Source of the DNA: an uncultured Chlamydiales bacterium
GTDB taxonomy: Bacteria > Chlamydiota > Chlamydiia > Chlamydiales > Rhabdochlamydiaceae
Assembly (NCBI GenBank): GCA_963700985.1
Contig: OY969554.1
Span: 320,001 to 384,000 of the forward strand
Direction: 5' to 3'
DNA length: 64,000 nucleotides
In this document: positions 1 to 64,000 of the stretch, one piece after another
Layout of the letters: every line of letters starts with the position of its first letter
Numbering within the stretch: the first letter of the stretch is position 1
Position numbers and translations under genes: made by a program
Notes under the pieces: model-generated
What the model saw: only the letters and a program-made list of their open reading frames with translations
Database searches by the model: none
What the model was told of the DNA's origin: nothing

Positions 1-123
1 TCGGCGCCGAAGAGAAGTACTACCCCACCTGCTTCCGCTGCTACTCCTCCCAGCTCGCAAATAGCCCTCTTAAGTGCTGCGCTTCGCGCACCCCTTAATT
101 GGATTGAATCATTTTTTTGGGTA

Positions 124-599
124 TCTATAGACATGTCGGATGGTGCGTCCTGATGGCGCACCTCCCGCGACCACCTTGAGCCTCATCTCGCTTTGCCAAA
201 CCGCGTCCTCGAAGGCGAGGTGTACATAGTACCCTTCGGACCCGGTTCGCTTTGCTCACCTGTTTCGCACTACAAAGGTCCGCTGGACCTTTTCGTGTCT
301 TCAACAGCCCTTCTCGCGTCACCTCGCAGAACTAACTTAAGAAATTCAGAATATCCCAAACAGTACTGCGAGGCGACGTGGAAGGGGCCCCCAGCGAAGC
401 TAGAGGGGAGGGAACGCGCTCGAGCAGCCCGACGACTCAGATCGCAAAGTAAAATTGCAGCGCAGTAGAGCCCGAAGGGCGTGCGGCGGTCGTACTGTGT
501 ACACCCCGCCTACGAGCAGGCGATTTGACGAAGCGAGATGGGGCGCAAGGTGGTCGCGGGAGGGGCGCCAACGGACGCCCCATCCGACATGTCTATAGA
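124..599. mobile_element. MITE-like / long palindromic element with ~108-bp imperfect terminal inverted repeats
   Basis: 124-232 (tctatagacatgtcggatgg...gtgtacatagtac) is the near reverse complement of 492-599. Nested internal inverted repeats at ~309-334 vs ~361-387 and acccttcgg/ccgaagggc. GC-rich relative to flanks; no transposase ORF. Confidence 0.65.
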
Positions 600-638
600 A
601 AATCGAAAAAGAGAAATTTAAATACTTAATTCTATTGA

Positions 639-1958
639 TTACTTGCTGGGGAAGTTGAGGGTGATGGGTGTGCTTTGGGTGCCGGATGCGTTCACGCTTA
701 CAAGGCTATACACGTCACTCTCGTTTTTATGGCGATTCTGGTCGTTATACTCAAATGGACCAGAGGCGTTGATTTGAGCGATTTGGCTGCCGTTGCGTGA
801 GAGAATGTAATCGACAACCGTCGTGTCTGAGCTGGGGCTCCACTGAAGCTTATGGATGTATTCAGTTTGGGTAGCAAAGATGACTTTGCGCAGTTGCCCC
901 GTGAGGTTTGAAGGTGGCAAAGGGGCTGGAGGAACGGGAGGGATGAAGTTTGACATCACAATAAAATTCGGTATACTTCCCAGAGTTTGATTAGCGAGCT
1001 CTGTATTATTTGCAGTATCGATAACAGTGAGGATGCTGTTTCCATTCGCAACAAGCAAAGTTAGCCCATCAGGGGTTATAGCAATAGGTTTAACATCATT
1101 CCCAGTACTGAGAGTGATCGTAGCTGCTACTACACTAGGATTTGCTGTATTGATCACACTAATTGTATTGGCAGTGCTGTTGCCTACATAGGCATTGATG
1201 CCGCTGGGTGTATTTCCTATGGCAACATATCTAGGGTGAGCGCCTACTGTAACCACATTTGTGACAGTATTCGTACTCGTATCGATCACCGAAACTGTGT
1301 TATCCAACAAGTTAGTAACATAGACGAATTGAGAGTCTGGTGTCACAGCGACTTGCTCGGGAGCAGTACCTACTGTAACCGTAGCCACTACTTGATTATA
1401 TGTTCCAGAGGTGGGATTGGCATCGATAACAGAAACGTTGTTAGAAGTGGTGTTGGCTACATAAACACGTAAGCCATTAGGCGCGACTGCAATGCCTTCA
1501 GCGCCAGAACCAACGGTAATAATAGAAGATACTGTATTCGTGTTAGTATCGATTACATCGACGGAAGGACTATTATTCGTGAGATAGACAAATTTTCCGT
1601 TGGGAGTTACGGCAAGAAACTGAGCAGTACCTGATGGCGCAAGTGTAGCTATAACTGTATTTGTGGCTGTTTCGATAACATTGATTTCGGTACCATCTGC
1701 ACCGTTAGCTGCCACGTAGATAAAAGCATTATCGGGAGTAATAGCGAGTCCATTAGCACTATTTGTAATTGGAATTGTGTGGATCAACGAATAGTCAGGG
1801 CTAGTCTCCCAAATCTCAACTTGACCTGCAAAAGAAGAGCCTTCGGCAATATAAGCGCTGATACCTGTTTGTGCTAATAGGTTTAAACTAGGCGTTACTA
1901 ATGATGCGATGACAGCTACATATCTGATCCAAAAACGTGTCTTTGAGCGTGTCTGCAT
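639..1958 (-). CDS. Secreted YVTN/YncE-type beta-propeller repeat protein with conserved FN3/Ig-like C-terminal tail (paralog P1)
   Basis: Signal peptide; repeated 'AITPDxxxxYVxNxxxxxVSVIDTxTNTV' blades; Pro-rich linker; 92-aa tail shared with three paralogs. Confidence 0.85.
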   Translation of the reverse strand: MQTRSKTRFWIRYVAVIASLVTPSLNLLAQTGISAYIAEGSSFAGQVEIWETSPDYSLIHTIPITNSANGLAITPDNAFIYVAANGADGTEINVIETATNTVIATLAPSGTAQFLAVTPNGKFVYLTNNSPSVDVIDTNTNTVSSIITVGSGAEGIAVAPNGLRVYVANTTSNNVSVIDANPTSGTYNQVVATVTVGTAPEQVAVTPDSQFVYVTNLLDNTVSVIDTSTNTVTNVVTVGAHPRYVAIGNTPSGINAYVGNSTANTISVINTANPSVVAATITLSTGNDVKPIAITPDGLTLLVANGNSILTVIDTANNTELANQTLGSIPNFIVMSNFIPPVPPAPLPPSNLTGQLRKVIFATQTEYIHKLQWSPSSDTTVVDYILSRNGSQIAQINASGPFEYNDQNRHKNESDVYSLVSVNASGTQSTPITLNFPSK

Positions 1959-2033
1959 ACGATTTGTCCTTTTGTTAAAAAAACATGTTAAACAAAAAGA
2001 AAAATCTAAGAAAAGAAAATTTTTGATCTAATC

Positions 2034-3167
2034 TTAAAGCTCGTCGTTGAGGATGGCAGTGCGGTAGGTATTCATGAGTTGAACCATGAAGTGGAGGTTG
2101 TGTACGGTGGCGAGGGTGAGGGCGGTGATCTCGCGGGCTTTGAAGAGGTGGTGCAAGTATGCCATGCTGAAGCGCGTGCAGGTGGGACACTGGCAGCCAG
2201 GCATTGGCGGGCCAAAATTTTTTGCGCCTTCGGCTTTGGTGATGTTAAGGCCGCCAGTTGGGGTGAGCAGCAGTCCGTGTCTGGCAGCGCGAGTTGGATA
2301 AGAGCTATCAAAAGTATCGATGCCGAGGGGAACGCAGCGTTGAATCGATTCTAGATCTCCGATCCCGAGTAGGTGCACGGGCTTTTCATCGGGAAGATGT
2401 GGCATGGTGGATGAGAGCATCTCTCCCATTTGGCTACGCGTCTTGCCCATGCTGCCACCAACGGCAAAACCGTCAAAGGGGCGGGCCTTTAGAAAATCGC
2501 AGCTCTGTTTGCGCAGTTCAAGATCGACGCCGCCATGCACCACAGCATACATAGCTTGGTTTTGCGGCTTGCTCAGGTGTGCCTCAAGTGAGCGGACTTC
2601 CCAACGGTGTGTGCGTTCGAGAGATTCTTTTAGATTTTTCGCAGAGAAGTGATAAGGGGGAAGTTCGTCGAACGGGATGATGATATCGGCTCCTAGATCT
2701 TTTTGCGCGGCGATAGAACTCTCCGGTGTGAGCATTACTTTTTGGCCATCACGATAGGAACGGAATAGAACGCCTTCTTCGGTGATTTTAAGTACGCTGC
2801 CGCCTTCTTTTTTTGTGCCGCGGCTTTTGAGTTCATCCGCTACCGATCCATAAGCTAAGCTAAAAACTTGAAATCCACCCGAGTCGGTGATGATGGGCAG
2901 CTGGCGATTGATGAATTTATGCAGGCCGCCACCTTGGCGCACCACTTCTGTGCCGGGTTGTAGCAGTAGGTGATAAGTATTGCAAAACATCAGCTGCAGG
3001 CCGATTTCGCTGACGAGCGCATTATCGAGAGCTTTGATGGTGCCATTTGTGCCGACGGCTACAAAATTAGGCGTATCGATTACGCCATGTGGAGTATGGA
3101 TCTTGCCCACGCGTGCACGGGATTTTTTTGAGGTGTGCAGAAGTTCAAAAGAGAAGCTATTGCTCAT
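2034..3167 (-). CDS. tgt: tRNA-guanine transglycosylase (chlamydial type)
   Basis: Motifs TPNF, CNTYHL, TDSGGFQVFSL, HLLGIG, FDSSYPTR and Zn site CQCPTC...HN. Confidence 0.95.
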   Translation of the reverse strand: MSNSFSFELLHTSKKSRARVGKIHTPHGVIDTPNFVAVGTNGTIKALDNALVSEIGLQLMFCNTYHLLLQPGTEVVRQGGGLHKFINRQLPIITDSGGFQVFSLAYGSVADELKSRGTKKEGGSVLKITEEGVLFRSYRDGQKVMLTPESSIAAQKDLGADIIIPFDELPPYHFSAKNLKESLERTHRWEVRSLEAHLSKPQNQAMYAVVHGGVDLELRKQSCDFLKARPFDGFAVGGSMGKTRSQMGEMLSSTMPHLPDEKPVHLLGIGDLESIQRCVPLGIDTFDSSYPTRAARHGLLLTPTGGLNITKAEGAKNFGPPMPGCQCPTCTRFSMAYLHHLFKAREITALTLATVHNLHFMVQLMNTYRTAILNDEL

Positions 3168-3819
3168 GGATGTAACGCCTCATTAGTGAAAGCATGGGCA
3201 TCATGCATAGAATGATGAGTAACTTGATCAAGAAGCTAAAAATAAGAATATCGGCGATCGAGGAGATGAGGCCGTACAATCCTAAAAAAGTAAAGAGCGT
3301 GGTATCTAAGAGTTGTGAAAGCACCAAGCTAAACGTATTGCGCAGAGGAAGTGAAGCAAAGGGGAGGGCGGCTTTTAAATATCCGTAAATGCGGAGGTCT
3401 ACTTGCTGCACGATGAAAAAGGTCGCAAGGGAGGCCACCAGAAGTCTTGGTGTTGCCATTAGAATTGTTGTGAAGGCGGTTTGTGTTTGATCATCTGCGC
3501 TTGGGGCATAAAGCAGGTGCATGCCAGCCATAAGCGCAAAGAAGATCATCACAAAGAAACAGATCCAAGCTGCGCGTTTGGCGCTTTCTTTTCCAAAATA
3601 TTCTTGAAGCAGGTTTAGACCTAGAATACTTCCAATTGCATAGACGTCACTGCAGGTTACGGTTAAGCCCATCAAATTCATCTGTTTGATGACAAATAAA
3701 TTTGCCAATACAGCTTGGATTGCCACCCAGCTGATGAGAGCTTCTTTGCCAAGTTTAAGTGCTCCCCAAGCAAAGGTGAGCACTAAGAGAAGATGTAATA
3801 GAAAAAGCAGTTCGTTCAT
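3157..3819 (-). CDS. yhhQ: Queuosine precursor transporter (YhhQ/VUT, COG1738)
   Basis: Multi-TM protein with ANLFVIK, E.FG, SQLLDT.LF motifs; overlaps the tgt start. Confidence 0.85.
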   Translation of the reverse strand: MNELLFLLHLLLVLTFAWGALKLGKEALISWVAIQAVLANLFVIKQMNLMGLTVTCSDVYAIGSILGLNLLQEYFGKESAKRAAWICFFVMIFFALMAGMHLLYAPSADDQTQTAFTTILMATPRLLVASLATFFIVQQVDLRIYGYLKAALPFASLPLRNTFSLVLSQLLDTTLFTFLGLYGLISSIADILIFSFLIKLLIILCMMPMLSLMRRYIHEQ

Positions 3820-3881
3820 AATTAGTCATGCAGTATAGCATTTCGCTTGGAAAAGATCACAAAAAAGGAGTTTAGTGACCT

Positions 3882-4361
3882 ATGAAAAAATTATTTACTT
3901 TGTTTGGCGTTCTATTTGCACTTTCTAGCCCAGCCTTTGCTGAGCAAACCCTTTCGATTATTAAGCCGGACGCGGTAGCAGCGAACCATATCGGTGCTAT
4001 CATAGAACGTTTTGAAAATAATGGTTTAAAGGTGGTGGCCGGCCGCATGACGAAGCTTTCTAAGAAACAAGCTGAAGATTTCTATGCCGTGCATAAGGAT
4101 CGCCCTTTCTATAAAGACCTAGTCAATTTCATGATTTCAGGCCCAATTTTTGTGCAGGTGCTAGAAGGCCCTGATGCTGTGGCAAAAAATCGCAAGATCA
4201 TGGGTGCAACCAATCCTAAAGATGCAGAAAAAGGCACTTTAAGAGCAGATTTTGCGACCAGTATGGAGAAGAATGCCGTGCATGGATCTGACAGCATTGA
4301 TAATGCCAAAAAAGAGATCGCATTCTTTTTCAAGTCGAGTGAGATCTACTCGCGTCCTTAA
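3882..4361 (+). CDS. ndk: Nucleoside diphosphate kinase with N-terminal signal peptide
   Basis: [25 protein letters not shown] (catalytic His), preceded by [20 protein letters not shown]. Confidence 0.95.
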
Positions 4362-6141
4362 CAGGGGTGCGTTCTTCAAAGAGAATGCTAGATGGAGCAT
4401 GATGCTTTGAAGAATTTTCGATATGCAGGAAGGGGGAGATGTCAATCTTTTGCCCTTCCTGAAATTTTTCAAGTAGCTCTTCTAAAGAGAAAATATTCAG
4501 GTGGCGGTTTGAAGAAGGGTTCACCAGATTAATTGGCAGATTGAGCGTGCGTGATCGGTTGAAAAAAAGACCGAGGCGTTTCTTTTTTCTTATTTTGTCC
4601 CAGCTAGCTTCAAGAGTATTGGGGTTCGTAAAACTGAGCGAGCGTAGATCTTTTTCTATGTCTGCTTTGCGATAGAGAACCATGTCGAGGCTGTTCGGAT
4701 AGTTCCAGTCGGCTTCGGCTTCTTTGAATTTCCAGCCATAAATATCTTTATCAACTGTTACATGCTTGGGGATTTTTTGAGCTTTATCTTGCATGAAGCA
4801 GTAGTTTAGATGCAGGCCATGCGCTAAGTAGAAGCCATAGGCTTTTGTCTTTTCTAGCGCCTGAATACACTGCTTAAAATCCACCGGATCTTTAACGATG
4901 ATGTCATCGACCGCAAATATAAGGTATGGGCAGGTGTTATCTGGGTTAAAAGCTGTTTCTAAAAGCAGCGGCTGAAAATCTGTGTGCGGGCTCGCGGATT
5001 GTTTAATAAAGCGGATAGATGGAAAAGCGCGAGCCAGTTGATCGTAGCTCGATGCAAATGAGCTATTGCTTGTTCGATAGATCACCGAAACTTGGTTGAG
5101 CCCCTGCATGAAGTTTCCAATAGACTCGAGCAGAGCGTAGAGTTGTAGCGGGCGATCAAAGGAGAAGATCACCAGATCAGCTTTTTCAAAGGCTTTTATT
5201 TGCTGCGGCAGCTTTTTTAGAGGCAGATAAGGATGTGCATCACGGATGGTATTTGCACATGCTTCTTGCAGAGAAAAATTGATCTTATGATCGTTCAAAG
5301 GATTGGTGCGGTTATACAAATAGAGCACGTCAGGGATAAAACACGAGTGCTTTCCAGATTGTTCTAATAGTGGGAACATCATGGCCAAATCGCCGGCCAT
5401 AGGATAAAAGCTGTCTTTGTAGAGCAGATCTTCTAGTTTAATTTGTTTGAAGAGCGATGCATAAAAAGTGCGTAGATGAGAAGAGATCCACGGTGCTTTG
5501 CGGTAACTATTATGTCGGATAATCGTATCTGAAATTTTCTTGCATTTGATGACCGACTGTTTATAACTCGGATAGTCTAAATAGTTGCCATAGGTCATCC
5601 AGACATCGCTTTTAGCATAAACCCGATTGAGCTTGGTAAGGACGCCTTCATGTGCAAGAAAATCATCGCCATCCAGCGCTATAACAATTTCATGATCGAG
5701 ACATGAGTGGATGGCATGATAGAAATTTGCGAGCGCGCCACGGTTCGTCTCATTGTGGATTAGCGTAAAGCGATCTTTTTTGCTGCTTTTTTCTACCAGG
5801 TCTTTGACTTTTGCAAAGGTGTCGTCTGTTGAGCAGTCGTCGATATAAATTACACGGAAATTTTCATATTTCTGTTCGAGTACGGAATGAATGTTTTTTT
5901 CACAAAATCCACTGTTGTTATACGAGGGGATAATGATGACAAAGGGCTTTTCTTCTTTGGCAAGCGCCGTTTTTAGATGTGAGGGGGCTTTTTTGTGAGC
6001 TTTGTAGTAGCGGAGGCCTTGCCATGTGGCAGCGGCAGCGATCAGTAAAGCCAGAAAACAAAGGATGAAGGATGACCTATAAACGCGAAAAAAGGCAGAG
6101 AAGTTACTTCTGCCTTTTTTTTCATTCTTCTGAGTCAGCAT
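4330..6141 (-). CDS. Membrane-anchored glycosyltransferase family 2 protein with a second GT-A-like domain
   Basis: N-terminal [23 protein letters not shown]. Second half has [13 protein letters not shown] and FAVDD. Confidence 0.8.
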
Positions 6142-9100
6142 CTACTTGCCTGGCTTGCCGCTTGCACGAGGAAGTGGAGGACGCACACCGAGTTTCGGTA
6201 AGACGTTTGCTTCAGCTTCCGTTTTAGCTCCTGCTGCCTTGCTTGTAGATTTTGCTTCTACGAGGCCATTCACACTGATTCTATACACAGGGGCAATGGC
6301 TTGCAGTCCAGAAAGATCGACCTTAACCAGCGGGTTATTCAGCGCAAAAGCATACATGTTTGGCCCGTCGATGTATCGATGTGGATCTGGGGTGAGCCAG
6401 TGTCCAGTTTCTGGGTCGTAATAGCGCATTCCGAAATACGCAAGCCCGATCTCATCATCTATGCGTTTTGAAGAAAAACGCCAGGGCTGTGAAATATGTG
6501 GAATGTAGGGCACAGCTTTTTCTTCTCCGAAGGCAGTGTAACGATACTGTTCAACCATCGTACGCGAGCTGAATGAAAGAAGCGCACTTATGTTGCCTTG
6601 CAGATCATGCAGAGGAGCATAAATCTCTTCACCTAATTCAATTGCTACAGTAGCACCGATATCAGCCTGTGTTGTTCTTCCTAACACACGTAGCTGGACG
6701 AGATTGCCTGAAGCATCGGCTGCACCAATCTCATTCGTGTCGTCATAAAGGAAAGACAATCTTTGCTGTTCATTCCAGTCATTTTCTTTCCAGGCATAGG
6801 AAAACTTCTCTTGGCGTCTATTCCAGCCATCATAAGTATAAGCTAAACGCCAGGCATAGGGTTTAGTGACTTCGACTAACCGGTCAAGGGCGTCGTAGCG
6901 GAAGTAGACTTCACCTTGAGCAGTGCGCTTGCAGATGAGGTTGCCACAGGGATCATAAAAATAACGTGTCTGTGGAGTAGAGAGCAGTTGTTTTAATGGA
7001 TCAACCTGATAGTTAAATCCATCTTTGCTCAAACGATTCTGATGCGAGTCGTAGGTATAGCTATGAGAAAATATACCCTCCTCTTGTGTGAGTTGGTGCA
7101 GATTGTCATATTGATACTCTACGTCGAAATCTTTTCGAGGTGTTTTCCAAGCCATCTTTTCGATATTTCCTGCGACATCAAAGGAGAGCACTTTTTGTTC
7201 GCCCCAACGAGATGCGAGCGCAGCTTTGCGCCCCATAACATCGAAGTTATAAATCACTCTACCCATGCCTCCGATAGGCCGCTCTTCAAGGAGGTTTCCT
7301 GAAAGGTCATATTTCGCAAAGTGGTGCATATATTGGAGAAGCCCCTCTTTGGAATTGCGGATGACCTTTTTCATGTTCAGGGCATCATAGGTGTAACGAA
7401 CTGTTGAGTTATCTGGGAAGATGGTCTCAATTCGTCTGCCCATGGTGTCATAACGATTTTTCAGAACCAGGCCATTTTCTTGGCTCTCTTCTAGAATACG
7501 ACCTACTGCATCGAGCTCTCGAGCAGTGATTCGCTGTGTCTTGAGATCGCAAGTAGAGGTCTGACGTCCATTACGATCATAGGTAAATGAATAATCGACT
7601 GAATAATCAGAGGAATAGACGCGTACGAGTCTTCCTAAGCCATCATATGTATGATGAATAATCACGCCGTCCGGCTTGATTTTTTGGCTGACTAGACCTT
7701 TATGCGTGTAGGTGTAGCGTGTTACACGCTTATCGTTTGAACCATAACTTTCTGTTAAGGTAAGCAAGCGTTTCATCGGGCCATATTCCCAGCGTGTCTC
7801 AGTCATACGCGGAGGTAATTCTGGCGATAGGATCGTGCTTACTTGTCTAGCTAAATTGCCTGCTGCATCATAAAAGAGCTCTTCTTTAGAAAGAGGTAAA
7901 CCTTCGGCATTCTCTTTTTCAATGCTTGCAAGTCTGCCAAGCGCATCTTGCGTCTCGATTGTACGATTGCCCAGAGTATCAATTACAATTTTACGTGTGA
8001 CAATCTGACCGAGATCGTTTAAGAAGTGCCCGTCATATTCAACTTTTGTAATATCACCAAGAGCATTCGTGTGTTGGATTAGGCGATTGAACGCATCGAA
8101 GAGGAAGCGTTCTTTTGCTTCTTGACCATCAATGATACGTGAAATTGCAGAAGTATTACCTGCATTGTCATATTCAAAGCGGATCAATGAAAGCAATTTA
8201 CCTTTGCCATTTTCAACACGCTCTTCGATCACGCGATCCATGAAGTCATATTGCTTGTATGTCAGCTGTGTGACATTTTGGGTGCCTTTTTCTATGGAAG
8301 CGATGCGTCCTAAGTTATCATAGGTATAAAGTGTTTTCTCACCTTGGATCTCTTCGGCGATTTTTCTTCCAGCTGAATCGTATGCGTAGGTCGTGGTATT
8401 TCCTTCCGCATCGGTTTTTGCTAATAGGTTAAATGCATCGTATACAAAATGCTCTTCGGAGAGGAGACCTCCAGTTGAACTTACGATTTTTTTAGATGTG
8501 ACTCTGCCCGCAAAATCATAAGTGTAATGGGTAGCATTTTGCTCTTGATCGTAGTGCGTTTTTAAAGTGCCATCGAGAGAGTAAATGAATTTTTCGCGTC
8601 CATTATCTGGGTGGATAATCAGAAATGGTTTATCTCTAACTGTGTAAGAGAAAGAGGTGGTTTCGTTTTTGGCATTTGTTTCACTTAAAACTCGTCCCAG
8701 CGCATCACACTGTTTATATGTGGTGGGATGGAGGAGTCTTCCCTCTAGATCTAAAACAGCAGGGTAGTGCGTTGCAAGCTCGTGGCCAGCTGCATCAAAT
8801 ACTGAATGGGTCTCATTTCCTTGTGGATCGATTGTAGCAACTTTATTGCCTTTAAGATTGTACTTATAGGAAGTTGTTTTAATCGTTCCGTCGATATTCT
8901 GCTCGTCCACTTGGGCAAGACGGTTAGCGAAATCGTAGGTTAATCTTTTTGAACCTTTGCCATTAAAATCTTGATAGAGGATTTTATTGCCATTTGCATC
9001 AAAGATAGACTTGGCGATTTTGCCGAAAGCATTGCGTTCTTCAATCGGATAACCCATTGAGTTATAGCGAGTTTGAAGAGTATAAGCTAGAGAGTTATTA

Positions 9101-10983
9101 GCGTCATAAATCTCTTGCTTAGCAACATTTCCATCAGCTGAATAGATAAGGTCCGTGCGCTTCAGGAGCTTCTCTTCATTGGTTTCTAAGTCGACATAGC
9201 GTTCTTCGATGCTATGGGGAAGACCAATGAATGGTTCCTCTGTTCGTGGGATTATCGCTTTTACCTTGCGGACGTTGACTCCAGTTAGATCGGCTTTGTC
9301 AAGAGAAGAACCATTGTCGCTAATTTCGCGCAGTAGGATGAGATCTTCATTATATTCGAAAAAGTCGCGTTGTCTAACTTTACCATTTTCGAGATGTAAT
9401 CTTGCTGTGACAAGATCCGAGTTAGGTAAATAGGAGAAGACGAGGCCCTGGCCATTATCTTCTTCTACTTTTAGCAGTAAATTGCGTCCGTCTTGTGAAT
9501 AAGTGTAACGTTTTGCATACCACTCGATGCCATTTTCTTCAGGGAGGCCTTGCGCATTTAATTTTAGCGCAGTTGAGCGTGTGCCGCTGAGGTTTCCATA
9601 AAATTTCTCAAGTGTAACGTTGCTGTTGTTGTCGTAAAAAAATCTACGGCTATAGACTGGATTGTTGTGCTGATCCAAGAAGGTGCGGCAGAGCAGGTTC
9701 GTGTCATTTTCCCAAATAAACTGCTCAGCGCTGAGAAGAGCAGAACCACGCTCTTTACTATCGTAATTTTCAATGGATTTGAGTCTTAAAGAGGGGGTGT
9801 ATCGATAGATTGTTTTGCTTCCATCGTTTTGATATACCTCAGTAATACCCGTCAGTTGTTTATTAGCCTGTGGTACAGTGTAAACAAAGGAGTGTGTAGT
9901 TGAGAGATTGCCATTGTCACCAATAGGAGCTAGCAGCTCCTTTACGCGGTAATATCTAGGATCAGATTTATTATTGAGAACGATATCCTGTCCATTTACA
10001 GAGTTATGGGTGGCTGCGTAATAATCGGCAGCAACCGCATTACCTGGAGTAAATCGGCGCTGAGTTACAAGAGGGCTGCTTGGTTTATAGGGATTAGAAT
10101 AGTCGATCTCATCTTCGGGAAACCCATCACATACCACTTGTTCGAGAATAAACGCGTCGGTGTTGCCTCGCTCATCTAGTTTGCGGAACTGGTATTGAAG
10201 TTTTTTAGCGTTGCTAGTCTCGATTTCTACGCTGCGGATCTGTTGCTGTTCTTCTTTATAGCTAAACTTAGCCCATGCATAGGTCTTTGTGCCACTTCCA
10301 TTCGTTGTTTTAATAGTGGCGATCTCATCATTTCGATCATATGAATAATGGATCATGTTTCCATGGGGTAGCTTTTCCCAAAGAAGATAGTAGTGCGTTG
10401 TGAGGAATTCTTTTTCTACGTGACTATGTTGGCCAGGGATTTTTCCATAGCAACGTTCTGTGCCATCGGCGGCAAAAACCTTTAACTCACTTTGATCTGC
10501 TGACAGTGAGACATGATTGTTTTTCAGGTTAGTGCGGCCAGAAATTTCTCCATGCGCTGAATTTGTTAGCCCTTTACCAAAAAGACTTACATTCAATGGC
10601 TTAAAGTTAGTCGTAACGGAATTTTTGATCTTCGCGTTACCTGCGGTAGAGTAGTATAAGGTTGCTCCTGTTGGTTCTGGAACATAGGCTGTGCCTCTGG
10701 CTCCGTGTACGAACGCATAAAGGTGAGGGTGCAAGGACCATTTGGCAAGTTTTCCTTTGCCATTGCCGCTGACATAGCTGCGTTTTAAGTGGATGGGTTC
10801 TTGTCCTTCGATGGTTAAATCTTCTTGTGAAATGAAAAAATCGCCTGTTAAGACGTTCACGCAGGAAGAGACAAAGGAAGAGGGATCTCCTTCAGTAACA
10901 GATAGTACGCTCGGCCGTTTTGTGGCACAGTTTCCATCGATCGCAAAGCCGAGGACGAGAGAGCAAGCAAGAAGAGTTCGCAT
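6142..10983 (-). CDS. RHS/YD-repeat protein with signal peptide and very short C-terminal extension
   Basis: DUF6531-like VNVLTGDF...LKRSY; many YD repeats; RHS core PWRFSSKRIDDEIGLAYFGMRYYDPETGHWLTPDP...NMYAFALNNPLVKVDLSGL. Confidence 0.9.
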   Translation of the reverse strand: MRTLLACSLVLGFAIDGNCATKRPSVLSVTEGDPSSFVSSCVNVLTGDFFISQEDLTIEGQEPIHLKRSYVSGNGKGKLAKWSLHPHLYAFVHGARGTAYVPEPTGATLYYSTAGNAKIKNSVTTNFKPLNVSLFGKGLTNSAHGEISGRTNLKNNHVSLSADQSELKVFAADGTERCYGKIPGQHSHVEKEFLTTHYYLLWEKLPHGNMIHYSYDRNDEIATIKTTNGSGTKTYAWAKFSYKEEQQQIRSVEIETSNAKKLQYQFRKLDERGNTDAFILEQVVCDGFPEDEIDYSNPYKPSSPLVTQRRFTPGNAVAADYYAATHNSVNGQDIVLNNKSDPRYYRVKELLAPIGDNGNLSTTHSFVYTVPQANKQLTGITEVYQNDGSKTIYRYTPSLRLKSIENYDSKERGSALLSAEQFIWENDTNLLCRTFLDQHNNPVYSRRFFYDNNSNVTLEKFYGNLSGTRSTALKLNAQGLPEENGIEWYAKRYTYSQDGRNLLLKVEEDNGQGLVFSYLPNSDLVTARLHLENGKVRQRDFFEYNEDLILLREISDNGSSLDKADLTGVNVRKVKAIIPRTEEPFIGLPHSIEERYVDLETNEEKLLKRTDLIYSADGNVAKQEIYDANNSLAYTLQTRYNSMGYPIEERNAFGKIAKSIFDANGNKILYQDFNGKGSKRLTYDFANRLAQVDEQNIDGTIKTTSYKYNLKGNKVATIDPQGNETHSVFDAAGHELATHYPAVLDLEGRLLHPTTYKQCDALGRVLSETNAKNETTSFSYTVRDKPFLIIHPDNGREKFIYSLDGTLKTHYDQEQNATHYTYDFAGRVTSKKIVSSTGGLLSEEHFVYDAFNLLAKTDAEGNTTTYAYDSAGRKIAEEIQGEKTLYTYDNLGRIASIEKGTQNVTQLTYKQYDFMDRVIEERVENGKGKLLSLIRFEYDNAGNTSAISRIIDGQEAKERFLFDAFNRLIQHTNALGDITKVEYDGHFLNDLGQIVTRKIVIDTLGNRTIETQDALGRLASIEKENAEGLPLSKEELFYDAAGNLARQVSTILSPELPPRMTETRWEYGPMKRLLTLTESYGSNDKRVTRYTYTHKGLVSQKIKPDGVIIHHTYDGLGRLVRVYSSDYSVDYSFTYDRNGRQTSTCDLKTQRITARELDAVGRILEESQENGLVLKNRYDTMGRRIETIFPDNSTVRYTYDALNMKKVIRNSKEGLLQYMHHFAKYDLSGNLLEERPIGGMGRVIYNFDVMGRKAALASRWGEQKVLSFDVAGNIEKMAWKTPRKDFDVEYQYDNLHQLTQEEGIFSHSYTYDSHQNRLSKDGFNYQVDPLKQLLSTPQTRYFYDPCGNLICKRTAQGEVYFRYDALDRLVEVTKPYAWRLAYTYDGWNRRQEKFSYAWKENDWNEQQRLSFLYDDTNEIGAADASGNLVQLRVLGRTTQADIGATVAIELGEEIYAPLHDLQGNISALLSFSSRTMVEQYRYTAFGEEKAVPYIPHISQPWRFSSKRIDDEIGLAYFGMRYYDPETGHWLTPDPHRYIDGPNMYAFALNNPLVKVDLSGLQAIAPVYRISVNGLVEAKSTSKAAGAKTEAEANVLPKLGVRPPLPRASGKPGK

Positions 10984-11025
10984 AAGCCCACCATTTGAAG
11001 AGTTGAGAAGTTGAAGTTACTAAAG

Positions 11026-11910
11026 TTAAAGATTCTCTGTAGTTTTTGGCAAGCATTCTCGATCACTTGAAAGATCAGAGAGAAGGTCGGGGTGATGTTT
11101 TTTTAGCCAACGGTGAAGGCGAGAAGTTAGACGTTCTACCTCTGCGCGCTGCCCTGAGGGCTCCTTTACTCTTTCATCTTTTAGAAATGAGCCCAGGTCT
11201 AATGCGATAGCTTTTTTATTTGATGCCCCGAAATTGCGTTTAAAAGAAGCGTCCGTATTTGTGATGCCTTTCTGGCACTGTTTATTAATTAAACGCATAA
11301 GCGAGCGGATCTGTTCTTTTGCGGCCGCAACTTCATTTTGCTGCATTCTTTTATCTATGGCTTCACAAAAAGGCTCAACATGTTCTTGCAATACGAACTC
11401 TGTGGCATCTAAATCGACCTCATGGCGAACGCCCAGCTTATCATAGATCGTTAAGCGTTGAAATGCCCCCTGCGTCTTATTCAAATGGAGATAGAGAAGA
11501 GCTGTCTCTTCTCTAAGTTCATCATATGCGAGCTTTGCGCTATCAAACAGCGGAGTTAAGTCATAGCGCGATTTACGTGCTAAAATGGAGTTTTTCAATT
11601 GGGTTGGAAGGGGAAGATAGCGTATGAGCTGCTTTGGGCTTAAGTGATCATGCCTGAAAAACTTGAGCACTGTTTTCTGATCGCTTCCTAGAAAAGCGTA
11701 AAACTGCTCGCCATTTCCTAAATAAAAGAAAGGCTGCGCTAAAAGCTGTTCTTTCATTGCAGCTGGCAGAGAAAGTGTTTCCCATCTTTCTCTATTGGGC
11801 ATCGCACTAACAATCTCATAGAGACGGAAGCCGGCCGTCTGCATATTACAGACCCAATTAGTAGCCCCAATCACAACTAGTGCAAAAACCACCTTGAAAA
11901 ATGTTCGCAA
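11026..11910 (-). CDS. Membrane-anchored protein-kinase-like fold protein (paralog K-A)
   Basis: YLGNGEQFYAF...VLKFF; EETALLYLHL; GITNTDASFKRN; LDLG. TTG start. Confidence 0.7.
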   Translation of the reverse strand: MRTFFKVVFALVVIGATNWVCNMQTAGFRLYEIVSAMPNRERWETLSLPAAMKEQLLAQPFFYLGNGEQFYAFLGSDQKTVLKFFRHDHLSPKQLIRYLPLPTQLKNSILARKSRYDLTPLFDSAKLAYDELREETALLYLHLNKTQGAFQRLTIYDKLGVRHEVDLDATEFVLQEHVEPFCEAIDKRMQQNEVAAAKEQIRSLMRLINKQCQKGITNTDASFKRNFGASNKKAIALDLGSFLKDERVKEPSGQRAEVERLTSRLHRWLKKHHPDLLSDLSSDRECLPKTTENL

Positions 11911-12014
11911 ACGGCACTTTCTCCAATAGGATACTGATCGTAACTCTCTTTGATACGATAAAAGTTGGTCAAATTATTAGCCACGCCTTTGAAATCTTAT
12001 TAGAGGGAGAAGCG

Positions 12015-12057
12015 TAATTTCATCAGCGTCTCTGCTCTTCTCTGCGCTGATGAAGTT
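12015..12057. repeat. Hairpin element ttcatcagcg...cgctgatgaa (possible terminator/REP-like)
   Basis: Stem aatttcatcagcg / cgctgatgaagtt directly after the K-B stop; related sequence at ~52390-52472. Confidence 0.5.
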
Positions 12058-12952
12058 ATCTCTCAGCTGTTTCTTGGGATAAGGCTTCGATCATTGTGTT
12101 GTAGTCGTGCCAAAGCTCGTGATCGCATTTGGCAAGTGAGCGGGAGAGACGCCAAGTTTTTTCTTTCACCTCTTTTTGCAGGTTTTGGCGTTGAGCTAGC
12201 GCAGGATCTTTTGAGAAAGAGCCAATATCGATTGCAACGGCTCGGCCATTGAGCAGGCCAGTGTTGCGACGAAATCCATTGTCATTATCTTTAATGCCTT
12301 TTTGGCAGCGAGAAGCGACGTTGTTAAGGATGGAAGCGATTGCTCGCTTGGCTTCTTCTTTTTTGCCGTCACGGATCATTTTTTTTACGGTAGCGTGGGC
12401 AAGCGAAGCGCGCTTTTGCAGCGCAAACTCTAAATTGTCTAGATCGACCTGATGCGAAATGCCCAATTTGTCGATGAGTGTGATGCTGCGCTTCCACTGG
12501 TTTGTTTTATTGAGTTGCATATACAAAAGGCCGGTTTCTTCGCGCAATTCATCAAAGGCGATTTTGCAGCTTTGGAAAAACTGCGCTTGATGTTTTTCGC
12601 GTGCCCGGATGAATGAAGTAGCAATTTCAGGGAGCGGAAGTGCTTTCAAACCAGAAAAATTATTCAAGTGGTGATGCTTGAAGAGTTTCAGCACGCTTTT
12701 TCCGTCTTGGCTTAAAAATGCGTAGGCCTGGCCCCCACTACCTAAAAAGGTAAAGGGCTGTGCCAGGATCTTTTGAACTGCGGCTAACTCAGGCGCTGAG
12801 AGGGGCGTGACGTCGCGATTTGGATCATAGGTGAGATTCGAAAGGATATTGCAGACCTTAAATCCTTCTGTTTTTTGATGACAGAAGCGCTCTGTAAAAC
12901 GAAAAGCCAAACAGAAGCAGAGCAGTTTAAACCAGAAAGAGAGGTGTTTCAT
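12056..12952 (-). CDS. Membrane-anchored protein-kinase-like fold protein (K-B)
   Basis: FLGSGGQAYAF...VLKLF; GIKDNDNGFRRN; IDIG. Confidence 0.7.
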   Translation of the reverse strand: MKHLSFWFKLLCFCLAFRFTERFCHQKTEGFKVCNILSNLTYDPNRDVTPLSAPELAAVQKILAQPFTFLGSGGQAYAFLSQDGKSVLKLFKHHHLNNFSGLKALPLPEIATSFIRAREKHQAQFFQSCKIAFDELREETGLLYMQLNKTNQWKRSITLIDKLGISHQVDLDNLEFALQKRASLAHATVKKMIRDGKKEEAKRAIASILNNVASRCQKGIKDNDNGFRRNTGLLNGRAVAIDIGSFSKDPALAQRQNLQKEVKEKTWRLSRSLAKCDHELWHDYNTMIEALSQETAER

Positions 12953-13836
12953 GAATTCTCAAGGATTTTGTTAAATTCTTCTTCAAATGCCACCAGAAGT
13001 TCGGGGAAGTGTTTTGTAAGCAGGCAGCGTAAAGGCAGCGTCTCGTAAAAGAGTTCGCGTTTGTAGGTTTGGGGGTGCTTTAAAAATACATTTTTAGAGA
13101 ATGAACCCACATCGATTACAATCGCATGCTCTTTCAAAAATCCAAAATTCTTGCATAGAGTTGGATCTCGATCTGCAATCCCTTTTTTGCAGCGCTCAAC
13201 AATTAGGGACATTAGAGCTGAGATCTGTTTTCTTGCAGCTTCTGCATCGCCATTTTCTAAACTACGTTCTAAAGAAGGCATAAGCAGATCAGCGCGTTTT
13301 TGAACCATGAACTGCACCTCGTCTAAAGCCACTTTATGCTTTAGGCCTAACTTGTCGATAAGAGTGATAACAGGAAGTTGTTTGGTGGTTTTGCTCAAGT
13401 GTAAATAGAGCAGGCCGGTCTCTGCTTTTAATTCTTCGTAGGCAATTTTACAGCTGGCAAAGGTGCTTGTTAAACGCTCTTCTTTTTCGCGTTTTAGTTT
13501 TTCAAGATTTGCGAGGGGCAAGATCTTGGCAATTAGTTGTGCTTGGCGGATGTGATGGTGTTTAAAAACTTTTAATACGATCTGCTTGTCTTGGCTGAGG
13601 AATGCATAGCACTCGAGACCGCTATCTAAAAAGGTAAAAGGCTGAGAAAGGAGCGTTTGCAACTCAATTGAGGGGAGATCTGCTGGAGTATTCACGAATG
13701 CCGTTTCAGAATAGATATTCGGCAAGCTAAAGCCACGCGTTTGTTTGTGACAAAAGCGTTCTAAGGCAAAAAAGATGCCGATACCGATAAATAGTTTAAT
13801 TACGCTCGAGGATAGTTTGAATCTCATGTGCCACAT
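12949..13836 (-). CDS. Membrane-anchored protein-kinase-like fold protein (K-C); start may be 13827
   Basis: FLDSGLECYAF...VLKVF; GIADRDPTLCKN; IDVG. Confidence 0.7.
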   Translation of the reverse strand: MWHMRFKLSSSVIKLFIGIGIFFALERFCHKQTRGFSLPNIYSETAFVNTPADLPSIELQTLLSQPFTFLDSGLECYAFLSQDKQIVLKVFKHHHIRQAQLIAKILPLANLEKLKREKEERLTSTFASCKIAYEELKAETGLLYLHLSKTTKQLPVITLIDKLGLKHKVALDEVQFMVQKRADLLMPSLERSLENGDAEAARKQISALMSLIVERCKKGIADRDPTLCKNFGFLKEHAIVIDVGSFSKNVFLKHPQTYKRELFYETLPLRCLLTKHFPELLVAFEEEFNKILENS

Positions 13837-14680
13837 AATCTGAAAATTCTGGGATGCGATTTGCAGCCCAGCGTTGCATTTTGAACAGCTCCTTGCGCAT
13901 CTCTCTATATTTGTGCTTTGGTTTTCTTACTGATTTTATTTTTTTGTAAGATCCTACATCGATTTCAATAGCTTCTGTGCCAGTAAACCCGATATTGCGA
14001 TCAAAGCGCAGGTCGTGATTCGAGATCTCTTTCTCACAACGCGTGGCTATTAGTTTGATAAGGGAGCTTAAACACTGCTCCATCTCTTGGCGCGCGCCTG
14101 CTTTCATAAGCAGGTCGATCTTTTCAGGCAGCATCTCTACTCTTTTTTGGAGTATGAAAGCTGTCTGATCAGCATTGATCTGATGCTCGATGCCCAACTT
14201 ATCAACCAGCGTAATCGTGCGCTTTAAAGAATGCGTTGGCTGTAAATGTGTGCCGAGCATGCCAGTTTCATTCTTAAATTCGTGTTCAGCGATTTCGCAG
14301 CTTGTGAAAATCGAGTTTAATCGCTTGGTGCGTCTTTCCGCTAATGATGTGCGCCAGTTTTCAAGAGAGGCAGGAAGGGGGAATGTTTTTAAAATCCCTT
14401 TGATGGGGAAATTGTGGTAATGCTTAAAAACCTTAAGCACAGTCTGTTCATCTTGGCCTAAAAAAGCATAGCATTGGACGCCACTGCCCAAAAATGTGAA
14501 GCGCTGGTCTAAGAGTTTGCCAAACGAGGGGTTTTCGTTATGGGGATATGTAGGTTGAAAAACAAAATCAGAATGCAGCTTATCTAAGCGGAAGCCAGCT
14601 GTCTGATAACGGCAAAAACGTTCAACCGCAAAGATTGCGAGCAGCGAACAAACAATTGTAAATGTTTTTTTAAAGCGCAT
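13796..14680 (-). CDS. Membrane-anchored protein-kinase-like fold protein (K-D)
   Basis: FLGSGVQCYAF...VLKVF; EISNHDLRFDRN; IDVG. Confidence 0.7.
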   Translation of the reverse strand: MRFKKTFTIVCSLLAIFAVERFCRYQTAGFRLDKLHSDFVFQPTYPHNENPSFGKLLDQRFTFLGSGVQCYAFLGQDEQTVLKVFKHYHNFPIKGILKTFPLPASLENWRTSLAERRTKRLNSIFTSCEIAEHEFKNETGMLGTHLQPTHSLKRTITLVDKLGIEHQINADQTAFILQKRVEMLPEKIDLLMKAGARQEMEQCLSSLIKLIATRCEKEISNHDLRFDRNIGFTGTEAIEIDVGSYKKIKSVRKPKHKYREMRKELFKMQRWAANRIPEFSDYVAHEIQTILERN

Positions 14681-15548
14681 GCGGACATTGTATCTCTTCT
14701 TCTAAGAAGAGGGCAAGTCCGGCTTCACGCATAGCCAGCCAATCCCTCAGGCTTTGGGTGATTTTTCGGATTTCTGCTAGAGCAAGCGCGCTGGGTTTTG
14801 CATCAATATTTTTTGAAAATGGTCCTAAATCTAGAAAAATAGCTTTACCCTCGATGAAACCGATGTTAGTACGAATCAGCGGATCTCGGTCACTTAGCTC
14901 TTTATTCAGGCGGCTCTGCAGCAGGGCAAGCAAAGAAGAGATTCCTTGTTGAGCAGATAAAATATCGCCTTTTTGAAGCCACTCTTCAAACTGAGGATAG
15001 GCTAGTGTTGCCCTTTTTTGGAGGATGAAACCCATATTATCGAGATCAACTGCATGTGCAATTCCTAATTTGTCGATCACAGTGACTTTTTTGCGAAGAT
15101 GTTGTGTTGTATTTAGGTGAAGAAAGAGCAGGCCGGTCTCTTCACGTAGATCGGAAAATGAGAGTTCATAGCTTTGCGCGGTCATCTGCATTTTTCTCTG
15201 GAAATATGAGAGCCTTTCTTTTTGCCAAGCAAAGGTTGGAAGCCACTCAAGCATTTGAATGCGTTTTTGATAGTGGTTATTTAATAGTTTAAGCACTGTT
15301 TTTCCATCTCGTGAGAGAAAGACAAAGCTCTGCTTGCCGCGTGCAAGATAGGTAAAGGGCTGGTCTAAAATTTCTAGCGCTTGTTTTTCTAGCTTCGTTG
15401 AGCAGATTTGTTGAACATTAAAAGTGTTGTCCTGGATTTTTGAAATGCGGAAGCCATCGGTCGCTTTGTGGCAGAAGCGGCTGATACCAATCGCAAGCAG
15501 AGCCAAGCTTAAGAGTTTAACAATTCTCTTTTTAATTATTTTCTTCAT
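14670..15548 (-). CDS. Membrane-anchored protein-kinase-like fold protein (K-E)
   Basis: YLARGKQSFVF...VLKLL; ELSDRDPLIRTN; LDLG. Confidence 0.7.
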   Translation of the reverse strand: MKKIIKKRIVKLLSLALLAIGISRFCHKATDGFRISKIQDNTFNVQQICSTKLEKQALEILDQPFTYLARGKQSFVFLSRDGKTVLKLLNNHYQKRIQMLEWLPTFAWQKERLSYFQRKMQMTAQSYELSFSDLREETGLLFLHLNTTQHLRKKVTVIDKLGIAHAVDLDNMGFILQKRATLAYPQFEEWLQKGDILSAQQGISSLLALLQSRLNKELSDRDPLIRTNIGFIEGKAIFLDLGPFSKNIDAKPSALALAEIRKITQSLRDWLAMREAGLALFLEEEIQCPHAL

Positions 15549-16408
15549 TGAGAGGTCACCAGAGAATCGAGATGTTTAATTAAAAGAGGAGATGTCGAGG
15601 GATCTTCATTGGCAAGCCAGCTCCTCAGACGCGCTGTGATGGCAATGAGATCGCGCTCATAAACATCAGGCTGCTTGCGCGCGCTATCGCGTTTAAATCG
15701 GCCTACGTCGACAAAAATGGGCTCATCACCCACAAACCCTAAGTTTTTATGCAGGCGTGGATCCTCATCAAAAATTCCCAGTTGGCAGCGTTTGCGCAGA
15801 AGTGAGACGGTCTTTTCAAGTGTGGCTTTAGCTGCATCCATTTGATCATTATTAATCTGCCGTTGAAGGTAAGGAAGTAGCATTTCGGCTTTGGCTTGCA
15901 GAATGAAAGCAGTTTTATCGAGGTCGATAGCGTGAGCAATTCCCAACTTATCGACAATCGTGAGTTTTGTGCCAATAGTATTAGTTTCAGTTAAATGAAG
16001 ATGAATGAGCCCGGTTTCTTGTTTTAGCTCATTAAAAGCGAGTAGATAACTATTCAGATCTCGCTGCCATCCTTTTTCAACTCTAGCCACTCTTTTTGCT
16101 GCAGCTTTTTTGAGAAAAGAGGGGAGATGCCAGTCTAAAAGAAAAGCAGGCGTAATGCCTCGGCTCATTAGCTTGAGCACATATTTTCCATCCTGGGAAA
16201 CGAAAGCGAAGCACTGACCTCCGTGACCCAAAAAATAGAACTTCTGATTCAAGATTTTTTTGTCAAAGTTGCATGGCTCATGGCCTTTTGGAAGCGCAAA
16301 TGTGATGCGGGCAATTGAAAACCCCGCTGTCTTTTTTGTGCAAAAGTGACGCAAAGGAATGATTGTCGCGCCTAAAATGAGATAAACTAAGATTAGCTTT
16401 CTGTTCAC
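15545..16408 (-). CDS. Membrane-anchored protein-kinase-like fold protein (K-F)
   Basis: FLGHGGQCFAF...VLKLM; GIFDEDPRLHKN; VDVG. GTG start overlaps the K-G stop. Confidence 0.7.
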   Translation of the reverse strand: MNRKLILVYLILGATIIPLRHFCTKKTAGFSIARITFALPKGHEPCNFDKKILNQKFYFLGHGGQCFAFVSQDGKYVLKLMSRGITPAFLLDWHLPSFLKKAAAKRVARVEKGWQRDLNSYLLAFNELKQETGLIHLHLTETNTIGTKLTIVDKLGIAHAIDLDKTAFILQAKAEMLLPYLQRQINNDQMDAAKATLEKTVSLLRKRCQLGIFDEDPRLHKNLGFVGDEPIFVDVGRFKRDSARKQPDVYERDLIAITARLRSWLANEDPSTSPLLIKHLDSLVTSQ

Positions 16409-17256
16409 AGTGCACTCGCATTGTTCATAGCATTTTCAAAAAACGGCAAAAGCTCAGGGTCTTCAGCTCCCAGCCATTTTTTAAGCGCACCAGCTTTTAT
16501 TTTAGGCTCGTCTTCAGGCTTTTTTTTAGCCAAGCTGCCACAGTCGATAAGAACGGCTTGATCGCCAATAAATCCAAAGTTTTTTGTCAGATGTGAATCT
16601 CGATCGTAGATTCCTTTTTGATCAAGCGTATGCAAGAGCTTAGCTAACGATTCAAGAAGAGTCTTTTTTTCTTGCTGCGCCATGAGCGTGGGAAGCACCA
16701 GATTTGCGCGCTTTTGTAAAACAAATTCAAGCCTGTCTGCATCCAAACGATGTTGAATATTCAAGCGATCTACCAGTGTAAGGCGGCAGTTTAAATCAGA
16801 GGATTTATTGAGATGGAGGAAAATTAAACCACTCTCATCTCTAACTTCATCGAAGGCTAGTTTGTAACTTTGAAATAATTTCGTGAGCTCTGCTTGCTTT
16901 TTTCCCTGCTTTGCAACTCTCCAATCATCTAATCCATGCGGCAAGGGAATAGCATCCAAAAAGGGCGGCAGACGAAGATGTTGAAACTTAAAAAACTTAA
17001 GCACGTATTTTCCATCTGGCGAAGCAAATACGTAGCTCTGAGCGCCTTTGCCCAGATAGTAAAAAGGTTTGGCTAAAATTGTGCGGATTTCGTCTTTTTC
17101 AACTTGGTTCAGCGCAGCTGTATCCCATACCGCCTGCGGTTCAAGTGCTGAGCGGATATTTGCCACCTCAAAGCCATCCGTAACTCTGTGGCAAAGCCTT
17201 TCAGCTGCAATAACTGCTATGATAAAAATAAGAAGAAGAAAAAGCCGTTTATACAT
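16405..17256 (-). CDS. Membrane-anchored protein-kinase-like fold protein (K-G); ORF extends to 17271
   Basis: YLGKGAQSYVF...VLKFF; GIYDRDSHLTKN; IDCG. Confidence 0.7.
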   Translation of the reverse strand: MYKRLFLLLIFIIAVIAAERLCHRVTDGFEVANIRSALEPQAVWDTAALNQVEKDEIRTILAKPFYYLGKGAQSYVFASPDGKYVLKFFKFQHLRLPPFLDAIPLPHGLDDWRVAKQGKKQAELTKLFQSYKLAFDEVRDESGLIFLHLNKSSDLNCRLTLVDRLNIQHRLDADRLEFVLQKRANLVLPTLMAQQEKKTLLESLAKLLHTLDQKGIYDRDSHLTKNFGFIGDQAVLIDCGSLAKKKPEDEPKIKAGALKKWLGAEDPELLPFFENAMNNASAL

Positions 17257-17304
17257 CTGTCCGCGTGTCAAAAGCGATTAAGCGATTAGATTATGAGGCT
17301 GATA

Positions 17305-17373
17305 CAAAATTCACTACCAGTAAATTTTCTTTATCAATTAGTATAATTTTTTTTGATGCTGGAGGAAAAAATC
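17305..17373 (+). promoter_or_regulatory. Divergent promoter region between K-G and P2 (TATAAT 17342-17347, GGAGG RBS)
   Basis: Consensus -10 hexamer and RBS; homologous to 21245-21313. Confidence 0.5.
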
Positions 17374-18726
17374 ATGGCACACAAAAAGTTGATTGGAAGT
17401 TTTGTTTTCTTTTCTTGTCTGCTGTCACCTAATTTGAAACTCTTTTCTCAGGCAGGCATTAGCCTCTATGTGACAGATCAAACAAACATACAGCTAGTGG
17501 TTATTGATACAGACACCTTTGCTATAACCGCTACCATTCCTCTTATTTCTCAACCGGGTGCAGGAGGCCCTAACGGAGTCGCGATTACTCCGGATAACAA
17601 GTTCGCTTATGTAGGTACCGTTCCATTAACTTCAACTCCTATTCCGGGCGTCAATGCTGTAAATTTGTCTACCGCAGTTGTTACCGAAATCCAGATCGAT
17701 GATGGAAATACTGGCCAAGGTGTGGCCATAACTCCTGATGGTACTATGGCTTATGTTACTAATGGCAGTAGTAAGGTTTTCCCTATAGATGTTGCCACAA
17801 ACGTAGCTGGATCTGGTATTACGGTCGGAGGTGATCCTGATAGCATTGCAATTCAGCCTGTAGGGGCGCCAATTCAAGCCTATGTGGCTAATTTTAGTGA
17901 TCAAAATATTTCTGTAATCAACACAGCAACGAATGCGGTTATAGCTACTATTACTCTTCCGGCTGGCAGTTTGCCAACCAGCGTGGCAATCACCCCCACC
18001 GGTTTATTCACCTACGTTGGTGTTCTTGATAACACTGATGTTTCTGTGATCAGCACAACTTCGAATACTATATCTGCTACTGTGGATTTAGGAGCTTTCG
18101 CGGACGCTATAACTATAGCAAATGTACCAAATCCACCCTCCTCTCCTGATGTCCCTGGTATATTCGCGTATGCTTACATCTTCGGTTCTCAGACAGTTAA
18201 TGTGATCGATACGAGCACAAATACAATAGTTGGGACCATTAATCTTCCCGAATCGTCTACTACAGCTTTTATGGCTTCTACCCCTGATGGAACACAAGTT
18301 TTTCTGGTAGATAACAGTAATAATGTCATTGAAATCGATACTGCTACAAATACAGCTACGGTGGCGCTTGCACTCCCTGGCACCGCAGGCGGTATTGCAA
18401 TGGGTCCCGTGCCGCCAATTCCACCACCACCCAACCCGAAACCTCTACCACCTTCTAATCTCACAGGTGAGCTGCGCAAGGTGATTTTCGCCACACAAAC
18501 AGAGTACATTCACAAGCTGCAGTGGACCCCCAGCACTGACACGACTGTCGTTGATTATCTTGTTTTCCGCAACGGCATCCAGATCGCCGTGATTAGTGCC
18601 TCTGGACCATTTGAGTATAACGACCAGAATCGCCATAAAAATGAGAGCGACGTTTACACATTAGTGAGTGTAAATGCATTAGGTGTGCAGAGCGACCCCA
18701 TCACACTTAATTTCAACGGGAAGTAA
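17374..18726 (+). CDS. Secreted YVTN beta-propeller protein with conserved C-terminal tail (P2)
   Basis: ATG after GGAGG; signal peptide ...NLKLFSQAGISLY; propeller blades; 92-aa tail. Confidence 0.85.
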   Translation: MAHKKLIGSFVFFSCLLSPNLKLFSQAGISLYVTDQTNIQLVVIDTDTFAITATIPLISQPGAGGPNGVAITPDNKFAYVGTVPLTSTPIPGVNAVNLSTAVVTEIQIDDGNTGQGVAITPDGTMAYVTNGSSKVFPIDVATNVAGSGITVGGDPDSIAIQPVGAPIQAYVANFSDQNISVINTATNAVIATITLPAGSLPTSVAITPTGLFTYVGVLDNTDVSVISTTSNTISATVDLGAFADAITIANVPNPPSSPDVPGIFAYAYIFGSQTVNVIDTSTNTIVGTINLPESSTTAFMASTPDGTQVFLVDNSNNVIEIDTATNTATVALALPGTAGGIAMGPVPPIPPPPNPKPLPPSNLTGELRKVIFATQTEYIHKLQWTPSTDTTVVDYLVFRNGIQIAVISASGPFEYNDQNRHKNESDVYTLVSVNALGVQSDPITLNFNGK

Positions 18727-18739
18727 TTTAAGTCTAAAA

Positions 18740-18830
18740 CAGAACAGGATAGATAGGATCAGGCAGGATATGAAAGATCGAATAGAGAAAATATCCTGCA
18801 TATCCTGTAAATGATTTACCGAAAAGGTTC
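18740..18830. repeat. CAGGAT/ATCCTG palindromic dispersed repeat, copy 1
   Basis: acaggatagataggatcaggcaggat...atcctgcatatcctgtaaatgatttac. Confidence 0.7.
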
Positions 18831-18860
18831 GATCTTACCTACTTAACTTTAATGGATGGT

Positions 18861-20189
18861 ATGGCTCATAAAAAATGGATTGGAAATTTTGTTTTTTTAT
18901 CTTGTCTGCTGACGCCTAACTGGAATCTTTTTTCTCAGGCAGGCATTAGCCTCTACCTGACAGATGAAAGCCATCAGCAAATGTACGTGATAGACACGGA
19001 AACCTTTGCTATAACGGCTACGATTCCCCTAACGAATCCTGGGCCTCGAGGCTTAGCCATTAATGCAGATAATACATTTGCTTATGTAGGTGTTAGCCCT
19101 GGCGTAAACCTTGTAAACCTAACCACTCAGCAAGCTGAGTCTGTAATTTTTATAGGTGGTGCTGCTGGCCAAGATGCAGCTATAACACCCGACGGCACTA
19201 CTGTTTATGTTCCAGATGGTAGCATGTCTGTTTGGGTGATTGATACGGCTACGAATGTGTCTACAGCTTCTATTGGGACCGGAAGTCAGCCCAGTTTTGT
19301 TGCAATTCAACCTGTTGCACCATTCCAGGCGTATGTTTCCAATTTTGGTTCTGGTACTGTTACTGTAATCGACACAAATACGATGAGTTTTGTAACTAAT
19401 ATTGTAGTTGGGACTAGTTCTAGTGATCCTTCCGGTATAGCCGCCACTCCTAACATTCCTAGCACTCCTAACGGTTTGTTTGCCTATGTTGGCTTTGATA
19501 GTGGCGATACGATCACTGTGATTGACGCTGGCACGAATACCATCTCATCTACTGTGACTGTAGGATCTGTTCCTTTAGATGTTACCATAGCAAATGTGCC
19601 GAGTCCCCCTTCTCCCTTATCTCCTGGTGCATATGCTTATACTGCCAACTCAAACGCAGGCACTGTTTCTGTTATAAATGCAGCCGCTTCTCCACCGGTA
19701 ACGGTAACAACGCTTACCCCTCCTAATGCGAACGCGCTACAGTTTATTGCTGCGACTCCTGACGGAAAACAGGTGTTTGTGATTGATGGTCATAGTGATA
19801 TCTCGGTAATCGATACTTCTACAAATGAAGCTACTTTGGTAGTTACAATAATTGACTCTATCCCAGGTGGTGTGGCAATGGGTAATGTGCTGCCAAACCC
19901 GCAGCCTCAGCCGCCTTCTAATCTCACTGGGCAGCTGCGCAAGGTGATCTTTGCCACTCAAACAGAATATATCCACAAGCTGCAGTGGAGCCCTAGCACT
20001 GACACGACCGTGGTCAATTACATTCTTTTCCGCAATGGCAGCCAGATCGCGGTGATCAGCGCCTCTGGGCCATTTGAGTATAACGACCAGAACCGCCATA
20101 AAAATGAGAGCGACGTTTACACATTAGTGAGCGTGAACGCATCAGGCGCGCAAAGCACACCCATCACCTTAAACTTCAACGGGAAGTAA
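18861..20189 (+). CDS. Secreted YVTN beta-propeller protein with conserved C-terminal tail (P3)
   Basis: MAHKKWIGNFVFLSCLLTPNWNLFSQAGISLY; propeller blades; 92-aa tail. Confidence 0.85.
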   Translation: MAHKKWIGNFVFLSCLLTPNWNLFSQAGISLYLTDESHQQMYVIDTETFAITATIPLTNPGPRGLAINADNTFAYVGVSPGVNLVNLTTQQAESVIFIGGAAGQDAAITPDGTTVYVPDGSMSVWVIDTATNVSTASIGTGSQPSFVAIQPVAPFQAYVSNFGSGTVTVIDTNTMSFVTNIVVGTSSSDPSGIAATPNIPSTPNGLFAYVGFDSGDTITVIDAGTNTISSTVTVGSVPLDVTIANVPSPPSPLSPGAYAYTANSNAGTVSVINAAASPPVTVTTLTPPNANALQFIAATPDGKQVFVIDGHSDISVIDTSTNEATLVVTIIDSIPGGVAMGNVLPNPQPQPPSNLTGQLRKVIFATQTEYIHKLQWSPSTDTTVVNYILFRNGSQIAVISASGPFEYNDQNRHKNESDVYTLVSVNASGAQSTPITLNFNGK

Positions 20190-20202
20190 TTTAATTCTAA
20201 AG

Positions 20203-20312
20203 CAGAACAAGATGTAGAGAGGATCAGGCAGGATATAAAGGATGGAAGAAATATCCTGCATATCCTGTCGCTTGCGATCATGCACATCCTGTAAATGATT
20301 TACCGAAAGAGC
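20203..20312. repeat. CAGGAT/ATCCTG palindromic dispersed repeat, copy 2
   Basis: Same architecture as 18740-18830, ending atcctgtaaatgatttac. Confidence 0.7.
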
Positions 20313-20332
20313 TTGGTCTTATCTACTTAACT

Positions 20333-21223
20333 TTAAGGGATAGCTTGGATCTGTTGGTCTAAGTAGCTAGCGAGTTCAGGTTGACGCATCTGTAGCCACT
20401 GTTTGAAGTGGTCTGTGATGCGCAGCACTTCATGTTGAAAAGGCTCATTTTTCTTATTTGATTCACCCTTCTTAAAACGGCCGATATCGAATTGAATTGG
20501 CTCTGCATCGATTAAGCCAAAGTTAGTCTTAAGATCCGGATCTTTATCGGTGAGACCGGCATCGTGTCTTTTGGCGAGTAGATGGAGAAGTCCTACGAGC
20601 GCACTTTTAGCTTTTTCTATCTGATTCGTTTGAATCATCTCTTCAATTGCCGCGTAAAAAGGTTTCGCTCTCTTTTGCAGAATGAATTCCATCTGATCTA
20701 AATCGAGTGTGTGGGTGATTTTCCCCTTGTCAGTGATCTGGATCTTTTGCCTTAGATTATCACTTTTAGTGAGATGCAGATAGATCAAGCCCGTCTCTTC
20801 TTTTAGATGCTGAAAAGCAAATTGGTAGCTGGAGAAATCTTTTTCGCGCTTGCTTTCTTTGATCGCAATTTTTTGCTGCCGCCATTGCTCAAGTGAAGAG
20901 GGGAGGGGAAGGTTTTTTAGCCACCTCGGAGCTTCGATATGACTTACCCGAAAAAATTTGATCACATATAGCTGATCTTGCGAGACAAATACGTAACACT
21001 GTGCACCTTTGCCTAAATAAGTGAAAGGTTGTGCCAAAATTGTGCGCAGGCCCCCATCTTGCTTAAAATGAGCAGGAGACTCCCAACGCGCGTCATATGC
21101 AAGGCGGGAAGAGATCTTGTTTAGAGCAAAACCATCCGTCTGTTTATAGCAGAAATGCTTAAGCCCAAAAAAAACGCCCACAACCAGAGTTAACCACCCC
21201 GCTTGCTGATAAATTTTCTTCAT
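20333..21223 (-). CDS. Membrane-anchored protein-kinase-like fold protein (K-H); ORF extends to 21247
   Basis: YLGKGAQCYVF...VIKFF; EETGLIYLHL; GLTDKDPDLKTN; FDIG. Confidence 0.7.
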   Translation of the reverse strand: MKKIYQQAGWLTLVVGVFFGLKHFCYKQTDGFALNKISSRLAYDARWESPAHFKQDGGLRTILAQPFTYLGKGAQCYVFVSQDQLYVIKFFRVSHIEAPRWLKNLPLPSSLEQWRQQKIAIKESKREKDFSSYQFAFQHLKEETGLIYLHLTKSDNLRQKIQITDKGKITHTLDLDQMEFILQKRAKPFYAAIEEMIQTNQIEKAKSALVGLLHLLAKRHDAGLTDKDPDLKTNFGLIDAEPIQFDIGRFKKGESNKKNEPFQHEVLRITDHFKQWLQMRQPELASYLDQQIQAIP

Positions 21224-21313
21224 GCTGAGGATTATCATGCCGTGCAAAATTCCCTTCCACTAGATTTTCTTTTTGTGTAATTTATAATTTTTTTTTATAA
21301 ATGGAAAAAACTT

Positions 21314-22642
21314 ATGAAGTTACGTTCTTGGACTGCAAGTTTTATCTTTGTCGCATCTCTTTTAACGCCTAATTTGAATCTGTTTTCTGAAGCTGGAGTT
21401 AATGCCTATGTTCTTAGTCATGGCGCTGCAAATGATGGTTTTGTCGGTGTATTTGAGACAGATACTCCTTTCACTCAAACAGCTTCTATCGGCAGTTCGT
21501 TCTCGAATCCGACCGGAATGGTTTATACGGTCGTTCCTGTTGTTCCTCCCACCGTTCCACCGACAGATCATGAATTAGTTTATGTGGCAGCAACTGACGA
21601 GATAGAAGTCATTGATGTTCTGACGGGTACATTAGTGGCACCGATATCGATAACCGGTAATACTGCTTTTGATGTTGCAGCCACTTCCAATGGCGCTTTT
21701 GTCTATGCAACAATTATCAATGCTGCCCAAGTGTTAGTGATTGATACAAGTACCAATACAATAGTTGGGGCGCCTATCCCCGTAGGACACAGCCCTGAAG
21801 GCATTGCTATTACGCCCAGCGATCAACGGGCATATGTTGCCAATGCCGCCGATGGCACTGTTTCTGTGATCAACACAATTTCGAATACCGTTGTTGCGAC
21901 CGTCACCGTGGGCTCTGATCCTGTTCGAGTTGCCATCACACCGAATGGAAACTCTGTCTATGTTGTCAATACCGGATCCGATAATGTATCTGTAATTAAT
22001 ACTGCCACGAATACAGTAGTTGCAACTATTACCGTAGGAGACACTCCAATAAACATCGCCATAGCAACTGTGCAAGGTGGCGCTCACGTATATGCGTATG
22101 TCACCAACGGCGACAGCGATACTGTTACTGTGATCGACACGGACACAATGCTGGCAGTCGGTTCGCCAATCATCGTAGGGCTTGATCCTGGCCCTATCGC
22201 CGCGACTCCTGATGGAATGTCTGTTTTTGTGGGAATAGGTAACAACGATACTCTCTCTATTATCGATACCGCCACAAATGTAGTTAATAATGTGCCAGGA
22301 GTTCCAATCCAGTCGGCCATCGTGATGGTGCCGGCTGCACCCCCACCCCCACCTCAACCTCAACCACCATCAAATCTTACTGGGCTGCTACGTAAAGTGA
22401 TCTTTGCTACCCAAACCGAATACATCCATCAGCTGCAGTGGAGCCCTAGTATCGATACAACCGTGGTTGATTACATTCTTTTCCGCAACGGCAGCCAGAT
22501 CGCGGTGATCAGCGCCTCTGGGCCGTTTGAGTATAACGACCAGAACCGCCACAAAAATGAAAGCGACATTTATAGTCTAGTGAGTGTGAATGCCTCGGGT
22601 GTGCAAAGCGATCCCATCACACTTCTTTTCAATGGGAAGTAA
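21314..22642 (+). CDS. Secreted YVTN beta-propeller protein with conserved C-terminal tail (P4)
   Basis: Signal peptide; canonical YVxN...VSVINTATNTVVATITVG blades; 92-aa tail. Confidence 0.85.
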   Translation: MKLRSWTASFIFVASLLTPNLNLFSEAGVNAYVLSHGAANDGFVGVFETDTPFTQTASIGSSFSNPTGMVYTVVPVVPPTVPPTDHELVYVAATDEIEVIDVLTGTLVAPISITGNTAFDVAATSNGAFVYATIINAAQVLVIDTSTNTIVGAPIPVGHSPEGIAITPSDQRAYVANAADGTVSVINTISNTVVATVTVGSDPVRVAITPNGNSVYVVNTGSDNVSVINTATNTVVATITVGDTPINIAIATVQGGAHVYAYVTNGDSDTVTVIDTDTMLAVGSPIIVGLDPGPIAATPDGMSVFVGIGNNDTLSIIDTATNVVNNVPGVPIQSAIVMVPAAPPPPPQPQPPSNLTGLLRKVIFATQTEYIHQLQWSPSIDTTVVDYILFRNGSQIAVISASGPFEYNDQNRHKNESDIYSLVSVNASGVQSDPITLLFNGK

Positions 22643-22656
22643 TCTTGAGTCTAAAA

Positions 22657-22765
22657 GAGAACAGGATATACAGGATCAGGCAGGATATGAAGGATAGGAT
22701 TGAGAAAATATCTTGCGTATCCTGTCGTTTACGATCCTACATATCCTGTAAATGATTTACCAAAA
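22657..22765. repeat. CAGGAT/ATCCTG palindromic dispersed repeat, copy 3
   Basis: acaggatatacaggatcaggcaggat...atcctgtaaatgatttac. Confidence 0.7.
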
Positions 22766-22769
22766 AAGT

Positions 22770-22860
22770 AGTGACCCCATCACACTTGTCTTCACTAGGA
22801 AATTTTCTTCATGCCCAGGATTATCATGCCGCGCAAAATTCCCTTCCACTAGATTTTTCT
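22770..22860. pseudogene. Deletion scar: propeller 3' end remnant fused to a copy of the kinase start/promoter region
   Basis: 22770-22802 encodes SDPITLVFTRK (cf. SDPITLNFNGK); 22800-22860 nearly duplicates 21211-21270. Confidence 0.65.
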
Positions 22861-22925
22861 CGATTTTTGATGAAAGTTAAATAAAACATTTGCAAGTTGA
22901 CGAGTCTTGGGGTATTGAGAAGTAA

Positions 22926-23600
22926 ATGAAACACAATAACCCCAGATTTTCTATGCTTACAAAAAAATGTTCTAGCCTAGCAATAGGCGCATCTCTCTTA
23001 GTTCTGAGCAGTTTTGCAGCAAGTCAGCTAAATGCCGTAGAGTGCTCCTCTGTCAAATCTGGCTTTGAAGTAAGCGCTCGCGCTGCGGCGTTTGTTCCTT
23101 CATCGCATAAGATAAGAAAGATCTATAACGATGCGTGGGGAGACTATCAACTCGAATTCGGTCAATCGATATATAAATCCTTGAGCATTTGGGCTGGGGG
23201 TCAATACACCTATAGCAATGGGCATTCTCGTTCAGGTAGCGACACCATTCGTGCTAGGACGAAAATACAACTAGCGCCCGTGAGCTTAGGCTTAAAATAC
23301 AATTTCTTCTTCGGTTCTTGCACCAGTCTCTACTTAGGCGCTGGCCCTACGTATACTTTCCTGCGCATACACGACCATTGGCCCTTTGTACATAGACACA
23401 TAAGCAAAGCAGGCGTAGGCGGGTTATTCAAAGTGGGCATGAAGCACTACTTTGCCCGTGCATTTTTTATCGAAGGTTTTGTGGATTACCTCGTACAGCG
23501 TTTTCACTTCCATAACAAGAGTTCTGGCCCTTTCGTACAGCGGCATGAGCTCTTTATGGATGCTATCGTAGCTGGCGGCAGCATCGGCTTCCACTTCTAG
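22926..23600 (+). CDS. Small outer-membrane beta-barrel protein (OmpA/OmpW-like membrane domain)
   Basis: Signal peptide, amphipathic strands (SLYLGAGPTY, FFIEGFVDY), C-terminal ...GSIGFHF. Confidence 0.7.
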   Translation: MKHNNPRFSMLTKKCSSLAIGASLLVLSSFAASQLNAVECSSVKSGFEVSARAAAFVPSSHKIRKIYNDAWGDYQLEFGQSIYKSLSIWAGGQYTYSNGHSRSGSDTIRARTKIQLAPVSLGLKYNFFFGSCTSLYLGAGPTYTFLRIHDHWPFVHRHISKAGVGGLFKVGMKHYFARAFFIEGFVDYLVQRFHFHNKSSGPFVQRHELFMDAIVAGGSIGFHF

Positions 23601-23621
23601 CAATAATTGCGATCGATTCAT

Positions 23622-23730
23622 TCTTATTCGTGCCCGTGTGCGTGTGCGTGCCTGATCTTTCTTAAAAGCAGAAGTCTATAAGAAAAAGAAAGAGAGCCGG
23701 GCACGGGCACGCACACGGGCACGATTAAGA
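23622..23730. repeat. REP-like palindrome with gtgccc/gtgcgt hexamer arms
   Basis: tcgtgcccgtgtgcgtg ... cacgcacacgggcacga, between convergent genes. Confidence 0.65.
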
Positions 23731-23789
23731 AAGAAGCAATTCTTTCTCTCTTCCTCTGTGATCTCGGTGGTGAAATTCTTCAGCAGCAC

Positions 23790-24620
23790 TTAGCGGAGGA
23801 TGATTTCTCGATCGACAGAGTTGTAAGCTCCGGAAACGGGCTTGTTTCTCTGATCGATCAGCTGCAGATGGATTTTATGAGTGCCTTTTTTGAGACCATA
23901 GATGTAATAGGGGATCCAGCTGGTTATGACGCGTTCTTTTTTGCCGTCGATAGAGAGTTCTACTTTATAGCCGTCACGTGAGAGTTGGCAGTTTGTGATG
24001 TAGAAGTCGAGTAAAATAGGCTCAGTTGGGCTGTAATCATAATCGCCCTGAGGTTCATTGTAGGTGAGGTAGGGAGCCGAAAGATCCACGCCATGTAATG
24101 GTTCCTTGTCCTGGAAATAGAAGGTGCCAGAGACAAAGCAGCCATCGCCTTTAAGGCTCTCATTGTAAGAGCGCACAGGGAAAATGCGAATCGTGTGTGC
24201 ACCGGGCTTTAGTTTAAAAGGAAGATCAAAATCTAATGATTGATCGAAGTAGTTCTCATTGTCGTCTAAGGCCATAATGAAAGACTCATTGATCTCAAAG
24301 TAGGGACGATCGTCGATGACGATATGAAGAGCTTGTCCAACCGGATCGTTAAAGATCTCTTTTCTTCTAGGAAAATCGCTGTCTGTGCCTATTGGATAGC
24401 CCTGGATGCGCAGTTCCATGTTGACTGGGTTTGAGTTCTTAACATCACCTTCTTTAGGGAAGACTATGAAAAGCTCCACATTATCAGATTCAGGCGTTGG
24501 GTTGACCGGTACGACACGGATCTCTCCGGGATTGGCCTTATGAGGCTTTATATCCGCAGCAGAGGCCGCATTCGAAGATAGCACCAGAAGAGAACAGAGA
24601 CCCAGTAGACCAAATCGCAT
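23790..24620 (-). CDS. Secreted hypothetical protein (beta-rich, two Ig-like halves predicted)
   Basis: Signal peptide, GGAGG RBS, 276-aa ORF. Confidence 0.7.
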   Translation of the reverse strand: MRFGLLGLCSLLVLSSNAASAADIKPHKANPGEIRVVPVNPTPESDNVELFIVFPKEGDVKNSNPVNMELRIQGYPIGTDSDFPRRKEIFNDPVGQALHIVIDDRPYFEINESFIMALDDNENYFDQSLDFDLPFKLKPGAHTIRIFPVRSYNESLKGDGCFVSGTFYFQDKEPLHGVDLSAPYLTYNEPQGDYDYSPTEPILLDFYITNCQLSRDGYKVELSIDGKKERVITSWIPYYIYGLKKGTHKIHLQLIDQRNKPVSGAYNSVDREIILR

Positions 24621-24692
24621 AAATCCTCCATAAACATTAATCCGACGTGTACCCTTCTATCCTTTAAAAGGCAACCTTGATATGGAGAAGGT

Positions 24693-25676
24693 ATGGGCGA
24701 TATCATTTTACTCATTATTGTTTTTGGGCTTATCTTCGACTACACCAACGGCTTTCATGATGCCGCCAATGTAGTAGCCACGGTTATTGCCACGCGCGTG
24801 CTAGCTCCATTTGCGGCAATTGTCATGGCGGGTATCTTAAATATGATTGGAGCCACCCAAGTGAGCGGTGTTGCTAAAACCATCACGACAGGATTGATCG
24901 ATCCAAGCTTAACCACGCCCCTCATTGTTTTGTGTGCTGTAATCGGCGCCATTTGCTGGAATATTGCCACTTGGTATTTCGGCCTGCCAAGCAGCTCCTC
25001 TTATGCCCTGATTGGAGGACTCGTCGGTGCTGCCTGGGTAGCAGGTGGGCCTGGCATGGTTCTCTGGTATGGGATAATTGGTAAGGTTCTAATCCCACTT
25101 GTGGTCTCTCCCATCGTGGGCTTTGTGCTTGCCTTTTTGCTTATGAAGTTTCTCATGTCTTATGCAAAGGGGCGCAAAAAGGAAAAGCTCTTCGGCTATT
25201 TGCAGATTGGATCTGCCGCATTGGTGGCTCTGGCTCATGGGTTTAATGACGCTCAGAAGAGCATGGCGCTCATTACGTTGGGGCTTTTTTCTGCTGGGTA
25301 TTTGAGCGCACCTATCATTCCCATCTGGGTTATCCTTCTCTGTGCGCTTATGATGGGCCTTGGTACTGCCGCGGGCGGATTTCGAATTATTAAAACCGTC
25401 GGTTTTGATATCGCAAAAATTACTCCGGTTCAAGGCTTTGCAACCGAACTCAGCGCTTCTTGCGTGATTCTAACAGCCAGCTTTTTAGGAATGCCTTTGA
25501 GCTCAACTCAAATGATCGTTGGCAGCGTGACAGGTGTGGGAGCCGCTAAATCCAAAAAAGAGGTGAATTGGGCCACTCCTAAAAAAATTGGAATTGCCTG
25601 GGCTTTAACCCTTCCGGGTGCCGCGTTATTCTCAGCAGTGCTTTTCTCATCTCTTTCTCATTTCTTATCTCCTTAA
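24693..25676 (+). CDS. pitA: Inorganic phosphate transporter, PiT family
   Basis: NGFHDAAN, GLPSSSS, HGFNDAQK, GMPLSSTQ motifs. Confidence 0.92.
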   Translation: MGDIILLIIVFGLIFDYTNGFHDAANVVATVIATRVLAPFAAIVMAGILNMIGATQVSGVAKTITTGLIDPSLTTPLIVLCAVIGAICWNIATWYFGLPSSSSYALIGGLVGAAWVAGGPGMVLWYGIIGKVLIPLVVSPIVGFVLAFLLMKFLMSYAKGRKKEKLFGYLQIGSAALVALAHGFNDAQKSMALITLGLFSAGYLSAPIIPIWVILLCALMMGLGTAAGGFRIIKTVGFDIAKITPVQGFATELSASCVILTASFLGMPLSSTQMIVGSVTGVGAAKSKKEVNWATPKKIGIAWALTLPGAALFSAVLFSSLSHFLSP

Positions 25677-25780
25677 CTTTCAATCTGTTTAATTTAATAA
25701 TCAAATTAAATAGTTATAATAGTTTGATTATTAAAAGAATTTGATTTAATAATTAGATTAATCGGCTCGAAAGAGGAGTT

Positions 25781-27976
25781 ATGCAGAATAAACGGCTTCG
25801 CAAAGATCAAACTAGCGCATTAACGATGATGGAGGCGGTGGATAACCTCTCTAGCATGGCCGAACTCGATATTCCCGCTTCTCCTATGGAAGAGGATAAA
25901 GATCTATCATCCGTTTACTTTGAAGAAAGTAAGTCTGCTAATTGGCTCGATGCTTCGCATATTGTTGAAAATCGCGAAGCTGTGAAAGAGACCTTTCGGG
26001 TGATTCACAATTACCTCGAACATCTTTATGAAAGAGAAAAGGGTGAGCTTAAAGACCCCGAACTGCAGCGCGGCGTTCAGGCCATTATGGTTCTGGCAGG
26101 TGAAGCTGCCCAAAAAATGGATAAATATACCTCACTCTTTAAAAACGCTATTCCAAGTGAAAAAATCGTGCAGCTCAAAGAGTATCAAGAGTTGCAAAAT
26201 TTCTATCTCACCAAAGTCGTCAAACGCTTTCATAAGGGCGCAGGTGCTAAAGCCGGAGCAAACGCTGGAGCTGAACCCTGGGAAAAAGAATGGGAACAAG
26301 GCCAATCTGAAGAAACAATCAGTGGCGAACGTCGTAGCCTCAAAGACTTAGAAACCGTGCGTCGAGATAAAGAGTATGAGCTCTTCTATATCCGCAAACA
26401 AAACGGAGAGCGCTTTTTCAATCCTAACCTTTTACGACATATTCGCTTGGTTGGAGAGTTTGATGAAGCATTGAGTGGTCCTGAAGGCGATGATCCTCTT
26501 TTAAAGATCAAAATGGTCGAAGACCATGACATTTACGTAAGCGCCAGAGAGATTCTGCGTCAAGTATCCTTTCAAATAGATGAGTTCTATAAGGAAGCAA
26601 TGCGTCATAAGGAGCGTGATTTCGTAGCCGCGCTCAATAGCGCGCTTATGGCACTTATGCTCTGTGCAAATGCACGTAATCGTATGCCGGCGGACAGCGG
26701 CAAAAACTGCACCAATTATTTCATCGATTTCCACACTTTTTTGCGCTCCGCTCTCACTTCCGAAGATTATCAGAATTATGTTTCAGAGCAGGGTGAGCTA
26801 GATCATTTCGCCAGCGTGTTGCTCAATTTAACGCATGCGCTTTGCGCAGCATTTTTTACACGCATTGGCAGCCATAAAGAAACGGTGGCGTTTATTAAGC
26901 ATCTGATTGAAAGAGGGGAGTCAAACGAGAAGAAAGCTTCAGGACCCGCAATTTGGAATGAATTCTTACAAGATGATGCCAAGATCCGTCAGATCTTGAA
27001 ACATTATCCCAATGGGCCTCTACTTAAAACCCTCGATCTTTTCCGTGAAAGTGCGGCACATGAGGGCTTCGATCCGCTTTCGCAAGAGAATTTTCCATCT
27101 CAACTCTATACGCTTACATTTAAAGATTTTCATTTGACGACTTTACGCATCCCTGCGCCTGTGCATCAAGAGATCATCGATAAAGTCGAAGTGGCGCCAG
27201 AGTTTCGAGGTTTTCTAAGAGCTTTGCAAACACAGATGCATGGACAACGCCACCTGCTTTTTAATCTACAAGATCGCACCTCTTGGCAAGAGCATGCGCG
27301 TTGCAGCGTGTTGGAAAAGATGCAAAATGAAGCGGAGTTTGCAAAACCACTTACCGTAATTACCATCTGCAAAAATACGGATTTTTACAATCAGACAGGG
27401 CCTTATCAAATGCAGGCAGATGCCGCAGCTTTTATCGCCAGCTTCATCGATCAGATCGCCAGTGGAGAAGCTAGTGGTTATTTTTTCCCTCCTTCTCTAA
27501 ATAAGCAAGAGATCAATGCCTTTACTAGCGAGGCGCTTGAACTGATTCACAAGCTGTTTTTCTCCTCTGAGACGACACTCTCAAGAAAACAGCGCATGGA
27601 TTTCATCGAGATCTTCTATCAGTTCCTATTTATGAAGCTCATCCAAATGGTCAAACCCGATTCAATGAGCTTTACTTGCAAAGATGCCATCGACATCGGT
27701 GAGTCTACCGCTGCCGGTTTTTTTGCCTTTTTAAAGATGCTAGAGGGCAAAGCTTGGGGCCGCGAAGATAAAGAGTTCTTCCTCTGGATGCTCTATTCGC
27801 CTGCACTTACTATCCGTGAAAGGCCCATCGATTCAAATAGATTGCTGCGTATTGTCAATGCCTCTTCGATCATCCAAACCGAACTCGAAAGCCATCGCAA
27901 AGCTATCTTGGAACAGGTGCATAAACTGCTAGGGCAGCTTGCGCTGCGCGAAATCGAGCTCAAACCAGCCGCTTGA
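25781..27976 (+). CDS. Large hypothetical protein with a degenerate CX5R-like motif (CKDAIDI)
   Basis: 731-aa ORF with GAGGAG RBS; helical; MSFTCKDAIDIG near the C-terminus. Confidence 0.7.
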   Translation: MQNKRLRKDQTSALTMMEAVDNLSSMAELDIPASPMEEDKDLSSVYFEESKSANWLDASHIVENREAVKETFRVIHNYLEHLYEREKGELKDPELQRGVQAIMVLAGEAAQKMDKYTSLFKNAIPSEKIVQLKEYQELQNFYLTKVVKRFHKGAGAKAGANAGAEPWEKEWEQGQSEETISGERRSLKDLETVRRDKEYELFYIRKQNGERFFNPNLLRHIRLVGEFDEALSGPEGDDPLLKIKMVEDHDIYVSAREILRQVSFQIDEFYKEAMRHKERDFVAALNSALMALMLCANARNRMPADSGKNCTNYFIDFHTFLRSALTSEDYQNYVSEQGELDHFASVLLNLTHALCAAFFTRIGSHKETVAFIKHLIERGESNEKKASGPAIWNEFLQDDAKIRQILKHYPNGPLLKTLDLFRESAAHEGFDPLSQENFPSQLYTLTFKDFHLTTLRIPAPVHQEIIDKVEVAPEFRGFLRALQTQMHGQRHLLFNLQDRTSWQEHARCSVLEKMQNEAEFAKPLTVITICKNTDFYNQTGPYQMQADAAAFIASFIDQIASGEASGYFFPPSLNKQEINAFTSEALELIHKLFFSSETTLSRKQRMDFIEIFYQFLFMKLIQMVKPDSMSFTCKDAIDIGESTAAGFFAFLKMLEGKAWGREDKEFFLWMLYSPALTIRERPIDSNRLLRIVNASSIIQTELESHRKAILEQVHKLLGQLALREIELKPAA

Positions 27977-28020
27977 AAAAAGATGAAGTAGGAAGTAAGA
28001 AGGATGAAAAAGGGATTTGT

Positions 28021-28212
28021 CTACTGGCGCTTCTTTTTTTTTGCGGCAGGCTTGATCGGGACTAACTTGTATCGATAAGGTGGCTTGATCTCCACGACCT
28101 TGCCATTTCGAGTAAAAACAAGAGCAGTACCAGTGCGAACCGCAGTTTCAAAAGCTCTTTGAAAACTGCGCTCATGGGCCTTTAATATTTTTTCATTAAA
28201 ATCATCGCTCAT
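28021..28212 (-). CDS. Small basic hypothetical protein, partner of the zeta-like ATPase
   Basis: MSDDFNEKILKAHERSFQRAFETAVRTGTALVFTRNGKVVEIKP; overlaps the ATPase stop. Confidence 0.6.
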   Translation of the reverse strand: MSDDFNEKILKAHERSFQRAFETAVRTGTALVFTRNGKVVEIKPPYRYKLVPIKPAAKKKKRQ

Positions 28213-28789
28213 AAGCAGTTTTCTCCAATTTTTTCCAAATGGTTCTATCAAAGATATCTATAGAACCATTGATATTTTTCCTAGTGATTAGCCTCTTTGA
28301 GGACTCTTCAGAGGAATTGTCTAAAACATTTGCTGTATCTGCAATGGGTAGATAGCATGTTAGAAGGTTTTTGAGGCCAGCATAATAACGTCTTATTATC
28401 GTTTCTTCTGGGACAAAATGTCCTCCTTGCTTCACCCTCTGAGCAACTCTTTTTACTGCTTGATCGGGACTTGCAAGCCATAAAAAAGTAAGATTGATTT
28501 CATACCCTTTCGATTTTGCTGCCTTGAGGTGCTTCACGTAATTTGTTCCTGAAGCGGTTGATTCGAATGCAAAGCTTTTATTGATATCGAGAAGTTCTTT
28601 GAGCCTTCTTATCATTAATTTACTGGCAGTCAAAGCCACGCTTTCGGGATTTAAAGGTGCAAGTCCTCTGGCAATCTCATCGGCATTTATAAATTCATAA
28701 AGTATTGAACGATCAGCAATGAACTCAAGGGTCATTGTTGTTTTGCCAGCACCGTTAGGTCCAGCTATCATAAGAATTTTTTTTGACAT
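28202..28789 (-). CDS. Zeta-toxin-like / COG4185 P-loop ATPase
   Basis: IAGPNGAGKTT, FINADEIA, RVAQRVKQGGH. Confidence 0.8.
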   Translation of the reverse strand: MSKKILMIAGPNGAGKTTMTLEFIADRSILYEFINADEIARGLAPLNPESVALTASKLMIRRLKELLDINKSFAFESTASGTNYVKHLKAAKSKGYEINLTFLWLASPDQAVKRVAQRVKQGGHFVPEETIIRRYYAGLKNLLTCYLPIADTANVLDNSSEESSKRLITRKNINGSIDIFDRTIWKKLEKTAYER

Positions 28790-28935
28790 AAGAGTTAAGC
28801 TCTTAGAAAAGATAACAACAATAAGATTAAAAGTTTAGAGGGATTCGGGCTTTTGACAAGGATCTTTGTTTGCGAGATGATTTTTGAAAAAGGAGATTCT
28901 TTCCCTCTTCATTCTTCCTTCCGCCTTACTATTTC

Positions 28936-29505
28936 CTAATTTAGAGAAAGATCTTCGGGGATCATGGAGAGGGTGGCGTATTTTCCGCCCATTTCGCGCA
29001 AGATCGCCTGCCACATTTTCTCAGGTGGGGTTTCAAAGATGTGCTTGGCCGAGGCAGGATGTAGAAACCAGCCTCCATTCATGAACTCACGTTCAAGTTG
29101 TCCTGCACCCCAGCCTGTGTAACCGAAACAGAGGCGTATATGGGGGCCTTCGGGGTTGCTAATCGCTTCTTGTAGAAATTGCAGATCACCACCCAGATAA
29201 ACGCCTTCGCAGATTTTCAATGTCTGCTCGGTGAGCTGATCAGATGAATGCAGAAGCATCATCTGGTTAGGTTGAATGGGGCCGCCTGAGCGGATCTGGA
29301 CATGGGGATTTGCGACTTGTTTAAGATTGATGATGTCTTCGGGGAGCTCAACTTCAAGCGGCCTATTGATCATAAGGGCGAATGAGCCGCTAGGGCTATG
29401 TTCGCAGATCACGAGCACAGCGCGGAAATAGAGCCCTTGATCGATGTCTGGATTCGCGATCAGCAGGGTGCCCTTAGCTAAATGTGCATAAGGCGGCGTA
29501 TCCAT
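28936..29505 (-). CDS. YqgE/AlgH family protein (UPF0301)
   Basis: [29 protein letters not shown]. Confidence 0.9.
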
Positions 29506-30705
29506 CTACTTTTGCATCTCCATCAACTGTTGATTATAGAGCTTTAGATTGTCGGCCAGTTCATTTGCCTTGCGAAGCAGCTCGGCGAAGTCATCTTTGA
29601 ACAGGTCGTTTTGCAGGATTACTTCTCGTTCTGGCGTCAGCTCCGCTTTTTCAAGCAGCATTGAGATCCTCTGCATAGAGCTATTTACCTGGTCGACCTC
29701 TTGCTCAAAATAGCTTTTAAAGCTCTCGGGTGTGTTTAAAGAAGTGAGTAGATTTACCCTCTGAAGATGTGTGCGCTGCCAGCTCTTATTGAGGTGGAAG
29801 AGAATGCCATATTGATTGACGTCATTCATAAGCGTATCGACTTTACTCATCACAGCTGTAAAGCGCAGATAGAGATCGTCAGATTTGAGCAATCTACCAA
29901 TCGTGCCTTTGCCATCTACCAGATCTTGCGCAATCACATCAATCGAGCCTGTGGCTTGTTTGAGGTTTTTAGCCGTAGCCGCCAAGTTTGTGAAGGTACC
30001 TTTTTCATCCATATCACAAATGACTTCGTGGATCTTGGTAATAGTATCTCTAAGCTGACATGCAGTCTCAGAAATTGTCTGGATGAGATTTTGCTGATTA
30101 ACACTGGTGATCATCTGATCGACCTGGGTCATCGCGCTGCCGAAGCTTTTCACAGCACAGCCGACATCATCGCCATATTGTTTAAGCCACTTAGTGACTT
30201 CATCAAACGTTATGCTCATTTTACTTGAGACACGCGAGAGCTCATTCATGGCTTGATCGATTGGATCAAGGGAGTTTGCATAGATGGGCTGGTTAGTGAT
30301 TAACTTTGGTGTGATTCCTTTTGGGGGACGTTTTGGAATGATCGCCACGGACTTTTCACCCAAAAGACCAGAAGTCTGAAGAGAGATGTCGTCGGTGTTA
30401 TAAACCACTACGCTAGAGTCGACTTTCAAAGTCAGTTGATAGAAATAGAAACGTCCTTCCGTGTCGACCGGCTGTGATCTTGCATGGTAAATTTCAGAGA
30501 TGGCCACGACTTCGCCCACGGGCTTTCCGGCATAGGTAACCCGCGTGCCGAGATCGATTTTATTGATATTCGCAAAACGCACATAGAGAGTCTTTTTTCC
30601 ATCACCCACAGAAGGTTTGAGAAACATGACAATTCCTATCAGCAAGGAGCATGCAGCGATAACAAAAATGCCTATTAGCATGTTTTTGACTGAGTTATTG
30701 CCCAT
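29506..30705 (-). CDS. mlaD: MlaD/MCE family protein
   Basis: N-terminal TM, RVTYAGKPVGEV, SGLLGEK, long helical C-terminus; in operon with mlaEF. Confidence 0.85.
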   Translation of the reverse strand: MGNNSVKNMLIGIFVIAACSLLIGIVMFLKPSVGDGKKTLYVRFANINKIDLGTRVTYAGKPVGEVVAISEIYHARSQPVDTEGRFYFYQLTLKVDSSVVVYNTDDISLQTSGLLGEKSVAIIPKRPPKGITPKLITNQPIYANSLDPIDQAMNELSRVSSKMSITFDEVTKWLKQYGDDVGCAVKSFGSAMTQVDQMITSVNQQNLIQTISETACQLRDTITKIHEVICDMDEKGTFTNLAATAKNLKQATGSIDVIAQDLVDGKGTIGRLLKSDDLYLRFTAVMSKVDTLMNDVNQYGILFHLNKSWQRTHLQRVNLLTSLNTPESFKSYFEQEVDQVNSSMQRISMLLEKAELTPEREVILQNDLFKDDFAELLRKANELADNLKLYNQQLMEMQK

Positions 30706-31477
30706 CTAATTCCTCCCTGAATTTTCTCGGGTCTTGAGAAATTGTCTTTCTTAAGAACTCTATAATTGGATCGTCGATTTTCATAAAGGCATCTGGATTA
30801 TCTATAAAAGCAATCTTACCATTTTCGATCAGCGCAAGTCTATCTCCGACAAAGAGCGAAGAAAGAATGTCATGAGTGACGACGATGCTGGTGGCCTTTA
30901 ATTCTTGTTGAGTTTTCACAATAAGGCTATTGATTTGCATAGCGGTAATTGGATCTAAGCCCGTGGTTGGCTCATCATAGAGAATAACTGTGGGGCGATA
31001 GACGATCAGTCTGGCAAGAGCAGCCCGTTTGCGCATTCCACCAGAAAGCTCGGAGGGCATTTTTAGTTGGGTGTCTTGCAATCCCACCATCTCAAGCGCG
31101 TGATCGACGCGCTCTTTGATCTCTGCTTTACTGTATCTTTGTCCGGTTTTAGTATCGCCATGCTGGGTCAGATAAAAACCGATATTTTCTTCGATGTTCA
31201 TGGAGTCAAAGAGCGCAGAGCCCTGAAAGAGCATGCCCATATTCTGCACGGCTTTGTAAAGTTCAGGACCATAGAGATCAGTGATTCGTATGCCATCGAC
31301 ATCGATTTGGCCAGCATCGGGTTTAGAGATGCCAATGATATGCTTAAGCAGCACGCTCTTTCCCACGCCCGAGCGGCCAAGCACGACTAGTGTTTCACTG
31401 GTCTTAACATCTAAGTCTAGCCCTGCCAGAACTTGCAGCTTTCCATATTTTTTCCAAAGGTTGCGAATCTGAATCAT
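30695..31477 (-). CDS. mlaF: MlaF ABC ATPase
   Basis: GRSGVGKS, LSGGMRKR, LYDEPTTGLDP. Confidence 0.9.
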   Translation of the reverse strand: MIQIRNLWKKYGKLQVLAGLDLDVKTSETLVVLGRSGVGKSVLLKHIIGISKPDAGQIDVDGIRITDLYGPELYKAVQNMGMLFQGSALFDSMNIEENIGFYLTQHGDTKTGQRYSKAEIKERVDHALEMVGLQDTQLKMPSELSGGMRKRAALARLIVYRPTVILYDEPTTGLDPITAMQINSLIVKTQQELKATSIVVTHDILSSLFVGDRLALIENGKIAFIDNPDAFMKIDDPIIEFLRKTISQDPRKFREELDGQ

Positions 31478-32295
31478 CCCACAACCCTCGAAATTTGCTC
31501 ATGGATCACGTTTAGCGCTACAGTTAAGAAGAAGTTCAGCAACAGAATGCAGCAGTAGGTAATAACCACCGAGTTTGTGGTTGAACGTCCTACACCTTCA
31601 GCGCCACCAGTAGTGGTCATCCCTTTATAGCAGGCGATAGTCATAATTAGAATGCCATAGAGAAACGATTTTATAATTCCGGTGGTCAAATCGAACATGG
31701 TGACATGCGTACGCATAGGATCGAAGTAGCTCACAGGCGCCATATTGAAAAAGTAGACCGTAATGAGATAGCCACCGAAGATGCCCATGGCAATACTAAA
31801 GAGCGTTAAAAGCGGCATCATGAAAATACCACTCATTAACCTAGGTGCAATGAGGTAGCGGTTAGGGTTTATGGCCATCGTTTGCAAGGCGTCGACCTGT
31901 TCGGTTACGCGCATCGTGCCCAGTTCGGCGCACATCGCAGCTCCGACGCGACCAGTTACCATGAATGCAGTAAGGACCGGACCGAGCTCTGTGATCATGG
32001 CTTTGGCTACCATGATGCCAGTAACTCCAGAGAGTCCCTTATCGGCTAATTGATAGAAGGATTGTGCAGCAAGCACCATACCGGTGGAAAAACCCGTAAT
32101 AGCGACCACAGGAAGGGAGGCTACGCCCACATCGTAGAGCTGTTTGAGAACGAGTTTAAAAGCGGGAGGACGCTTGATCGTAGCAATAGCTACATCTACG
32201 ATTAACGTGATGTATTCGCCGGTTGCCGTAAAAAAAGAGAGTCGTTTTGCGACTCTCTGAAAAAGATGATTATTGTTGTTGTTGCTTTCTTCCAT
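31474..32295 (-). CDS. mlaE: MlaE ABC permease
   Basis: ELGPVLTA, AELGTMRVTEQVDAL, GAEGVGRSTT. Confidence 0.92.
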   Translation of the reverse strand: MEESNNNNNHLFQRVAKRLSFFTATGEYITLIVDVAIATIKRPPAFKLVLKQLYDVGVASLPVVAITGFSTGMVLAAQSFYQLADKGLSGVTGIMVAKAMITELGPVLTAFMVTGRVGAAMCAELGTMRVTEQVDALQTMAINPNRYLIAPRLMSGIFMMPLLTLFSIAMGIFGGYLITVYFFNMAPVSYFDPMRTHVTMFDLTTGIIKSFLYGILIMTIACYKGMTTTGGAEGVGRSTTNSVVITYCCILLLNFFLTVALNVIHEQISRVVG

Positions 32296-32377
32296 GAACT
32301 TGCGGGAGCTTAAGTTTCATACTCCCAAAGCTCGATCTTAGAGAATCTCAGGTTAATGACGCAAGCTGAACCGATAG

Positions 32378-32836
32378 TTATTTTACAGATGAACTGTATT
32401 GGCGGTTATCTTCTTGTGCCAAGTTTTCAAGAGCTCTTGCAAATTGCGCGGCGGCATCCGTAACCTGTCTATCAGCTTTTTCTGCTGCAGGTTTCTGGTG
32501 GTCGCGAATTTTGGACATGCCGGCATCGATGTGCGTCTCTTCGCTCTTTTTGAACGTATTCGCTACTTCGCCCATTCTGGGGAGGACTTTGCCCGCAACT
32601 TTAGCAACAGCACCGAGAGTATCCCCGAGAGCTGGAGCCAAAGCTTGGCTGAAACCCGTCAACCCAAAAAGAAGAGAATTCCACGCTTGTGCGTTGATAT
32701 TGCCTGCTTTTTCCTGGAAAAGACGATCGAGCTCGTCCATGCGCGCTTCTGATAAGAGATCGTTATTTAGATTTATCTGAGAAGCGAGAGCTGCGATCTT
32801 GTAGTAAGTTGCTCTAATTGCATTTATTTCTGACAT
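32378..32836 (-). CDS. Putative minor T3SS translocator (CopD/YopD-position gene), short
   Basis: ATG after AAGGAG; one hydrophobic/amphipathic segment; last gene of the SycD-CopB-like operon. Confidence 0.45.
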   Translation of the reverse strand: MSEINAIRATYYKIAALASQINLNNDLLSEARMDELDRLFQEKAGNINAQAWNSLLFGLTGFSQALAPALGDTLGAVAKVAGKVLPRMGEVANTFKKSEETHIDAGMSKIRDHQKPAAEKADRQVTDAAAQFARALENLAQEDNRQYSSSVK

Positions 32837-32850
32837 AAATTCTCCTTGAG

Positions 32851-33813
32851 TTAAACTTGTAATGCTTTTTGGCTGGCATCGATGGACATCTTGACGATCT
32901 GTGCAGTTTTTGAGGTGCACTGAGTCAGAGTCTTCATCATCTGCTCCATATCTTTCATAAGTTTTTCGCTAACGTGTCCACATAACTCGATGTCCTTTTC
33001 AATAAGAACATGCTCAGAATGGGACTGGCCTAATTGATAATCTGAAACACCTTTGGCAACTGAGCTGACGCCTTGCGCAAAGTCTAAAGTGGTTTTTCCA
33101 ATCAGCAGTGCATACTTAGCCCAATCGAGGTTTTGCATATTCCAAATCTCGCACGTGCCAATAAAACCTAGGGCCGCGGCAGTAAGCCCAATGACCCCAG
33201 GAATAATTGCGCTTAATTTGGAGGCTAGTTCTTCATTCTCCTTGGCCATGTAGTTTGAGAGCCAAGTCCAAAAGCCAGTCTGCGTAAACGCCAGGTTAGC
33301 CACAGCGATGAGGGCCGATGCGAGCATCGTGCCACCGACGAGTATGTGAGCTTCCGAGATCAAAAATACACCGAGCACAGCATGAATGGCAGCAAGAATA
33401 TAGGCTCCGATGGTTTGAAGAAAGCCCCAAACACTGCTCTGTTGAGCTTTTTTAGCGGCCTCTTGCATCTTCTCAAGCTCTTGCTTCTGCAGCTCAGCAA
33501 CATTTTTCTGTACGTTTTCGAAGTGATTGCTTTGATTCAAGTTAATGCTTTTGCCAGCGGCATGAATCTTTTCTAGCGTTGCGATAATGGCTACAATCGT
33601 TTCATTATAGGAAAGCTGGCCAGGATTTTGCTGAGCATTTCTAGTTGGCGGCGCAAGCATAGGCATAGAAGGCTTATAGCTCTCGTGGATCAGCGAACTG
33701 CCATCTGATAGACTTTCAGATGCAGGGGAGAGCGAACTTTTTTGAGCTTCTGAGCCGATCAGCGCTTCTAAACTCATTGGATGAGAAGTGACAGGAGATA
33801 GTCTAACGCTCAT
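32851..33813 (-). CDS. Putative major T3SS translocator (CopB/SseC/YopB-like)
   Basis: Ser-rich N-terminus, PxLxxP-like MPMLAPP, coiled coil 'EKMQEAAKKAQQSSVWG' then a double hydrophobic hairpin; directly downstream of SycD. Confidence 0.65.
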   Translation of the reverse strand: MSVRLSPVTSHPMSLEALIGSEAQKSSLSPASESLSDGSSLIHESYKPSMPMLAPPTRNAQQNPGQLSYNETIVAIIATLEKIHAAGKSINLNQSNHFENVQKNVAELQKQELEKMQEAAKKAQQSSVWGFLQTIGAYILAAIHAVLGVFLISEAHILVGGTMLASALIAVANLAFTQTGFWTWLSNYMAKENEELASKLSAIIPGVIGLTAAALGFIGTCEIWNMQNLDWAKYALLIGKTTLDFAQGVSSVAKGVSDYQLGQSHSEHVLIEKDIELCGHVSEKLMKDMEQMMKTLTQCTSKTAQIVKMSIDASQKALQV

Positions 33814-34216
33814 GGTTATGTATCCTTTTAAGTAACTCGATTTTGTCTCTTAGCTCGGCCTCACCTTCCTTCAAAAGACCTTCGGCCATTGTTAAAGCCT
33901 TCAACGCCTCTTCACGATCATGCAGACTCGTAAGACATTCGGCTGCGTGAAAGTGGGGGAGTGGGTCATTATCTACGATAAGCGCCACCATTGCCCACGC
34001 GCGCAGCGCCTCTTCATAACGCGCCTGCATCTGCTGTGCAGAGGCAAGCCCGCGCCAATAGCGTTCTTCGAAGGGGCTTGCGAGCACAAGCGAAGAAAAA
34101 AGTGTTGAGGCCTGGGCAAAATTTCCAGATGTGTAACTACTAAAACCCGAGGCATAGAGGTTTTCTTGTTCTTCTTTAGTCCAAGAGGTCTTTTGCTCGA
34201 GATTCAGCGTGCTCAT
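33803..34216 (-). CDS. SycD/LcrH family class II T3SS chaperone (TPR)
   Basis: LYASGF...YWRGLASAQQMQARYEEAL...DPLPHFHAAECL. Confidence 0.88.
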   Translation of the reverse strand: MSTLNLEQKTSWTKEEQENLYASGFSSYTSGNFAQASTLFSSLVLASPFEERYWRGLASAQQMQARYEEALRAWAMVALIVDNDPLPHFHAAECLTSLHDREEALKALTMAEGLLKEGEAELRDKIELLKRIHNHER

Positions 34217-34725
34217 CCGCCTCCGGTCTTCCTGATGATATAGGTTGTGCCCTGATTGAGCAGCTCGATCATCTTGGTTAGAATCTCATGCACTTTATTC
34301 TTGTCGCTCATCAGCCCCTCTAGTTTCGCCATATCCGGAGAGATGGTCGAAAAGAGCATTTTCTCTTTGCGCGTAATCATCTCAATTCGATGATCCCACT
34401 GCTCTTTTGTAAAGCTGGCCTGAGTTTCAATAAAATCTTGGAAGCCTAAGTCAGGGAACTGCTCATTTAGTGCATCCACAGTATGCTGCATTTTAACTTC
34501 GTTCACTTGTTTTTTTTCTTTTAGATCGATCACGAATGTCATCATGTCGTTGAGCAGATTGAGTTGCTCACTTGTTTTTTCCTGCTGGGCGTTATTTTCA
34601 TAAATAAGCCTGAGCATGTGAGTTTCGTACTGATCGCCCACTTCAATAACCTGATATCCAGGGTGAATATCTCGATAAGGATTGAGAGTATGGGAAGCGT
34701 GTGTTCCTAAGACTGTGTCTAACAT
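34213..34725 (-). CDS. Hypothetical helical protein, first gene of the translocator-like operon
   Basis: 170-aa ORF with GGAG RBS; ATGA overlap with SycD. Confidence 0.65.
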   Translation of the reverse strand: MLDTVLGTHASHTLNPYRDIHPGYQVIEVGDQYETHMLRLIYENNAQQEKTSEQLNLLNDMMTFVIDLKEKKQVNEVKMQHTVDALNEQFPDLGFQDFIETQASFTKEQWDHRIEMITRKEKMLFSTISPDMAKLEGLMSDKNKVHEILTKMIELLNQGTTYIIRKTGGG

Positions 34726-34820
34726 GATATTACTCCAGGGTTGCAGCTGAAAGAATACCAGGTTGTCAAGTTTCTCTATATTAAAATAAAAAATAACACA
34801 ATATGTGCGCTTTTTCGATG

Positions 34821-34910
34821 CAACAAGATATGCAGGATCAGGGAAGATATAAAGGATAGTTAAAATATCCTTTTTATCCTATCGCTTGCGATCCTGCACG
34901 TCCTGTTCTT
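34821..34910. repeat. CAGGAT/ATCCTG palindromic dispersed repeat, copy 4
   Basis: gcaggatcagggaagatat...atcctatcgcttgcgatcctgcacgtcctgttc. Confidence 0.6.
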
Positions 34911-34961
34911 TTTTATAGAAAATTTGCTATCTCTAACTCTGGGTGAACACTTGCAGCGGAG

Positions 34962-37900
34962 TTAGTAATTTTTATTCCACTTTAGAGTGAATTTTCCCTC
35001 TTCTTCTTCCTGGGTTTCAGCCATGAGGACAAATCCATTTTTGAGATCTACCTCTACTTGGATTTGGCTTGAAGAAGTTCCTTGCACAAGCGTAACCATC
35101 ACGCCACGAGTGAGGTATTTGCCAATTTGGACAGAGATGGCATCGCTACCATCATGAGCCGAGATGATATTGAGGCGATCGACACCTAAACTTTTACGTA
35201 TAGCTTCAAGCACATCTGGACCCGCTCCACCGGACATCGAAACGATCGTTTGGGCGATCTGAATGGCTTGGAAAGGAGAGATCTCAGAAATATCTTTATT
35301 GAATAAAATAAATGATAGCAGAGAGCTTGTGGGCATATGTGGCAATGATTCAAAGGTAAGGGTAGGGGAGAGCAAAGGTCCTTGCAGATGGGCGAAGATG
35401 GTCGTGTCTTGAAGTTGAAGCGTGCCTGTCAAACTGAGATAAGAGAATAAGTTTGCTTTGTCAGTGAAGGTCACTTCGCCTTGTGTCAGAGTAAAAACTT
35501 TACCGCCAAAGAGGTAGTCGCCTTTAATCAACGTGAGCGTGCCTGCAGCGTTAAACGTCATGTTTGTTCCCGTGAGATGCACTGCACCCTTCCACTCGGA
35601 GTCTAACCCTTTGCCTTTGATATAGATTTTATCTGGAGAAGAAAGTTGCAGATCGAGCTTCAGAGGAAAAACGGGCGGCAATTGAAAGGTGGTGAGATGG
35701 GCGGGTTCATTGATAAAGGTAATAGGCAATACGGGCGGATCTAGCGGCATTTTTTCAGGAATATTGAGCTCAGCTTTGGTCGTTGTTAAAGTGCCTTTCA
35801 CTAGTGCGCCATCGCGATTGCCCGTAACTTCCACTGGCCCTGTGAATTGTGCGCTGAGCAGATTCAAATTAATAAAACGGCAGCTTTGAAGTTGTGCTTC
35901 AACGAAATAAGGGAAACGTTTTTCAGATAGAAGCTGCAGTGCTCCTTTGGCTGTAAGAGTTCCGACTTGCGCATCTTTAGCGCTAAAAGCGGTAAGTTCG
36001 ATCTGCTGGCCACTCGCAGTGGCTTGGGCATTGATCTCTTTAAGATCTGTGCCGGTAAAGTAGTTTTCATAACCGCCATTTTGCAACTCAATGGTGCCTA
36101 GCAGTTTTGGTTCATCCAGTGTGTGTGAGAGAAAAAGATGCGTGGATATAAGGCCGGTGGCGCGATGGCTATGTGTGTTTACAAAGTCGAAGATCTCTTC
36201 TAATTTACCTTCCGCTGTAAGTTCGCTTGATAAAGGCGCTGTGCGATTCAGACGGATGGCAAACGGAAAAAGCTCATATTCTAAAGGAAGCGTCGCGCTC
36301 AATTCTAAAAATTGATCTTCTTTGGCCCTAACTTGTCCATGGATCTGAAGCACATTTGAGCTTATATGAGCTAGAATAGATCCTTTAGCTTGAAAAGGCA
36401 CCTTTTTACCTTGCTGTGAAAGCGCTGCTTCTTCAAGTACAAGGTTGCCTTTTCCCTCGATCTTTTCTGGTGTGGCACTTAAATGTCCGCTAAAGGTGGT
36501 TGTGCCTTTAAATAGAAAGTTAGGCAAGACCACGAGGTCAAGAGGAAAATGTTCCGCTTCAACATGAATGTCGCACTCACTTTTAGAGAGTTTGACATCT
36601 GTGAAAAAGGTGCCCGGTCCTGCGCGCATTTTGAGATCGTTGATATTCAGATGATCTGATGAAAGAGAGCAGGTGAACGGCTGCTGCAAGAAGAAAGCAT
36701 TCCTTTGCATATATCCGGATAACGTTTCGATGCGCAGAAAAAGATCAGCTTGTGATTTTGTCCAATCACCAGATGTGCGTAATTCAAAATCCTCTTTCCA
36801 TTTTCCCTGCGTATTTAAATTGAAACTTCCTTTGCCCTTTTCACCCAATATGTTAAGTGAAAGCGCGGAAAAGAGCGCATTTGCATAATACACTTGCGTT
36901 CCATCAACAAATAGAGATCCTTCGATGTCACCGAAGAGATCTTGTAACTTGGCATCGACTAAAAGTTCTTGTGCGATGCAGTTTTGAAAACGCAGGTTTT
37001 TCAGTAGCATGTGCATTTCAAGCTGCTGGTTGATGCTTTCATTCTCGAGGTTTTGGGAAGAAAGCTGCAGATCTAATCCCATGCTACCCTCAAGCTGCGC
37101 CTCGGGCATAAATTGTTTAAAGAGACTTAAGTCCAGGGCATATCCGTAAAGTGAGCCTTTAAGCAAGTGCGGATTTAAGTCGAAAGTTAGATTGCCGCTT
37201 AATTCAGTTTGGGGGGCTTTGACGCTAATTTCATCGAGCAGAAGTGCCTGCTTATCGAATTGAAAGGTGGTTTCAACGCTGAGAGGAAAAGCAGTCTCAT
37301 ATCCCATAAGATGCATTCTGCCACTCCATTTTTCTCCCTGCGTAGCACTTAACGAGGCAGAAAGGGGGAAGAAGGATTGTCCTGCAATTTTAATATCGGC
37401 ACTTTCCATCTCTGCACGAATTGATTTGGCTGCCAGTTCCGAATGCCCTTGAAGAGAACCTTCAAGCCTAGATGAGATTAGCGCAAGGTTTGCAAGTTCA
37501 AAATTGAGCGCGCCCTGTAAAAATTCGCCTTTTGCATAAACTAGATCGTTGAGATGCAACGTGATCAAATTACTTTTAACTTCCAAATTTGCAATTTCCG
37601 CGCGCGCATTTGGCCAAATCTGCAACTTGCCATCTAAATTCCAGGCGCGGTTTAAAATCGCATAGTTCGGCACTTTTAACTTATGAATCTTAGCGTGGAT
37701 CTCAGCGTGCATAGGTTTTGCGCTAGGAGGTGCATCAGAAGTAAAAAGGGTTGTGAAACTCTCTCTTGGGCCTTTTATCTTGATCGCAGCATTAAAATTC
37801 CCTTCAACTCGCGATTTGAAAAGAGGAGCAAAGGCGTGCATGTTCGTAACGTTTGCATTTGCATTGCCAATAATCTGACCTCTTGCCCCTTGAATACTTA

Positions 37901-38489
37901 AGTGCACAGAATTTTCAACTCTCAGAAGCTCATTTGCTTTGAGTGAGACGAAAAAGGTCTTGCCTTTATTTTTTAGAAGAAGGCTTGCGCGCAGGGCAAA
38001 TGCTGCACGCTTTTGTGTCGTGAGATTTTCGAGCTTAAGGTTAGGAGCTTTGAGTGTTTTAATTCGAATGTTCCAAGGGAGATTTGAACATTTAGATAGT
38101 GCACGTTCGATATCTTGACGGGTGAATTCATCCGGATTTTCGATGTAAGCGAGCTCGACCTCATCGAGCATGAGGAAATCGATCGAGAGCGCGCGTCTAA
38201 AAAAAGCAAAAAAATCGAAGCGGATTCTGACTTTTTTTATCTTTAAACTATCTTCAGTTCCCCACTTAAGAGAGATGTCGCTTATAGTCCAACTAAATGG
38301 CAGAGCACCTTCGATTGAACCCATTGAAAGATCCAGAGAGTTTTGTTTTGCATAAGCGATCGTCAACTCTTGGATTTTTTGCCTTACATTACTAGTTTGA
38401 AGCGATGCAAAGAAGACTGTGAGCAGCAGAAAGACTACTCCTAGGAAGATCGCTGAGATTTTAAATATTCGATTAAAAAATTTACGCAT
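34962..38489 (-). CDS. tamB: Translocation/assembly module TamB
   Basis: N-terminal TM, long beta-taco region, DUF490-type C-terminus (GVDRLNI...IGKYLT...EVDL...WNKNY). Confidence 0.85.
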   Translation of the reverse strand: MRKFFNRIFKISAIFLGVVFLLLTVFFASLQTSNVRQKIQELTIAYAKQNSLDLSMGSIEGALPFSWTISDISLKWGTEDSLKIKKVRIRFDFFAFFRRALSIDFLMLDEVELAYIENPDEFTRQDIERALSKCSNLPWNIRIKTLKAPNLKLENLTTQKRAAFALRASLLLKNKGKTFFVSLKANELLRVENSVHLSIQGARGQIIGNANANVTNMHAFAPLFKSRVEGNFNAAIKIKGPRESFTTLFTSDAPPSAKPMHAEIHAKIHKLKVPNYAILNRAWNLDGKLQIWPNARAEIANLEVKSNLITLHLNDLVYAKGEFLQGALNFELANLALISSRLEGSLQGHSELAAKSIRAEMESADIKIAGQSFFPLSASLSATQGEKWSGRMHLMGYETAFPLSVETTFQFDKQALLLDEISVKAPQTELSGNLTFDLNPHLLKGSLYGYALDLSLFKQFMPEAQLEGSMGLDLQLSSQNLENESINQQLEMHMLLKNLRFQNCIAQELLVDAKLQDLFGDIEGSLFVDGTQVYYANALFSALSLNILGEKGKGSFNLNTQGKWKEDFELRTSGDWTKSQADLFLRIETLSGYMQRNAFFLQQPFTCSLSSDHLNINDLKMRAGPGTFFTDVKLSKSECDIHVEAEHFPLDLVVLPNFLFKGTTTFSGHLSATPEKIEGKGNLVLEEAALSQQGKKVPFQAKGSILAHISSNVLQIHGQVRAKEDQFLELSATLPLEYELFPFAIRLNRTAPLSSELTAEGKLEEIFDFVNTHSHRATGLISTHLFLSHTLDEPKLLGTIELQNGGYENYFTGTDLKEINAQATASGQQIELTAFSAKDAQVGTLTAKGALQLLSEKRFPYFVEAQLQSCRFINLNLLSAQFTGPVEVTGNRDGALVKGTLTTTKAELNIPEKMPLDPPVLPITFINEPAHLTTFQLPPVFPLKLDLQLSSPDKIYIKGKGLDSEWKGAVHLTGTNMTFNAAGTLTLIKGDYLFGGKVFTLTQGEVTFTDKANLFSYLSLTGTLQLQDTTIFAHLQGPLLSPTLTFESLPHMPTSSLLSFILFNKDISEISPFQAIQIAQTIVSMSGGAGPDVLEAIRKSLGVDRLNIISAHDGSDAISVQIGKYLTRGVMVTLVQGTSSSQIQVEVDLKNGFVLMAETQEEEEGKFTLKWNKNY

Positions 38490-38493
38490 TTTC

Positions 38494-40299
38494 TTAAAAC
38501 ATTTGTCCTATGCTTACAAAAAGTCGATATTTTGAATCGAGGCCTTTTCTTCGATCAAGCGGAATACCGACATCAAAACGCAGCGGTCCGATAAAAGAAA
38601 AGACCCGCACACCCATGCCAACCGACTTACGCCATTTACCTTTAAATGTCGGCAGAACAGTTTTGTAGACATTTCCTGCGTCAAAAAACGGAACCAAGCC
38701 AATCGATTTAGAAACACGCATGCGCGTTTCAAACGAATAGTAGATTGCTGATCTACCGCCAATGGGCTTATGGTGATGGAAAAGGGGGCTGACCGTGCGG
38801 TATTTATAACCGCGCAGCTCTTCTTCTGAGCCACCCAGAAAACGTTGAGGCACGGGCACATCTCCAAGTCTACCGCTTAAAATTGAACCGATGGTGATCT
38901 TTTGAGCCAATATAAGCCAGCGACTTTCGGTAACTGGAAAGTAGACCGACTGGATGAGCTCTTCGCTAAAGTAGAACCTGGCATTTTTGCGCATATTGAC
39001 TGCGGGGGTGACAATGTATTGCCAGGTGGCTCCCGTGGTGGGATTAAGTAAATTATCGGCCGAGCTCCAGCGGAAATAAAGCGGAAGTTCGATTAGCGGA
39101 AAATTTCCATTTTCTACGCTGTCGCGCACGAGGAGCTCTTCACCTTTAAGGCCTAGAGATGCGCGAAAGCGGTGCCCAAATTTTCTCTCGATACGCCCTA
39201 GCGCATTATAAGAGCGCATCGAATATGCAGTGATGGATTCATGCATCGCTTGTGCTTGGCCGACAAACTCTTGGTGCGGGTTATAGAAATCTGGCACGTG
39301 ATAAGTGGCCATGCCAGAATGACTGATGCGCGTTACGTCTGCGTGTAAACTGAGCTTTCGTCCAAGCCCGCTTACATTGCGATTCTCCCAGCCAAAAGTT
39401 GCGCCGGGTCCGAAGACGGTTTGATAACTCGCACCTATATTTACACTGCGGTGTTTGCTTTCTGTGACGTCAATCTGCATGGGAAGCTGCCCCTGCTCAT
39501 TAAGCTTCTCATCGTGCGTGATCAGTACTGCACTGAAAAGGCCAGTGTCTAAAAGTGCAGCTTGCGTCTCTTCAACGCGTTTATCTTGGTAAATATCGCC
39601 CTGCTTCCAAGCGATTTTTTGTTCGATAAGACGCGATTTAACACGCCGTTCACCTTTCAATTTAGACGCACCAAAATGCGTAAGAGGACCCGTGTCAACC
39701 CCGATCGAGATATGTAGCGTTTTGCTTGCGCCATCAGCCACCATCTCGCGTTTGGCTATTGAGGCGAGAGGATATCCGCAGTCTGCCACCAGCTGTAAGA
39801 TTTTCAGCTCGGCTTTTAAAATGTTTTGGGCGACGGCACCCTTACCGACTTCAAGTCCAAGATCGTTTAATGAAAATTGCGCACACTGAACCGGATTTTC
39901 AGGCACCTTGCAAAAGAGTTGCACATTGTATTCGCCGATTGTGTAAACAGGCCCAGGCGTCAGAATAACGATGACGCGGATGCGATCGTAGGCTTCTTCT
40001 AAACGCACGTCGACTTTAGCTTCATAGTAGCCATGTGAACGCAGCACTTTAAGGATGTCATTTGTGTCCGCTTCTGCGCGATAGCGTAGAGCGCTAAGCG
40101 ATGCTGGAGGTTTCCTAATGTAGGTTTGAAGCTGAGAGATCTCTTTAACAGATTTAAGCGCAGCAGGATCTTCCAGCCCCTCAAAATCTACCGTATAGGA
40201 TAGATCAGCGGCATTTAGCAGAGCTGGCACCAGAAGAAGGCTTAAAAAAAAAGTGCGCACGAGGTTGTTTTTTTTAAAAGTAGATAGTAGAATCGCCAT
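38494..40299 (-). CDS. tamA: TamA (Omp85 family) outer-membrane protein; start 40299 or GTG 40260
   Basis: POTRA-like region, GLFSAV, RFLGGSEEELRGY, GPLRFDVG, C-terminal IGQMF. Confidence 0.88.
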   Translation of the reverse strand: MAILLSTFKKNNLVRTFFLSLLLVPALLNAADLSYTVDFEGLEDPAALKSVKEISQLQTYIRKPPASLSALRYRAEADTNDILKVLRSHGYYEAKVDVRLEEAYDRIRVIVILTPGPVYTIGEYNVQLFCKVPENPVQCAQFSLNDLGLEVGKGAVAQNILKAELKILQLVADCGYPLASIAKREMVADGASKTLHISIGVDTGPLTHFGASKLKGERRVKSRLIEQKIAWKQGDIYQDKRVEETQAALLDTGLFSAVLITHDEKLNEQGQLPMQIDVTESKHRSVNIGASYQTVFGPGATFGWENRNVSGLGRKLSLHADVTRISHSGMATYHVPDFYNPHQEFVGQAQAMHESITAYSMRSYNALGRIERKFGHRFRASLGLKGEELLVRDSVENGNFPLIELPLYFRWSSADNLLNPTTGATWQYIVTPAVNMRKNARFYFSEELIQSVYFPVTESRWLILAQKITIGSILSGRLGDVPVPQRFLGGSEEELRGYKYRTVSPLFHHHKPIGGRSAIYYSFETRMRVSKSIGLVPFFDAGNVYKTVLPTFKGKWRKSVGMGVRVFSFIGPLRFDVGIPLDRRKGLDSKYRLFVSIGQMF

Positions 40300-40307
40300 A
40301 ACAAACC

Positions 40308-41609
40308 ATGTCTTCAAGTAAAAAAAGTCGAACGAACAGCGAAACCCTTTTTGAAAGAGCCTGCCAAGTGCTGCCTGGCGGAGTGAATTCTCCTGTGCGC
40401 GCATTTTTTAGTTTGGAGATGACGCCTTTGGTAGTTGCGCGCGGTTTAGGCGATACGATTTGGGATGTCGATGGGCATACATATATCGATTTCTGTGGAA
40501 GCTGGGGCTCGTTAATTTTAGGACATGTGCATCCGCAAGTGGCGCGTGCAGCAATTGCGCAAATCAATCACGGCTCTTCTTTTGGAATCACAACAGAAAT
40601 AGAAGAGATTTTAGCCAGTCAGATTATCCGCCACATGCCTTCCATCGAAAAGATCCGCTTCGTCTCCTCAGGCACGGAAGCAACCATGAGCGCATTGCGC
40701 TTAGCCCGTGGCTATACCGGTAAGGATCTCATTTTAAAGTTCGATGGCAATTATCATGGACATGCTGATCATCTATTGATTGGTGCCGGCTCAGGCGTAA
40801 GTTTTCTGCCTCCAGGATCGGCCGGTGTGCCAGAAGAGATGGTGCGCTTTACACGTTCTATGCCTTACAACGATGTCGCTGCGACGCGCGCGTTTTTGCG
40901 CGATAACCGAAATATCGCCGCGGTTATTCTTGAACCAATTGCTGCAAATATGGGTCTTGTGCCGGCTACGCTTGAGTTTTTGGAGATGCTGCGAGAGGAA
41001 ACAGCGAAAACGGGTGCGCTGCTCATCTTTGATGAGGTCGTCACGGGGTTTAGAGTGGGTTTACATGGCGTCCAAGGGCTTTATGGCATTAAGCCGGACC
41101 TGACCTGCCTGGCTAAGATCATTGGAGGAGGCTTCCCTGCCGCTGCCTTTGGTGGTAAACGAGAGATTATGGAAAGGCTTGCTCCTTTGGGCGATGTCTA
41201 TCAAGCGGGTACCCTTTCTGGGAATCCAGTGGCGATGAGCGCTGGTTTAGCCGTGTTACGCGAATTGGAAAAGCCCGGGTTTTACGACCAACTCGAAGCC
41301 AAAACTCATCAGTTGCTGAAACCCGTTGCTGAGATAATTCAACGCAAGAAATTGAAGGTCTATCTCTCTCAAAAAGGTTCTATGTTCTCATTCTTTTTTG
41401 GGGTAGACAAAGCCTCATCAAAAGATGATCTCAAAACACTAGATCACGCTCTTTTTAAGCAGTTTTTTGCCTTTCTTTTCGATCGAGGAATCTACTTTTC
41501 GCCCTCTCCCTATGAAACATGCTTTATCTCAAGTGCCCATACGGATGAACATTTGCGCTATACACAAGAGCAACTCTGTATTTTCTTTGAAAAACTCGAT
41601 AAAAATTAA
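40308..41609 (+). CDS. hemL: Glutamate-1-semialdehyde 2,1-aminomutase
   Basis: PGGVNSPVRAF, SGTEATMSA, FDEVVTGFR, YQAGTLSGNP. Confidence 0.97.
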   Translation: MSSSKKSRTNSETLFERACQVLPGGVNSPVRAFFSLEMTPLVVARGLGDTIWDVDGHTYIDFCGSWGSLILGHVHPQVARAAIAQINHGSSFGITTEIEEILASQIIRHMPSIEKIRFVSSGTEATMSALRLARGYTGKDLILKFDGNYHGHADHLLIGAGSGVSFLPPGSAGVPEEMVRFTRSMPYNDVAATRAFLRDNRNIAAVILEPIAANMGLVPATLEFLEMLREETAKTGALLIFDEVVTGFRVGLHGVQGLYGIKPDLTCLAKIIGGGFPAAAFGGKREIMERLAPLGDVYQAGTLSGNPVAMSAGLAVLRELEKPGFYDQLEAKTHQLLKPVAEIIQRKKLKVYLSQKGSMFSFFFGVDKASSKDDLKTLDHALFKQFFAFLFDRGIYFSPSPYETCFISSAHTDEHLRYTQEQLCIFFEKLDKN

Positions 41610-41718
41610 TTTAAATTTAATTCTCTGTAGCTGATATAATACAAAACTTTTTAATAGTGGAGTTAATTCTATCTAATTACGTAAAATATACTAACAAAAT
41701 AATTAAATTTGGTGAAGT

Positions 41719-42555
41719 ATGAGCTGCTTTGGCGTCTCCTCCTCTTGTCTCCCAACCTGTCTTGGTGGATCAGCTGATCCCCGTTGGCAACACGTATATG
41801 TCAAAGAGGTCAATCCGGCTACAGGTCAGTTTAAAAGAGATTTAAAAGTTGAAGCTAGAAGGGGGGCAACACCGCTGCCGCTACCGACACAAGATGCAGC
41901 GCAGCCGCTGCTACCGACGCCAATTCTAGAGCTTCATTATCTTGAAGATACAACCACCGGTGAGTTTTACCTTTACGATAACCATAATGGCGGTGGAGAT
42001 ACCTTTGTTAAGTGTGTTCTGATTGGTCTTTTCTCGCCATTTTATGCTGGGGCAGTAATCGCCGTAGATATCTTCCGTACCCTGATCGCTATTGCAAAAG
42101 TAGTCGTCGAAGCATTTTCAAACTTAGCACAAGACTTTGCTTACAAGGGCTTCTGTGAAACGCTAGGAAATTTCGTTTATAATCTGGCAAATGGAACAGT
42201 TGAGTATATCTGGCCTCCTGTGCGCCAAATTCTCATGACTCCTCTTTTCTGGGTGGCGCTAGAAGTTGGGTGTCTGATAGGCCTTTTTTCTCCATTTGAT
42301 GGACGCGCATTTGTTGCACGTGTGCAAAGCGCTTGGTTTGATGGAGCCACTTTCCGTGACGATCCGCGTTATCGAGCTGAGCATCGCGCGCGCGATGCTA
42401 ATGGACGAGTAGTGTTAAATGGAGAAGATTGCGAAAATTCAGTCTGTTTCATCGCATGGTGTTTCTTGCCACGCGGAACTCGCAATGAGCAGATCGAGTT
42501 TAATGGTAATCAAATGAACAAGTATGAAGTGGTGCGCACAGCTCCTCTCTGCTAA
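41719..42555 (+). CDS. Hypothetical membrane protein, effector/Inc candidate
   Basis: 278-aa ORF after an AT-rich promoter region; two hydrophobic stretches; Cys/Ser-rich N-terminus. Confidence 0.6.
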   Translation: MSCFGVSSSCLPTCLGGSADPRWQHVYVKEVNPATGQFKRDLKVEARRGATPLPLPTQDAAQPLLPTPILELHYLEDTTTGEFYLYDNHNGGGDTFVKCVLIGLFSPFYAGAVIAVDIFRTLIAIAKVVVEAFSNLAQDFAYKGFCETLGNFVYNLANGTVEYIWPPVRQILMTPLFWVALEVGCLIGLFSPFDGRAFVARVQSAWFDGATFRDDPRYRAEHRARDANGRVVLNGEDCENSVCFIAWCFLPRGTRNEQIEFNGNQMNKYEVVRTAPLC

Positions 42556-42624
42556 CAGCTCTATTAGACTTCTTTTGTAAAAGCAACTGGCGCAAATGTG
42601 TGTTTGCACGATAGAGTGCAAATT

Positions 42625-43233
42625 ATGTCGCACCGCTTATCTACTGAGTTTCAGCGCTTAGCTGATGTCTGTAAAGGAAAGGATCTGACTTTAAAAGAGT
42701 TGGTGGCACTTCTCGACGTACGTGCTGAAGCTTTCATCATTCTCATTCTAGCACTGCCTTTTGTCTGTTTTATCTTTTTGCCCGGCCTTTCTATTATTTT
42801 TGGCAGCTTTATCTTTTTGAATGGGATACGCATTGCTACGCGCCGCCCGCTCTGGTTTCCCCATTTTTTACTAAAGCGAAAGATGAGCGGATCGACATTG
42901 GCCAAGGGATTTGTTGTGGCAGAAAAGCTCGTTAAGCGGGTTGAAAAATTTATCAAGCCTCGTGGTCACTTTCTAATTCAACATCCGCAATTGCAAGTTT
43001 TTCACGGATGCATTTTAGCGATCTGTGGTTTTTTATGTGCAATTCCCTTGCCTCCCGGCACCAATTTTCTTCCCGGTTTAACGGCTGTGCTAATATCGAT
43101 TGGGATTTTGGAAGAGGATGGGCTCTTTATCGTTTTTGGCTATGTAACGTTTATCCTAACTCTAGCCTTTTTTACGATTTTACCTTTTTATGGTTTTAAA
43201 GAGCTCTTTGTGGTTTTTAAGAAACGTTCTTAA
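42625..43233 (+). CDS. exoD: Exopolysaccharide synthesis ExoD family protein
   Basis: LALPF, PLWFP, IPLPPGTNFLPG, GILEEDG. Confidence 0.85.
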   Translation: MSHRLSTEFQRLADVCKGKDLTLKELVALLDVRAEAFIILILALPFVCFIFLPGLSIIFGSFIFLNGIRIATRRPLWFPHFLLKRKMSGSTLAKGFVVAEKLVKRVEKFIKPRGHFLIQHPQLQVFHGCILAICGFLCAIPLPPGTNFLPGLTAVLISIGILEEDGLFIVFGYVTFILTLAFFTILPFYGFKELFVVFKKRS

Positions 43234-43236
43234 GTG

Positions 43237-43743
43237 CTAAAGGATAACGCACGTGCGAGAATTGCATGTTGGAGAGCTTGCGTTGGATTTAAGCCTTGAA
43301 TCTACCCAAACACCACCAATTTTTTTGAGTCCATACTGTTTATAGTCATGTTCTTTGCTTACGGCGCGCCAAGATTTACTTTCATCTTTCTCACTTTGCA
43401 TCCAAATCTCAGGTCTTGTGTCATTCTTGTCATGTTCAGCTACAGGCATGTAGTGGCCGTTAGGAGAGAGGATTATTTCGCAACCTTTCCAAACTTCTCG
43501 GAGCTTTGCGGCTTCCTCTATAAGAATCCTTTTCGAATCACCTTCATTAATTAATGGCGGATTTCTTTCGAATGCATCCAAAGATGGTGAATTGGTTAGG
43601 GAGGATTGGGATCGGGACCAAGCTCTTGATCGAGATACTGAAGATGCTGATTCTTCTGTTACGGCGTATGAATCTGCATCAGGCTGATGATGGCGGCGTG
43701 GGCTGTTGAAAACCACATTAAAAGCACTCATGGGGGATGACAT
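43237..43743 (-). CDS. Hypothetical protein with Ser-rich N-terminus, effector candidate
   Basis: AAGGAG RBS; 168 aa. Confidence 0.6.
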   Translation of the reverse strand: MSSPMSAFNVVFNSPRRHHQPDADSYAVTEESASSVSRSRAWSRSQSSLTNSPSLDAFERNPPLINEGDSKRILIEEAAKLREVWKGCEIILSPNGHYMPVAEHDKNDTRPEIWMQSEKDESKSWRAVSKEHDYKQYGLKKIGGVWVDSRLKSNASSPTCNSRTCVIL

Positions 43744-43844
43744 ATATTCTCCTTAAATTTACTCGAAAAGCTCTCGGCAGCAAAAGTATTCTATGCGCCT
43801 CTTGCTTTTGCGTCCAGGAAAGGATAAGCCTAAGAAGAAATAGG

Positions 43845-44276
43845 CTATTCTGTTTCGAGCTGAGCCTCAACTGAGGTAATTTTGCGTACTTCCAGTTGAG
43901 ATTCAGAGATAAGCACTTGTTTGCCTTCAACTTCGATTAGATAGAGAATAGATTTCTGGCTGATCGGCCGGCGTTCGAGAATTTTAATCGTTTGACCGGA
44001 GCCTTTCCCAATTTTTCCTGTCCCAAGGCGACGTAACATCCAAATAGTCAAAATAATCAGCAGGAGCAGCCCTAATAAGGTTAGCAGCATTTTTCCTAGC
44101 GCATGCTCATAAGTGGGAGGAACGGGAGTTTCTTCTACTGTCGACGGTTGCCCTGGAATTGGAGCTTCTTGTTGGTCATCTGGCGTAAGAATAGGCGCTG
44201 GGGGGAGTTCGGCTGCAAAATTGATGAGAGGCAAACAGAGTGCCAAGAGCAAAACGAATAGGGCTTTTAGACGCAT
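43845..44276 (-). CDS. fliO: FliO-like protein
   Basis: Signal peptide, Pro-rich linker, TM, then IKILERRPISQKSILYLIEVEGKQVLISES. Confidence 0.7.
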   Translation of the reverse strand: MRLKALFVLLLALCLPLINFAAELPPAPILTPDDQQEAPIPGQPSTVEETPVPPTYEHALGKMLLTLLGLLLLIILTIWMLRRLGTGKIGKGSGQTIKILERRPISQKSILYLIEVEGKQVLISESQLEVRKITSVEAQLETE

Positions 44277-44512
44277 GGTAAAGGTCTCCTTTGGTAAAAC
44301 TCAATTTAGCATGGTAGACATTTAATGCGATAATCTACAATTGGGGCTATGAACCCATCCCCCTATTCAAAGAGTTCTTCTTTTCGCCATTTTTGGCATT
44401 TCCAGAATTGGCTTTTTCGGCTAGGTGCTTTAACATTATCCTCAAAAGCCAATCCCAGAACTGCACAAAAATCATCGAAAATCAAAACCCTCTTAATAGT
44501 GAGAATAGGTTC

Positions 44513-44896
44513 ATGCACCTTACCTCAATTAAACAGAAGATGACACTCGGTTTTCGCGAGCTATCAGTTTTAAGTTCTATCGGTGTTATGCCGCATGAAC
44601 TCGAGTCGCCGCAGAAGATCTTGCTTACTCTTGAAGTTGATGTTGAAATCGAAGGACGTCTGCAATCTGATCGATTGGAAGAGACAGTAGATTACGCTGC
44701 CTTAATGCAACGTTGTGTTGAGGTGGCACAAAAACGCCACTTTAGATTGATGGAGACGCTCGCGCAGGAGATTTTGCACACACTTGGCGAGGAGTTTCCA
44801 ATTATGCGCGCAGTTCTAACTATTGAAAAGCCCGCTGCTCTGCCTATGGCAAAAGCGAGTTTTGTTCGCATGGAGCATGAATGGCCTGGACATTAG
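44513..44896 (+). CDS. folB: Dihydroneopterin aldolase
   Basis: IGVMPHE...Q, D.LEETVDY, LMETLA, IEKP. Confidence 0.88.
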   Translation: MHLTSIKQKMTLGFRELSVLSSIGVMPHELESPQKILLTLEVDVEIEGRLQSDRLEETVDYAALMQRCVEVAQKRHFRLMETLAQEILHTLGEEFPIMRAVLTIEKPAALPMAKASFVRMEHEWPGH

Positions 44897-45594
44897 TCAC
44901 GGGTGGCGCAAAAGGGCTTGGCCGCGAAATAGCACTAGCACTTGCCTCTCAAGGACGCGACCTCATTATCCATTATCGAACAAGTGAGCAGACAGCTAAA
45001 GAACTCATCCAAGAGCTCCATCAAAAAGGCGTTAAGGCAGAGACTATACAAGGGGAGTTCAGTTCTTTAGAAACTACCCAAGAATTTACCTCCCGCTATC
45101 TGAAACAATTTCCCGATACTCAAAGCATAGTCTACAACGTAGGCAACTTTGCGCGTGGTTCAGCTTTAAATACGCCCCCACAAGAACTGCAAGCGCTTTT
45201 ACAAACTAACCTCCTAGCTGCGCTTAGCTTAATTCAAGCATTAACCCCATCAATTATTCGACATAAAGGCGAAATTTTGACCATCGGCATGGTTGCTTGT
45301 TCTAAATTTAGAGCAAGCACCTATGCCTTTGGCTATGACCTCACCAAAACAGCCCTTTGGCTGCTCACGCACTCCCTCGCCAAAGAGCTAGCTGCTCATA
45401 AAGTAAGGGTCAATATGGTATCCCCTGGGTACTTGGAAGAATCCGTAGATTTACCTAAGGATATCGATAGCCTTCCTATGGGGCGTCTGGCCTCCTTTTC
45501 TGAGGTGGCTCGCGCCGTCTCTTTCCTAATGGATCCTGCTTCAGCTTATATCACGGGCCAAAACCTCGAAATTGCCGGCGGCATCCGCCTTTAA
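44881..45594 (+). CDS. SDR oxidoreductase, pteridine reductase/FolM-like
   Basis: TGGAKGLG, IHYRTS, YxxxK (YDLTK), VNMVSPG, ITGQ; overlaps folB. Confidence 0.75.
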   Translation: MAWTLVTGGAKGLGREIALALASQGRDLIIHYRTSEQTAKELIQELHQKGVKAETIQGEFSSLETTQEFTSRYLKQFPDTQSIVYNVGNFARGSALNTPPQELQALLQTNLLAALSLIQALTPSIIRHKGEILTIGMVACSKFRASTYAFGYDLTKTALWLLTHSLAKELAAHKVRVNMVSPGYLEESVDLPKDIDSLPMGRLASFSEVARAVSFLMDPASAYITGQNLEIAGGIRL

Positions 45595-45692
45595 ACATCT
45601 AATATTAAGCTGTTTATATATTAATATAATTAAGTATTAATAAATTTAATATTATGATATAATTAATTTATAAAACAATAAAGGTGTTTATT

Positions 45693-64000: not shown

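Follow-up and report, generated by a model that had tools for sequence, protein, structure and literature searches.

Eight paralogs with a predicted membrane anchor and protein-kinase-like fold are encoded in an ordered array in an uncultured member of the Rhabdochlamydiaceae

Introduction

WaaY, WaaP/Kdo, WbdD and YrbL, small kinase-fold enzymes of the bacterial envelope, face the cytoplasm, where ATP is plentiful; the periplasm of Gram-negative bacteria, by the usual view, offers no usable ATP. CotH and the secretory-pathway kinases provide the comparison for protein phosphorylation in the periplasm or at the surface, and other ATP chemistry has precedents in the ATPase activity of UbiB and AceK and in the nucleotidyl transfer by SelO and SidJ. 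Two papers deal with the roles of the AceK residues K461 and D477 (PMC3747045, PMC6591243). Pkn1, PknD and Pkn5 are kinases named in a pangenome paper on the phylum (PMC8242063), and Ndk2 of Waddlia is described as bearing a signal peptide and reaching host compartments (PMC13318545). The present study concerns a gene array in a stretch of 64,000 nucleotides, hereafter the window, from an uncultured member of the Rhabdochlamydiaceae.

Results

Eight minus-strand open reading frames of the window encode paralogs of 287–298 amino acids with pairwise identities of 30–40%, and their full-length alignment contains invariant C, T-x-G-F, G, K, S, E, Q, D, N and D-x-G columns, confirming the initial annotation of eight paralogs with the same ordered motifs. 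Paralog 1 (20333..21223, 296 aa, orthogroup A), whose gene heads the array in relatives, is the copy whose structure was predicted; its reading frame may extend to a TTG start at 21247. Paralog 2 (16405..17271, 288 aa, orthogroup U) is followed by paralog 3 (15545..16408, 287 aa, orthogroup R) with a GTGA overlap, paralog 4 (14670..15548, 292 aa, orthogroup B) with an ATGA overlap, paralog 5 (13796..14680, 294 aa, orthogroup L) with an 11-base overlap, paralog 6 (12949..13836, 295 aa, orthogroup W) with a 41-base overlap counted from the first ATG, and paralog 7 (12056..12952, 298 aa, orthogroup G), again with ATGA. The overlaps of 4, 4, 11, 41 and 4 bases chain six kinase genes, as had been noticed earlier, and the description of one continuous array had to be corrected: 145 bases precede the last gene, paralog 8 (11026..11910, 294 aa, orthogroup S), and paralogs 1 and 2 are separated by 3,061 bases. 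The latter hold two plus-strand genes for secreted YncE-like beta-propellers (17353-18726 and 18852-20189, together 17353..20189), a lineage-specific insertion that is no part of the kinase system. The array is not an assembly artefact, because contigs from another metagenome run cover 12070-18112 (with 115 other letters and 1 gap) and 6950-11899.

Two congeneric genomes have the orders A U D R B L W G S and A D R B L W G S, against A U R B L W G S in the window. Orthologs at matching positions share 49–63% identity in 15 of the 16 comparisons, the gene being missing in the remaining one, and non-orthologous paralogs share at most 42%. Across the Rhabdochlamydiaceae the family forms arrays in which each position has its own ortholog and the order is fixed, with 5–9 members in most cases and a median of 7 copies per locus; Rhabdochlamydia-like genomes carry one copy, tandem pairs occur in other families and subfamily sets differ between genera. 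Judged from these identities and orders, the array is an old ordered ortholog set and not a local expansion, a point missed at first. The survey across Chlamydiota detected the family in 220 of 300 genomes, which supports its description as chlamydial, and at least 2,546 clusters were counted at 50% identity. A set of 29 small genomes, probably those of Chlamydiaceae, yielded no member, and plasmids and phages gave no match.

The structure predicted for paralog 1, the one copy of the eight that was folded, has a pLDDT of 94.7 and a pTM of 0.90 and is bilobal, and the other seven paralogs align with it over their full length. Rio2, WbdD, Myt1/Wee1, AceK and an ABC1 kinase were the best Foldseek matches (E 2e-4 to 4e-4, TM 0.3-0.4), all 50 VIA matches listed were kinase-fold chains headed by AceK (Z 11.2, rmsd 4.0, 190 aligned), and PRPK was matched with Z 10.4; PINK1 was also among the best fold matches, together with AceK, Rio2 and PRPK/Bud32. 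CotH- and Fam20-type folds were absent among the matches listed, the lists being filled by other kinases. On this model, a protein-kinase-like fold is almost certain, and the check by structure prediction and Foldseek proposed earlier, run on one paralog, returned the kinase superfamily. Beyond D246 the model has just 50 residues, one strand and three helices, and this minimal C-lobe without an activation segment is that of the RIO/Bud32 kinases, also among the structural matches.

All eight window paralogs keep the beta3 Lys, the catalytic Asp, the Asn and the metal-binding Asp, so that, by sequence, the claim of catalytically intact copies stands. The set K89, D228, N234 and D246 is complete in 313 of 317 homologs at overall identities of 25–40%, and in 222 of 228 members of a second sequence set. 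G73 and K89, carried in the model by strands 67-72/76-81 and 86-91, are present in 317/317 sequences, D228 in 313/317, N234 and D246 in 317/317 and the D-x5-N spacing in 315/317. The catalytic loop reads [D/N]-x-D-P-x4-N, its register agreeing with D457/N462/D475 of AceK with one residue inserted; we take the catalytic Asp and the metal-binding Asn and Asp to be the counterparts of PKA D166, N171 and D184. Judging by this conservation, the proteins are very probably active with ATP.

The active site is unusual. Gln is invariant in the Gly loop and hinge of the family, and the Gly-loop pattern first given for the array fits six paralogs and fails in two, which have D-S-G-x-E and A-R-G-x-Q. E143, the Glu of the ETG motif that had been read as the alphaC Glu, lies in the paralog 1 model beyond the long helix spanning 109-139 and three residues short of the next strand, and is kept in 274/317 sequences; S132, kept in 311/317, occupies the register where kinases have the alphaC Glu. 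With a near-invariant Ser in that register, the reading of the ETG Glu as the alphaC Glu is probably wrong, and Ser appears to replace the canonical Glu.

No curated family in the libraries searched fits these proteins. No kinase family appeared among the Pfam matches of the eight window proteins or of 124 members, nor in NCBIfam for 41 members. Hanks-type Pkn kinases were rejected, as there was no match to the Pkinase profile, the HRD-L-K-x-x-N loop and APE are absent, and the C-lobe, with its 50 residues after D246, is not full. RIO/Bud32 membership by profile was rejected for lack of a Pfam RIO1 or related match in the 124 members; Kdo/WaaP/WaaY for lack of a Pfam match and of waa-type genes around the array, with hhalign E values of 0.06 and 0.38; AceK for lack of the fused N-terminal regulatory domain and of K461 or D477 equivalents, positions 233 and 248 being mostly Thr or Arg and Gly, respectively; and ABC1/UbiB/COQ8 because the K-x-G-Q extension and Ala-rich loop are absent from the conserved columns. 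The family profile scored AceK at 7.8 bits, above 200/200 shuffles (shuffle maximum 2.6), and WaaY above 199/200; among Atlas clusters that carry a name, those of WaaY and YrbL come nearest, their scores of 0.86–0.87 (below 0.9) making them leads only. The family is annotated only as hypothetical, cultured Protochlamydia and Neochlamydia included, and within these libraries its description as non-Hanks and uncharacterised has held.

The family sequences start with a basic N-terminus and an uncharged hydrophobic stretch, mostly of 14–16 residues; signal peptides were judged by eye and hydropathy. Net charge is higher on the N side of this anchor in 157 of 224 sequences, equal in 35 and lower in 32, and Lys plus Arg counts alone are nearly equal on its two sides (2.4 versus 2.1). 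In orthogroup N of relatives, 6 of 7 members end the stretch, as judged by eye, in x-[G/S/A]-Cys at about the position of the conserved Cys25 of the family, resembling the OppA lipoproteins of the same loci. The strict lipobox pattern occurs in 4 of 224 sequences, none from the window, where the conserved Cys is preceded by R-F, R-L, H-F or W-V. A loose small-x-small pattern follows the stretch in 81 of 224 sequences, with no clear cleavage site. An unpaired Cys25 is present in 79% of 317 sequences, and these contain no conserved covarying cysteine pair, hence no disulfide support for the periplasm. The hydrophobic segment, in a role missed by the initial annotation, probably directs export of the kinase domain; on these N-termini, a location outside is somewhat favoured.

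Upstream of the array, 23790..24620 (minus strand) encodes a conserved protein with a signal peptide, two Ig-like domains and no Pfam match over the cut-off; its gene adjoins the array in 30 of 61 loci and, in three families, recurs more constantly than any other neighbour. Since several kinase-bearing families were found without this gene (it was not found in 32/32 kinase-bearing genomes of family f6 and 18/18 of family f3), the Ig-like protein is not an obligate partner. Downstream, on the same strand as the array, lies a GT2 glycosyltransferase gene (4330..6141, minus strand) whose product has an N-terminal hydrophobic anchor; such a gene adjoins the array in 10 of 27 Rhabdochlamydiaceae loci. 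The nucleoside diphosphate kinase encoded at 3882..4361 (plus strand) has a signal-peptide-like N-terminus, as do 7/7 such kinases beside the array, and a second ndk elsewhere in the source genome lacks such a start. Nucleoside-salvage and transport neighbours comprise TGT, Vut_1, thymidine kinase, uridine kinase, NDK and PiT. Signal-peptide-like starts were also seen in 8/8 uridine kinase genes of the fetched loci and in 14/14 strong uridine kinase matches among 41 Rhabdochlamydiaceae genomes; the source genome has no uridine kinase match and encodes two full TLC nucleotide translocases. Export of other ATP-using enzymes in this lineage, as these starts indicate, speaks for export of the anchored kinases as well. 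Mla genes are also found near arrays, and in other chlamydial families the kinase gene lies beside fabI, OppA/MFS or unrelated genes. No neighbour is common to the whole phylum among the loci compared, and the array neighbourhoods hold no LPS-core genes, phosphatase or sensor.

Ranking the variable columns by subfamily specificity places 11 of the top 15 no more than five residues from G73, K89, D228, N234 or D246, against a background of 27/200; the sequences are related and the threshold was picked after the ranking was seen. This divergence lies around the active site and therefore points to different acceptors, consistent, as is the gap between ortholog and paralog identities, with the suggestion of different substrates. 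The proteins carry no sensor or regulatory domain, and a search among longer proteins for a fusion with one, weak evidence in itself, found nothing. No Lys is conserved from the catalytic Asp to the Asn, and a basic insert after beta3 has a mean net charge of +6. Together with the short stretch after D246 and the neighbours in nucleoside salvage and transport, these features make non-protein acceptors somewhat more probable than proteins. Note that minimal C-lobes are also found in protein kinases, which weighs against non-protein acceptors.

Discussion

Our tentative proposal, possible and not firmer than that, is that the eight proteins belong to a chlamydia-wide family of active phosphotransferases that use ATP and have a minimal kinase-like fold, and that they have subfunctionalised. 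An uncleaved N-terminal signal anchor, or in one subfamily found in relatives a lipid anchor, would tether each enzyme to the inner membrane with its catalytic domain most likely on the periplasmic side, where it could use host-derived ATP crossing the periplasm toward the ATP/ADP translocases. Each paralog would have its own hydroxyl acceptor, with small molecules or envelope glycans and lipids likelier than proteins. The cytoplasmic protein kinases AceK, Rio2, PRPK/Bud32 and PINK1 are the best fold matches, which weighs against this proposal, as do the nearly equal Lys plus Arg counts, the rarity of the strict lipobox, the apparent Ser in place of the alphaC Glu, the presence of the GT2 gene in 10 of 27 loci, the missing uridine kinase match in the source genome and the want of a neighbour common to the phylum.

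The anchored kinases might alternatively face the cytoplasm and modify lipid-linked or envelope precursors at the inner leaflet, like WbdD, WaaY or KdkA. The supply of ATP there, the second Foldseek rank of WbdD, the WaaY scores and Atlas leads, the weak charge asymmetry and the nearby fabI and Mla genes all suit this arrangement; we nevertheless consider it unlikely, since the lipoprotein-type signal of orthogroup N is hard to fit, net charge favours an N-in orientation and LPS-core genes are missing from the array flanks. It is quite unlikely, too, that these are periplasmic or surface protein kinases, CotH-like or secretory-pathway-kinase-like, with envelope protein targets proper to each paralog. 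Protein kinases are the best structural neighbours, AceK exceeds every shuffle, the subfamily-specific catalytic-loop residues recall the differences between Ser/Thr and Tyr kinases and the exported Ig-like protein is a constant neighbour; against this, a catalytic-loop Lys such as K461 of AceK is not conserved, phosphatase and sensor genes are lacking near the array and the Ig-like gene was not found in whole kinase-bearing families.

Translational coupling of six genes, fixed order, tandem pairs elsewhere, the unpaired Cys25 and the odd active site (Ser in the alphaC register, D-x5-N, invariant Gln) could also be explained by a homo- or heteromeric membrane complex with other ATP chemistry, possibly linked through the conserved post-anchor Cys. 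Such a complex is improbable, given the variable subfamily sets and the full kinase set of every array subunit, with no dedicated dead subunits; because single-copy relatives exist, an obligate multi-paralog complex is unlikely. Effector kinases reaching the inclusion or host cell via Sec and type II secretion or vesicles, suggested by the export-type N-termini, the lineage-dependent copy number and the Waddlia Ndk2 precedent, are likewise improbable in view of the unclear cleavage site, the absence of plasmid and phage matches and a stable chromosomal position with fixed orthologs, unlike fast-turnover effector arrays.

If the kinase domains face the periplasm, as we propose, the nucleotide-parasitic chlamydiae would depart from the rule of a periplasm without usable ATP and would have exported an entire phosphorylation chemistry. 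In a wider and doubtful extension, most environmental chlamydiae would run host-ATP-fuelled periplasmic phosphorylation of host metabolites or envelope glycans through the anchored kinases and the exported NDP and uridine kinases, for example converting nucleosides and sugars into phosphorylated forms imported by chlamydial carriers; the system would be reduced to one member in Rhabdochlamydia and lost from the small-genome vertebrate pathogens, a loss that would mark a difference between protist- and vertebrate-associated chlamydiae. The family is a large, as yet uncatalogued kinase-superfamily branch whose active site is unusual; it is present in most chlamydial families, and the cultured carriers Protochlamydia and Neochlamydia make it testable at the bench.

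Compared with known systems, the family shares its superfamily fold and phylum with the Hanks-type Pkn1, PknD and Pkn5, but lacks their Pkinase match, HRD, APE and large C-lobe and was not found in the 29 probable Chlamydiaceae genomes. ABC1/UbiB/COQ8 (PDB 7cz2, Foldseek rank 7) likewise associate with membranes and have a Gln following the nucleotide-binding loop and, in many members, a D-P catalytic-loop motif; the present family is much shorter, with a Gly-rich instead of an Ala-rich loop, no K-x-G-Q and no profile similarity. WaaY, WaaP/Kdo, WbdD and YrbL are likewise small envelope enzymes, WaaY having a similar G-x-x-x-x-D-P catalytic loop, but they have D-x4-N and no significant profile similarity, and an LPS-core operon context is missing here. 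RIO kinases and Bud32/PRPK (PDB 1zao, 1tqi, 7szc, 4ww5; Rio2 is Foldseek rank 1, E 1.9e-4, TM 0.33) share the minimal C-lobe, whereas the family has a membrane anchor, another catalytic-loop spacing and no winged-helix domain. The AceK kinase domain (PDB 3eps, 6k5l) is the closest structural match, with Z 11.2, rmsd 4.0-4.1 and 190-195 aligned residues at 12% identity, and a non-significant hhalign E of 0.15. AceK has an N-terminal regulatory domain, D-x4-N, K461 and D477 (in D-Y-D), whereas the family has D-x5-N, D-x-G, a membrane anchor and many paralogs; in both, N-F-G follows the catalytic Asn and the alphaC helix, judged by eye, has no Glu at the matching register.

Organization of the kinase-fold array

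Eight minus-strand ORFs of 287-298 aa each occupy positions 11026-21223 of the window, and the encoded paralogs, with pairwise identities of 30-40%, all carry in their alignment the ordered kinase-like motifs that the initial annotation had ascribed to them. The overlaps from which translational coupling of six of these genes had been proposed were likewise found, at 4, 4, 11, 41 and 4 bases. Paralog 8 (11026-11910) is separated from the preceding six-gene chain by 145 bases, and paralog 1 (20333-21223) stands apart from the rest by 3,061 bases containing two opposite-strand beta-propeller genes. The array is real, because contigs of another metagenome run cover the greater part of it, with about 2% differing bases. 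A promoter and terminator scan gave scores no higher than those of shuffles. The 2.07-Mb genome also encodes two solitary family members outside the array, both very diverged and on long branches: one at G000:C1:822896-823771 (+), which has Arg at the catalytic Asp column and may, to judge from its sequence, be a pseudokinase, and one at G000:C1:1644266-1645159 (-).

The array is old and ordered. Across 27 Rhabdochlamydiaceae loci (26 fetched plus the window, some arrays being cut by the fetched stretch), its gene number ranges from 1 to 9, with 7 as the median, and it lies at one chromosomal place, flanked in most loci by an exported Ig-like protein and Vut_1/TGT. Each paralog of the window grouped with its positional counterpart in two congeneric genomes, the member of orthogroup D having been lost from the window; these groupings come from a quick tree and FastTree, in which some orthogroups were split or misjoined and the two most divergent loci were placed in orthogroup F. 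At the equivalent site, four other families of the phylum have two tandem pairs or a portion of these, and single kinase genes adjoining fabI occur in family f6 and its neighbours.

Four secreted YncE-like beta-propeller paralogs are encoded in the window, at 17353-18726, 18852-20189 and 21314-22642 (+) and at 639-1958 (-), and two more elsewhere in the genome; the four have a common C-terminal domain, with 76-85% DNA identity there. Propeller insertion into or around the array was seen in this lineage only. Each plus-strand propeller gene is followed by an intergenic repeat of 70-140 bases (18728-18850, 20191-20334 and 22645-22769), which has internal inverted symmetry, gives 35 blastn pieces genome-wide and looks like a REP/MITE-type element. 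In addition, 58 bases over the start of paralog 1 (21211-21268) are duplicated (95%) at 22800-22857, past the third propeller gene, whose insertion scar this duplication likely represents.

Predicted fold and active site

The kinase fold claimed in the initial annotation withstood structure prediction, for which one copy of the eight, paralog 1, was modelled with AlphaFold2 from a 124-sequence alignment. The model is confident (pLDDT 94.7, pTM 0.90). It starts with a single helix (2-29); the beta-sheet lobe includes a long helix (109-139), a hairpin is inserted at 160-174, and the helical lobe is short. Foldseek matched it to Rio2, WbdD, Myt1/Wee1, AceK and ABC1 kinase (E 2e-4 to 4e-4, TM 0.3-0.4), and an independent VIA search placed AceK at the top (Z 11.2, rmsd 4.0, 190 aligned residues), followed by further kinase-fold chains at Z 8.8-10.2; the fold is therefore protein-kinase-like, yet distant from every solved member. 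Viral structures gave generic kinase matches and nothing else.

In a 317-sequence set (77 from the loci, the remainder search matches of 250-350 aa, with duplicates removed), G73, K89, Q183, N234 and D246, numbered as in paralog 1, are invariant, D228 is conserved in 313 sequences and the D-x5-N spacing in 315. All four catalytic residues are present in 222 of the 228 locus-derived sequences. Forced alignments with WaaY and AceK gave a matching register with one additional residue in the catalytic loop, and from the structural matches together with the sequence register we infer that the catalytic residues cluster in space. The Glu of ETG (E143) is probably not the alphaC Glu: it is located after the long helix, three residues ahead of the next strand, and the usual alphaC register is occupied by Ser132, kept in 311/317 sequences. 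AceK, by eye, has no Glu at this register either. No conserved disulfide pair was detected in the 317-sequence alignment.

Range of the family in the phylum

The HMM survey proposed in the initial annotation found the family in 220 of 300 genomes of the phylum; up to eight candidates were scored per genome, so that copy numbers are floors. Matches were obtained in 58/61 genomes of the Rhabdochlamydiaceae, 32/32 of family f6, 47/47 of f7 and 24/26 of f9. None of the 29 genomes of f4 was matched by this profile; the listed f4 genomes measure 1.0-1.2 Mb, and we suggest that f4 corresponds to the Chlamydiaceae. A more diverse profile, applied to five genomes without a match (three of them f4), yielded two short weak pieces, which were rejected. 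The full profile search returned at least 2,546 cluster representatives; nearly every named match is a chlamydial protein annotated as hypothetical, among them WP_044045460.1 of Protochlamydia amoebophila, and one (P0010) of the best 120-150 matches listed per protein search was labelled by its source as belonging to another phylum. A single-protein locus search retrieved close relatives only. The single-copy gene of the Rhabdochlamydiaceae genus g2 is 93% identical to a Candidatus Rhabdochlamydia record; PMC9723776 describes the Rhabdochlamydiaceae as mostly of soil and freshwater, the described members being arthropod-associated.

Acceptors and gene neighbours

The alignment columns best separating the orthogroups were 230, 93, 74, 272, 94, 249, 232, 96, 129, 244, 72 and 233. 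Among the top 15 subfamily-specific columns, 11 are no more than five residues away from a catalytic motif, whereas for variable columns as a whole the figure is 27 of 200, an enrichment to be read with the relatedness of the sequences and a threshold set after the ranking was seen. Constant catalytic residues with subfamily-specific surroundings are as expected for enzymes that share the same chemistry and act on different acceptors. These acceptors would be somewhat more likely small molecules or glycans than proteins, because the proteins are without sensor domains, a nearby phosphatase and a conserved catalytic-loop Lys, and also because the C-lobe is minimal, the insert is basic, the genes are in operon-like order and salvage genes lie close by.

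No neighbour is common to the loci across the phylum. A glycosyltransferase gene (GT2; 4330-6141, -) adjoins the array in 10 of 27 loci and an RHS gene in 2; in the window the latter (6142-10983, -), directly upstream of GT2, encodes an RHS-repeat protein of 1613 aa, whose start is signal-like and whose C-terminal tail is very short. The exported two-Ig-domain protein (23790-24620, -), modelled at pLDDT 87.5 with generic structural matches (best Z 8.9) and placed close to DUF4399/DUF6130 by its Atlas features, was matched in 142 of 301 genomes, is confined to some families and was not found in f6 or f3 genomes. All three were rejected as dedicated partners for want of co-occurrence. One neighbour of the kinase genes in f7 gave no Pfam match. 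Further along, a 731-aa protein without a Pfam match (25781-27976, +) is a conserved neighbour of the array, present in 31 of 61 loci, and a 195-aa Zeta-toxin/AAA_33-like P-loop ATPase (28202-28789, -) is encoded between it and the YqgE/AlgH and MlaD genes.

An NDK with a signal-peptide-like start is encoded at 3882-4361 (+) and is present at this site in seven loci (the window and six others); a second ndk of this genome, at G000:C1:1205211, has no signal peptide. In Waddlia, a signal-peptide-bearing Ndk2 is described as reaching host compartments, and the same source names only Parachlamydiaceae, Waddliaceae and Criblamydiaceae as having a second ndk (PMC13318545), a range that the present genome extends.

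Uridine-kinase-family genes (PF00485) have signal-peptide-like N-termini in all eight cases in the fetched loci, as do all 14 strong matches among 41 Rhabdochlamydiaceae genomes (L048:3432-4136, L052:17297-18052, L056, L057, L059, L061, L079, L084 and L103-L116). Export of a uridine kinase is unexpected; the window's own genome gave no match to this enzyme.

Side of the membrane

All copies have a basic start followed by an uncharged hydrophobic stretch, mostly of 14-16 residues, and then a Cys conserved at 79% and the motif T-x-G-F. Net charge supports an N-in orientation in 157 of 224 sequences; Lys and Arg alone differ little between the two sides of the stretch (2.4 vs 2.1). In orthogroup N of the relatives, the stretch ends in a lipobox-like x-[G/S/A]-Cys (six of seven members by eye, three by strict pattern), comparable to the signal of OppA lipoproteins at the same loci, and a lipoprotein signal ahead of a homologous domain favours export throughout the family. 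On balance, we lean towards export of the kinase-fold domains.

The usual objection to a kinase outside the cytoplasm is that there is no ATP there. It is weaker here, because this bacterium has genes for two full TLC nucleotide translocases, and such translocases import host nucleotides, which must cross the periplasm. Signal peptides are also borne by other ATP-using enzymes of the locus, namely the NDK and, in relatives, the uridine kinase. An extracytoplasmic role is plausible but unproven; that these are periplasmic enzymes running on host ATP seems less likely than not.

Comparison with known kinase families

No kinase or other convincing match to a curated family was obtained in Pfam, NCBIfam, PHROGs or PADLOC, no match was accepted among solved structures searched by sequence (two weak isomerase matches, E 0.2, were rejected), and plasmid and phage sequences gave none; a weak search for longer, fused forms also found none. 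Comparison by hhalign with individual E. coli sequences (WaaY, WaaP, YrbL, AceK and UbiB) returned nothing significant. Searches of openly accessible papers turned up no description of the family, which surveys of bacterial kinase-like proteins or of chlamydial proteomes may nevertheless list. The family profile scored weakly above shuffles against the AceK kinase domain (7.8 bits, above 200/200 shuffles with a maximum of 2.6 bits) and against WaaY (above 199/200). Membership in the Hanks-type, AceK, RIO, Kdo/WaaP/WaaY and ABC1 families was rejected by the defining tests of each. Judged by sequence and model, the array proteins would work like protein-kinase-like phosphotransferases, with the testable features of the superfamily present, except perhaps the alphaC Glu. 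We conclude that the family encoded by this real array is new and its fold already known.
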